Positions 1-64,000 of a stretch of 64,000 nt of DNA are shown here, in pieces; position 1 is the stretch's first letter, and each line of letters begins with the position of its first letter. Below the pieces are notes generated by a model. It saw only the letters and a list, made by a program, of their open reading frames with translations. It had not been told where the DNA came from and searched no databases. The translations under genes and the position numbers were made by a program. This DNA comes from Mobula hypostoma (Eukaryota), in contig NC_086097.1 in assembly GCF_963921235.1 (NCBI RefSeq), positions 27,964,001 to 28,028,000 on the forward strand, given 5' to 3'.

Positions 1-1104
1 TTGCAACAAGTCTTTACAGTGCATTAGGTGTCCACATTGAAATTTACTGGTGCCCCAGATTTTCTGGAGATAAGGAAACTAGCCTAGAGTCAGAATACTG
101 ACAATAATGACTAATTTACCACTCTCTCAGGAAAAGAAGATAGAGGGCTTTAAGCTTCTGGCTCCTACAGAAGTTCAGACTTTGCAAACTCTCTAAACTA
201 CCAACTCCCCCCACTCACAATCTTCTAATTAAGCCTGACTGATCAAGGAAGAACTACAACATTGCCCAACCCTAACCCTCCCAACAATTGTTCTTTCTCC
301 ACAGCCCTCTCATATAAGAACTTATAGTACCCCCACTTTCTTAATGAGCATCCCCACAATCCCAATCCACTTGATCATGCTAGGTCATCCATCTCACAAA
401 GCCTGAGGCAAAGCTATAATGTATAAACAAAATTCTCAAAAGCACCAAGTGTTAAAAATAAAGAACGTTTTTATTCCCATGAGAATTTTTCTTAAGAAAT
501 TTATCCCACATTTCAGTAGTACACTATTAATCACATGCATTACATGTATAGCTTATTACAACTTTGTATGGGAGAGTATCTGTCAATCATACAAACACAT
601 TGGATTCAACACTACACAAATAAAAAGACTGCATGTACAAACTAATAATTTGACTATACTAATCCACTGAAAAGCACTTTTATTTTGAAGCAGAATATAG
701 TGATAGTTCTAAATATTAAATTACTACATTATTGTATGCCTAATTCAATATTAACTAATAGTTCTTCTAATTAAAATATAGCTTACAGTTGTATCTAAAC
801 TAGTTCATCACTCCTTGTAAAATATTAAAATGCACTTGTCGAATTTGATATTTAACAGTACAGTAACCAGATGCTCTTGTATATATACAATTTACATGTG
901 GTAACAGTATTTACATAAACATGGACTGTCACTGGAAAAATAAATCTCACACCAGTTAATTTTATTTCTTCATGCACTCATGGCATGTGGGACATTATGG
1001 CAGAGCCAGGATTTATTCTTCAGTTCCAACTACCCTGGGAGTGAGTGCCTAACTGGGCCGTATCTAAAGGTCTGGAGATGCACATAGGTCAAACTAGGTA
1101 GGAT

Positions 1105-1255
1105 GAAAACACACATGAAATACTGCAGCTCAGGTAGTATCAATGGAGAGGAGGTGCATTTTAGGCTTAGGCCCTTCATCAGGACTGAAAAAGAAGAGGG
1201 AAGAAGCCAGAATAAGTAGGTGGGGGAGAGGGGAAGGAGTTCAATCTAGGTGATA
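1105..1255 (-). mobile_element. Degraded PLE pseudo-LTR fragment
   Basis: cccttcatcaggactg and acacacatgaaatactg resemble the PLE terminal repeat seen at 19148-19552. Confidence 0.55.
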
Positions 1256-2546
1256 GGATGGAAAATTATCATTCCAAATGACAACAAAGAACAAGATGGG
1301 TTTCTCTACAACAATCCAGTCTTTAAAATGTCATCTTTGGTAACTTTTTCAGCATAAAGAACCTAACTCACCACCTGATGTGATAGAATTTTAGTGTTAC
1401 GCCTGTAGATTATTCCAGGGTTCAGGAATGCTCATTTATAACAAAGCATTACCATGTCTAACGCCATAGTCACCAAGCTGTCAGAGACTATATACAATTT
1501 CGTGGAGTTATGGAACACTGCTGCACAAACAGGCCTTTCAGACCATTTAGTACTGTTATTCTGCCTAGAGAGCATTGCCCCCTTTACCCCTGCTCTCCAT
1601 GTACTCATCCAAACTTCTCTTAAATGTTGAGATAGAACCCATATTCACTAATTATACATTCCACACCCACACCACCCTAACCTTAGCGTCTAGTTCTACC
1701 AGTCCTGCCAGACTGCAAGCACCATGCAGAATCATGAGTTCATACAACTCCTTCTCAATGTTCCTGCTGCTTGGCAGATTACTATTAGTCTTGAAACAGA
1801 AGCGATTTGAAAGAAGATTGATTCAGGTCGATTTTCTCGCTCTCCCACCACCTTGCTACCATATGCCCCAATGAAAAGCAGCGACTAATGTGGAATGGCT
1901 ATGGTCTTGACAGGACAGCCATTGCTTATGACCTCTTATCACTTAAGAGATCTTGCATCTGCAGCACCTCCAGCCAAACATATCCCTCATTTGCAGCACT
2001 CCCCTATCAGAACTTCCAAACTCCATAACTGTCTTCATGTGAACACTTCAACACACGTGTAGCCACAATTTGGGAATCACCTTCTGAAGGAACAACCTGG
2101 ATTGGGTGACAAGTGCTGGGCCTGCCGGTGACACAGAAACCCAAGGATGATTTTAAAGTAAGCTAAAGAGATGGAAAGCCTCTGTTTTTTCAAGAAGATT
2201 TGTCAATGCCAATCTGTAGTCTACTGCAAATCACTCTGCATTGTCTCTCCTTCACCTTTCCTCACTAGTGTTCCATTCTGTTTGACTTCAGAAAGTAATA
2301 TGGAGATTCTATACAAGCCATATTGCTGAAGAAATGGTTCACAGATGTAACCATTATGGGATATATAAGACATTGATCCAGTGTTTGAACTTCCAGTGCA
2401 TTATATAACATCTGGCAACATACGAATCGAGCCACAGGCTTAATGTTTAACAAATTCATTACAGTTATTGAACACAAAGTGACACCACCAATAAATATTG
2501 CCATTCCATTCTTATACTAAACATTTAAAAAATCTGTTGTGACTTA

Positions 2547-2696
<150 letters not shown>

Positions 2697-3298
2697 CTAA
2701 AAAGAAATTAAAGCCAAAGTTACAAGATATACAAACTTCATTTCACAATACCTTGAATATTTCATTGGTGGTTTTATATTTGGGATATCAAAGTCATGAA
2801 AGCCTGATATAAAATGTTTGCTTTTCTTTCTGTGGCTAAACAGTGTCATTATTTATTCATGGAATCCTAGGAATTTAATGCAGAGGAATCCCAGCTGGGT
2901 CCCTGCCAACACATTTTCACAAATAACTCCAGAAACCTTGTCAAAGGGATCAACCTTTCAGCAAGAAAAAAAATCCTTGTTTGCCTTGACAAGGGCTTCC
3001 CATAAAAATTAAAACCCACAAAACAGTCCAACTTATTTAATGAGACTTGCAGCCCAGTGATCTGGCAAAATGTAAATTGATCTAGAAAGACCACTCAATC
3101 CATAGTCAACTATGTGCATTATCCACGGGATACTTCTAAATGAAGTACACAACATGACAAAAAAGGGCCATTTTTTAAAATAACTGAACGTGTATCTTTG
3201 TGGCACTTTCTTGCACTATAACATCTGCCTTGATTCCCTCACTACCTAAAATTCTATTGATGTCTCAACCAGTTACTTCTTTAACAATCCCTTGGGGT

Positions 3299-3740
3299 TG
3301 ACAAGAATTATCCCAGGAATGAAAAGGTTAATACATGAGGAGTGTTTGATATCTCTGGGCTTGTAATCACTGGAGCTCAGAAGAATGAGGGGGAATCTCA
3401 TTGAAACCTACAAAATATTGTAAGGCCTAGACAGAGTGGATGTGGAGAGGACCAGAGGGCACAGCTTCAGAATACAAGGATGTTCCTTTGAAACAGATGA
3501 GGAGGATTCACTATCCTCTAGCTAGAGGGTGGCGACTCTATGGAATTCATTGTCACAGACTGCTGTAGAAGTCCAGCCATTGGGTATATTTAAAGCAGAT
3601 GTTGAAAGGTTCATGACTAGTAAGGCATCAAAGAATACAACGCAGGAAAATGGAGTTGAGGTGGATAATAAATCAGCTATGATCAGATCGTGGACTAGAT
3701 GGGCTGAATGGCCTAATTCTCCTCCTATGTCCTATGGGTT
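3299..3740 (+). mobile_element. CR1 LINE 3' fragment
   Basis: agaagaatgagggggaatctcattgaaac (RRMRGxLIE) and 3' end gggctgaatggcctaattctcctcctatgtcctatgg. Confidence 0.8.
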
Positions 3741-4144
3741 GAGAATGGCATTTTTAAAATCAAGTCCAGTGAGAGCAAATGTGAACCCCTTACCATCAAA
3801 GATAGAGGATTGATAAAGAGGAATATGGAAATATCAAATTAATTAAACAAATACTTTGTGTCTGTTTTCACACGAGAAGGCACAACAAACTACACAACCA
3901 AGGGCCTAGTACAAATGAGGACCTGAAGGAAACTTATCAGTACAGGGTACCTCTGGGTTATGAACCCTACATACTTTCAAGCTCCCATTATAAATTCAAA
4001 GGACTGATGTATGCATATACATTTGTTCCTATGAGCAGCAGGACCAGTTTCCTCTTTCGCTCCATTTTCCAGTGATTTCTTATCAGTCTTGTGTGCTTAT
4101 GATTCCAGAAATGAGATTTATTATGACCGACCCAAATGACATGA

Positions 4145-4865
4145 AAGCAACGCACACAAAATGCTGTAGGATCTCATCAGGCCAGGCAGCATCTATGGAA
4201 AAGAATACAGTCGATGTTTCAGGCCGAGACCCTTTACCAGGACTGGAGAATGGTGGGGGGGGGGGGGGGAGGGCCCCATTACCAGAACTTCGAGAAATCG
4301 ATAGCCACAAAAAAGTAGGATCTCCCAGTGGCCACTCATTTTAATTCCACTTCCCATTCCCATTCTGATATGTCTATCCATGGCCTCCTCCACTGTCATG
4401 ATGAGGCCACACTCAGGTTAGAGGAACAGCACCTTATATTCCATCTGGGTAGCCTCCAACCTAATGGTATGAACACTGATTTCTCGAACTTCCAGTAACA
4501 CAAACTGCCCCAACCTTCACTATTCCTTATTCCCTTTTCACTGTCACCTTACCTTCTTGCCTGCCCATTGCTTCCTCTGGTGATCCGCCCCCTTTTTCTT
4601 TCTTCCATGGCCTACTGTCCTCTCCTATCAGACTCGCCCTTCTCCAGCCCTGAATCACTTTCATTAATCAAATTCCCAGCTCTTTACTTCACCTCTCCCC
4701 TTAACTTTCAACTCTACCCCTCATCTTTTTTTCTCCAATCCCGCTGAAGGGTTTCAGCCCAAAACATTGATTGTACTCTTTTCCATAGATGCTGACTGGC
4801 CTCCCAAGTTCCTCCAGCATTTTCTGTTGCTTGGATTTCAAGCATCTGCAGATTTTCTCCTATTA
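4145..4865. mobile_element. PLE remnant: inverted pseudo-LTR (4145-4302, minus) joined to GIY-YIG C-terminus and pseudo-LTR (plus)
   Basis: ggatctcccagtggccactcattttaattcc...ttccatctgggtagcctccaacctaatggtatgaac matches the PLE endonuclease end; the two termini are inverted copies of each other. Confidence 0.8.
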
Positions 4866-6731
4866 GACGTAAAATTACTATACACTCAGTTAACCACAAG
4901 ATATAGGAGCAGAAGTAGGCCATTCAGCCCATCAAGTCTGCTCTACCATTCAATCATGGGCTGATCCAATTCTTCTAGTCAACTCCACTCCTCTGCCTTC
5001 TCCCCATACCCTTTGATGCCCTGGCTAATCAAGAACCTATCTACCTCTGCCTTAAATGCACCCAGTGACTTGGCCTCCACTGCTGCTCATGGCAACAAAT
5101 TCCACAGATTTACCACCCTGTCTGAAGTAATTTCTCTGCATCTTTGTTCTAAATGGATGTCCTTAAATCCTGAAATTGTGCCCTCTTGTCCTGGACTCCC
5201 TGACCATGGGAAATAACTTTGCCATATCTAATCTGTTCAAGCCTTTTAACATTCAGAATGTTTCTATCAGATCCCATTCATTCTCCTGAACTCCAGGGAA
5301 TATAGCCCAAGAGCTACCAGATGTTCCTCATATGGTAACCCTTTCATTCCTGGAATCATTCTCATGAATCTTCTCTGAACCCTCTCCAATGTCAGTATAT
5401 CCTTTCTAAAATAAGGAGCCCAAAACTACACACAATACTCCAAGTGTGGTCTCATGAGTGCCTTATACAGCCTCAATGTCACATCCCTGCTCTTATATTC
5501 TGTACCTCTAGAAATGAATGCCAACACTGCATTTGCCTTCTTCACCACTGACTCAATCTGGAGGTTAACCTTTCGGGTATCCTGCACAAGGGCTCCCAAG
5601 TCCCTTTGCATCTCTGCATTTTGAATTCTCTCCCCATCTAAATAATAGTCTGCCCATTCATTTCTTCTACCAAAGTGCATGACCATACACTTTCCAACAT
5701 TGCATTTCATTTGTCACTTCTTTGCTCATTCCTCTAAACTATCCAAGTCTCTCTGCAGGCTGTCTGTTTCCTCAACACTACTCGCTTCTCCATCTATCTT
5801 TGTATTATTGGCAATTTTAGCCGCAAATCCGTTAATCCCATAGTCCAAATCATTGACATACATCATAACAAGTAGCAGTCCCAACACCAACCCCTGTAGA
5901 ACTCCACTGGTAACTGACTGGGAGCCAGCCAGAATAGCATCCCTTTATTCCCACTCTCTGTTTTCTTCGATCAGCCAATGCTCCACCATGCTAGTAACTT
6001 CCCTGTAATTCCATGGGACCTTATCTTGCTAAGCAGCCTCATGTGCAGCACCTTGTCAAAGGCCTTCTGAAAATCCAAGTGCACCACATCCACTGCATCC
6101 CCTTTGTCGAGCCAGTTTGTAATTTCCTCAAAAAATTGCAGTTAATTAGTCAGGCAGGATTTTCCTTTCAGGAAACCATGCTGGCTTTGGCATACCTTGT
6201 CATGTGCCTCCAGGCACTCCACAATCTCATCCCTAACAATCTATTCCAACAACTTCCCAACCACTGATGTCAGGCTAACAGATCTATAGTTTCCTTTCTG
6301 CTGCCTCCCACCCTTCCTAAATGGCAGAGTAACATTTGTAATTTTCCAGTCATCCGGTACAATGCCAGAATCTGTCAATTCTGGAAAGATCATTGTTAAT
6401 CCCTCCGCAAACTCTCCATCTGCTTCCTTCAGAACCCAAGGGTGCATTCCATCAGGTCCAGGAGATTTATCCACCCCAAGACCATTAAGCTACCTGAGCA
6501 ACTGCACATACTTCACTCTTGAATGCCCAGTATACTGCAGATGTCTTCCATTGTGAAGACTGATGCAAAATACGCATTCAGTTCTTCTGCCATCTCTGCG
6601 TCTCTCATTACAACATCTCCAACTTCATTTTCTATTGTCCCATATCTACCCTCAGCTCTCTTTTATCCTTTATATACTTGAAAAAGCTTTAAGTATCTTC
6701 TTTGATATTAGTCACCAGCTTCATTTCATAA

Positions 6732-7847
6732 CACTGGACAACAAAGATTTTGCTTCCTGAATACTTTTAGGTGTATCTTATGTATTTTGGGCTACTGATC
6801 ATGAAAATCAACATGAAATTTCCCTATCATGCACCATTTTTTGAAATCACTACCACTGCTGTAACTTGCCTCATATGCGGTTCCCCTCTACGTCAGAGAG
6901 GCGTGCAGGGAAATCATCCGCTAACCGGAGAAACTTCGGATGCGACGTACCTTTCCTTTCCTATCTTTATTATTTCAATTCATAATTCAAGTCAATTAAA
7001 ATGTTGCCTACACTGTAAGCTGGAAAGTCTCTTGTCTTGTCCAGGCATGCTTGGGCATGCTTAGGCAGCGTGGATGCTGCATGACAGGACAGATTTTAGT
7101 AATAATTATTGCGCTCAGGACTGAGAGGATGAAATTTGCTATCACCAGGTACAAAAATTTCTATGAAGGATTTTGATATTTGAGACAGATGCTTCCCAGA
7201 ATAACTGATGCCAAGATTAAGGAAAGCATTTTTGTTGGTCCACAAATCAAACAGGTCATCAATGACAGGCAATTTGAAGAATTTCTAGTGGGACCGGAGA
7301 AAACCACATGGAAGGCATTCAAGGAACTTGTTGAAATTTTTCTCGGCATCTACAGAGCACCAAACTACATGCAGCTGGTTGAAAGCATGCTTCAAGCATA
7401 TAAAACCATGAAATGCAAAATGTCACTAAAGATTCATTTTCTGCATTCGCCTTTAGACTTCTTCCCTGCAAATCTTGGTTCTGTTAGTGACGAGCATGGT
7501 GAAAGGTTTCACCAGGACATTGCGGTCATGGAGAAAAGATACCAGGGCAACTGGAATCCATCAATGCTGGTGAATTATTGTTGAACACTTAAGCAAGAAG
7601 CTTCAGACACTGAGTACAAATGAAAATCATTAACAAAATATTTTTAACTTAGCTGAATTATTGCAAAGTATCAGCACCATTATGCAATTAAACACATTAT
7701 ATTCAATAAAAGTTAATTTGTTGTTTCTCCAAATTCCTACGTGATACAAGTAGTCTGAAATTATATTTGTGTTCACCTTCAAGTAGTCCATCGTAAACAA
7801 AAAAATTCTGAGGAAGCTACACTTTTGAAAAAATTTGTTGTCCAATG
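6732..7847 (+). mobile_element. Chapaev3-type (CMC superfamily) DNA transposon, internally deleted, 1116 bp
   Basis: Imperfect TIRs CACTGGACAACAAAGATTT / AAAATTTGTTGTCCAATG; 3-bp TAA duplication (6729-6731, 7848-7850); ORF 7180-7584 has the transposase C-terminal motifs MSLKIHFLHS and SDEHGERFHQDI..ME.RYQG. Confidence 0.85.
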
Positions 7848-8446
7848 TAATCGATCTTTTCCTTCCTAATGAACTTCTTAGTTTCCTTCTGCATGGTTTT
7901 AAAAGCTTCCCAATCCTCTACCTTCACACTAGCTTTGACTTCCTTGTATGCCCTCTTTTCGTTTTACTTCGGCTCTGACTTCACTTGTCAGCCACAATAG
8001 TGTCCTCCTTCCATTTGAAAATTTCTTATTTAGAATGTATCTGTCCTGCACTTCCCTCATTTTTCACCATTGCTGCTCTGCTGTCCTTTCTGCAAGTGTC
8101 TCTTTCCAGTCAACTTGGCTAGTTTCCCTCTCATGCCATTGTAAATTCCTTTATTCCACTGAAATACCAACATATTGGAATTTAGTTTTCTCCTTCTCAA
8201 ATTTCAAAGTGAACTCGATCATATTGTGATCACTGTTCCCGAAAGGTTCTTTAACCCTAGGCTCTCTTATCACCTCTGGATCATTGCACAACACCCAATC
8301 TAGCACAGCCCATCCTCTAGTAGGGTCAACAACAAGTTGTTCTAAAAAGCCATCCCTTAGACATTCTACAAATTCTCTCCTGAGGTCCAGTACTGGTTTT
8401 CCTAATCCACCTTCATGTTAAAATCCCCAACAATTATCATGACAAT

Positions 8447-8719
8447 TATCGGCCATATTCCACCAAGATACAACACTGGGCGTCATGGGAGGTTGTTCCT
8501 GTCTGTGGCCATCAAACTTTGCAACTCCTCCCGTGGAGGGTCAGACACCCTGAGCCAATAGGCTGGCCCTGGACTTATTTCCATCTGGCATAGTTTGCAT
8601 ATTGTTGTTTGATTGTTTGTGGTTTTTGTATTGCTATATTTATGCTCTATTCTTGGTTGGTGCAGCTGTAACGAAACCCAATTTCCCTCGGGATCAATAA
8701 AGTATATCTATCTATCTAT
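8447..8719 (+). mobile_element. Rex1/Babar-like LINE 3' end nested in CR1
   Basis: Ends in ggatcaataaagtatatctatctatct; the CR1 sequence resumes on both sides. Confidence 0.6.
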
Positions 8720-8807
8720 TGCCCTTCTGACACACCTTTTCTATCTCCTGCTGTAATTTGTAATCCACATCCCGGCTGCTGTTTGGAGGCCTGTATACAA
8801 TATATTT

Positions 8808-9301
8808 GGTACACCTGCTTGTTAATGTAAAAATCTAATCAGTCAATTATGGCAGCAAGTCAATACATAAAAGCATGCAGGCATAGTCAAGAGGTTCAGA
8901 TCAAATATCAGAATGGGGAAGAAATGTAATTGAAATGACTTTGACTGTGGAATGATTGTTAGTGCCAGACAGGGTGGTTTATCCAGAACTGTTGATCTCA
9001 TGAGACTGAAATGCACAACTGTCTATCTAGAATTGACAAAGAAAAACAAAAAAGAAAGTGAAAACAGTGAGTAGCAGTTCTGTGGGGGAAAAATGCCTTG
9101 TTAATAACAGACGTTAGCAGAGAATGACAGGCTGGTTCAAGCTGACAGGAAGGTGACTAACTCAAATAACCATGCGTTACCACAGTGTTATGCAGAACAG
9201 CATCACTGAATGCACATGTTGAACTTTGAAGCAGATGGGTTAGAGCAGAAGACCACACCAGGTTTCTTTTTCTGTACCTAATAAAATGGCCACTAAGTGT
9301 T
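8808..9301 (+). mobile_element. Tc1-like transposon remnant (decayed N-terminal HTH region and right TIR)
   Basis: atggggaagaaatgtaattgaaatgactttgactgtggaatgattgttagtgccaga (MGKK...DFD.GMIV.AR); terminus tgtacctaataaaatggccactaagtgt. Confidence 0.7.
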
Positions 9302-9578
9302 TACTACAGGAGGAAAAAAATGAGGGCAAAACAACATCATGAAATGCTTCACAATTAATGAAGTATCTTCAAAGTGTAGCCTGGGATGAAACACAAGTGC
9401 AAATGCACACAGTAAACTCCCTTAGACAATAAGAAATGATCAGACAATTTATTTCCAGTAATGAATTAAGCATTAAGGAGGTAAATAGGCCAAACACTGG
9501 CAAATGGGACTACCTTGGATAGACATGTTGATCAGCATAGACGATTTGGTTTGAAGGGTCTAACAAGTCCACAGCCTT

Positions 9579-11685
9579 GCCTTTTTGTAATTTATTTTTT
9601 ATTGAGTTTCATCATCAAACAAACACTTCCATAAGATATATTTCAGATACTGTACATATATATCATATAATCATACTTGTCACAAATCTCCACATAATAT
9701 TTATCTGAAGTACACCCTTATAGAAAGAAGAGGAAAGAAAGAACAATCGAAAGAAGAAATCTATGTACAGAGTAGGGAGCGATTTTTTTTTACAACATAT
9801 TCATTGATTGTGAGAATAAAATCAGGCCTATGAGGTATTATGTAGTTAAACCATTTTTTCCAGTATGAATAAAATTGTTCCAACTTATGATTAACAGATG
9901 TTGTTATCTTCTCCATTTTGTAAACGTCCATTGCAATTTTCATCTATACATTTAAAGATGGGCTCTCTTGAGATAACCATTTCCTAGTAAGGGTCTTTTT
10001 ACCAGCCACCAGCAGTACGTTCATTAAATATTTATATTTATCTCTTTTCAACCATTCTTGAGGTATATACCCAAAATATAAGGTCTTACTACTTATCTGT
10101 TAGTATATCATTGAAATTTGCAGAATATAACTTAATCGATCTACACCCTGAACAAATAAGAACCAAGAAAAGTGAATAATAAAAAAAAGGTGACAAAGGT
10201 GTGGTTCCAAGGCTAAGGTCTCTAGATGTCCCTGGGTTGGGCTAGAAGAAAAGTCTAGCCGTGGAGGATAGCCCTTCCTACCCGTGGATTGAAGGCCCCT
10301 GCTGCAATACCTATAAAAGTAAAAAAAAGCTATGTCCATTACACAGAAATGATTTCCCTGTGTATTCCTCCCATGTATATATTCTCATTTAGGTGAGGAA
10401 AAAGGAATGAATAAATGAATTTTTTAAAAAATTGAGTAATATAAAATCCACATTATAACACGTATTTCTCGAGATAGGTATATCACCCTCTATTCTTGCT
10501 TCCGTTTAGCTTATCAGCACTTCTAAAGTTAGCCAAACCTTATGGCTCCTCTGGAGGAGGCGAGGGCTGCCCTCGGAGAACTGACAGTCTCCTTCTAATA
10601 TCCTTCTCTCGTCCTGGTCCCGTCCCCTGCTTTCTAGGTTCTCTTACTATTTCCCAAGCAGCTCAGGACAACAGCTCAGCCAGACTTTCCCTTGGTTTGA
10701 CCACGTTAACGGACAGTCCTCAGTTGTTCATGCCTGTAGTCGCCTCCTCCACTGTCTGGTACAGTCACATCCATTCTTGGTAAAATATCCTCAGTTTAGC
10801 AGGGTACAGGGTTTGGAATTTAATCTTTTCTTGCTTTAATATTCGTTTCACTTCAGAATATTCCTTCCCGTTCTGTAGAACTGTCGGGGGGTAATCATGA
10901 TCGAAGTATATTAATTTCCCATTCCAAAACACCCTCTTCTTACCCCAGGCCCTTCACAGAATCTCCGCCTTACTCTTGAATCGAAGGAATCTAAGTACAA
11001 TGGAGCACGGTTTACCTTCTCTGTCTCCAGGAGACCGCTGGACAAGCGAACGGTGTGCCCTTTCAATTTCAATCTCCGTAGTCTGAGGAATCTCCAGCAC
11101 TTCCCGCAGCAGCTTGCCTACAAGTCCATCGTCGACAATCCCTCCGCTCCTTCCGAAACATTATAAATCCTGATATTTTTCCGTCACGATCCTCCCTCCT
11201 GGTCAAGCAATTTACTTTCCTGTTGATTTAATATTTTTTATCGTCTTACTTAGTATCTGTTCCACATTTTGCATGCGATCTTCCATCTTCTCAATTCGAG
11301 TCTCTGCCACCGCTATTTTCTGATTGACGTTGGCGAGCTCTGACTTTATATCATTGAGTTGCTGCTTTATATCTTTTTGGACTTCCCTTATCTCTTCCAA
11401 AATCGTTATCATATTTGCCGCTTCGCCTGCACGAGGCCCCGCGTCAGCCTCGCCGCCACGCGCACGTGTAAGAGAGCCGAGCGCTGTACCTCTCTCTTCC
11501 ATAGGCTCTGCAGTGATGCTTTTTTTTAAAAATCTCCATTCTTTCTCCCCATTCGTGCCCCGCTTACCAATTCAGATATTTTCGAAAGATCTTATATTTG
11601 ATGGATTAACAGGGTAAAATATGCGTTTTTCCAGAGGAGCTGTTGATTTAAGCTGCCATTCTGAACGATGACGTCACCGGAACCC
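9579..11685 (-). mobile_element. L1-clade LINE with both ends, degraded ORF1 and almost all of ORF2 deleted
   Basis: TSD caagtccacagcctt at 9564-9578 and 11686-11700. 5' end GGGTTCCGGTGACGTCATCG. ORF1 (about 10540-11552) has a coiled coil (11212-11502), NIRIYNV, IERAHRSL and IYFDHDY motifs. ORF2 C-terminus at 9761-10090 (MEKIT...WKKW). AATAAA plus an A-rich tail. Confidence 0.88.
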
Positions 11686-11700
11686 CAAGTCCACAGCCTT

Positions 11701-12165
11701 TCCTAAGGGAGAAGGAGAGCAGCCAGACAGGACCCCAAGGATAGCAATCTCAGGATTACAGTCTGTGCCATGAGTCAGTAAGGGCAAGAATAGAATAAAA
11801 TGACAGATGAATGTGAACTGATGCAGGGGGCAGGGTTCTAATTTGTGGATCATTCGGATCTCTTCTGAGGAAGGTATGTATGACTTGTACAAAAAGGACA
11901 GGTTGCACTTGAACATTTGAACTCAAGGAGGAACAATGTCCTTGCAGGCAGGTTTGCTAGAGCTGTTGGGGAAGGTTTAACTAATTTGGCAGGCAATGGC
12001 AACCAGTGTGATAGTCAGAGGATAAGGTAGTTGTTGTAAAGGTAGATGCAATGTGTAGAGACATTGAGGATGGGATAGGCAGTGGATAGGGTATAAATGT
12101 GGTCAATTGCATGGGCTGAAATGTGTTTAATGCGAGAAATATCAAGAACAAAGGTGATGGACTTA
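11701..12165 (+). mobile_element. CR1 ORF1 (SGNH esterase) and ORF2-start remnant
   Basis: gatagcaatctcaggattac...tgcagggggcagggttc...ggatcattcggatctcttctg is homologous to ORF1 at 61346-61939 and 62801-63148. Confidence 0.7.
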
Positions 12166-12174
12166 AAATCCTAA

Positions 12175-12375
12175 GACATAGGAATACAATTAGGCCATTT
12201 AGTCCATCAAGTCTGCTCCACCATTATTTTTCTTCTCAACCTCATTCTTCTGCCTTCTCGCTGCAACCTTTGATATCCTAATAAATCAAGAACCCATCAG
12301 CCTCCATTTTAAATATACCCAATGATTTGGCCTTAGCAATGAATTTCACAGATTCATCACCCTCTTACTAAACAG
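12175..12375 (-). mobile_element. CR1 3' end fragment
   Basis: taagacataggaatacaattaggccatttagtccatc, same terminus as 4890 and 49230. Confidence 0.7.
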
Positions 12376-12379
12376 ATTC

Positions 12380-13525
12380 AGCAAGGCATTTGATAAGGCA
12401 AGGCTGATTAAGAAAGTAAGGAGGCATGAGATCCAAGAGGACCTCACTTTGTAGATCCAGAATTGGCTTGCCCACAGAAGGCAAAGTGTTTGTAGATGGG
12501 TCATATTCTGCATGGAGGTTGGTGACCAGTGGTGTGCCTCAGGGATCTGTTCTGGGACTCCTTCTCTTCATGATTTTTATAAATGGCCTGGATGAGGAAG
12601 TGGAGAGATGGGTTAGTAAATATGCTGATGACACAAAGGTTGAGGGTGTTGTGAATAGTGTGGAGGGCTGTCAGAGGTATCATCGATAGCATGCAAAACT
12701 GGGCTGAGAAGTGGCAGATGGAGCTCAACCCAGATAAATGTGAGGTGGTTCATTTTGGTAGGTCAAATATGATGGCAGAATATAGTATAAATGGAAAGAT
12801 TCCTGGCAGTGTGGAGGATAAAAGGGATCCTGGGGTCCGAGGCTATAGGATACTCAAAGCTGCTGTGCAGGTTGATTGTGTGGTTAAGGCGGCATACGGT
12901 GTATTGGCTTTCATCCATCATGGGATTGAGTTCAAGAGCCAAGAGGTAATGTTACAGCTATATGGGACTCTGGTCAGACCCCACTTGGAGTACTGTGCTC
13001 AGTTCTGGTCACCTCATTACAGGAAGGATGTGGAAAACTACAGAAAGGGTGCAGAGGAGATTTACAGGGATGTTGCCTGGATTGGGGATTATGCCTTCTG
13101 AGAATAGATTGAGTGAACTTGGCCTTTTTATCCTTTGAGCAATGGAGGATGAGAGGTGACCTGATAGAGGTGTATAAGATGATGACAGGCATTGATATTG
13201 TGGATAGTCAGAGACTTTTTCCCAGGGCTGAAATGGCCAACACAAGAAGGCACAGTTTTAAGGTGCTTGGAAGTAAGTACAGAGGAGATGTCAGGGGCAA
13301 GTTTTTTTATTCAGAGAGTGGTGAGTACGTGGAATGAGCTGCTGGCGACAGTGGTGGAGGCAAATCCAATAGGGTTTTTTTTAAAAGAGACTCTTGGATA
13401 GGTACATGGAGCTTAGAAAAATAGAAGGCTATGGGTAACCCTAGGTAATTTCTAAACTATATACATGTCCGGCACAGTATTGTGGGCCAAAGGGCCTGTA
13501 TTGTGCTGTAGATTTTCTATGTTCT
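12380..13525 (+). mobile_element. CR1 LINE, RT to 3' end
   Basis: SGVPQGSVLG, KYADDTK, RPHLEYCAQFWSP and MRGDLIEVYK motifs; tail ttctatgttcta. Confidence 0.9.
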
Positions 13526-13547
13526 AAATTTTTCCTCAGCATACACA

Positions 13548-15980
13548 GCAGGCCAGGAGAAAAAAAGATAAGGAGTAGACTTAAAAGCTGGGACAATGGG
13601 AGAGAAAAACACAAGGTGATCGGTGAAACTGGCAGGGAGATGGATGAAGTAAAAAGCTGGGAAGTTGATTGGTGAAAGAGATACAGGGCTGAAGAGAGAA
13701 TCTAATAGAAGAAGGCATGGAAAAATGAAGAGGTGGGAGGAGCACCAGAGGGAGGCAATGGGCAGGCAAGGAGATAAGGTGAGAGAGAGAAAAGGAGACG
13801 TAGAATTGGGGAATGGTGAAGTGGGTGGGGGGAACCAGAAGTTTGAGAAATCAATGTTCATGCCATCAGGTGGAAGGCTACCCAGACAGAATATAAGGTG
13901 TTGTTCCTCCAACCCGAGTGTGGCCTCATCACAGCAGCAGAGGAGGCCACAGATTTATATATTGGAATAGGAATGGGAAGTGGAATTAAAATGGGTGGTC
14001 ATTGGGAGAACTCGCTTCTTCTGGCAGAGCTTAGGTGCTCAGTGAAGCAGTCTCCCAATCTCCGTCCGGTCTAACCAGTACACAGGTGGTCTACTCAAGA
14101 TCCACAAACCCGCTTGTCCAGGTAAACCCATTGTTTCAGCTTATTCCTGTCCCACTGATCTCATCTGCATAACTCGCCTCTGTTTTATCTCTCCCAGTTC
14201 AGTCCCTTCCTATCTACATCCACGACACATCACACACTCTGGATATTTTCAATGATTTCAAGGTCCCTGGTCTCCAACATCTTATTTTCACTATGGATGT
14301 CCAGTCCTTATACACCTCCGTCCCCCACCAGGAAGGCTTTGAAGCTCTCCATTTTTGGTCACCAGACCCAACCAGTTCGCCTCCGCCACCACTCTCTGGT
14401 CCTCCAGCAGAACTTTCTCCTTTGGCTCCTTCCGCTTCCTTCAAACAAAAGGTGTATCCATAGGCACTTGTTTGGGTCCCAGCTATGCCTGCCTTTTTGT
14501 CGGCTGCATGGAACAGTTTATGTTCCAAGCCTACACTGGTGTCTGCCCCCCACTTTTCCTTTGCTACATCGACGACTGCATTGGTGCTGCTTCCTGCACA
14601 CAGGTGGATATCACAGATTTTAACTTCGTCTCCAAACTTCCACGTTGCTCTCAAATTTACCCAGTCCATTTCCGACACCACCCTCTCTTCTCAATTTCAT
14701 TATCTGTATCTCTGGAGACAGCTTATCTACTGATGTCTACTATAAACCCACTGACTCTCACAGCTACCTGGAGTATACCTCTTCCCACCGTTACTTGTAA
14801 TAACACCATCCCCCTTCTCCCAATACCTCCATCTTTGCCGCATCTGCTCTCACAATGAGGCTTTTCATTCCTGAATGAATGAGATGTCCTCGGGACTTCC
14901 CTTCCTCCATCAATGCTGCTCTCAACCACATTCTTTTCATCTCACACATGTCTGCTCTTACCCCATACTCCCGCCACCCTACCAGGGATAGGGTTCCTCA
15001 TCCTCACCTACCACCCCAACTGCCTCCGCATCCTGTGCACAATTCTCTGGAACTTCCACCATCACCAATGGGAGTCCACTACCAAGCACGTTGTTCCCTC
15101 CCTCCACCAGTTTCTGCTTTCCACAGGGATCGCTTCCTAAGCAATTCCCTTCTCCATTCGTCCCTCCCCACTGATCCCGCTCCTGGCACTTATCCTTGCA
15201 AGCGGTACAAGTGCTACACCTGCTCCTACACCTCCTTCCTTACAACCATTCAGGGCCCCAAACAGTCCTTCCAGGTGAGTGACACTTCACCTGTGAGTTT
15301 GTTGGTGTCATATACTGTTTCCAGCGCTCCTGGTATGGCCTCCTGTATATCGGTGAGACCCGACAGAGATTGGGAGACCGCTTCACCGAGCACCTACATT
15401 CTGTCCGCCAGAAGAAGTGGGATCTCCCAGTGGCCATCTATTTTAATTCCACTTGCCATTCTGATATGTCAAATCATGGGTTCCTCTAATGTCGCGATGA
15501 GGCCCACTCAGATTGGAGGAGCAACACCTTCTATTCCGGCCGGGTAGCCCCCAACCTGATGGTATGAATATTGATTTCGTCAACTTCCAATAATCCCCTC
15601 CCAACTTCCTTCACCACTCCCCATTCCCTTTTCCCTCTCACCTTATCTCTACCTGCCCATCACCTCCCTCTTTTCTTTCTTCATGGCCTCTGTCTTCTCC
15701 TATTAGACTGGCCCTTCTCCAGCCCTGTATTTCTTTCACCAATTGTCTTCCTAGCTCTTTACTTTATCCCTACCCCTTCCGGTTTCACCCATCACCTTGT
15801 GTTTCTCTTTCCAATCCCCCACCTTGTAGAACTACTCATCTTCTTTTCCTCCAATTCTGCAAAATGGTTTCAGCCTGAAATGTCAACTCTACTTTTTATC
15901 CATAGATGCTGTCTAGTCTGCTGAGTTCCTCCATCATTTTGTATGTGTTGTATGAATACCTAGCATCCATAGATTTTCTC
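13548..15980 (+). mobile_element. PLE (older copy) with inverted 5' pseudo-LTR/EN segment (13548-14100, minus) and RT-GIY-YIG body (plus)
   Basis: ORF 14355-14858 has GPSYACLFVG...YIDDCIG; CKRYKCYTC linker; minus ORF 13517-13912 has EEQHLIFCLGSLPPDGMNIDFSNF. Confidence 0.88.
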
Positions 15981-17200
15981 ATCTCTGTTTGAAATTCCTC
16001 CTCATCTCTGTTCTAAAGGGACGTCCTTCAATTCTGAGGTTATGCCTCAGGCCCAAAACTGCCCCACTAAAGGAAACATTCTCTCCTCTTGTAAACTCCA
16101 GAGAGTACTGGCCATAGGCCATCAAATGTTCCTGATACATTAACCCAGTCATTCCCAACATCTTGCTTGTGAACCTCCTCTGGACCCTCTCCAATGCCAG
16201 CAAATCCTTTTTAAGATAAGGGACCTAAAACGGCCCACAATACTTCATGTGCAGTCTGATCAATGCCTTCTAAAGCCTTAGTATTACATTCTTTTTATAC
16301 TTTAATCCTCTCAAAATGAATGTTAACATTGTATTTGCCTTCTCTACCACTGACTCAACCTTTAGGAAATCCTGCACAAGGACTCCCAAGTCCCTTTGCA
16401 CCTTTGATTTCTGTATTTTCTTTCCATTTTAAAAATAGTCTATGACTTTACTCCTTTTACCAAAGTGCATGACCATACATTTCCCTACACTATATTCTAT
16501 CTACCACTTCTTTGGCTATACTCCTGAACAGTCTAAGTCCTTCGGCAGACTTCCACACCATTACCTCCCTTCAACCTATCATCTGCAAACATGGCCACAA
16601 AGCAAGCAATTACATTGCCCACATCATTGACATATAACGTGAAAAGAAGCGGTTCCAACACCAGCCCCTGTGGAACACCACGAGTCACCAGCAGCCAATT
16701 AGCAAAGGCCCCATTTATTCCCAGTCTTTGCCTCCTGCCAATCAGTGAATCTTCCACTTCTGTTAGAATCTTTCTTGCAATACTATATCTCGTTTAGCAG
16801 ACTCAGATGCAGCACCATGTCAAAGGCCTTGAAAATTCAAGTAACCAACATCCACTAACCCTCTTGTCTATCCAGCCTGTCATTTCCTCAAATAATTCCA
16901 ACAAGTTTGTCAGGTAAGATTTCCCCTTAAGGAAACCATGCTGATTTTGGCCTACTTTATTGTGCCAAGTACCTTGAAACCTCATCCTTAATAATGAACT
17001 CCACCATCTTGCCAACACTCAAGTCAGGCTAACGGGCCTACAATATAATTTCTTTTGCCACCCTACTTTCTTAAAGAGTGGAGTGACATTTGCAATTTTC
17101 CAGTCCTCAGGAACCATTCCAGAATCCAGTGATTCCTGAGAGATCACTGCTAATGAATCTTCAATCTCTTCAGCTACCTCTTTCAGAACTGAGGTGTAGT
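15981..17200 (-). mobile_element. CR1 LINE fragment
   Basis: LERVQRRFT, GVPQG, FADD and VPEDWKIANVTPLFKK in ORFs 15979-17261. Confidence 0.85.
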
Positions 17201-17239
17201 CCATTTTAGAACATGGATCAGTAACTTGAAGCTGCAAAG

Positions 17240-18365
17240 TTGTAGCCATTACATTAGCCACTCGGTTGTCACAACAGTAGGAATGGCTGTCGAATGTTCC
17301 AGGGTTTTAGATGTTTCAAAAAGGACAGGAAGGGAATTAAAAGAGGTGGGGAGTGCTAATCAGGATAGTATTACAGCTACAGAAAGTAAGGCCATCATGG
17401 AAGGATCCTCTACTGATTCAGTCTGTGGAAGTCAGAAACAGGAAGGGAGAAATTACTCTAGTGAAGGGGCTCCTAATTTTTTTTAATACCATGGACCCCT
17501 ATGATTAACAGAGGTGTCCATGGACCCCAGGTTGGGAATCCCTGCTCTTGGGAATTTTCTAAATAACCCCCAAAAGCAACAAAGCCACTGAGGAACAGAC
17601 TGGGAGGCAGATTTTGTAAATATGCAAAAATAACAGGATTGTTTTCTTCTTCAGGGTGATTCTACTTCCCCAATATTTATTGATACTTTCTTAATACAAG
17701 AAGTTGAGATGGGGCAGAATTTCTCAGCTGTGTCCAGGAAGGATTTCTGACACTATCTGGACAAGCTGACTATAGAAGAGGTCATACGGCATCTAGTATT
17801 AAGCAATAAACCTGGTCAGATCTCTTGGTGGACAAACATTTCAGAGACAGTGACCACAACTCCCTGAACTTGACCACAGCCTTGGACAAGGATAAGAGCA
17901 GCAGTATAGGAAAGTTTTTAATTGGGAAAGGACTAATTATGATGCCATTAGTAGGAATTGGAAGTGTAAACAGCGAACAGATGTACTCAGGGAAATTATC
18001 AACAGAAATGTAGATGTTGTTTAGGAAGTTCTTACAGGGAATTCGGAATAGGTTTGTCTCATTAAGGCAGGGAACATGCTATAGAGTTAAGAGGCCCTCA
18101 TTATAGTTGACAAGAGAAGTGAAACATTTAGTTAAGTGAAAGATGAAAGCATACTTACGCCTGTAAGTCCATGACGAGTGATGTTTGCAGGGATCTCTGC
18201 TCTTTGTGATTTTTATAAATGTCTCATATTCAGAAAGACTGGTTTAGTAAGTTTGCAGATGAGACAGGGGTTTGTGGTGTGGTGGACAGCGGAAGGTTGT
18301 TGTATATTGACATTGGGGCATTGACAGGATGCAGATTTGGGGTGAGAAGTGGCAGATGAAATTTG
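17240..18365 (+). mobile_element. Degraded CR1 (endonuclease to RT fragments)
   Basis: SDHNSL motif (17825-18013); gtaagtttgcagatgag; gtggcagatgaaattt. Confidence 0.7.
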
Positions 18366-19020
18366 AGTCATAGAACACTACAGCACAGAAACTGGCCCTT
18401 TGGCCCAATTAGTCCATACTAAGCCATTAAACTGTCTAGTCTCATCAAACTGCACTCAGACCACAGCCCTCCCATCTGTGTACCTATCCAAATTTATTTT
18501 AACTTTTGAAATAGAACCACCATCTACCACTTAAGCTGGCAGCTTGCTCCACATTCTCACAACCCTCTGAGTGAAGTTCACCCCCATGCTCCCCTTAAAC
18601 ATTTCACCTTTCACCATTAAGCCATGACCTCTGGTTGAGGTTTCACCCAACCTCAGCAGAAAAAGCCTACTTGCATTTACCCTATCTATACCTTTCATAA
18701 TTTTGAGTACCTCTATCAAATCTCATTAATATTCTTTTTAAGGAATAAAGTTCTAACTTTTTCAACCTTTCCTTATATCTCAAATCCTCAAGTCCCAGCA
18801 ACTTAATTGAATTTTTTTTCTGCATCCTTTCCTTCTTATTTGCATCTTTCCTGTGGGTAGATGACCAAAACTAGACACAGTACTCCAAAATGAGTATTTA
18901 TTACTTAATTTTAAATGCCAAGCTACTGAACTTACTTGACCAACCTCCCATGCGTGACTTTGTCAAAGTCCATGTGGACAGTATGCATTGCCTCACCTTT
19001 AACTTTCTTGGTAACTTCCA
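18366..19020 (-). mobile_element. CR1 3' fragment
   Basis: ORF 18531-18719 IEVLKIMKGIDRVNASRLF...FTQRVV; tail catagaacactacagc. Confidence 0.85.
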
Positions 19021-19245
19021 AGGTGAGACCAGGTGAGGAGGATCCTCACAGGGTCTCACCTATACCCCTCACCTGGATTGAAATATTAAATCAGTTTGAT
19101 TCAAGGGGAATACACTTTATTTTCAAAGTAAAATTAAAAGAATATTGCAAACAACAGGAATTCTGCAGATGCTGGAAATTCAAGCAACACACATCAAAGT
19201 TGCTGGTGAACGCAGCAGGCCAGGCAGCGTCTGTAGGAAGAGATG

Positions 19246-19283
19246 CAGTCGACGTTTCAGGCCGAGACCCTTCGTCAGGACTA
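19246..19283 (-). ncRNA. Minimal hammerhead ribozyme motif, sense to the RPS6KA5 pre-mRNA
   Basis: Exact reverse complement of 20557-20594. Confidence 0.75.
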
Positions 19284-20556
19284 ACTGAAGGAAGAGTGAG
19301 TAAGGCATTTGAAAGTTGGAGGGGGAGGGGGAGATCCAAAATGATAGGAGAAGACAGGAGGGGGAGGGATGGAACTAAGAGCTGGACAGGTGATTGGCAA
19401 AAGGGGATACGAGAGGATCATGGGACAGGAGGTCCAGGAAGAAAGACGGGGGGGTGGGGCCAGAAAAAGGAGAGTGAGAGAAAGAATGTGTGCATAAAAA
19501 TAGGTACAGATGGGGTACGAGGGGGAGGTGGGGCCTAGCGGAAGTTAGAGAATCCAACCTGATGGCATGAACATAACTCTGCTCTCAAACGCATCTCGCC
19601 CATTTCACGTACATCTGCTCTCACTCCATCCTCCCGCCACCCCACTAGGAATAGGGTTCCCCTGGTCCTCACCTACCACCCCACCAGCCTCCGGGTCCAA
19701 CATATTATTCTCCGTAACTTCCGCCACCTCCAACGGGATCCCACCACTAAGCACATCTTTCCCTCCCCCCCCTCTGCATTCCACAGGGATCGCTCCCTAC
19801 ACAACTCCCTTGTCCATTCGTCCCCCCATCCCTCCCCACTGATCTCCCTCCTGGCACTTATCCGTGTAAGCGGAACAAGTGCTACACATGCCCTTATACT
19901 TCCTCCCTTACCACCATTCAGGGCCCCAAACAGTCCTTCCAGGTGAGGCAGCACTTCACCTGTGAGTCGACTGGGGTGATATACTGCGTCCAGTGCTCCC
20001 GATGTGGCCTTTTATATATTGGCGAGACCCGACGCAGACTGGGAGACCGCTTTGCTGAACATCTACGCTCTGTCCGCCAGAGAAAGCAGGATCTCCCAGT
20101 GGCCACACATTTTAATTCCACATCCCATTCCCATTCTGACATGTCTATCCACGGCCTCCTCTACTGTAAAGATGAAGCCACACTCAGGTTGGAGGAACAA
20201 CACCTTATATTCCGTCTGGGTAGCCTCCAACCTGATGGCATGAACATCGACTTCTCTAACTTCCGCTACGCCCCACCTCCCCCTCATACCCCATCTGTTA
20301 CTTATTTTTATGCACACATTCTTTCTCTCACTCTCCTTTTTCTCCCTCTGTCCCTCTGAATATACCTCTTGCCCATCCTCTGGGTCCCCCCGCCCCCTTG
20401 TCTTTCTTCCCCGACCTCCTGTCCTATGATCCTCTCGTATCCCCTTTTGCCAATCACCTGTCCAGCTCCATCCCTCCCCCTCCTGTCTTCTCCTATCATT
20501 TTGGATCTCCCCCTCCCCCTCCAACTTTCAAATCCCTTACTCACTCTTCCTTCAGT

Positions 20557-20594
20557 TAGTCCTGACGAAGGGTCTCGGCCTGAAACGTCGACTG
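20557..20594 (+). ncRNA. Minimal type I hammerhead ribozyme motif in the PLE pseudo-LTR
   Basis: tagtc-CTGACGA-agg(gtctcgg)cct-GAAA-cg-TC-gactg: stem I tagtc/gactg, intact core, 3-bp stem II, palindromic ACGT in place of stem III, GUC triplet at 20587-20589. Confidence 0.75.
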
Positions 20595-21279
20595 CACCTC
20601 TTCCTACAGATGCTGCCTGGCCTGCTGCGTTCACCAGCAACTTTGATGTGTGTTGCTTAAAAGAATATTGTTTTACTTGCCCATTGGAATGCACAACAAA
20701 GGTTTAAAATAAGGGATTGAGAAGCAATTCAGGGCACGAGTCGTGTTCAAATGTAAAAGTAAATAGCTGCCTTCACTACAATGTAGTTCACATTAAATAT
20801 TTTGAAATGTTATTCCCATGCGATTTCTCCCATTTTATTATTCTATTTCATGGATTTATCCCTTAAATAGGCATATACTACTGTGTAAAATCCAGGGGCC
20901 TTCTTATAGAAAAAAGTAAGCTGTTACCCGACACAGTGGTAGAGATTACTGACTGAGATTACTCCTAAATGACCAGAATCCTGCAATTCAAGGGCAACAA
21001 ACAGTTTATCCCTTTTGGTTGGTAGAAGTGAGTTGTTTTATGGTGGGAAACTACTAAAATGCTAGTGCTCAGGCATTATTACAAGGAACACAAAGTTAGC
21101 CTGCAGGTATACAAGAAACATTTGAGAAGGCAAATGGAATGTTGACTCAATTCCAAAGGGAATGGGAGAAAGATCTGGGAAGTCCTGCTCCAAATCTGTA
21201 GGGAGACCATATCTGTAGAATTGTCCTATTTATAAAAGGAAAAATAAATGCTTTGGAGGTGTTGCAGTAAATATTCATT

Positions 21280-21605
21280 AGATTAGTTAAATGTGTCAAC
21301 TGTACATGAAGACATACTTTGAAATGCATCACTTGTGTCAACGACCACAGTCCAAGGATTGTGTTGGTGGCAGCATGCAAGTGTTGCCACATTTTTGGCA
21401 TCAACATATAGTATGCACACAACTCGCTAACCCTAACTGTATGTCATTGGAATGTGGAAGGAAATTAGAGCACTCGGAGGAAACCTACACAGACACAGGG
21501 AGAACATACAAACTCCCTACAGGAATTGAACCTTGATTGGTGATCGCAGGTGCTGTAAAGCATTGCGCTAGCCACTATACCGCTAGCCGCTATACCGCCG
21601 TGCCT
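21280..21605 (-). mobile_element. tRNA-derived V-SINE/HE1-like SINE
   Basis: ggaaggaaattagagcactcggaggaaacc is the reverse complement of the V-SINE-type GGTTTCCTCCGGGTGCTCCGGTTTCC domain; tRNA-like head near 21520-21600. Confidence 0.7.
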
Positions 21606-22139
21606 TTCTCAATCCCATTAGATTGATTCCTAGGATAAAGGTGTGTCCTGTGAATAGTGATTGAGGTGAAAAGGTTCTGTATTCTTTAGAGTTTAGAATA
21701 AGTAGTGATCTCAACTGAAACATTAGATTCTGAGTGACTTGACAGGACATATAACGAGAAGGGGAAATCTAGAACAAGGAGTCATGCTTAGGAAAGGAAC
21801 CAGCTATTTAAGTTTGAGGACAGAAAAAGGAATTTCTTTGTTGAGGTTTGAGAAGTTTTTGGCAGGGCTGTGGTGGCTGAGTCAGTGTGCAGAATTAGAT
21901 ATGGGGACTTTACAGTTAAGAAATCAGAGACTTAACCCCAGATTCTTCCGAATGGTAAAACAAGCTCAATGGGCCATATGGTCAATTTTAATTTCTTGTG
22001 ATTTTGTGTGTTAGGTAACAAAAATATTTTCTAATGAGGATGTTACTAGGACTAGAGGACATGAGAAGGATTGAGTAGTTGGCCAGGCTAGGTCTTTAGT
22101 CCTTGGAATACAGGAGTATGAGAGGCAATCTTATATCTT

Positions 22140-22560
22140 ATAGTAGAAGGAGGCGGAACCATGAGGGAGGTGATAGGCAGCTGGGGGAGGGGGCAGAGTG
22201 AAACTGGGATGGGGGAAGGGAATTACTGGAAGTTTGAAACTGGGATGGGGGAAGGGAGGGGGAGGGAATTACCGGAAGTTTGAAACTTGGTTCCACCTCC
22301 TTCTACTACCCACTGTGCTTTCCCCTATTCCTTCTTCACCTTTCCTGCCTATTCCCTCCCCCACCCCTTTATCTTTCCCCTTACTGGTTTTTCACCTGGC
22401 ATCTACCAGCCTTCTCCTTCCCACCCTCACCCCACCTTCTTTATAGGGCTCCTGCTTCCTTCCTCTTCACTCCTGACGAAGGGTTCCAGCCCAAAACATT
22501 GACTGTTCTTTTCCACGGATGCTGCCCAACCTGCTGAGTTCCTCCAGCGTGTTGTGAGTG
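22140..22560. mobile_element. PLE pseudo-LTR pair (inverted), diverged subfamily
   Basis: tagtagaaggaggcggaacca (22141) is inverted relative to tggttccacctccttctacta (22288); cctgacgaagggttccagcccaaaacattgactg. Confidence 0.7.
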
Positions 22561-22579
22561 AATCTTCTACAAGTGTCAC

Positions 22580-22870
22580 TGATAATGTGCATGGTAACAA
22601 TCTATTTCACAGGGTAGGGGAGTGTGAAGCTAGGAAGCGCAAGATTAGGGTGAGAAGAGAATGATTTATAAGGGGATCTGAAGGACAACCTTTTCATGCA
22701 GAGTACATGAAACAGGCAGCCAGGAGAAGTGGTTGAGGCAGGTACAACATCATTTAAGAAGCACTTGTATAGGTACATGGATGAGTGAGGCAAACACAGG
22801 ACTAAAAGTGTGAACATCATGAATAGGCTGAAAGGTCTATATCTGTGCTTTATTGTTCTATGATTCTATA
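22580..22870 (+). mobile_element. CR1 3' fragment
   Basis: agaagtggttgaggcaggtacaac...tgttctatgattctat tail. Confidence 0.7.
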
Positions 22871-23214
22871 ATAACCTCATCGTATCTTGCACAGATAAAA
22901 GACTCAAATCATTGTGCAGGTGACATTCAAGTTTCAGAGTCATACAGTGTGGGAGCAACCCATTCAGCCCATCACATCCACACCAATCAGTGGGCACCCA
23001 TATTCCAGCACATGGCTCTTATTTTTCCATGCCTAGATAGCTTAAGTGGTTGTCCACATATTTCTTAAAATGCATTTGGCAATTCTGCCTTCAACAAGTT
23101 CTCAATCATTGACAGTGAAATTATCAAGCTCCCCAATCTACAAAGTAAACATTGTGTGTCCTCTTTACCAGGTTAAACCCAATGCAATCCTTACCCAGAA
23201 GTGGTGTGCCTTAC

Positions 23215-23330
23215 CTTGTGTAGATGTTCCAGTGCCAGCACTATCTCCCCACTGTATATTCTCACTGCATTCTCTGTGAAACGTTCTCTTTGTGACAAGT
23301 GAGTGAATAATTCCCCTCCATTCACATAGT
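23215..23330 (-). CDS. RPS6KA5: MSK1 internal coding exon of 116 bp (probably exon 4)
   Basis: Not in the ORF track. Reads (D)YVNGGELFTHLSQRERFTENAVRIYSGEIVLALEHLHK. Acceptor tgacag|AC, donor CACAAG|gtaag; phase 1/0, joins in frame with the 219-bp exon. Confidence 0.96.
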
Positions 23331-23606
23331 CTGTCATATAAAACGAAATGTTATTCACAAAATAAAGAAACTGACTGAATAAAATGGAGAAAATACATAG
23401 CAGGAGATAATGTTAAACAGAAACAGATGTTTAGCAGCATAATGCGAATAAGAATTTACTTTCAGACAATTTACTAACTTACTAATAAGAAAAAACTGCA
23501 TTGACTTTTTGCCACGCTTGTTAATAAATATAGAGTTTTTTTCCAGGATGTTACCCAAAAAAAAAGCTGATGACGGCAAAGCAGTCAATGTTGTCTACAT
23601 GGATTT

Positions 23607-25638
23607 TATCATCATAATTATGTACTGTGTCGTATGACCATGGGCAATCATTGTCTTTCCACCACCATGATTGTTTTTGGCAAATTTTTCTAAAGAAGTG
23701 GTTTTCCATTGCCGTCTTCTGGGCACTGTTTTTACAAGATGGGTGACCCCACCTATTATCAATACTCTTCAGAGAATGTCTGCCCAGCATCAGTGGTCGC
23801 ATAATCCGTATTTGTGATATGCACCAACTACTCATATGACCGTAAACATGAGGAAATCTGCAGATGCTGGAATTTCAAGCAACACACATAAAAGTTGCTG
23901 GTGAAACGCAGCAGGCGAGGCAGCATCTCCAGGAAGGGGTACAGTCAACGGTTCGGGCCGAGACCCTTCATCAGGACTAACTGAAAGAAGAGCAAGTAAG
24001 AGATTTACAGAGGATGGGCAAGGGATATAGTGAGAGGGACAGAGGGAGAAAAAGGAGAGCAAGAGAAAAAGAATGCGTGTGTAAATAAATAAATAAATAA
24101 ATAACAGATGGGGTGCCGGGGGGAGGGGGGTGGTGGGGCATTAGCAGAAGTTTGAGAAGTCAATGTTCGTGCCATCAGGTTGGAGGCTACCCAAACAGAA
24201 CATAAGGTGTTGTTCCTCCAACCTGAGTGTGGCTTCATCTTGACAGTAGAGGAGGCCGTGGATAGACATATCAGAATGGGAATGGGATGTGGAATTAAAA
24301 TGTGTGGCCACTGGGAGATCCTGCTTTCTCTGGCGGACACAGCGTAGGTGTTCAGCAAAACGATCTCCCAGTCTGCATCGGGTCTCATCAATATATAGAA
24401 GGCCGCATCAGGAGCACCGGATGCAGTATATCACCCCAGCTGACTCACAGGTGAAGTGTCGCCTCACCTGGAAGGACTGTCTGGGGCCCTGAATGGTAGT
24501 GAGGGAGGAAGTGTAAGGGCACGTGTAGCACTTGTTCCACTTACAAGGGTAAGTGCCAGGAGGGAGATCAGTGGGGAGGGATGGGGGGGACGAATGGACA
24601 AGGGAGTCGCGTAGGGAGCGATTCCTGCGGAAAGTGGGGGGGGGAGATGTGCTTAGTGGTGGGATCCCGTTGGAGGTAGCGGAAGTTACAGACAGTTATA
24701 TATTGGACCCGGAGGCTGGTGGGGTGGTAGGTGAGGACAAGGAGAACCCTATTCCTAGTGGGGTGGCGGGAGCATGGAGTGAGAGCAGACGTGCGTGAAA
24801 TGGGGGAGATGCGTTTGAGAGCAGAGTTGATGGTGGAGGAAGGGAAGCCCCTTTCTTTAAAAAAAAAGGACATCTCCGTCGTCCTGGAATGAAAAGCCTC
24901 ATCCTGAGAGCAGATGCAGTTGAGATGGAGGAATTGCGAGAAGGGGATGGCATTTTTGCAAGAGACAGGGTGAGAAGAGGAATAGTCCAGATAGCTGTGG
25001 AGTCAGTAAGCTTATAGTAGACATCAGTAGATAAGCTGTCTCCAGAGATAGAGACAGAAAGATCTAGAAATGGGAGGGAGGTGTCGGAAATGGACCAGGT
25101 AAACTTGAGGGCAGGGTGAAAGTTGGAGGCAAAGTTAATGAAGTCAACGAGCTCAGCATGCGTGCAGGAAGCAGCACCAATGCAGTCGTCGATGTAGTGA
25201 AGGAAAAGTGGGGGACAAATACCAGAATAGGCTTGGAACATAGATTGTTCCACAAAGCCAACAAAAAGGCAGGCATAGCTGGAACCCATACGGGTGCCCA
25301 TGGCTACACCTTGAGTTTGGTGGAAGTGGGAGGAGCCAAAGGAGAAATTATTAAGACTAATTCCGCTAGACAGAGCAGAGTGGTGGTAGAGGGGAACTGG
25401 TTAGGTCTGGAATCCAAAAAGAAGCGGAGAGCTTTGAGACCTTCCTGATGGGGGATGGAAGTATATAGGGGAAGTATATACTCATATGACCATCCACCAC
25501 CTGTTCCCATGGCTTCAAAAGATCCTGATCAGGGAACTAAGCAAGTGCTACACCTTGTCCAAGGGTGGCAGGCTAGTGGAGGGAAGGAGCATGCCTAACA
25601 TCTCTTTTGGTAAAGACGCAACTCCACCCTGCCACCCA
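23607..25638 (-). mobile_element. Short non-coding retroposon (possibly an RTE-related SINE), split by a PLE insertion
   Basis: Halves at 23607-23841 and 25479-25638 join through the PLE TSD; ATGATGAT-type tail; interrupts the CR1 YMDF motif. Confidence 0.5.
23842..25478 (-). mobile_element. 5'-truncated Penelope-like element (RT, linker, GIY-YIG, pseudo-LTR)
   Basis: TSD tactcatatgacc at 23829-23841 and 25479-25491; ORF 24696-25301 MGTRMGSSYACLFVG...YIDDCIG...LPFLDL; near-identical to 19575-20656. Confidence 0.93.
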
Positions 25639-26719
25639 AAATGGACTTCAACAAGACACTTCACATGGTCCTATATGGAAGGTTGGCCAAGGAGTGCCAA
25701 GTCATTTGGCATTTATAATGAGTATATTGGGCCAGCAGGAAAAATAGGCTGAACAATGGCAGATGGTATTTAATGCAGACAAATGTGAGGTGTTGCACCT
25801 GGGAGGACGAACCAGGGTAGGTCTTGCATTGGCCCCTGAGGAGTACGGTAGAAGAAAGGGATCTGGGAATACAGGTCCATAATACATTGAAAGTGATATC
25901 ATAGGTACATGGGGTCATTATGAAAGCTTTGGGCATATTGGCTTTCATAAATCAAAGTACTGAGTTGACACGTTATGTTGAAGTTGTACAAGATGTTGCT
26001 GAGGCATAATTTGGAGTATTGTGCACAGTTTAGATCACCTACCTACAGGAAAGATGCAAATAAAGTTGAAAGAGTACAGAGAAAATTTACAAGGATATTG
26101 CTGGGACTGAAAGGCCCGAGTTGTAAGGAAAGATTGAAAAGGTTAGGACTTTATTCCTTGGCAGGTAGAAGTTTGAGGGGAGATTTGATACAAGTGCACA
26201 AAATTATGAGGGGTATAGATAGGGTAAATTCAAGCAGGCTTTTTCCACTAAGGTTGGGCGAGACTACAACTAGAGGACATAGGTTAAGGGTGCAAGGTGA
26301 AATATTTAAGGGGAACATGAGGGGAAATTTCTTCACAGAGTGGTGAGAGTGTGAAATGAACTACAAGTGCAAGTGGTAGATGCGATTTTGATTTCAATGT
26401 TCAAGAGAAGTTTAGATAGGTAGATGAATTGGAGGGTTATGGAGGGCTATGAGCTGGGTGCACATCAATGGGACTAGGCAGTTTAAATGGCTTGGAACAG
26501 ACCAGCTGGGCCAAATGGCCTGTTTGTATTGTTTTCTAGGATTCTAAATCACTAAAGTTAATTTTTGCAATCCCTTCCACTTTAGTTATGAGAAACCACT
26601 TGCATCAGTTTCATAAAAACACTTAAGCAAAAAAAAAACTGGCGTATGACTAGTACCATTTTTAGAGTGCCTCTCACTTCCATTTTAGGAAGCTCCAAAC
26701 TGCTTCCCCCCACCAACAA

Positions 26720-27030
26720 AAGTTAGCTTTATTTATCACATGTGCATCAAAACATACAGTAAAATGCATTATTTGCACCAATCAAATCAACGAGGATTGT
26801 GTTGGACAAGTGTTGCCTCACTTTCGACGCCAACATAGCATGCCCACACTTACTAACCCTAACCCATACATCTTTGGAATCCATCAGGAAACTGGAGTGC
26901 CCGGAGGAAATTCACATGGTCATGCGGAGAATGTAAAGACTCCTCACAGGCAGACATGGGATTTGAATCCCAATCATTGAGGACTGGCGCTTTGAAGCAA
27001 CTGGGCCAACCACTACGTTATTGTGCCAAC
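26720..27030 (-). mobile_element. V-SINE/HE1-like SINE
   Basis: ttagctttatttatcacatg tail; aggaaactggagtgcccggaggaaa. Confidence 0.7.
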
Positions 27031-27147
27031 TCTTTTTTTAAAAAAAGGTTTTCATATTAACAGTTTTTTTTCAGCTCAGTCATTATAGCACTACAGGAAA
27101 ATAGGCAGGAAAGTTTACACAGCAAGATCCCATAAATGTCAGCAAAA

Positions 27148-27330
27148 ATGTTCAAAGTAAATTATCATAATACATGTATGTCACCATATACTACCCTGAA
27201 ATTCACTTTCTTACATGCTTTCACAGTAAAACAAAGAAATGCAATAGAATCAATGAAAAACCATACATGCAGACTGATAACCAATGGCCAAAAAAAAAAT
27301 GTGCAAATACAAAATAATAATAATGAATTT
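27148..27330 (-). mobile_element. Rex1-type LINE 3' UTR fragment
   Basis: ttcaaagtaaattatc...tgtcaccatatactaccctga is the reverse complement of the 3' end at 53910-53970. Confidence 0.6.
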
Positions 27331-28202
27331 TTAACATCTTTACCAAATGACAACACACTCAATCAGGTGTCAGTCAGATAGATGAGTATTACAAGTTGGT
27401 AAAAGCAAAAGTACAAAATACATCACAAAGGAAAAAGGTTCCAATTGTTCTGATGGCTGGATACTTTTTCGCAGAACATTTTGTGCACATTCGTTTGTTA
27501 TTTAACTTTGTCTACGTTTCAAATGTAAAAACATAATACTGAATTGTACAGAACAAATATGAAACAGTATGGAATTCAAAAAATCTGAATCAACAGGAAA
27601 AGAATGGAAAAAGAGCCATCTGGGAGGCCAGAACAATCACTCTATTGTTCATTGACTTCTGAAGTTTTCTTTGACCCCAACTGTGTCAAGCAGATGGCAC
27701 ATTACTGACATTTTCAAGTCAGTAACATTGGACTGTACATCACTACAGTTGCAAACATGTACAAAACTGGCCAGGTGAAGTGAAATGGACAGTTTGCCAA
27801 CAAAACTCTGTTAATAGTCCCAACTGTAAGAAATTCCAAAGACAAACAATTGCTAACTATTTTCAACACGTAACTTGCAACACAAAAGCCAAACAAGTTA
27901 ATTCCCCATTCAAGGATTTCTTATAATTTTCAGAGTTATAAGCACATAAACCCAGAAGACTGCATTTGAGAAGTCTTACAATAAAGGCCATTAAACTCAA
28001 AGCATATGGAATTCAGAAAAAAATGGAAATAAATGCTAGTGGAAATAGAAACAGCATCTGATATTTCATGCAGACAATGGCAACACGTTGCATAAAGGAG
28101 GAAGCGTATTCAAAGCTTTCTCCATGGTGTTGAAATAACTATGGACAGAATTGAAAAGGACAAACAAGATGAACTCAACAAGTCAGGCGGCATCTCTAGA
28201 GA

Positions 28203-28740
28203 GGGCAGCATGGTAGTGTAGCTTAACATATCGCTTTACACCGCCCGCAATCAGCAATTTGGTTTCAATTCCCGCTGCTATCGGCAAGTTCTCCCTGTAA
28301 CCGTATGGGTTTCCTCTGGGTGCTCTAGTTTCCTTCAAAAATCCAAACCCATACAGGCTAAGACTACTAAGTTGGCGTTAGACACGTGGCAGCATGTGAG
28401 CAGCCCCCAGCACAATTTTTGAATGTGCATTGACACAACAATGTATTTCACTGAACACACGAGGAAACCTGCAGATGCTGGAATTTCAAGCAACACAAAT
28501 AAAAATTGCTGGTGAACGCAGCAGGCCAGGCAGCATCTATGGGAAGAGGTACAGTCGACTCTTCCTCAGGACTAAGTGAAAGAAGAGATGTAAGTTAGTC
28601 CTGACGAAGGATCTCGGCCTGAAACGTCAACTGTACCTCTTCCTATAGATGCTGCCTGGCCTGCTGCACTTACCAGCAATTTTTGTGTGTCGCAATATAT
28701 TTCACTGTATGCTTCAATGTGACAAATAAAGCTAATTGTT
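28203..28740 (+). mobile_element. V-SINE/HE1-like SINE interrupted by a mini-PLE hairpin
   Basis: A-box-like tggtagtgtagc, B-box-like ggtttcaattccc, gggtttcctctgggtgctctagtttcc, tail tgtgacaaataaagctaat. Confidence 0.72.
28454..28692. mobile_element. Mini PLE-derived inverted-repeat insertion carrying a hammerhead motif (28596-28633)
   Basis: TSD caat(g/a)tatttcactg at 28439-28453 and 28693-28707; arms at about 28500-28559 and 28625-28684 are reverse complements. Confidence 0.85.
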
Positions 28741-28749
28741 TTAAAAAAG

Positions 28750-28985
28750 GTGGAGTTGACATTTCAGGTCGAGACCCTTCATCTGAAGTGAAAGATAGAG
28801 GGGAGATAGTCCGTATAAAAAGGTGAAGGTGGAAAGAAGAAAAGAGAAGTGATAGGTGGATCCAGATGAGGAGAGGCGATAAGCAAATGGAGGAGGGAAG
28901 AGTGGGAAGAGTGACAGAGATTGGGAGGTGATGGGTGGGGACACAAAGGACTGCAGATGGAATCCAATGAGAGGAAGGTGAAGCA
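28750..28985 (-). mobile_element. Old PLE pseudo-LTR fragment
   Basis: gttgacatttcaggtcgagacccttcatctg followed by a purine-rich tract. Confidence 0.6.
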
Positions 28986-29079
28986 TTTCTAGCAGACTTC
29001 TTTCTCAAAGTAATCAATCACGAGAGCAAAAATTAACAATGGAAACAGAATACCAAACTGCAGAGGCAGAAGAGTAACT

Positions 29080-29515
29080 CAGAATCAGAACCAGGTTTAT
29101 TATCACCAACATGTGACGTGAAATTTGTTAACTTAGCAGCAGCAGTTCAACGCTGTACATAATCTAGTGGAGAGAGAAAAAAAATAGAACATAATAATAA
29201 GTAAATCAATTACATATATTGAATAGATTTTTAAAAATGTGCAAAAACAGAAATACTGTATATTAAAAAAAAGTGAGGTAGTGTCCAAAGATTCAATGTC
29301 CTTTTAGGAATCTGATGGCAGAGGGGAAGAAGCCGTTCCTGAATTGCTGAGTGCGTGCCTTCAGGCTTCTGTATCTCCTACTGATGGTAGCAGTGAGAAA
29401 AGGGCATGTCCTGGGTGCTGGAGGTCCTTAATAATGGACGCTGCTTTTCTGAGACATCGCTCCCTAAAGATATGCTGGGTACTTCATGGGCTAGTGCCCA
29501 AGATGGAGCTGACTA
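29080..29515 (-). mobile_element. Rex1/Babar-type LINE 3' end
   Basis: tcagaatcagaaccaggtttattatc tail; reverse strand reads AASIIKDLQHPGHALFSLLPS. Confidence 0.75.
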
Positions 29516-30430
29516 GAAAGCCCCCTCCATTACTCTCTGTGCACCCAGGACTGTGTCGGCACCCACAGCTCTGAACCATTAATTAAATTTGCAGATGATA
29601 CTACATTGATTGGCCTCATCTCAAATAATAATGAGGCAGCCTACAGAAAAGAAGTCATCACTTGACACAGTGGTATCAAGAAAACTACCTCTCCCTCAAT
29701 GTCGCAAAAACCAAAGGACCTGGTTGGGGACTACAGGAGGAACAGACACAGGCTCAGCCCTATTGACGTCAATGGATCTGAGGTTGACAGAGTAAACAGC
29801 TTTTAGTTCCTCAGTAAACACATCACCGGGAATCTCACTTGGTCTGTACATACTGGCTGTATGGTAGAGAAAAGCACAACAGTGTCTCTTTCACCTCAAA
29901 CGGTTGAAGTAGTTCAGCACGAGTCCCCAAATCCTAAGGACTTTCCATAGGGGTACAATTGAGAGCATCCTGACTGGCTGTATCACTGCCTGGTATGGAA
30001 ACTGTACTTCCCTCAATTGCAGAACTCTGCAGAGAGTGGTACGGACAGCCCAGTGCATCTGTGGATGTGAAGTTCCCACTATTCAGGACACTTACAGTGA
30101 CAGGTGCATAAAAAGGGCCCAAAGGATCATTGGGGACACAAGTCACCCCAACCACAAACTGTTCCAGCTGTTACTATCCAGGAAGCAGTACCGCAGAATT
30201 AAAGTCACGACCAACAGGCTCAGGGACAGCTTTTTCCACCAGGCCATCAGACTGATTAATTCACGCTGACACAGTTGTATTTCTCAGCTATTTTGACTGT
30301 TCTGTTGTACATCTTACTGTACATACTATTTATTACAAATTACTATAATTTGCACATTCAGGCGGAGAGGTAACAAAGATTTTTACTTATGTATGTGAAG
30401 GATGCAAGAAATAAAGTCAATTCAATTCAA
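29516..30430 (+). mobile_element. Rex1/Babar-type LINE, RT C-terminus to 3' end
   Basis: IKFADDTT; IESILTGCITAWYG; ORF 30036-30269 HPNHKLFQLL...RLRDSFFHQAIRLINS; tail aataaagtcaattcaattcaa. Confidence 0.85.
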
Positions 30431-31332
30431 AGTAATTGCAATAAAATTGTCTATAATTTTGGTCAGACTGTGCCTTGGTTGTTGCATGATTGCTGTTTGT
30501 AAAAAAATAATACTGGAAGCCAAGCATTGTGGCATTAGAGATATCTATTCAAAGTATAAACTGCAGTGTTTAAATTGATTAAAATCACAGAGGAAGCATT
30601 TTCTAACTGATTCAACAATCAGTTATTGAGACAAAAAAGGCTTAAATTATTTAATAAATAGTGTTACACATACAAAGTGCTAGAGGAATTCAGCAGGTCA
30701 GGCAGTATCTATTGAGGGGAATAAACAGTCATCATTTCAGGCCAAGACGCTCGCAAGAGAAGAGGACACATTGGATGTATGAATTAAAAGGGCTGAAGGT
30801 CTTTCTTATCTGTGTATTTTGATGACATTGTGAATTTCAAGGTAAACATGGTATGAGACAATTTAAAAAAGTTACTGAAAATTTTAAACAGGTCACATCA
30901 AATTACTCAATTATTATGTATTTAACACCCCCCATAAATTAACATGTGAACTGTACTCTTTAAAACAAAGAACCGGAGATGGTGCAAAAAAGACAAAAAC
31001 AAAAAAATACTGGAAACACTCAGGTCAGGCAGCATCTGCGCAAAGAATGAAAATCAATGCTTCAGGTTGAAGACCTTACATCTGGGATTGCTCTCCTGTT
31101 AAGAGTGAGTAGCCTGGGATTATAATTTTGTTTAATTATTACAAATCACTGACTGTTAGAAATCTCTGACCATAGATGCAAATCATTTACAGCTATTTCT
31201 CTAAATTAGTTCATACTTAGGAATGATTTTATTTTATTTAGAGATACAGCACGGTAACAAGCCTGACCTAATAAATCCATGCCACCCATTTACACCTATA
31301 TGACTAATTAACTTCAGCAAAATTTTTGTATG

Positions 31333-32100
31333 CAGTGGATTATGGTTAATTGTGGCACACTGGAACCAATAAATTTTGGCCCAGCTCAGCGACTGCACTA
31401 ATTAGCCAAAGTTTCCTGGAAATAGTTTAAAAAGTTTTTAAAATGGTAAATTGAGTAAGAAATTGTGTATTTAAATGAAATACAGAACAAATTAGAACAC
31501 TGCCAATAATACTACACTACTATAAAACAGTTGCAGGAGGAATTCACCTGTGTCACATTCTTTTAACAGTAAATGAACAAAACCAGGCAGACATCTAGTG
31601 TAGATAATGGACTGCCTTCATACGATGCTGTCAATGATTGCTTGCTCCAAATCTTCATTTTCATTGTAACATTCAGGATGATTGTCGATACCTTCAAATT
31701 CTTTGTAATTTCTAACTTGAAGTAGTGAAATAGTTTCATTTTCATTCATGGCCATTTCTGGCATCTCCAAGCTTGAATGCTTAACAGTGAGCAAAACAGT
31801 TCTGAATTGATGATTTCTCACCAACTATCAGTGACAAAAATTGTTGCTTTTTGAACATAAATATACACAACGGATACAATCAAAACATTGCGTTGTATCT
31901 AAAGGCCACACAGCACATGTGACTAACCCTAGTTAGAAGCTGTTCGGCATCAGTCTCCTGTACCCAATTAAGAAGCATAGTGTCCCAAATAAACAAAGGG
32001 AATCTTGATTATTTTCTCGATTAGCTTTTGTTCTTTAAGAGTTGTCCCAGATAAGTAGCTGCCCTGATTAACCGATGGCCCAACTGATCGGAATCCACTA
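31333..32100 (-). mobile_element. Tigger/pogo-like non-autonomous DNA transposon
   Basis: Imperfect TIRs cagtggattatggttaattg / caactgatcggaatccacta, TA on the right flank; acidic ORF 31618-31824 resembles a pogo transposase C-terminus. Confidence 0.55.
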
Positions 32101-32924
32101 TATTTACAACTTAGTTGTATTCTTGAGAGAATGATCCAATTGATACCAAATCTTCCTGCGATCTCAGTTCCCTTTATAGCATGGACACCTTTGAACTAAA
32201 AGGCACAGTGTTCAGCAACACTTTCTGCTCCTTTATAAGCAAAGTTTCACAGAGACAAGAAAACAATTGCTTATACATGTGCATAGACCAAAAGAGACTG
32301 GTATTTCTAGGGAGTTTGTCCCCCCACACACTTTTTGGCACATTCTTAAGTCCATTTAATAACAATGAAGTGTACATTATCTTGTAAAATTACTTTGTCA
32401 ACAGCAATGTGGAAATACTTCTATGAGAACTGCAGCTCTTTAAAGTGACTACTCACCAATACCTACTCAAGGGCAATTCTTAATGGGGGAATAAATGCTG
32501 GCCAGGCCAATGAAAGCCAAGCTCCCAAAAATAAATAAATAAATAAATAATACAGCCGAATGCATTGTTTGTGCTGGGGTAAGATCGCAAATATTGACAC
32601 ACATTCCAGTGCCGATATAGCATGCCCACAATGCTCAGCAGAACAAATCAGTGCAAAACAACAAAAAACAAGCCCCGTTCCTTTCTTCCACCCACCAACA
32701 TACACAGTCCTCCTACCCAAGGACAAGCCATCTTTGGCCTCCAGTGAATTCTGACTCAAGGACATCGGGTGTTCGAATTCCCCAGTGGACTCGCAGGAAT
32801 TTGCGGACTCAAGATTCCAGTCATCAGGTTCGGTTACTAAATTAAGATTGACACCTTTTTCTGAGATAGCAAGTTAGCACACTAATTCAACATTTCATCC
32901 AAGAGATTAAGCCCAGCCTTATTG

Positions 32925-33230
32925 GTCATATGGACATTGAAACATACAGCGAAATGCATTGTTTGCATCAACAGGCAACAGTCCAAGGATGTGTTAGGGG
33001 TAGCTCACAAATGTCACCATACATCCACCGCCAACATAGTATGTCCACAACTTGCTATCTCTTACTAACCAGTTTTTTTTGGAATGTGGGAGGGAACAGG
33101 ACCACCTGGAAGAAACTAATGCAGTCACAGGGAGAACATACAAACTGCTTACAGACAGAGGCAGGAATTAAACCTGATTGCTAGCGCTGTAAAGTTCTGC
33201 TAACTGCCATGCCACACTGCCACCCAAGTA
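32925..33230 (-). mobile_element. V-SINE/HE1-like SINE
   Basis: ggaatgtgggagggaacaggaccacctggaagaaac...cagtcacagggagaacatacaaact. Confidence 0.68.
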
Positions 33231-33589
33231 CACTGGCAGTACAGTGGTTTTCTCTGCAGTGCAATGAAGCCACAACCTAGAATTCATGCTCAGACACTGG
33301 AGTAGAACTTAAAGCCACAATCATCTGCCACAGAGGCAAGAAAAGTGCCAGAAGATGTACCGTCACTTCAGGAACCATCACTAAAGAGGACAAGCAGACA
33401 AAAAGCAGCTTGTGAAGTTGCAACTAGAAGAAAAATCAGACATCTTAGTTTACCTTTGAAAACATGTATGTAAAGAAAAATTCATAGGATTGGTAAAAGA
33501 TATTTTTAACAACTACAAATGTGTAGAATTTCTTTCTGCATATCTGAACAAATACTTACAGGAATTTTGATAAAACTTTCACTGATTCT

Positions 33590-36500
33590 GAAGATATCCA
33601 TCATCATCCTGGTGGTGGTGCATATTCCACCTCAAGCCAAAGTCAGGCAGGCACTGGAAGAGCTGAGCACTGAACAGCAGTTACTAGACAGTGCACCCAG
33701 ATACCTTCCCTATCACTGCAGGGAATTATAACCAGGCCATTTAAAGGTATCTGTGAACAACTACCAGTAACACATCACCTGTGGAACCAGAGGAACCATC
33801 ACTCTTGATCACTGTTATACCACCATTAAGAATGCTTACCATGACATTCCATGCCCGCACTGTGTCTATATGTGGGGAGAAGTAATACAACCAGGTGATC
33901 AGACTTTACAGAGGCAAAAGACCACAGCACCAGAGGTGAGGACCAAGAAGGTATTGTCAAGGGAGGTGGAGGGGCGCTTACAGTACTGCTTTGAGTCAAT
34001 AGTCTGGACAAAATTCAAGGATTCATCTGCAGATCTGAACAAATAGGCCACAATTGTCACCGACTTCATCAAGACCTGTGTAGAACAATGTGTGCCTTTG
34101 TGAACATACCAGATATTCCTAAACCAAAAGCCTTGGATGAACCTGGAGATTTGTCGTCTGCTCATGGCTAGGTCTGTGGCATTCAAGACTAGTAATCCAG
34201 ACTATACAAGTCAAGTTACAGCCTAAGGAAGGCTATGTTAAGAGTGAGTGAACAATTACAATTGAAGTTAGAGACAAGTTTGAATGTACATCAGGCAGGG
34301 TTTGCAGGCCATTACCTCCTACACGACGAAACCTATCATTATGTATGGTTGTGATACATCACTCCCAGATGAGCTCAATACCTTTTATGCACACTTTCAA
34401 TGGGAGAATAAAACTACACCTGTGCGAATCCCTGCAGCATCTGGAGACCCTGTAATCTGTGTCTTGGAGGTTAATGTTAGAACATCTTTCAAGAGTGTGA
34501 ACCCTTGCAAGGCATCAGGTTCCGATGGTGTACCTGGCAGGGCTCTGAAAACCTGTGCCAACCAACTGGTGGGCATGTTCAAGAACATCTTCAATCTCTA
34601 ACTGTTGCAGATGCACGTTCCCACCTGCTTCAAAATGTTGACAATCATACGAGTACCCAAGAAGAGCTGGGCGAGTTGCCTCAATGACCATTGCCCAGTT
34701 GCACACACATCTACTGTGATGAAGTGCCTTGAAAGGTTGGTCATTGTCAGAATCAACTCCTGCCCAAGGACTCAGACACACTGAAATTTGTCTATCACCA
34801 CATTAGGTCTACAGCGATGCAATCTCACTGGCTCTCCTCTCAGCCTTGGATCAGCTGGACAATAACAGTATCTACATCAGGCTGCAGTTTATGATTACAG
34901 CTTAGCATTCAATACCATCATACCTTCAGTCGAATCAACAAGCTCCAAAACCTAGGCCTCTGTACCTTCCTCTGAAACTGGAATCTTTGACTTCCTTACC
35001 AAGAGGCTACAGTCTATGCAGATCAGAAATAACAACCCCACCTCACTGACTATCAACACAGGCATACCTCAAGGATGGGTGCATGGCCCACTGCACTACG
35101 CTCTCTGCACCCACTGTGCAGCTAGACACAACTCAATCACCATCTATAAATTTTCAGATGATACAATTATTGTTGGCAGAATTTCAGATGGTGACAAGGT
35201 GGTGTACAGGAGCAAGACAGATCAGCTGATTGAGTGGTGTTCCAATAACAATCTTGCACCCAACATCAGTGAAAACAATGAATTGATTATGGACTTTAGG
35301 AAAGGGAGGCTGAGGGAAACACAACAGTCCTCATCGAGCAGAAAGGCAACAGTTTCAAGTTCCTGGGTGTCAACTTCTCTGAGGATCTATCCTGGGTCCA
35401 ACATATTCATGCAATTACAAAGGTGGCACAACAGTGGCTGTATTTCATTCAGAGTTTGCAGAGATTTGGTATGACACCAAAGACACTCAAATATCTGCAG
35501 ATGTACTGTGGAGAACATCTAATAAGTTGCATTACCATCTGGTATGGAGGGGATCACTGCACAGAATCAGAAAGCTGCAACCAGCTCTATCAAAGGCACT
35601 AGCCTCACCAGAATCGAGAACATCTTCAAAAGGCAATGTCTCAAGAAGGTGGCAGTTGGCCATGAAGAAATTAAAATATGGAAGGAAACATCGAACTCAA
35701 ATGAGTCAAGATGGACAGTGGAAGTAGACAAACCACTTGTCTTTTGTTCTTACCAAGGAATGGAGGCTGCCATTTTGTGAAACTGCTCTGTTACCTCCAT
35801 TTTATGAGCAGTCTAGTGAACTGGTTTACTCTGGATCAAAGTGCTTTAAAATGATGCTCTTAAAAACTGCTGGTAAACGCAGCAGGCCAGGCAGCATCTA
35901 TAGGAAGAGGTACAGTCTGTCCTGACGAAGGGTGTCGGCCCAAAACATCGACTGTATCGCTTCCTATAGATGCTGCCTGGCCTGCTGTGTTCACCAGCAA
36001 TTATTATGTGTGTTGCTTGAAATTCCAGTATCTGCAGATTTCCTTGTGTTTGCATAATGATGCTCTTAATAATCTGCTGAACTAGAGATAATTTCCAAAT
36101 AAGAAAGTACTTGTGATGTGCTCTTTGGTAATATAAAACATGTAGGTTATGAGTAGGGAGTATGTATTTGACCCGAGAAACTAGAGCCTAGTAACTGGCC
36201 GGTGTGCTCTGATTCAAAGCAAAGACATTAATTACAACATTTAAACTGATAAAGGAGGTAAAAGAATGAGGGGTTTGAATGCGAAGTATTGAGAGGTCTG
36301 GAGACTATGCCAGGGGCTGAGCGAAGGAGCTATCATTTGGCCGACAGGAGATTTCCTATTTCAGTGTTATAAATTGGAGAAGTGGTCTGAGTGAATGTTG
36401 GTACAGAGGGAAAAGTAGAATTCATGTTTTAGGTTTTGTACAAGCTTTGATAAATTAAAAGCTGTGGGATGAATTACCCAACTTTGATCAATTGATGATA

Positions 36501-36802
36501 GTCAACAACAGTATCAATCATTAAGGAGCCCCATCACTCAGGATAAGCCCTCTTCTCATTGTCACCATCAAGGTGGTGGTACAGAAGACTGAAGACGCAT
36601 TCAACGTTTCAGCAATAGTTTCTTCCCTTCTGCTATCATATTTCTGAATGGACAATAAACCATGAACAACAACTTACTATATTTTTTGCTCTCTTTTTGT
36701 ACGACTTAATTTTTTATATATATTTCTTATTGCAATGTATTGCTGCTGCAAAGTAACAAATTTCACAACATATGCCAGCGATATTAAATCTGATTCTGAT
36801 TA
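33590..36802 (+). mobile_element. Rex1/Babar-type LINE (degenerate ORF), interrupted at about 35655-36510
   Basis: PNQKPWMN; ORF 34284-34601 LPDELNTFYAHF...GVPGRALKTCANQL; ORF 35016-35474 GIPQG...KFSDDT; resumes at atcaatcattaaggagccc; tail aaatctgattctgatt. Confidence 0.87.
35864..36055. mobile_element. Mini PLE-derived inverted-repeat insertion (192 bp) with a decayed hammerhead motif in the loop
   Basis: TSD aatgatgctcttaa at 35850-35863 and 36056-36069; arms at 35868-35917 and 35950-35999. Confidence 0.87.
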
Positions 36803-37586
36803 TGAAGATTCATGTTTTATTAAAATGTTAAACTGAGAATTTCAACAAAAATGATATACACCAACTAAATCTTAAATGAACAACTTCGGAAAGATTAAAT
36901 TTAAACTTTGTAAAATTATATGTTGATATGTTTATATCTATTTATTCTCGACCAAAACATATAATGGCAGCTTCAAACTGATGTAGACATCCAGGGAAGG
37001 GGACAGGTGATAATCAGTCTTCCAGCCAGTCAGACTGCCACCCAGCTTCTGATAAAGAGTAATAGCAGAGACAGGAATTAATATTCACCTTGGCAATCCC
37101 AACTTGGGCTTGGCATCTTAACAAGTCCTTTGGTCAGCCTCTCCATACCAAGGCTCAGTAAAGATGAGACCCGGAGAAGTAGGAAGACACCAAGCTGATG
37201 AGATGTTAGTTTGTAGATGATCCTTGAATGAACCAGTATACCACTGGACCAGAGCTGTTGCTTGCCTTAACTCACAATGGAGAATCTAATTTGTTTTATG
37301 AACCTTGTCAAGTATAGGTGACTTCATGCTACCTAAAGCCTTCAGCTCAAACTGATGTTACCACCAAAAGTGAAAGCAGAAGGCACTTGATATATGCATC
37401 CCACCTTTCCAAAATGTCATTGACAACACTAGTAAACAGCTCACTGGCCACAATCAGAACCTCCAAAGCCTCAAGCAGGGGACCAGTTATAGCATCTTTG
37501 GATTTACAAAGCCTCAGCAAACCGCTTCGTGGAAGCTGCAACCAATCTCTGCTTTTGGCAGTTGACTGTGCTTTCACAATACAGCC

Positions 37587-39798
37587 ATAGAAACCATAGA
37601 AACTACAGCACAGAAACGGGCCTTTTGGCCCTTCTTGGCTGTGCTGAACCATTTTCTGTCTAGTCCCACTGACCTGCACACGGACCATATCCCTCCATAC
37701 ACCTCCCATCCATGTATCTGTCCAATTTATTCTTAAATGTTAAAAAAGAACCCGCATTTACCACCTCGTCTGGCAGCTCATTCCATACTCCCACCACTCT
37801 CTGTGTGAAGAAGCCCCCCCTAATGTTCCCTTTAAACTTTTCCCCCCTCACCCTAAACCCATGTCCTCTGGTTTTTTTCTCCCCTTGTCTCAGTGGAAAA
37901 AGCCTGCTTGCATTCACTCTATCTATACCCATCATAATTTTATACACCTCTATCAAATCTCCCCTCATTCTTCTACGCTCCAGGGAATAAAGTCCCAACC
38001 TATTCAACCTTTCTCTGTAACTGAGTTTCTCAAGTCCCAGCAACATCCTTGTAAACCTTCTCTGCACTCTTTCAACCTTATTTATGTCCTTCCTGTAATT
38101 TGGTGACCAAAACTGAACACAATACTCCAGATTCGGCCTCACCAATGCCTTATACAACCTCATCATAACATTCCAGCTCTTATACTCAATACTTTGATTA
38201 ATAAAGGCCGATGTACCAAAAGCTCTCTTTACGACCCTATCTACCTGTGATGCCACTTTTAGGGAATTTTGTATTTGTATTCCCAGATCCCTCTGTTCCA
38301 CTGCACTCCTCAGTGCCTTACCATTAACCCTGTATGTTCTACGTTGGTTTGTCCTTCCAACGTGCAATACCTCACACTTGTCAGTATTAAACTCCATTTG
38401 CCATTTTTTAGCCCATTTTTCCAGCTGGTCCAAGTCTCTCTGCAGGCTCTGAAAACCTTCCTTACTGTCTACTACACCTCCAATCTTTGTATCATCAGCA
38501 AACTTGCTGATCCAATTTACCACATTATCATCCAGATCATTGATATAGATGACAAATAACAATGGACCCAGCACTGATCCCTGTGGCACACCACTAGTCA
38601 CAGGCCTCCACTCAGAGAAGCAATTCTCTACCACCACTCTCTGGCTTCTTCCATCGAGCCAATGTCTAATCCAATTTACCACCTCTCCATGTATACCTAG
38701 CGACTGAATTTTCCTAACTAACCTCCCATGCGGGACCTTGTCAAAGGCCGTACTGAAGTCCATGTAGACAATATCCACTGCATTCCCTTCATCCACTTTC
38801 CTGGTAACCTCCTTGAAAAATTCCAATAGATTGGTCAAACATGACCTACCACGCACAAAGCCATGTTGACTCTCCCTAATAAGTCCCAGTCTATCCAAAT
38901 GCTTGTAGATTCTGTCTCTTAGTACTCCCTCCAATAACTTACCTACTGCTGACGTTAAACTTACCGGCCTATAATTTCCCGGATTACTTTTCGATCCTTT
39001 TTTAAATAACGGAACAACATGAGCCACTCTCCAATCCTCCGGCACCTCACCTGTAGACAGCAACATTTTAAATATTTCAGCCAGGGCCCCTGCAATTTCA
39101 ACACTGGTCTCCTTCAAGGTCTGAGGGAACACCCTGTCAGGTCCCGGGGATTTATCCATTTTAATTTTCCTCAAGACAGCAAGGACCTCCTCCTTTTCGA
39201 TCTATACAGTTTCCATGATCTCACTACTTGTTTCCCTTAATTCCATAGACTTCATGCCAGTTTCCTTAGTAAACACAGACGCAAAAAACCTATTTAAGAT
39301 CTCCCCCATTTCCTTTGGTTCCCACATAGCCGACCACTCTGATCTTCAAAAGGACCAATTTTATCCCTTACAATCCTTTTGTTCTTAATATACCTGTAAA
39401 AGCTCTTTGGATTATCCTTCACTTTGACTGCCAAGGCAACCTCATGTCTTCTTTTAGCCCTCCTGATTTCTTTCTTAAGTATTTTCTTGCACTTCTTATA
39501 CTCCTCAAGCACCTTATTTACTCCCTGCTTCCTATACACATCATACAACTCCCTCTTCTTCTTTATCAGAGTTGCAATATCCCTTGAGAACCAAGGTTCC
39601 TTATTCCTATTCACCTTGCCTTTAATTCTGACAGGAACATACAAATTCTGCACTCTCAAAATTTCTGCTTTGAAGGCTTCCCACCTACCGATCACATCCA
39701 TGCCAGAGAACAACCTGTCCCAATCCACGCTTTTTAGATCCTTTCTCATTTCTTCAAATTTGGCCTTCTTCCAGTTAAGAACCTCAACCCTAGGACCA
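37587..39798 (-). mobile_element. Young 5'-truncated CR1 LINE with an uninterrupted 504-aa RT region
   Basis: ORF 37660-39174 (NYRPVSLTS, QHGF, GVPQGSVLGP, FADD); upstream ORF 39294-39749; tail (TTTCTATGG)2. Confidence 0.95.
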
Positions 39799-40829
39799 GA
39801 ACTAATATTTTAGTTCTTGCTGCTCTATTATTGCCTATGCAATATTTGTGCTTTGGAGAATAGGTGGTTGCGTCTGTGAGAATCTCTGTTATAGAGTTTC
39901 CAGATTTCTTAAACCTTTAGCAGACATTCCTTCAGGACCGTAGCGATAAAGTATATTTCATTGACTCAGTACTTTTTGGGATACCTTCCTGCAGGTCATT
40001 CCTCTACCATCTCACATTGTAAACTACAGAATTCACCTAGACATGATGTATTTGCTCTATTAAGTGAAATGTGTCCATACTAGTACCCAGTTTGGAGAGC
40101 AAGTTTTGTGATGGCAAGTTGGGAAGACGAAAGGTCCACTATGTTATGCTGCTCTGGCTTTCCATTAGCCCTTGATTGCCGCGGTGCCCAAGATGTATGA
40201 TAAAGCTTGGACTGCACTTCTCAACTGTGCTGGCAGCTATTCATCCCCTCCCTCACCACCCCATTCACATTCTTTCTCGTTACATCCCTCAACAACAGCA
40301 TTGTCTTCTAGTGCCTTAACTGACCTTGAATGTGGAAAGAAAAATACGTCAGAATGTTTGCCTTCACTACTACAAGGATGCCTCAAGGAAGGAATGATTT
40401 GACACACTACCTGAACCAATGAGGGATACCAACTAAACAAGTAGACACCTCACTTTGCCATCTCTTCTGCTTCTCTAATCCCTTCAAGCATAGTGGCATG
40501 CCATTCTAAGTTCAACCGCTATTCTAAATGTAATGGAACGTGAAAACCTCAGCACAGAATTGGAATACACTCTATAGTAAATTCGAGCCCTATACATTTT
40601 TAAAAATCAGTACTATTGAGTCTTTTACCAGGGTCATCAAAAGATACTAACTGCATAATCAAGAACACAATAAACTTCGATCAAATAAACTGATAATCAT
40701 TTGTATCAAGATTGGTCAGAATTTTAGAAGCAAGGCATTTTTAAATGTGGCTCTTCAGATGAGTGACCAAACAGTGTTTTCAATCTTTTCAGCATCATAA
40801 AGTTGTTTGAAAGCTGCTTACCAGCTAAA

Positions 40830-41165
40830 GAGATGAGCTTTATTTGTCACATGCAAATTGAAACATCGAAACATGGTGAAATGTATCATTTGGCATCAAT
40901 GACCACAGTCAGAGGATGTGATGGGGCAGCCTGTCATCATCATCCTTCAAGCACCAACATGGCACACCCACAAGTCACTAACATTAAGCCTAACCCTAAC
41001 GGTACATCTTTGGAACGTGGGAGGAAACTGAAGCACCCAGAGAAAACCCACATGGTTTTGGAGGGAACATGCAAGGTCCTTATAGACACTATATTCCTTA
41101 TAGTGATTCAAAATCAGTGATCACTAGTGCGTAAGCAATTGTACTAACTACTACAGTACTGTGCC
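40830..41165 (-). mobile_element. V-SINE/HE1-like SINE
   Basis: agctttatttgtcacatg tail; gggaggaaactgaagcacccagagaaaaccca. Confidence 0.72.
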
Positions 41166-41982
41166 CCCTTTCATTAGTAGCAGCAGAGGTGTTCCCCTAT
41201 CAAATGATGTCAACTACTTTCTTCAGTGAAGATTTGTCAGGTGCTGGGAACAATAGAGAAAGGATTGATGAATCCCATAAACAAAATGGAGGCTCTCCCA
41301 GCCACATGTTTATCCACAATATGGATTACCTTGTAATTTGCTTATGTGCAGTTTTCACATACTTGGCACAGGCTTTTGTTTCTAAACTATATGACGGAAA
41401 CTATGTTTCTATGTTACTAAAAACAGGATTGTTATAGGCATGTTTTGAATAAGTGCACAACTTATCACTAGTATAACCAGTCTTTGTTAGAGAAGGGCCT
41501 TTCCCATACCAGCCAGTATTGGAGAACTATGCTTGTGTAATCTTAGCACAAAAAAAGTTGGCACATACATACTGCACACATCTATATGTCTCATGGATTT
41601 GAGGTTCATCCACAAAAATCACAAAACTTGAAACTTCACAAAATTGCTGTTGTCAGCATTCAAATGCAATAGACTATCTGTCCCACTAAGGAATGTGGAA
41701 GCAGTTTTATCACACAGAATGACTGGAGAAAAGAAATTTCTATTACAGTGAAAATAAAGTTGACCAACAAGAAATTGCTTCATTTCTATTAATTCACATA
41801 CTCTGAATTGTTGAGTCTATCAGAGAGTTTCAAATCTTTTAGCTACCTTGGCTAAAATCTAACTACAATTATTATGATATTAACTGTTATTTATTCATTT
41901 CAGGACAAGAACATCTCAGGGAAGGCCAGAATTTAATAGGCTAGATGGTAGTGAGCCATCTTCTTGAAGTAAAAAGATTTAA

Positions 41983-42100
41983 AGATTAGCTTTATTTGTC
42001 ACATGTACATTGAAACATACAGTGAAGTGCATTATTTACATCAAATCAAATCAGCGAGGACTGTGTAGGGCAGCCTGCAAGTGACACTATGCTTCTGGGG
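41983..42100 (-). mobile_element. SINE 3' fragment (same family)
   Basis: gattagctttatttgtcacatgtacattgaaacatacagtga. Confidence 0.65.
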
Positions 42101-42207
42101 CCCAAAAATTACACCATTTCCATATTGGCAACACTCACAAATAAGTGTTCTACATGACTAATAACAACTTGGGCTAAATACTGGTGACAACTGCATAACT
42201 TCGCTCA

Positions 42208-42693
<486 letters not shown>

Positions 42694-42829
42694 CTACGGT
42701 GGGTGTCAGCGAGTCTTCTCCAGAAGCATTTCCACATCAACAGAAGGATCATCCTCAAAAAAGGTTTCCACAGGAGATTCATTCCAATCGCGGCTTGAAT
42801 ATCGATTTCTCATTCCATTAAAAAAAAAA

Positions 42830-43185
42830 TTCCCTTCCTCTCCCCTTTTCTTCCATTCCATACTTTGGTCTCTTGTCTCTCGTCACCTGCCTATCACCTC
42901 CCCCTGGATCCTGCTCCTTCCCTTTCTCCCACCGTCCACTCTACACTCCAAACTGATTCCTTCTTCTCCAGCCCTTTATCTTTGCTATCCACCAGGCTTC
43001 CCAGGCTTCGTCTATCACTTTCCAGCTAGCCACCTTCGTCTCCCCGCACCTTTCTTATTCTGGCATCTTCCTCCCTTCCTTTCCAGTCCTGAAGAAGGAT
43101 CTCAGCCCAAAATGTTGACAGTCTATTCATTTCTATAGATGCTACTTGACTTGCCAAGTTCCTCTAGTGTTTTGTGGGTGTTGGT
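42830..43185 (+). mobile_element. PLE pseudo-LTR fragment
   Basis: Pyrimidine-rich tract followed by cagtcctgaagaaggatctcagcccaaaatgttgac. Confidence 0.7.
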
Positions 43186-43639
43186 TTCCACATGCAAGTT
43201 TTCCCCCTTGGTTTACCGTTTGTTCTGAGTTTCTTTTAAAGAATCTTTCTTTTCAGAAAGGAATTTCTTATCCGTCATTCACATTCCATTCTACACAATG
43301 TCTTAACTGCAATAAAAATACACTAACCATTACATTTTTCTGACAGAATATGCTCATCTGTACTAAGTGATGAAACCAATTCCGTGCACATGGATAGAAT
43401 CTGTACTGGATTTAAAGTCAGACACTAAAAGGGAATTCAGTGCTCCACAAAATCAGAAAAACCTTAAAAGTGATCAGGATATTCTCAAAATTTTCTGCTT
43501 TTATTGCTTCAAATATCTGCGCTATTTCCAACATTAACTACTCCACCTCCCTCTTGCTCTCCATGTTTCTTTCCCTTTACACTCCAATTCTTTGACCAAG
43601 GTTTTCTTTGTCTCTTAATAACTCATCTTTGCATTGCAA

Positions 43640-44100
43640 CCTTGTGATACACCTGTGCAGAGATGGAGATTGTGGAGGAGATGCTGTTGACAACCTGAAC
43701 TGACTAGGGTCTGCAAATGAGGAAATAGTGGAAATGGTCATGGTCTTGGAGCTTATTGTTTAGTTTTGAAAGGATGATAGTGTTGAATGCAGATCTGTAA
43801 TCAATGAAGAGCATCATGATGTATGCATCTTCACTGTCCAAATTTTCCAGAGTTGAGTAAAGAGCCAATGAAATAGCATCTGCTGTGATGGTAGACAAAT
43901 CGGAGCAGATCCAAGTTGCTCCTCAGGTGCGGGTTGATATGTTTCATCACCAACCTCTTAAAGTACTATATCACCATAAACAAGTGATAGACAATAGGTA
44001 TTGAGGCAGATTATCATGTTTTTCTTGGACACCAGTATAAATGAGGCCTGCTTGAAGTAGGTTAGAACCTCAGACTTCCAAAATGAGAGATTAAAGAGAG
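43640..44100 (-). mobile_element. Rex1-type LINE RT fragment
   Basis: ORF 43704-43898 DAISLAL...MLFIDYRSAFNTII. Confidence 0.75.
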
Positions 44101-44387
44101 CATTTAATCCATTCACCTACTTCCTCCACAACTCAATCACATTCTCATGCCTTATCCCTATAAATGATCACATCTTAAGTGCCTCTCTGGCCCTCTTTTT
44201 TAAAGCCCTATTTGACACAATTCAACCAATCTTAGAAGCAGTGAGCTGTAGACATAATGAAATTGTCCAAAATTTTGTTCATCCCTGTATCTTTGTGCTT
44301 TGGTCCTTGATGCTTCCCTCTATTTAACTTATCTAGACCTGTCATGATCCTGTGCACCCAAATAAAATGTCCTGAAACCTCTTTTCG

Positions 44388-45495
44388 AAGTTCAAAGTAA
44401 ACTCATTATCAAAGTGCAAATAGTCACCATATACAACCGTGAGAGGTATTTCCTTGCAGATGTAACACCCTGGGAAAGGTTTCACTGCTAATGTAATAGT
44501 CTTTCTGTAGAAGCAGTGTTTGGGTTATGGTTAGAGATAATGGGTGCTTTGGAATGTGAGCTGTCCAAGGATGGGAGGGTGTTTTCGTGCCGTGTGCCTG
44601 ACACCAGGGTGATCTGGGTCTTTTGTTCGGCGGGAAATGGAGAGAAGACACTGGAGCGGAGCCATGGTCTGACAAAGGCTGGGGAGATTGAGGAGGATCA
44701 GCGAATGGGAAACCATGAACTCCAATGTGCATATTTGACTGTTTCATTAAAATGGGCCCTTTTTTTTTTGCTTTTTCTTCACTAACCCTGTAGTCAGATT
44801 AAGAATTATAAAGCTAAATCGTTCAATTGTATGCAGTGCACTGTCCGTTATTGCATGGTACTGATTTGTAACAGGGTAACAAATCATGCAGCATCCACAC
44901 AAACAGGATGGTTTTGGGGTGGACTCGCATCTCAATCTCACCCATTTGGCGGAGCCAGAGATGGTCTTCCCTAGACTTGCACAGCTGAAAGAACCTGAGG
45001 GTTACACAGACATAATTAATAAATCCATAATAGAATAAAAACCAGAGAACAATCAAGGAAAGACCGCACAAACTGGGTGTTCAACCAGTATGCGAGAGAC
45101 AATAAACTGCAAATACAAAAATAAAGAAATAATAATAATAATAATAAAATAAGAAATAAATAAATAGAGAACAAGCGATGCAGAGTCCTTGAAAGTGAGT
45201 CCATAGATTGTAGGAACATTCCAGTGATGCAAGTTATCTCTCTTGGTTCAACAGCCTGATGGTTGAGAGGTAATAACTGCTCCTGACCTGGTGGTGTGAG
45301 TCCCGAGGCTCCTGTACCTTCTTCCTGAATGCAGCAGCAAGAAGACAGCCTGTCCTGGGTGGTGGGGGTCCCTGAGGATAGATGCTGTTTTCTGTGACAA
45401 CACTCCATGTAGATGTGCTCAGTGGTGGGGAAGGCTTTTCTCATGATGGACTGGGTTGTATTCACTACATTTTGCAGGATTTTCTGTTTCCATAC
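44388..45495 (-). mobile_element. Rex1-type LINE 3' end split by an LTR-like insertion
   Basis: aagttcaaagtaaactcattatcaaagt tail; homologous to 53400-53970. Confidence 0.75.
44461..45006. mobile_element. Probable solo LTR (Gypsy-like), 546 bp
   Basis: Termini TGTAAC...GTTACA; 4-bp TSD caga (44457-44460, 45007-45010); no coding similarity. Confidence 0.7.
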
Positions 45496-45509
45496 CAGTC
45501 TTAAATTCA

Positions 45510-46300
45510 TATAATATTACAGCATAGAAACAGGCCCTTTGTCCCATATAGTCTCTGCCAAACTATTATTCTGCCTAGTCCTATGGACCTGGACCTGGAC
45601 CATATCCCTCCATACCCCTCCCATCCCTGTTGCTATCCACATTTATCTGAAGTTGAAACCAAACCCACTTCTGCTAGCAACTCAGTTCACACTCTCACCA
45701 CACTCTGAATGAAGAAGTTTACACTTGCATTCCCTTTAAACATTTCACCTTTCACCCTTAAACCATGATCTTGAATTCAAGCTCACCTAACCTCAGTGGA
45801 AAAAGCATTTATCCTATCTTTGTATACCTCTATCAAATCTCTCCACATTCTCCTACATTCTAGAGAATATATTCAACCTTTCCCTATAATTCAGATCCTC
45901 AAGTCCCAGCAACAACCTTGTATATTTTCTCTGTACTGTTTCAAATCTTATTTGCATCTTTCCTGTGGGTGGGTGACAAGAACTGCACTCAATACTCCAG
46001 ATTAGGCTTAACCAATGTCTTATACAACTTCAACATAACACATGCCAAGTCCTGTACTCAACACTTTCGATTTATGAAGGACAATGTGCTCTCTTTACAA
46101 CCCTACCTACCTGTAATGCTACTTCCAAGGCATTATGAAATTGTATTCCCAGATCCCTCTGTTCTACTACATTCTGCAGTGCCCTACTGCACTCTCCTCT
46201 CCCCCCCCCCCCACCAAATGCAACATCTCCCACTTGTCTGCTTTAAATTCCATATGCCATTTTTCAACACATTTTTCTAGCTGGTCCAGATCCCAGCTCA
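45510..46300 (-). mobile_element. CR1 3' fragment
   Basis: Collinear with 37600-38440. Confidence 0.8.
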
Positions 46301-46779
46301 ACCTTATATCTAAAGATCCCTCATCCCTGGAACAATTTTGACAAATCTTTTCTTCATCTTCACTTGGATCTTTGCATTATTCTAAAATGTGGTGAAAAAA
46401 ATTGGACCAGTTATTCCTTAACCAGTGTTTCAATCTAGTCGCTTGTTAATGTTTATGCTACTTATCAAGCATGGGATGCCAAACATTTTACTAAATGTTG
46501 CCTAAACATGTTGTGGCACTTTCCTGGGTAAAAATTGTCATTCAAATTTGATTCTCTGATTCCAAACATCCTCTAAAACTGTCATTTACCTTACAAGGTT
46601 TCTGAACATTCTTTTGGCCAAATATGCATTTTACATTTCTCTATATTAAGGTTTTTATGCCACACTCCATTCTGCTTGCTGTAAATCTCAAGTAAATCTC
46701 GAATTTCGTGTGGGGTGAAAAGTGACAAAGGAAGCTGATGCAGAAAGTTCAGTTGCTTGGCATTCAGTATAAAGTAGCC

Positions 46780-47818
46780 AACTGGATTCAACATTGCTTA
46801 GCAGGAGAAGCCAGAGAGTGATTGATAGTAGATAGTTATCCCTGACTGGAGGCCTGTGACTACCAATCTGCTACAGGGATCAGTGCTGGGTCCATTATTG
46901 CTCGTCATAAATATCAATAACTTGGATGATAACAGCACACTGAATCAGCCATTGACAAGATTGGGGGCATAGTGGACAGCGAGGGAGTCTATTAAAGCTT
47001 GCAGTGGAATCTGGACCAGCAAGAAAAATGGGCTAAAAAAAATGGCAAATGCCATTTAATGAAGGAAAATGAGAGATGCTGCAGTTTGGGAGGACAAACC
47101 AGGGGAAGACTTGCATTGTGAATAGTACGGCTCAGAAGTGTGTGGTAGAATAAAGGAATCTGGGAATACATATCCATAATTCCTTGAAAGCACTGTCACA
47201 GTTAGATAAAGACATAAAGAGAGCTTTTGGAATATTGGTCTTCATAAATCAAGACACTGAGTACAGAAGTTGGGATACAATGTTGAAGTTGTACAATATG
47301 TTGGTGAGGCCAAAGTTGAAGTATTGTGTGCAGTTCTGGTTATCTGCATCCAGGAATGATGTCATTAAGATTAAAAGAGTGAAGAGAAAATTTACAAGGA
47401 TGTTGGGATTTGAGTTACGGGAAAAATCGAATAGGTTAGGACTTTATTCCCTAGAATGTAGGAGAACAAGGATAAATCTTATATTGGTATGGAAAATCGA
47501 GGGATACAAATACTGTGAATGCATGCAGGCTTCTTACCCCTCAGGTTGGGTGAGACAAGCACAAAGTATTGGTTTAGAGTGAAAGATGAAATATTTAAGG
47601 GAACATGAGGGAGAGTTCCTTCAATTAGAAACAGCTGCCAGCAGAAGTGGGAGATATATGTTCAATTGTAAGAGAAGTTTGTATAGATACATGGATGGGA
47701 GGGGTTTGGATGGATATGGCCCAGGTGCAGGAAGATAGGACTAGACAGAAGATCAGGTCTGCATGGACTAGATTGGACAAAGGGCCTGCTTCTGTGCTGT
47801 AGTATTCTATGGCTTATG
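46780..47818 (+). mobile_element. CR1 LINE, RT to 3' end
   Basis: cagggatcagtgctgggtcc; ORF 47184-47582 RPKLKYCVQFW; tail ttctatggcttatgg. Confidence 0.85.
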
Positions 47819-49227
47819 GGTGACAGGTAGGGGAAGTGAAGAAATCAGGAAAAATAGTATAATAGTTAGTTTTAAAACATCTTATAATATTTAAGCATGC
47901 TCCCTAATATTGGAATCTTGTTTTAAAACTTCATTCAGATTTCACAGCATTAGGCTTTTGTTTTTGATAAAACATTATGCAAACATAATCTTAGTCTCCA
48001 CATAGTCTTACTATTCAACTTCAATTTAGTCAGTCACACAGTACAGTAACAAGCCCTTCAGCCTACCGCACCCATGCTGCACCCTTCTATAATAATCCCA
48101 TTTTTCTTCTCACATCTTCATCTACTCCATACACCCCTGCACCCAATTACCAACTCCCCACCTACACTAGTCACAAATTACAGTAACCAATTATCAACCA
48201 TCATGACTTTGGCACCTAGACAAAATATCTGAATGCCTAGGGGAAAACGACACCTGATCACAGGGAGAACAAACCACCTCCACACAAACAGCACCCGAGG
48301 TTAACACTGAAGCTGCAAACCACTGACTCTCATTATTTTTTTTAACTATTTTTCCCCTCTTCTTTATTTTCAGTTGCGTTCCAGAACTTTAGAAGAACTG
48401 GTAAAGCAAATTAGCCCACCAGAGGATTCCAGTCCCATAAAGGCATGTAAGAGTAAAATTTCTCACCAGGAACTGTCAGCTGTAAGTTTCACTACACAAA
48501 TCACACTGGGGTACAGAATGAACTGGTATATTAATAATAGATTCATTTATAACGTAGAGCTGTGGGTGAATTCAGCCTCATTTGAGACTTGTATATGTGA
48601 AGAACAACAGGAAGAAATTATTCATGTACAACTGCTAATTATTGGAGAAAGCAGGTATTTTGTTTGCTCTATGTTTGAACAGATTGAGAAGTCAGAGAGA
48701 GAACAATTTGACGAGGTACTAAAAAAGGGAATTATATTTCTGCTGTGAAAGTATTTTGCTGAGAAGGATAAACAACAGCTGTGGATGAGGAAGCAACAAG
48801 GTTATAGGAATGTTGACTTTTTAAAAGCTTCGTGCTAAATTGAGATTTAGTTAAAAAGATAATGGGTTAATAGCATGCCCCTGAATAGAGCTCAATTCTG
48901 AAGCAGTGAGAATAATTTGCATTTATATAGCAACTTCAACACTACAAAACATGAAGGCATTTTGTAGATGCATCACCTATTCTTTAACATTGAAATAACT
49001 CTAGTCAAACAAATTTAAACTGCCAATTGTGGAGCTCCAAGGAACAAGCAATGCGTTTTTTTTTCGCACAGTCAAGAAGCTTGAGAACTTTAGGTTTCAG
49101 CTACTTTTACTCTAGAAGAGAATTTTAAACATTTTGCTTTAGGAATTTGAGACCATATGCAAAACAAATAGTGCTGGTGAACTGTGGTGACATACTGCAG
49201 GATACATACAATACTTAGACAATAACA

Positions 49228-50968
49228 CCGTAAGATGTAGGAGCAGAATTAGGCCATTTGGCCCATCAAGGCTCTCTTCCATTCAACCATAGCTGATCCT
49301 TTATCCCTCCTTCCTCAGCCCTTCTCCCTGTAACCATTGATGCCATTGTCCAAATCAAGAACCTATCAAGCTCTGCCTTAAATACCCCCAACAACCTGGC
49401 CTCCACAGCTGCCTGTTGTAATAAATTCCACAAATTCACCACCCTCTGGCTAAAGAGATTTCTCCACATCTGTTTTAAACGGACACCCCTCTATCCTAAG
49501 GCTGTGTCCTCTTGCCCTAGACTCCCCAACCATGGGAAACATCCTTTCCACATCTACTCTGTCTAAGCCTTTCAACATTCGAAAGATTTCAACGAGATCC
49601 CCCTTATCCTTCTAAATTCCAGTGAGTACAGACCCAGAGCTATCAAACGCTCCTCGCAAAATAACCCTGCCAATCCCGGAATCATCCTTGTGAACCTCCT
49701 CTGTACCCTCTCCAATGCCAGCACATCTTTTCTTAGGTGCGACCAAAACTGTTCACAATACTCAAGATGAGGTCTCACCAGTGCCTTATAAAGCCTCAAT
49801 ATCACATCCCTGCTCTTGTATTCTAGACCTCTTGAGATGAATGTGAACATTGCATTTGTCTTCCTCATCACTGACTCAACCTACAAATTAACCTTTAGGG
49901 TGTTCTGCACAAGGACTCCCAAATCCCCTTGCATCTCAGATTTTTGGATTTTCTCCCCATTTAGAAAATAGTCCACACATTTATTTCTACTACCAAAGTG
50001 CTTGACCATGCATTTTCCAACATTGTATTTCATTTGCCACTCCCTTGACCATTGCCTAATCCGTCCAAGTCCTTCAACAGCCTACATGTTTCCTCAACAC
50101 TACCTGCCCCTCCACCAATCTTCGTATCACTTATAAACTTAGCAAAAAGCCACCTACGCTATTATCCAAATCATTGATATACAGCATCAAAAGCTGTCCT
50201 AACACCGACCCCTGTGGAACACCACTAGTCACTGGCAGTCAACCAGAAAATGATCCTTTTATTCCCAGTCTCTGCCTCCTACCAATCAGCCAATGCTCCA
50301 TCAATGCCAGTAACTTCCCTGTAATACCTTTACTTGGTAAGCAGCCTTGTGTGTGGCACCTTGTCAAAGGGCTTTCTGAAAATCCAAATATACAACACCA
50401 ACTACATCCCCTTTATCTATCCTACTTGTAATCTTCTCAAACAATTCTAACAGGTTCGTCAGGCAAGATTTTCCCTTGGAAACCAATCTGACTTTGTCCT
50501 ATCTTTACCTGTGTCATCAAGTACTCCATAACCTCATTCTTAACAATTGACTCCAACATCTTCCTAACCACTGAGATCAGGCTAACTGGTCTATAATTTC
50601 CTTTCTGCTGCCTTCCTCCTTTCTTAAACAGTGGAATGACATTTGTAATTTTCCAGTTCTCTGGCATCATGCCAAATTCCAATGATTTTTGAAAGATCAT
50701 TACTAATGCCTTCACAATCTCTACCTCTTTCAGAACACTAGGGTGCAGTTCATCCACCCTGGGTGACGGACTTACCTTAGGTCTTTCAGTTTTTTGAGCA
50801 CGTTCTCCCTTGTAATATTAATTGTACTCACTTCTCTTCCCTCACACCCCTCAACATCTGGCACACTGCTAGTGTCTTCCACAGTGAAGACCGATGCAAA
50901 ATATTCATTTAGTTCATCTGCCATCTCCTTGGCCCCTGTTGTTATTTTTTCAGCCTCACTTTCTAGCT
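49228..50968 (-). mobile_element. CR1 LINE
   Basis: ORFs 49572-49871 (RPHLEYCEQFWS) and 50437-50757 (NYRPVSLISVV). Confidence 0.88.
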
Positions 50969-51264
50969 GTCTTCTTCTAAATATACTTCTTTTGAATTAC
51001 CCTCATGCAATTTGCAGCATGTAAATTTCCTTAAATTTACTTTTATATCAACTTAATGATCTACAGATTTCAAGATCTTCTGAAGGACTTGTTAGACTTA
51101 GCAGATGTGGCACCTTTAAGCAGATGAAGGTTCATCAATTTGTTAGCAAATGTATAGTCACTGGAGAAAAAAAATTGAAGACCTGGGGGCAAGATAGTTG
51201 TATTGGAGGAAAATAAGAAATTGTTGTTTCTGTGTGTGAAAAAGACATAGTTTGCTCCTAACAT

Positions 51265-53972
51265 TCTTGATACGGCAATCAGACCTGATGGCTTCTCGAT
51301 TCACAGAATGAATCTAACTGCTGATTCGGAAAAGGCAAAAGGTGGAGGTGTGTGTTTCATGATAAACTCGGTGGTGCTCCGATGCGGCGGCTTTGTCAAA
51401 CTTGTGTTCCCCTGATTTTGACACCCAAAGGTCAAATTCCAACCATTTTATTTACCTAGAATTCTCCTCCATAATCCTGTCTACAGTTTACATACCACTA
51501 GCAGTTGACTATAATCACTTTAAAACACTTCAAATACTGCATGATGTTGTCTCCAAATAAAAAAGTCCATCCAGAAGCATTTCAAATCATAATTGAGGAC
51601 TTCAACCAGGCTTGTTTGAAGAAAACCCTGCCCAATTACGGTACATCAACATATAACCTGTAGCACCAGAGATTCCAACACACAAAACCACTGTTATACT
51701 CAATAAGGAATGCCTTCCGTTCCATGCCCAGACTGCATTTCAGTAAATCTAATCACTTAGCTGTCCTTCTTCTACCTGCATATACGCAGAGGCTAAAGAG
51801 AGATTAGGACAACAAAAGAAGTGGTCGCGGGAGGCAAAGAAGCAGCTACGGGGTTGTTTCAAGTCAGCGGACTGGGCCGTGTCCAAGGACTCATCTGTGA
51901 ATCTGAATGAATACACCACGGTTGTCATAGACTTTATCAAAACAGTTGTAGTTGAGTGTGTCCCCACAAAATCATTCAGAGTCTTCCCCAACCAAAAGTC
52001 TTGGATGAACCATGATATCCGCAATCTGCTGAGGGCCAGATCAGAGGCATTCAAATCTGGAGACCAAGAAAGTTACAAGAGTTCCAGGTACTATCTCTGG
52101 AAAGGCATCTCATGGGCAAAGTGGCAATTCCAGATTAAACTTGAATCAACAAAGGATGCTCAACAGTTGTGGCAGGGCTTGAATATTATCATCTCTTATA
52201 AAGTTAAATCAAATGACACAGTGACAACACGGCTTTGGTTCCAAATGAGCTCAATGCCTTCAATGCTTGCTTTGACCATCAAAACATGGAGGAACCATGA
52301 ACTCGCACTGCCACAGATGATCCTATGATTTCAGTCTCTGAGGTCGATGTGTGAACAGCCTTCGGGGGTGGGGGGGGGGTGAATCCACGGGAAGGACCCG
52401 GCCCAGACAAGGTATCTAGCCTGTGCTAATCAACTGGCTAGGATGTTCACAGGAATCTTTAACTTCTCACTTGGGCAGTCTGAGGGACCCACCTGCTTCA
52501 ATCAAGCTTCATTATACTGGTACCAAGAGGAACTTGGCAACCCGCCTCAATGACCATCATCCAGGGGCACTTGGATCATCATGCGATGAAGTGTTTTGAG
52601 AGGTTAACAATTAAACACATCAACTACTGCCTGAGGAAACACCTTAAATCCACTCCAAATTTGCCTACCTCAAAAGTCATCTCTTGGCTCTTCAGTCAAC
52701 CCTGGAACATCTGGACAGCAAAGATGCATATAACAGGATGCTCTGTATCAACTTCAGCTTGGCATTCAATACTATCAGCCCCTTAAGGCTAATCAATAAG
52801 CTTCAAGACCTTGGCCTCAATACTTCCTTGTGCAACTGGATCCCTGATTTCCTCACTTGCAAACCCTAGTCAGTTCAGATTGGCAACAATCCTCCACAAT
52901 CTCCATCAGCACAGGTGCACCACATTGTTGTGTGCTTAGCCTGTTGCTCTGCTTGGTTTACACTTATGATTGTGTGGCTAAGCACACCTCCAATGCCATA
53001 TTCAAGATTGCTGTTGAAACTGCTATCACAGGCTGAAACAGCTTATAGGAAGGAAGTTGAAAACCTTGCTGAGTGGTGCTATAACAACAACCTCAACTCA
53101 CTGTCGGCAAGACCAAGGAGCTGATCATTGACTTCAGGAGGAGGAAACCATGAGCCAGGCTTCCTTGGAGGATCAGAGTTGGAGGGGGTCAGGAGCTTTA
53201 AATTCCATGGTGTTACTATTTCAAAGGACCTGTCCTGGGTCCAGCACCCAAGTGCAATTTGAAGAAAGCATGGCAGCACTTCTACTTTGTTAGGAGTTTG
53301 CTTGGATTCTGCATGACATCTGAAACTTCGATGAACTTTTACAGATGTGTCGAGGAGAGTATATTGACTGGCTGCGTCCCAGCCTGATACGGAACACTAA
53401 CACCCTTAAATGGAAAATCATACAAAAAGTAGTTGATGTAGCCCAGACCATAATGAGTAAAACTCTCAACATTACTGAGCACACCTACATGAGGCGCTGT
53501 TGCAGGAAGGCAGCACACATCATCAAGGACCCCCCCGCCACCACCCAGGACATGCCTCTTCTCACTACTGCCATCAGGAAGGTGATATTGGAGCCCCAGG
53601 ACTCACACCACCAGGTTTGGGAACAGTTATTACCCCTCAAACATCAGGCTCTTGAACAAAGGGGATAACTTCACACAACTTCACTTGCCCCATCACTGAA
53701 AAGTTCCCACAACCTGTGGACTCACTGACAAGGGTTCCATCTCATGCTCTTGATATGTATTGTTCTACTACTGCTACTTCTTTCTTTTTGTATTTACAGT
53801 TTGGTGTCTTTTGTACACTGATTGACTACCCAAGCTGGTGCGGTCTTTCAGTGATTCTACTATAGTTATTATTCTATTATGGATTTATTTAGTACGCCTG
53901 CAAGAAAATCATTCTCAGGGTTGTACATGGTGACATATGTACTTTGATAATAAATTTACTTTGAAATTTGAA
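51265..53972 (+). mobile_element. Rex1/Babar-type LINE, long degenerate copy (APE endonuclease and RT)
   Basis: GGGVCF.I, DFNQA, RVFPNQKSWMN (51879-52328), MKCFERL and FSLAFNTI motifs; tail actttgataataaatttactttga. Confidence 0.87.
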
Positions 53973-54110
53973 GCAGTTCCTAGTTATTCCCACAGAGGTG
54001 GTGCAGAAACCTGCACAATTGTAATTCAGGTGCACAGTATCACGAAAAAAAGACAATAAAAACAACTGTTATAGGAAGCTGCCAATCAGCTTGTTAAAAA
54101 AAAACATTTT

Positions 54111-54365
54111 GCAAACACAAGAATTTCTGCAGATACTGGAAATCTTAAGCAACACACATACAAAATGCTAAAGGAACTTAGTAAGTCAGGCTGCATCAAT
54201 GGAGGGGAGTAAACGGTCGATGTTTCAAGTCAAGACCCTTCATCAGACTGAAAAGGAAAGAGGCAGAAGCAAGAATAAGAAGGTGGGGTTGGGGAAAGGA
54301 GTACAAGCTGGTAGGGGATAAGCAAGACCAGTGAGGGAATAAAGGGGAGAGAAGGGTAGAAAAGT
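54111..54365 (-). mobile_element. PLE pseudo-LTR fragment
   Basis: caaacacaagaatttctgcagatactggaaatcttaagcaacacac...cccttcatcagactg. Confidence 0.75.
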
Positions 54366-54368
54366 TAA

Positions 54369-56765
54369 AGACCATAAGACCATAAGATATAGGAGCAGAA
54401 GTAGGCCATTCAGCCCATCGAGTCTGCTCCGCAATTTGATCATAGATTGATCCAATTTTTCCAGTCATCCCCACTCCCCTGCCTTCTCCCCATACTCTTT
54501 GATGCCCTGGCTAATCAAAAAGCTATCCATCTCTGCCTTAAATGTACCCAATGACCTAGCCTCCACAACTGCTCATGGCAACAAATTCAACACCCTCTGA
54601 CTGAAGTAATTTCTCTGCATCTCTTTTCTAAATGGACATCCTTCAATCCTGAAGTCATGCTCTCTTGTCTGAGACTCCCCTACCATGGCAATGGTAATGC
54701 TAATGTGTTCAGGCCCTTTAACATTTGGAATGTTTCTATGAGATCTCCCCCTCATTCTCCTCAACTCCAGGGAATACAGCCCAAGAGCTCCAGACATTCC
54801 TCATACAGTAACCCTTTCATTCCTGGAATCATTCTCGTGAATCTTCTCTGAACCCTCTCCAATATCAGTATGTCCTTTCTAAAATAAGGAGCCCAGAACT
54901 GCACACAATACTCCAAGTGTGGTCTCACGAGTGCCTTATAGAGCCTCAGCATCACATCCCGGTTCTTATATTCTATACCTTTAGAAATGAATGCCAACAT
55001 TGCATTCGCCTTCTTCACCACCAACTCAACCTGGAGGTTAACCTTTAGGGTATCCTGCATAAGGACTCCTAAGTCCTTTTCCATCTCTGTATCCTGAATT
55101 CTCCCCCGACCTAAATAATAATCTTCCTGTTTATTTCTTCCACAAAAGTGCATGACCAGACACTTTCCAACATTTCATTTCATTTGCCATTTCTTTGCCC
55201 ATTCCCCGAAAATATCTAAGTCTCTCTGCTGGTTCTCTGCTCCCTCACCACTACCCGCTCTTCCACCTATCTTTATGTCATTGGCAAATATAGCCACAAA
55301 TTCATTAATCCCATAGTCCAAATCATAGTGAAAAGCAATGGTCCAAACACCGACCCCTATAGAACTCCACTGGTAACCGGCAGCCAGCCAGAATAGGATG
55401 CCTTTATTCCCATTCTCTGTTTTCTGCCGATTAGTCAATGCTCTACCCACACTACTGACTTCCCTGTAATTCCTTGGGCGGTTTGTAATTTCCTCAATAA
55501 ATTACAGTAGGCTAGTCAGGCAAGATTTTCCTCTCAGGAAACCATGCTGGCTTTGACCTATCTTGTCATGTGCCTCCATAACCTCATCCCTAACAATTAA
55601 TTCCAACAACTTCCCAACCACTGATGTCAGGCTAACAGGTCTATAGTTTCCTTTCTGCTGTCTCCCACCCTTCTTAAATAGCGGAGTAACATTTGCAATT
55701 TTCCAGTCATCTGGTACAATGCCAGAATCTATCGATTCTTAAAAGATCATTGTTAATGCCTCCGTAATCTCTCCAGCTACTTCCTTCAGAAGCCTGAGGT
55801 GCATTCCATCAGGTCCAGGAGATTTATCCCCCTTCAGACCATTAAGCTTCCTGAGCACCTTCTCAGTCATAATTTTCACTGCACAAACTTCAATTCCCTG
55901 ACACTCTTGAATGCCCGGTATACTGCAGATGTCTTCCACTGTGAAGACTGATGCAAAATACACTTCAGTTCCTATGCCATCTCTGTGTCTCTCATTACAA
56001 TATCTCCAGCATCATTTTCTATTGGTCCTATATCTGCCTTTAACTCTCTTTTACCCTTTATATACTTTAAAAATCTTTTAATATCTTCTTTGATATTTGT
56101 CACCAGCTTCCTTTCATAATTTATCTTTTCCTTCCTAATGACAGTCTTAGTTTCCTTCTGTAAGTTTATAAAAGCTTCCCAATCCTCTATCTCCCCACTA
56201 ACTTTGACTTCCTTCTATGCCCTCTTTTTTGCTTTTACTTTGGCTCTGACTTCACTTGCCAGTCACGGTGGTATCCTTCTTCCAGTCGAAGATTTCTTCT
56301 TATTTGGAAAATATCTGTCTTTCATTTCCCTTATTTTTTGCAGAAACTGCAACCATTGTTTCTCTGCTGTCCTTCCTGCTAGTGTCTCTTTCCAGTCAAC
56401 TTTGGCTAGTTCCCCTCTCATGCCATTGTAATTTCCTTTATTCCACTGAAATACCAACACTTTGGAATTTAGTTTTTCCTTCTCAAATTTCAAAGTGAAC
56501 TCGATCATATTGTGATCACTGTTCCCGAAGGGTTCCTTAACCTTAAGCTCTCTTACCACCTCCAGATCATTGCAGAACACCCAATCCAGCACAGCCGATC
56601 CCCTAGCGGGCTCAACAACAAGCAGTTTTAAAAAGCCATCTCTTAGACATTCTATAAATTCTCTCTCTTGCCCTTCAGACATGCCTTTTCTATCTCCTGC
56701 TGTAATTTGTAATCCACACCCCAGCTGCTGGTTGGAAGCTTGTATACAACTGCCATTAGGGTCCT
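54369..56765 (-). mobile_element. CR1 LINE
   Basis: Tail (CTTATGGT)2; ORFs 54761-55153, 55739-55963 and 56263-56682 (SDHNMIEF). Confidence 0.9.
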
Positions 56766-56900
56766 TAAAGGCTGACGGAGGAGGAATCTAATAAACGAGG
56801 GCAGTGGACCATGCAAGAAAGGGAAGGAGGGGAAACAGAGGGTGATAAAAGAAGGGGGAAAGTCAGAGAAATTGGTGTTCATGCCATGTGGTTGGAAACT
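56766..56900 (-). mobile_element. PLE fragment (endonuclease end)
   Basis: gaaagtcagagaaattggtgttcatgccatgtggttgga (reverse strand: MNTNFSDF). Confidence 0.6.
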
Positions 56901-58159
56901 ACTTTGTTTGTGATCATAAATATGATATCAATGCAGCAAGTATGCAATCAAAGAGCAACTCCCAGAATGGCAAAGATTATATGTACTTTATAGGATGTGG
57001 ACACTGCTTCAAAAAAAAAAATAAATTAGCATTTATTATCCTTCTCTAATTGACTTTGACAAAGCAGTCAACCCAAGTTAAAGTCAAATGTAGGACAGAC
57101 TATTTGCAAACCAGGAAAATTTCATGGTTCCCATTACTAATTTGCTATGTTTCCTTTAATTCCAGATTTATTTAGTTACTTATATTCTAATTCCTCCAAT
57201 TTTTTGCTGTTGAACACTCATTTAGTAATTTAACCATCATGCTATTGTATGCATGTTGTTTATACACAAACAAACAAAAGCCAAATATTAACCTTGTAGT
57301 CCACATGGAATGAAAACAGAGCTGAAGGACAATGGGGTAAAATGCCATTTGCTGAAAAGGCTAAAGTCAGATCTAGCAGCTCACCATTACTACCTCAGTA
57401 CAAACAATAGCATTCCTCTCACCTCACATAGTTTCTTTTGAGTTTGGCCATCATCCTAATTGCACAATATATTCAGTGGGGCAAATCAACCAAGAACAAT
57501 TCAGAGAACTCTGAAGTAGTCCTATGCAAATCCACTCAAAAAAAACTAGTAACTACAAGCACCCAAAATTAACCCAAGACTGAATAGTGCCAAGTATTGC
57601 CAATACCAGCCATGGGCTGCTTCGTTATTTGAGGACTCATAAATATAACTGATATTTACATTCCCACTTCCAAATGTATAGGAGGGGACAGAACACTGAA
57701 GGAAGTAGTTGAAGGTGGTTGCGCCTAGGATACAAGCCTTGCAATTTCTCCCGATAAATTATTGGAGTTGAATTGCTCTTTCTCCAAAACTCTTTGATCC
57801 TGGTTTGCTGGTAGAACCCCAACTGAGCTTCAGTGAGCATTTCTGGTGACAGCACTGATGATATGTCCTACTATCACTTTGTTGATGAATGAGATGATTG
57901 ATCGATTGGTTTTTATGCACACTGGATCTGTCCCACTTTTTTCAAATAGCTGATTTTCCACATTGCTGTCATTGCTGTAAGTGTACCAGAACACCTTGGC
58001 TAGAGGTAATAGTTTGATCCAATTCCAGTGGTGTCAACAGTTTGATATTGCTGGAAGTGAAAGGAAATAGCTGAGAGCTGGCTCTGTAATAAATAAAGGA
58101 CTCACAGTAGGCAGTGATATACTATCCATCAGGTAGTTATGGCTTATGATAATTACACA

Positions 58160-61100
58160 GAAATGCAGAAAACCTACCGCACAATACAGGCCCTTTGGCC
58201 CACAATGCTGTGCCAAACCTGTACTTACATTAGAAATTACCTAGAGTTACCCACAGCCCTCTATTTTCCTAAGCTCCATGTACCTATCCAAGAGCCTCTT
58301 AAAAGACCCTATTGGATCTGCCTCCACCACCGTTGCCAGCAGCTCCTTCCACTCTCTGCTCTCTTTAAAAAAAACTTAACCCTGACATCTCCTCTGTACC
58401 TACTTTCAAGCACCTTAAAACTGTGCCTTCTTGTGTTAGCCATTTCAGGTCTGGGAAAAAGCCTCTGACTATCCACATGATCAATGCCTCTCATCATCTT
58501 GTACACCTCTATCAGGTCACCTCTCATCCTCCATCATTCAAAGGATAAAAAGGCCAACTTCACTCAACCTATTCTCATAAGGCATGCTCCCCAATCCAGA
58601 CAACATCCTTGTAAATCTCCTCTGTACCCTTTCTATGGTTTCCATATCCTTCCTATAGTCAAGTGACCAGAACTGAGCACAGTACTTCAAGTGGGGTCTG
58701 ACCAGGGTCCTATTTAGCTGTAACATTACCTCTCAGCTCTTGAACTCAATCCAATGATCGATGAAGGCCAATGTACCGTATGCCTTCTTAACCACACAGT
58801 CAAACTGCACAGCAGCTTTGCGTGTCCTATGGAATCTGACCCCAAGGTCCCTCTTATCCTCCACACTGCCAGGAATCTTACCATTAATACTATATTCTGC
58901 CATCATATTTGATCGACCAAAATGAACCACCTCACACTTACCTGGGTTGAACTCCTTCTGCCACTTCTCAGCCCAGTTTTGCATCCTATCAATGTCCCGC
59001 TGTAACCACCGACAGCCCTCCACACTAACCACAATACCCCCAACCTTTGTGTAATCAGCAAATTTACTAACCCATCCCTCCACTTCCTCATCCAGCTCAC
59101 TTATAAAAATCATGAAGAGAAGGAGTCCCAGAACAGATCACTGAGGCATACCACTGGTCACCAACCTCCATGCAGAATATGACCTGTCTACAACCACTTT
59201 GCCTTCTGTGGGCAAGCCAATTCTGGATCCACAAAGTAAGGTCCCCTTGGATCCCATGCCTCCTTACTTTCTCAGTAAGCCTTGCATGGGGTACTTTTGT
59301 CAAATGCCTTGCTGAAATCCATACACACTGCATCTACTGCTCTACTTTCATCAATGTGTTTAGTCACATCCTAAAAAAATTCAATCAGGCTCATGAGGCA
59401 TGACCTGCCTTTGACAAAGCCATGCTGACTATTCCTAATCATATTATGCCTCTCTAAATGCTCATAAATCCTGCCTCTCAGGATCTTCTCCATCATCTTA
59501 CCAACTACTGATGTAAGACTCACTGGTCTATAATTTCCTGGGCTATCTCCACTCCCTTTCTTGAATAAGGGAGCAACATCTGCAACTTTCCAATCCTCCG
59601 GAACCTCTCCCGTCACAATTGATGATGCAAAGATCATTGCCAGAGGTTCAGCAATCTCATCCAACTTGATGCTTTCCAAAAGCTCCAGCACATCCTCTTT
59701 CTTAATGTCTATATGCTCAAGCATTTCAGTCTGCTGCAAGTCATCCCTACAATCGTCAAAGTCCCTTTCCATAGTGAAAACTGAAGCAAAGTATTCATTC
59801 AGTACCTGCACTACCTCCTCCGGTTCCATATACACTTTTCTACTGTCACACTTGATTGGTCCCATTCTCTCATGTCTTATCCCCTTGCTGTTCACATACT
59901 TGTAGAATACCTTGGTGTCTTCTTAATCCTGTCCGCCAAGGCCTTCTCATGGTCCCTCCTGGCTCTCCTAATTTTATTTTTAAGCTCCTTCTCACTAGCC
60001 GTATAATTTTCTAGATCTCTATCATTACCTAGCTTTTTGAACCTTTTGTAAGTTTTTCTTTTCTTCTTGACTAGATTTTCAACAGCCATTGTACACCATT
60101 GCTCCTGTACCCTACCAACTTTTCCCTGTCTCACTGGAATGTACCTATGCAGAATGCCACACAAATATCCCCGGAACATTTGCCACATTTCTGCCATACA
60201 TTTCCCTGAAAACATCTGCTCCTAATTTATACTTCCAAGTTCCTGCCTGATAGCTTCACATTTCCCCTTAATCCAATTAAACACTTTCCCAACTTGTCTG
60301 CTCCTATCCCACTCTAGTGCTAGGGTAAAGGAGATAGAATTGTGATCACTATCTACAAAATGCTCTCCCACTAAGAGACCTGACACCTGACCAGGTTCAT
60401 TTCCCAATACCAGATCAAGTACAGCCTCTCCTCTTGCAGGCTTATTTACATACAGTATTGTGTCAGGAAATCTTCCTGAACACAACTAAAAAACTCCACC
60501 CCATCTAAACCCCTTGCTCTAGGGAGATGCCAATAAATAATGGGGTAATTAAAATTTCCCATCACAACAACCCTGTTATTATTGCACAGTTCCAGAATCT
60601 GTCTCCCTATCTGCTCCTTCATGCCTGTTACTATTGGGTGGTCTATATAAAAAAAACACCCAGTAGAGTTACTGACCGCTTCCTGTTTCTAACTTCTACC
60701 CACAGAGATTCAGTAGATGACCCTCCATGACTTACTCCTTTTCTGCAGCCATGACACTATCTCTGACCAGCAGTGCCACACCCTCATCTCTTCTGACCCC
60801 TCTCCCTGTCCTTTCTGAAACATCTAAAGCCTGGCATTCTAAGTAGCCATTCCTGCCCCTGAGCCATCTAAGTCTCTGTAATGGCCACAACATCTTAGCT
60901 CCAAGTGCTGATCCACTCTCTAAGCTCATCAGCTTTGTTCATAATACTCCTTGCATTAAAATAGACAGCCAGCTGGTGCTGTAATAGCATCAAGCCGGAC
61001 TTCAGAGAAAAGGCTCCCGAGTTCGGTTCCAGTCGGTTCCCTTGCACTCTTTCCATCCGTGCTGGGTTGAGCGTCCAGTTAGCAATGTGACCTCATAAAA

Positions 61101-62025
61101 ATAAGACAGCCTTCTAAAAAAAACGCTGTCATGACGGCATCCTGATGACTCCACTCGGAGTCAAGGGCTTTCTTCTATTAAAATAGACACATCTCAAACC
61201 ATCGGTCTGAGTGCATCCCTTCTCTATCACCTGTCTATCCTCTCTCTCACACTGCCTACAAGCTTTCTTTCTCTATTTCTGACCCAACCACCTCTTCCTC
61301 CAGCTCTTCAGTTTTGCTCCCCCCTCCCCCCCCCCCCCAGCAATTCTAGTTTAAACTCTCTCCAATAGTCTTAGCAAACTTCCCTGCCAGGATATTGGTC
61401 CGCCTCAGATGCAAGTACAATCCACCCTTATTGTACAGGTCACACCTGCCCCAAAAGAGGTCCCAATAATCCAGAAATCTGAATCTCTGCCCTCTGCTCC
61501 AATTCCTCAGCCACGCATTTATCCTCCAACTCAGTCTATCCCTATACTCACTGTCGCATGGTACAGGCAGTAATCCCGAGATTACAACGCTTGTAGTCCT
61601 GCCTCTATCCTTCTTTCCCAACTCCCTGTAGTCTGTTTTCAGGACCTCCTCCCTTTTCCTACCTATGTCGTTGGTACCAGTATGTATCACGACCTCTGGC
61701 TGTTCACCTTTCCACTTTAGGATATTGTAGATGCGATCAGAAACATCCTGGAGGAAAACTACCATCAGTGTTTCTTTCCTGCTACCACAGAATCGCCTGT
61801 CTGACCCCCTAACTATAGAGTCCCTCACTGCTGCCATCCTCTTCCTTTCCCCACCCTTCTGAGCCACAGGGCCAGACTCTGTGCCAGAGACACAGTTGCT
61901 TCCCTCAGGTAGGTCCTCCCACCACCCCGCGCCCACCAACAGTACTCAAACAGGAGTACTTATTATTAAGGGGGACAGCCACAGGGGTACTCTCTAGCAT
62001 CTGACTCTTCCCCTTCCATCTCCTG
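58160..62025 (-). mobile_element. Near full-length degenerate CR1 (ORF1 SGNH esterase and ORF2 APE-RT)
   Basis: ORF1 61346-61939 DSIVRG...HTGTND...RINAWL...LDYWDLFW; ORF2 pieces 58309-60929 include SDHNSI, NYRPVSLTS and FADYTK. Confidence 0.92.
60968..61176 (+). mobile_element. 209-bp tRNA-derived SINE inserted in CR1
   Basis: TSD attaaaatagaca at 60955-60967 and 61177-61189; A-box-like tggtgctgtaatag, B-box gagttcggttcc; tail ctttcttct. Confidence 0.8.
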
Positions 62026-62029
62026 AAGG

Positions 62030-64000
62030 TAATGTCTTCGGCAGTTTGAACGGGGCACAACTGCGCAAGAGTGTGAAAGTCGGCCAGTAAGACACCAGGA
62101 GAGTTTAAAAAGCGAGCAGATTAACGGAGCCGGCTACAGAGTAGTGGGAGACAGAGTAGGAAGGCTTTGGCTCGAGAGGCTTCGGTGAGTTGCTCCCAGT
62201 GAGGTAAGGCCAGGTCTGCGCAGGCGCATGACGTCAAGAGCACGGAAGGCTTAAAAAGAACACCACCATATCCAGCGGATAGGGCTCAGGCGGAAACGGG
62301 AAGAGGCTTCCTGCGACTGTTGAGTCTCATAGTAAAGAGGTAAGTTACAGGTTTATTTATTTAGTAATAACAGCAGCATTAGAGGTATGCATCTAGGATT
62401 AGAGTTGTGCTTGGAGTGCCAGATGTGGGGACCCTAGGAGACTCCCAGCCTCCCCAAGGATTACATCTGCATTGAGATGAGGCTCTTTAAGGACCATGTT
62501 AGGAATCTGGAGCTGCAACTTGATGACCTTCAGCTAATTAGGGAAAGTGAGGAGGTGATTGATTATACCTATACAGAGATAGTGGACAGCATCTCTGTGA
62601 CAGTCCCCCTCAGAAATCGATATATCGTTTTAGATACTGTTGGAGACGTTGACCTGACAGAGGAAGACCACAGCGAACGGGACTCTGGCACTCTGCCCAG
62701 TGCCGTGATCAAGAGAGCAAGGAGAAATGCAGTAGTTACAGGGGATTCTATAATGAGGGGAACAGAGAAGAGATTCTGCTAGCCGGACAAGGATACCCGG
62801 ATGGAGTGTTGCCTCCCTGGTGCCAGGGTACGGGATGTTTCAGATCGGGTCCAGAGTATTCTGAGGAGAGAGAGCGAGAAGCCAGAAGTCTTGGTACATG
62901 TTAGTACCAATGACATAGACAGAAAAAGAGAGGAGGTCCCGAAGGAAGATTACTGGGAGCTAGGAAGAAAATGGAAAAGTCAGATCTCCAGAGTAATAAT
63001 CTCAGGATTACTGCCTGAGCCACGCGCTAATGAAGGTAAAAATAGCAGAATTAAGCAGATGAATGTGTGGCTAAGTAACTGGTGCAGGGGGCAAGGTTTC
63101 AAAGTCTTGGATCATTGGGATCTATTTTGGGTGAGGTATGACTTATAAAAAAAAATTATGGGTTACACCTGAACTCAAAGGGTACTAATATCCTGGCGGG
63201 ATTGTTTAATATAGCTGTTACGGAGGGTTTAAACATGTTGGCGGGGGAAGGAAACCAGGGTGTTAGGGTCAAGGAAGAGGAAAATAGAAATAAGTCAAAG
63301 ATACTGTGCAGCAAAGATGGCAAGAAGGACAGGCAGATGAATAGACAGGATAATTTGCTGAGCGATAGAAATATAGAAAAATCGGTAACAGATACTGATC
63401 TAAACGTACTGTACTTAAATGCACGCAGCATTAGAAATAAAGTGGATGACCTTGTTGTACAGCTACAGGTTAAAAGATATGACATTGTGGCCATCACTGA
63501 GTCATGGTTAAATGATGGATGCGATTGGGAGCTGAATGTCCAAGGATACACAGTGTACAGGAAAGATAGGTAGGTAAAGCGGGTAGTGTGGCCCTGATGG
63601 TAAGCAACGATATCAAATCACTAGAAAGAAGGGACATAGGATCAGAAGAGGTAGAATCCTTATGGGTCGAGTTAAGAAATAGCAAGGGTAAAAAGACACT
63701 AATAGCAGTTATATACATGCCTCCAAACAGCAGCTGGGATGTGGACTACAAGTTGCAGCTTGAAATAGAAAAGCGTATCATAAGGAAAATGTCAAGATAA
63801 TTATGGGGGATTTTAATATGAAAGTGGATTGGGGAAGTCAGGAAGGTACTGGATCTCAGAAGAGGGAGTTTATAGAATGCCTATGGGATGGCTTTTTGGA
63901 GCAGCTTATCCATAAGCCCACCAGGGGGTCGGCTGCTTTGGATTGGGTGCTGTGTAATAAACCTGAGGCGATTAGGGAGCTGGAGGTATTGGGACCCCTT
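62030..64000 (+). mobile_element. CR1 5' portion: CpG-rich 5' UTR, ORF1 (Zn-finger, coiled coil, SGNH esterase) and ORF2 APE endonuclease start; runs off the window
   Basis: CLECQMW...YIC; LELQLDDL; GDSIMRG; STNDI; LNARSIRNK...AITESWL; MGDFN. Confidence 0.9.

Follow-up and report, generated by a model that had tools for sequence, protein, structure and literature searches.

Two inverted copies of a hammerhead-like motif in a ray genome raise the question of whether they act as ribozymes and, if so, whether the element carrying them depends on RNA self-cleavage for its propagation. In the window (the whole 64-kb stretch of DNA analyzed here), the two 38-nt motifs at 20557-20594 (plus strand) and 19246-19283 (minus strand) are identical letter for letter. 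The original prediction had interpreted them as minimal, dimer-type hammerheads that sit in pseudo-LTRs of a Neptune-like Penelope family from chondrichthyans, a family that processes its RNA by cleavage after GUC. We consider it probable that the locus is a dead, inverted Neptune-like insertion with a hammerhead at both ends, that its active parent cuts slowly after GUC, and then only as a strand-swapped dimer or with the help of protein, and that the present copy was made from uncut RNA. RNA processing at 20589 is a prediction from the sequence that the present data do not support, and this copy can be explained without it.

The insertion carrying both motifs

Both motifs are held by one Penelope insertion, 5'-truncated and Neptune-like, with inverted pseudo-LTR arms. 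Its parts, including the flanking duplications, are:

19134-19147, plus: left target-site duplication, 14 bp, AT-rich, an exact 14-nt match to 20657-20670
19148-19552, minus: inverted pseudo-LTR arm with the tail at its end, ORF stop codon kept (seen by blastn and by aligning the two arms)
19148-19182, minus: tail of 34-36 nt, in the left arm only and missing in the right arm (second end class at 19183, run X15)
19246-19283, minus: left copy of the minimal type I hammerhead, cleavage predicted between 19251 and 19250
19553-19574, plus: templated piece of 22 nt at the inversion junction, identical to 20226-20247 (blastn, 100%)
19575-20269, plus: ORF remnant, 5'-truncated, matching residues 139-387 of P0001 and thus the end of the RT-EN polyprotein
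19865-19891, plus: CX4CxxC linker (translation; fits CX2-5CxxC of Neptune/Nematis)
19973-20200, plus: GIY-YIG endonuclease domain with CxxC...H...H residues (Pfam PF01541 and translation)
20252-20656, plus: right pseudo-LTR arm, no tail, the last two bases ambiguous with the duplication
20557-20594, plus: right copy of the minimal type I hammerhead, cleavage predicted after GUC at 20589
20657-20670, plus: right target-site duplication, an exact match to the left copy

The motif thus lies in the pseudo-LTR, about 290 nt past the end of the GIY-YIG ORF, and again in the inverted arm. The ORF remnant matches P0001 in two frames (tblastn, 94% and 89% identity), carries a frameshift near 19823-19826, has lost its stop codon at 20267-20269 and is devoid of the RT catalytic core; without the RT core, this copy is dead. 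Related elements carry the RT upstream (P0009: RVT_1, E = 1.5e-4). Among 14 hits, the best relative of the element protein was a Mobula hypostoma protein with 95% identity, and Hypanus sabinus proteins reached 76-88% where most of the query was covered, which makes a myliobatiform ray the likely host.

The features of EN+ Penelope elements are present, namely a GIY-YIG domain with CCHH residues, an inverted 5'-truncated copy and a one-sided tail of 30-40 bp. The domain match to PF01541 (E = 1.5e-4, 22.5 bits) falls just below the cut-off of 22.6. Neptune-type elements are characterized by inverted copies, by a tail on one side and by the linker (PMC8557442, in part), and the tail is described in PMC11167929 as well. 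The CX4CxxC linker, which is also found in Nematis, makes an assignment to the Neptune clade likely; in vertebrates, only Neptune and Poseidon were found, according to the portions covered of a preprint (bioRxiv 10.64898/2026.07.22.740005). We considered a non-LTR retrozyme as well and rejected this identity, since the copies are inverted and flank an ORF remnant, as opposed to head-to-tail tandem non-coding units.

In contigs assembled from four runs (assembled contigs, not raw RNA reads), loose ends pile up at 19147-19149, with unrelated AT-rich flanks beyond, and a second family end class is found at 19183. The 22-nt piece at the inversion junction derives from a source 4 nt upstream of the start of the inverted arm and has the orientation opposite to that arm. 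The two arms differ at 12 of 364 aligned positions, a divergence that gives P = 0.28 for 38 nt without a difference, and the identity of the two motif copies was therefore dismissed as a sign of selection.

Core and stem II of the motif

The motif is built from a 5-bp stem I (outer pair U·G), CUGACGA, stem II, GAAA-CG-UC and the 3' strand of stem I. All core positions (C3 U4 G5 A6 N7 G8 A9 ... G12 A13 A14 A15.1 ... U16.1 H17) are complete in both copies; in hammerhead numbering, position 17 may be any base but G. With identical 38-nt copies and an intact core, the assignment as a minimal type I hammerhead, carried by pseudo-LTRs of a Neptune-like Penelope element from a chondrichthyan, is borne out. 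The same holds for the predicted reduction of stem III, which can be read in the sequence: the segment 15.1-16.1 is the palindrome ACGU in place of this stem, and a lone motif is unable to close stem III.

Stem II, originally given as agg/ccu, needs to be corrected to GGGU/GCCU, with the pairs G10.1-U11.1, G-C, G-C and U-G, a CUCG loop and an unpaired A after A9. Its energy is -7.0 kcal/mol, versus -5.6 kcal/mol for agg/ccu. Further evidence comes from position 11.1, which is C in 5 and U in 9 of 14 window copies, the pair 10.1-11.1 being G-C in 5 and G·U in 9 (these position counts leave out the duplicate arm and one deleted copy from the 16 aligned). At the corresponding place in the contigs (19259), C accounts for 19-31% of the summed depth in the four runs, and it is present in 117 of 127 distant hits from metagenomes. 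A C at 11.1 breaks the A-U pair of agg/ccu and turns G·U into G-C, so that G10.1 fits as the partner of 11.1. The element at 19148-20656 has the wobble form G10.1·U11.1. The extra A between positions 9 and 10.1 is invariant (14/14 window copies). Among the variants listed for the four runs (40 of 59), seven fall inside the motif, six of them CpG changes and the seventh the U-to-C change at 11.1. In run X1, the core A/U positions were free of variants at or above 3% among those listed, which is not significant with only 14 changes at A/T positions in the 336-nt stretch.

Allowing up to two mismatches, the core pattern is found 11 times in the window (3 exact) versus 1.19 expected, and none of 100 shuffles reached 11; since the motif belongs to a repeat, these matches are not independent occurrences.

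Folding and geometry of the two copies

In the 38-mer on its own, GACG and CGUC of the core are predicted to pair with one another (p ≥ 0.98), and in a 219-nt context stems I and II form with p < 0.01. The double hammerhead reaches -11.5 kcal/mol versus -30.3 kcal/mol for the best two-strand fold, a gap of about 19 kcal/mol in nearest-neighbour energies, which omit tertiary stabilisation. On these models, the activity of the motif is expected to be weak. The two copies point outward on opposite strands, and no transcript has both in sense. In read-through RNA of either direction, all 38 nt of the sense motif are predicted to pair with the antisense arm. On strand geometry and folding, a dimer pair formed by the two inverted copies was rejected, and reading them as a working pair at this locus is not supported.

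The insertion likely resides in an intron of an RPS6KA5/MSK1-like kinase gene on the minus strand. Three consecutive exons of such a gene were found on this strand (42495, 23330-23215 and ~2696-2590), and the insertion lies within the ~20-kb intron between the last two. The left motif copy (19246-19283, minus) has the sense orientation of the host pre-mRNA. In this RNA the antisense arm would be read first and pair with the motif, which is why this copy is predicted to be masked; on this model the motif at this locus would be silent. Considering the motif region of all copies between 2.7 and 42.5 kb, 7 are in sense and 6 in antisense orientation relative to the pre-mRNA, which is a small number of copies. 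In the host pre-mRNA, the inverted arms (19148-20656) are predicted to anneal over about 360 bp, and this duplex is a possible substrate for RNA editing.

Conservation and covariation

In the 14 window copies, the core is slightly more conserved than the downstream pseudo-LTR (0.86 vs ~0.77, permutation p = 0.037), the 70 nt downstream of the core being conserved to nearly the same degree as the core. Covariation among the ray's own 16 copies is not significant (0.169 vs 0.159; 165 of 500 shuffles as high). For a view across distant families, we scanned 8 of 64 parts of a metagenome collection with a pattern in which the core and part of stem II were fixed while stem I and position 17 were left free, and obtained 127 hits at 123 loci. 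Here, 24 of 51 distinct stem I variants pair with at least 3 bp versus 6.6 ± 2.2 with shuffled partners; none of 5000 shuffles was as high and slid controls gave 0, 1 and 8, a number that is not a clean probability, as the shuffles ignore the relatedness of families. Position 17 is a base other than G in 123 of the 127 hits. Penelope protein matches were found also at 34 of the 123 loci, long flanks being available for only 80 of them. The hammerhead architecture is real: its stem I covaries across distant families and position 17 avoids G. The signal of structural selection is thin among the ray copies and strong across distant families, and covariation, which the original prediction named as a check, was seen for stem I of distant families, but not above shuffles among the 16 copies of the ray. 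Two of the metagenome loci, L005 and L006 on one contig, represent a related element that is nearly complete and flanked by hammerheads on both sides; by tblastn order, a putative ATG-led ORF on the minus strand begins some 190 nt downstream of where the upstream motif starts. The scan of viral contigs for the motif gave 0 matches.

These data also bear on the view that the motif is a chance resemblance, i.e., a short CUGANGA...GAAA string spread by a repeat with no ribozyme ancestry. The proposed check with covariance models failed to return a hammerhead, as the Rfam scan of 14000-28000 at E ≤ 10 contained no match to hammerhead families and 14 weak unrelated ones; the loose core pattern occurs without stems at 3 of 7 matched places, and the ray copies do not covary. 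Yet the site is the one for which Penelope hammerheads are described, all four class features given in the portions covered of PMC4209133 are present, and covariation is seen in this architecture among distant Penelope families, which makes mere resemblance very improbable.

Copying across the predicted cleavage site

The arms of the insertion reach 67-69 and 103 nt past the predicted cut on its 3' side and read across it, which means that the template was either uncut or re-ligated, as is published for Anolis PAc. As uncut and re-ligated templates leave the same DNA, a model of obligate processing stays as a rival to copying from uncut RNA. In that model, proposed in PMC4209133 and close to the original prediction, tandem transcripts would be cleaved at every GUC, then ligated again or closed into circles, and the circular RNA would serve as the template on which the cDNA passes the site.

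In the reading we favor, with copying from uncut RNA, the protein would have made a cut in each strand of the AT-rich target, the two being spaced by 14 nt, and a pair of cDNAs would have been primed from two positions inside the RNA that lie roughly 68 and 103 nt 3' of the hammerhead (these steps modeled on portions of PMC11167929 and PMC8557442). The cDNAs would then each have run through the ribozyme before being joined head to head. Cleavage in the active parent may involve two tandem motifs that swap strands, such that their ACGU palindromes pair and form stem III, after PMC4209133; such pairing of ACGU with ACGU is described there and in the review PMC6765202, as far as covered. A parallel is found in PAc, the Poseidon element from Anolis carolinensis (Frangieh et al. 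2024, PMC11167929), in which reverse transcription starts from two internal sites and the hammerhead cuts only in the presence of the protein. According to the portions covered, PAc core mutants still insert normally in vitro and no RNA reads begin or end at the site.

The ray family is very abundant: one run alone yielded 122,818 matching contigs, and a profile search found 17-18 related fragments in the window. Of the downstream window fragments, 16 of 17 start elsewhere than at the predicted cut. The first base of the remaining one (35917 down to 35861, minus) is the first after the cut, but this start is ambiguous, being readable also as a 4-nt microhomology join plus two later changes. 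Likewise, the minus arm of the copy at 28556 has a 15-nt deletion that took away the core's second half and whose end coincides with the GUC cut; it sits between two GTC repeats, and this end is ambiguous as well. Both instances were noticed post hoc. Among the 24 of 1135 rows of loose contig ends listed, there was no pile-up at the predicted cut, and a minor class ending there would be possible. Of the metagenome loci with an inverted partner, 0 of 26 have a partner that starts within 20 nt of the cut, in a set chosen for an intact motif and hence biased against such starts.

For obligate processing, then, speak the core, the stem I pairing and the non-G position 17 kept in distant families, the one window arm that starts at the predicted 3' product, the internal deletion ending at the same GUC, and the equivalence of ligated and uncut templates at the DNA level. 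Against this stand the PAc results on core mutants and RNA reads, the missing pile-up among the loose ends listed, and the success of Naiads elements, which thrive without canonical hammerheads (PMC8557442, in part). Taken together, we regard obligate processing as unlikely. A further reading would be that a minority of ray insertions was copied from the 3' cleavage product and starts right after GUC, leaving a fossil record of in vivo cleavage; we consider this doubtful.

The motif might instead have a non-catalytic role, either by binding protein near the priming sites or by ACGU pairing that brings two RNAs to one double-strand cut and so gives rise to inverted insertions. Inverted two-arm insertions are indeed frequent (4 in the window and 26 of the 123 metagenome loci), the 70 nt downstream are nearly as conserved as the core, and the PAc protein is a predicted dimer that extends both strands (PMC11167929, in part). 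However, residues specific for catalysis and the non-G position 17 are kept, PAc RNA is cleaved in the presence of protein with a C3/G8 rescue (PMC11167929), and Naiads form inverted structures and tails without the motif (PMC8557442), which renders a non-catalytic role quite unlikely.

Relation to known systems

Minimal hammerheads in the pseudo-LTRs of metazoan Penelope-like elements, including Xena, Poseidon and Neptune of fish, were described by Cervera and de la Peña in 2014 (PMC4209133), in agreement with the earlier statement that the class is known. The ray motif resembles them in its type I core, a stem I of 4-5 bp, the extra base that separates positions 9 and 10.1, G10.1, the palindromic 15.1-16.1 segment without loop 3 and the pseudo-LTR location, and also in the occurrence of close opposite-strand pairs, with most copies solitary and truncated. 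It differs in that stem II comprises 4 bp in the ray element versus 7-8 bp in the Schistosoma families, and the main ray subfamily has G10.1·U11.1 instead of G10.1-C11.1. The portions covered of PMC4209133 name no cartilaginous fish, and its supplementary figure may hold shark sequences; our literature search found no paper on this ray Penelope hammerhead family. The present data thus add a ray family to the class described in 2014.

The parallels to PAc (PMC11167929, in part) include a hammerhead without a stem III of its own, which lies upstream of a pair of internal ends separated by 30-40 nt (the tail), as well as an AT-rich target and copies that run through the cut site. PAc is a member of the Poseidon clade, with an ORF that begins within the hammerhead; the ray element has the Neptune-type linker. 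The PAc end geometry, in which ends spaced by 35 nt lie downstream of a hammerhead that was left uncut, is now seen in a Neptune-type element. With non-LTR retrozymes, which are reported from one chondrichthyan genome (bioRxiv 10.64898/2026.07.22.740005), the ray element shares a type I hammerhead, the dimer logic and a reported kinship to the pseudo-LTRs of Penelope-like elements, whereas retrozymes are non-coding head-to-tail tandem repeats with mostly canonical motifs and the ray element is inverted, ORF-bearing and equipped with a minimal motif (PMC7229834 and the same preprint, each in part). Owing to the high abundance of the family, tallying breakpoints across the genome could help to decide if hammerheads of Penelope elements are active in vivo. 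If insertions do begin after GUC, such a census could provide the first in vivo evidence of cutting, unlike the RNA reads from Anolis.

Other copies and elements in the window

The core is intact in 4 of the 16 aligned window copies and broken in 12, largely by CpG decay. Four inverted elements are present in the window, all with a one-sided tail, and 3 of the 4 tested have a target duplication of 14-17 nt; for the element at 4139-4860 a duplication was looked for and none was found. The fragment starting at 35917 is part of a small inverted Penelope insertion (35861-36054) with a 14-17-nt target duplication, the plus arm of which begins in stem I, and 28456-28692 is a small inverted insertion with a 15-nt duplication. 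In three of the four runs, loose ends accumulate at 19282, the 5' edge of stem I (484, 364 and 29 records), beyond which related subfamilies no longer match. About 19 nt after the cut, at 20596-20612 and its counterparts in other copies, a pyrimidine tract and AG followed by an ATG resemble a splice acceptor. An acceptor about 19 nt after the cut was rejected, as G makes up roughly half of the depth or more at the -3 base (19233) and no loose end was seen there among those listed. Longer Penelope remnants reach into the RT region at 23844-25477 (minus) and 14293-15980 (plus), the hammerhead core being broken in both; one is close to the subfamily of the 19148-20656 element and one is older. 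LINE-like remnants at 37660-39201, 34956-35474, 59371-59922 and 61346-61945 show RVT_1 matches and an ORF piece resembling a GDSL esterase.
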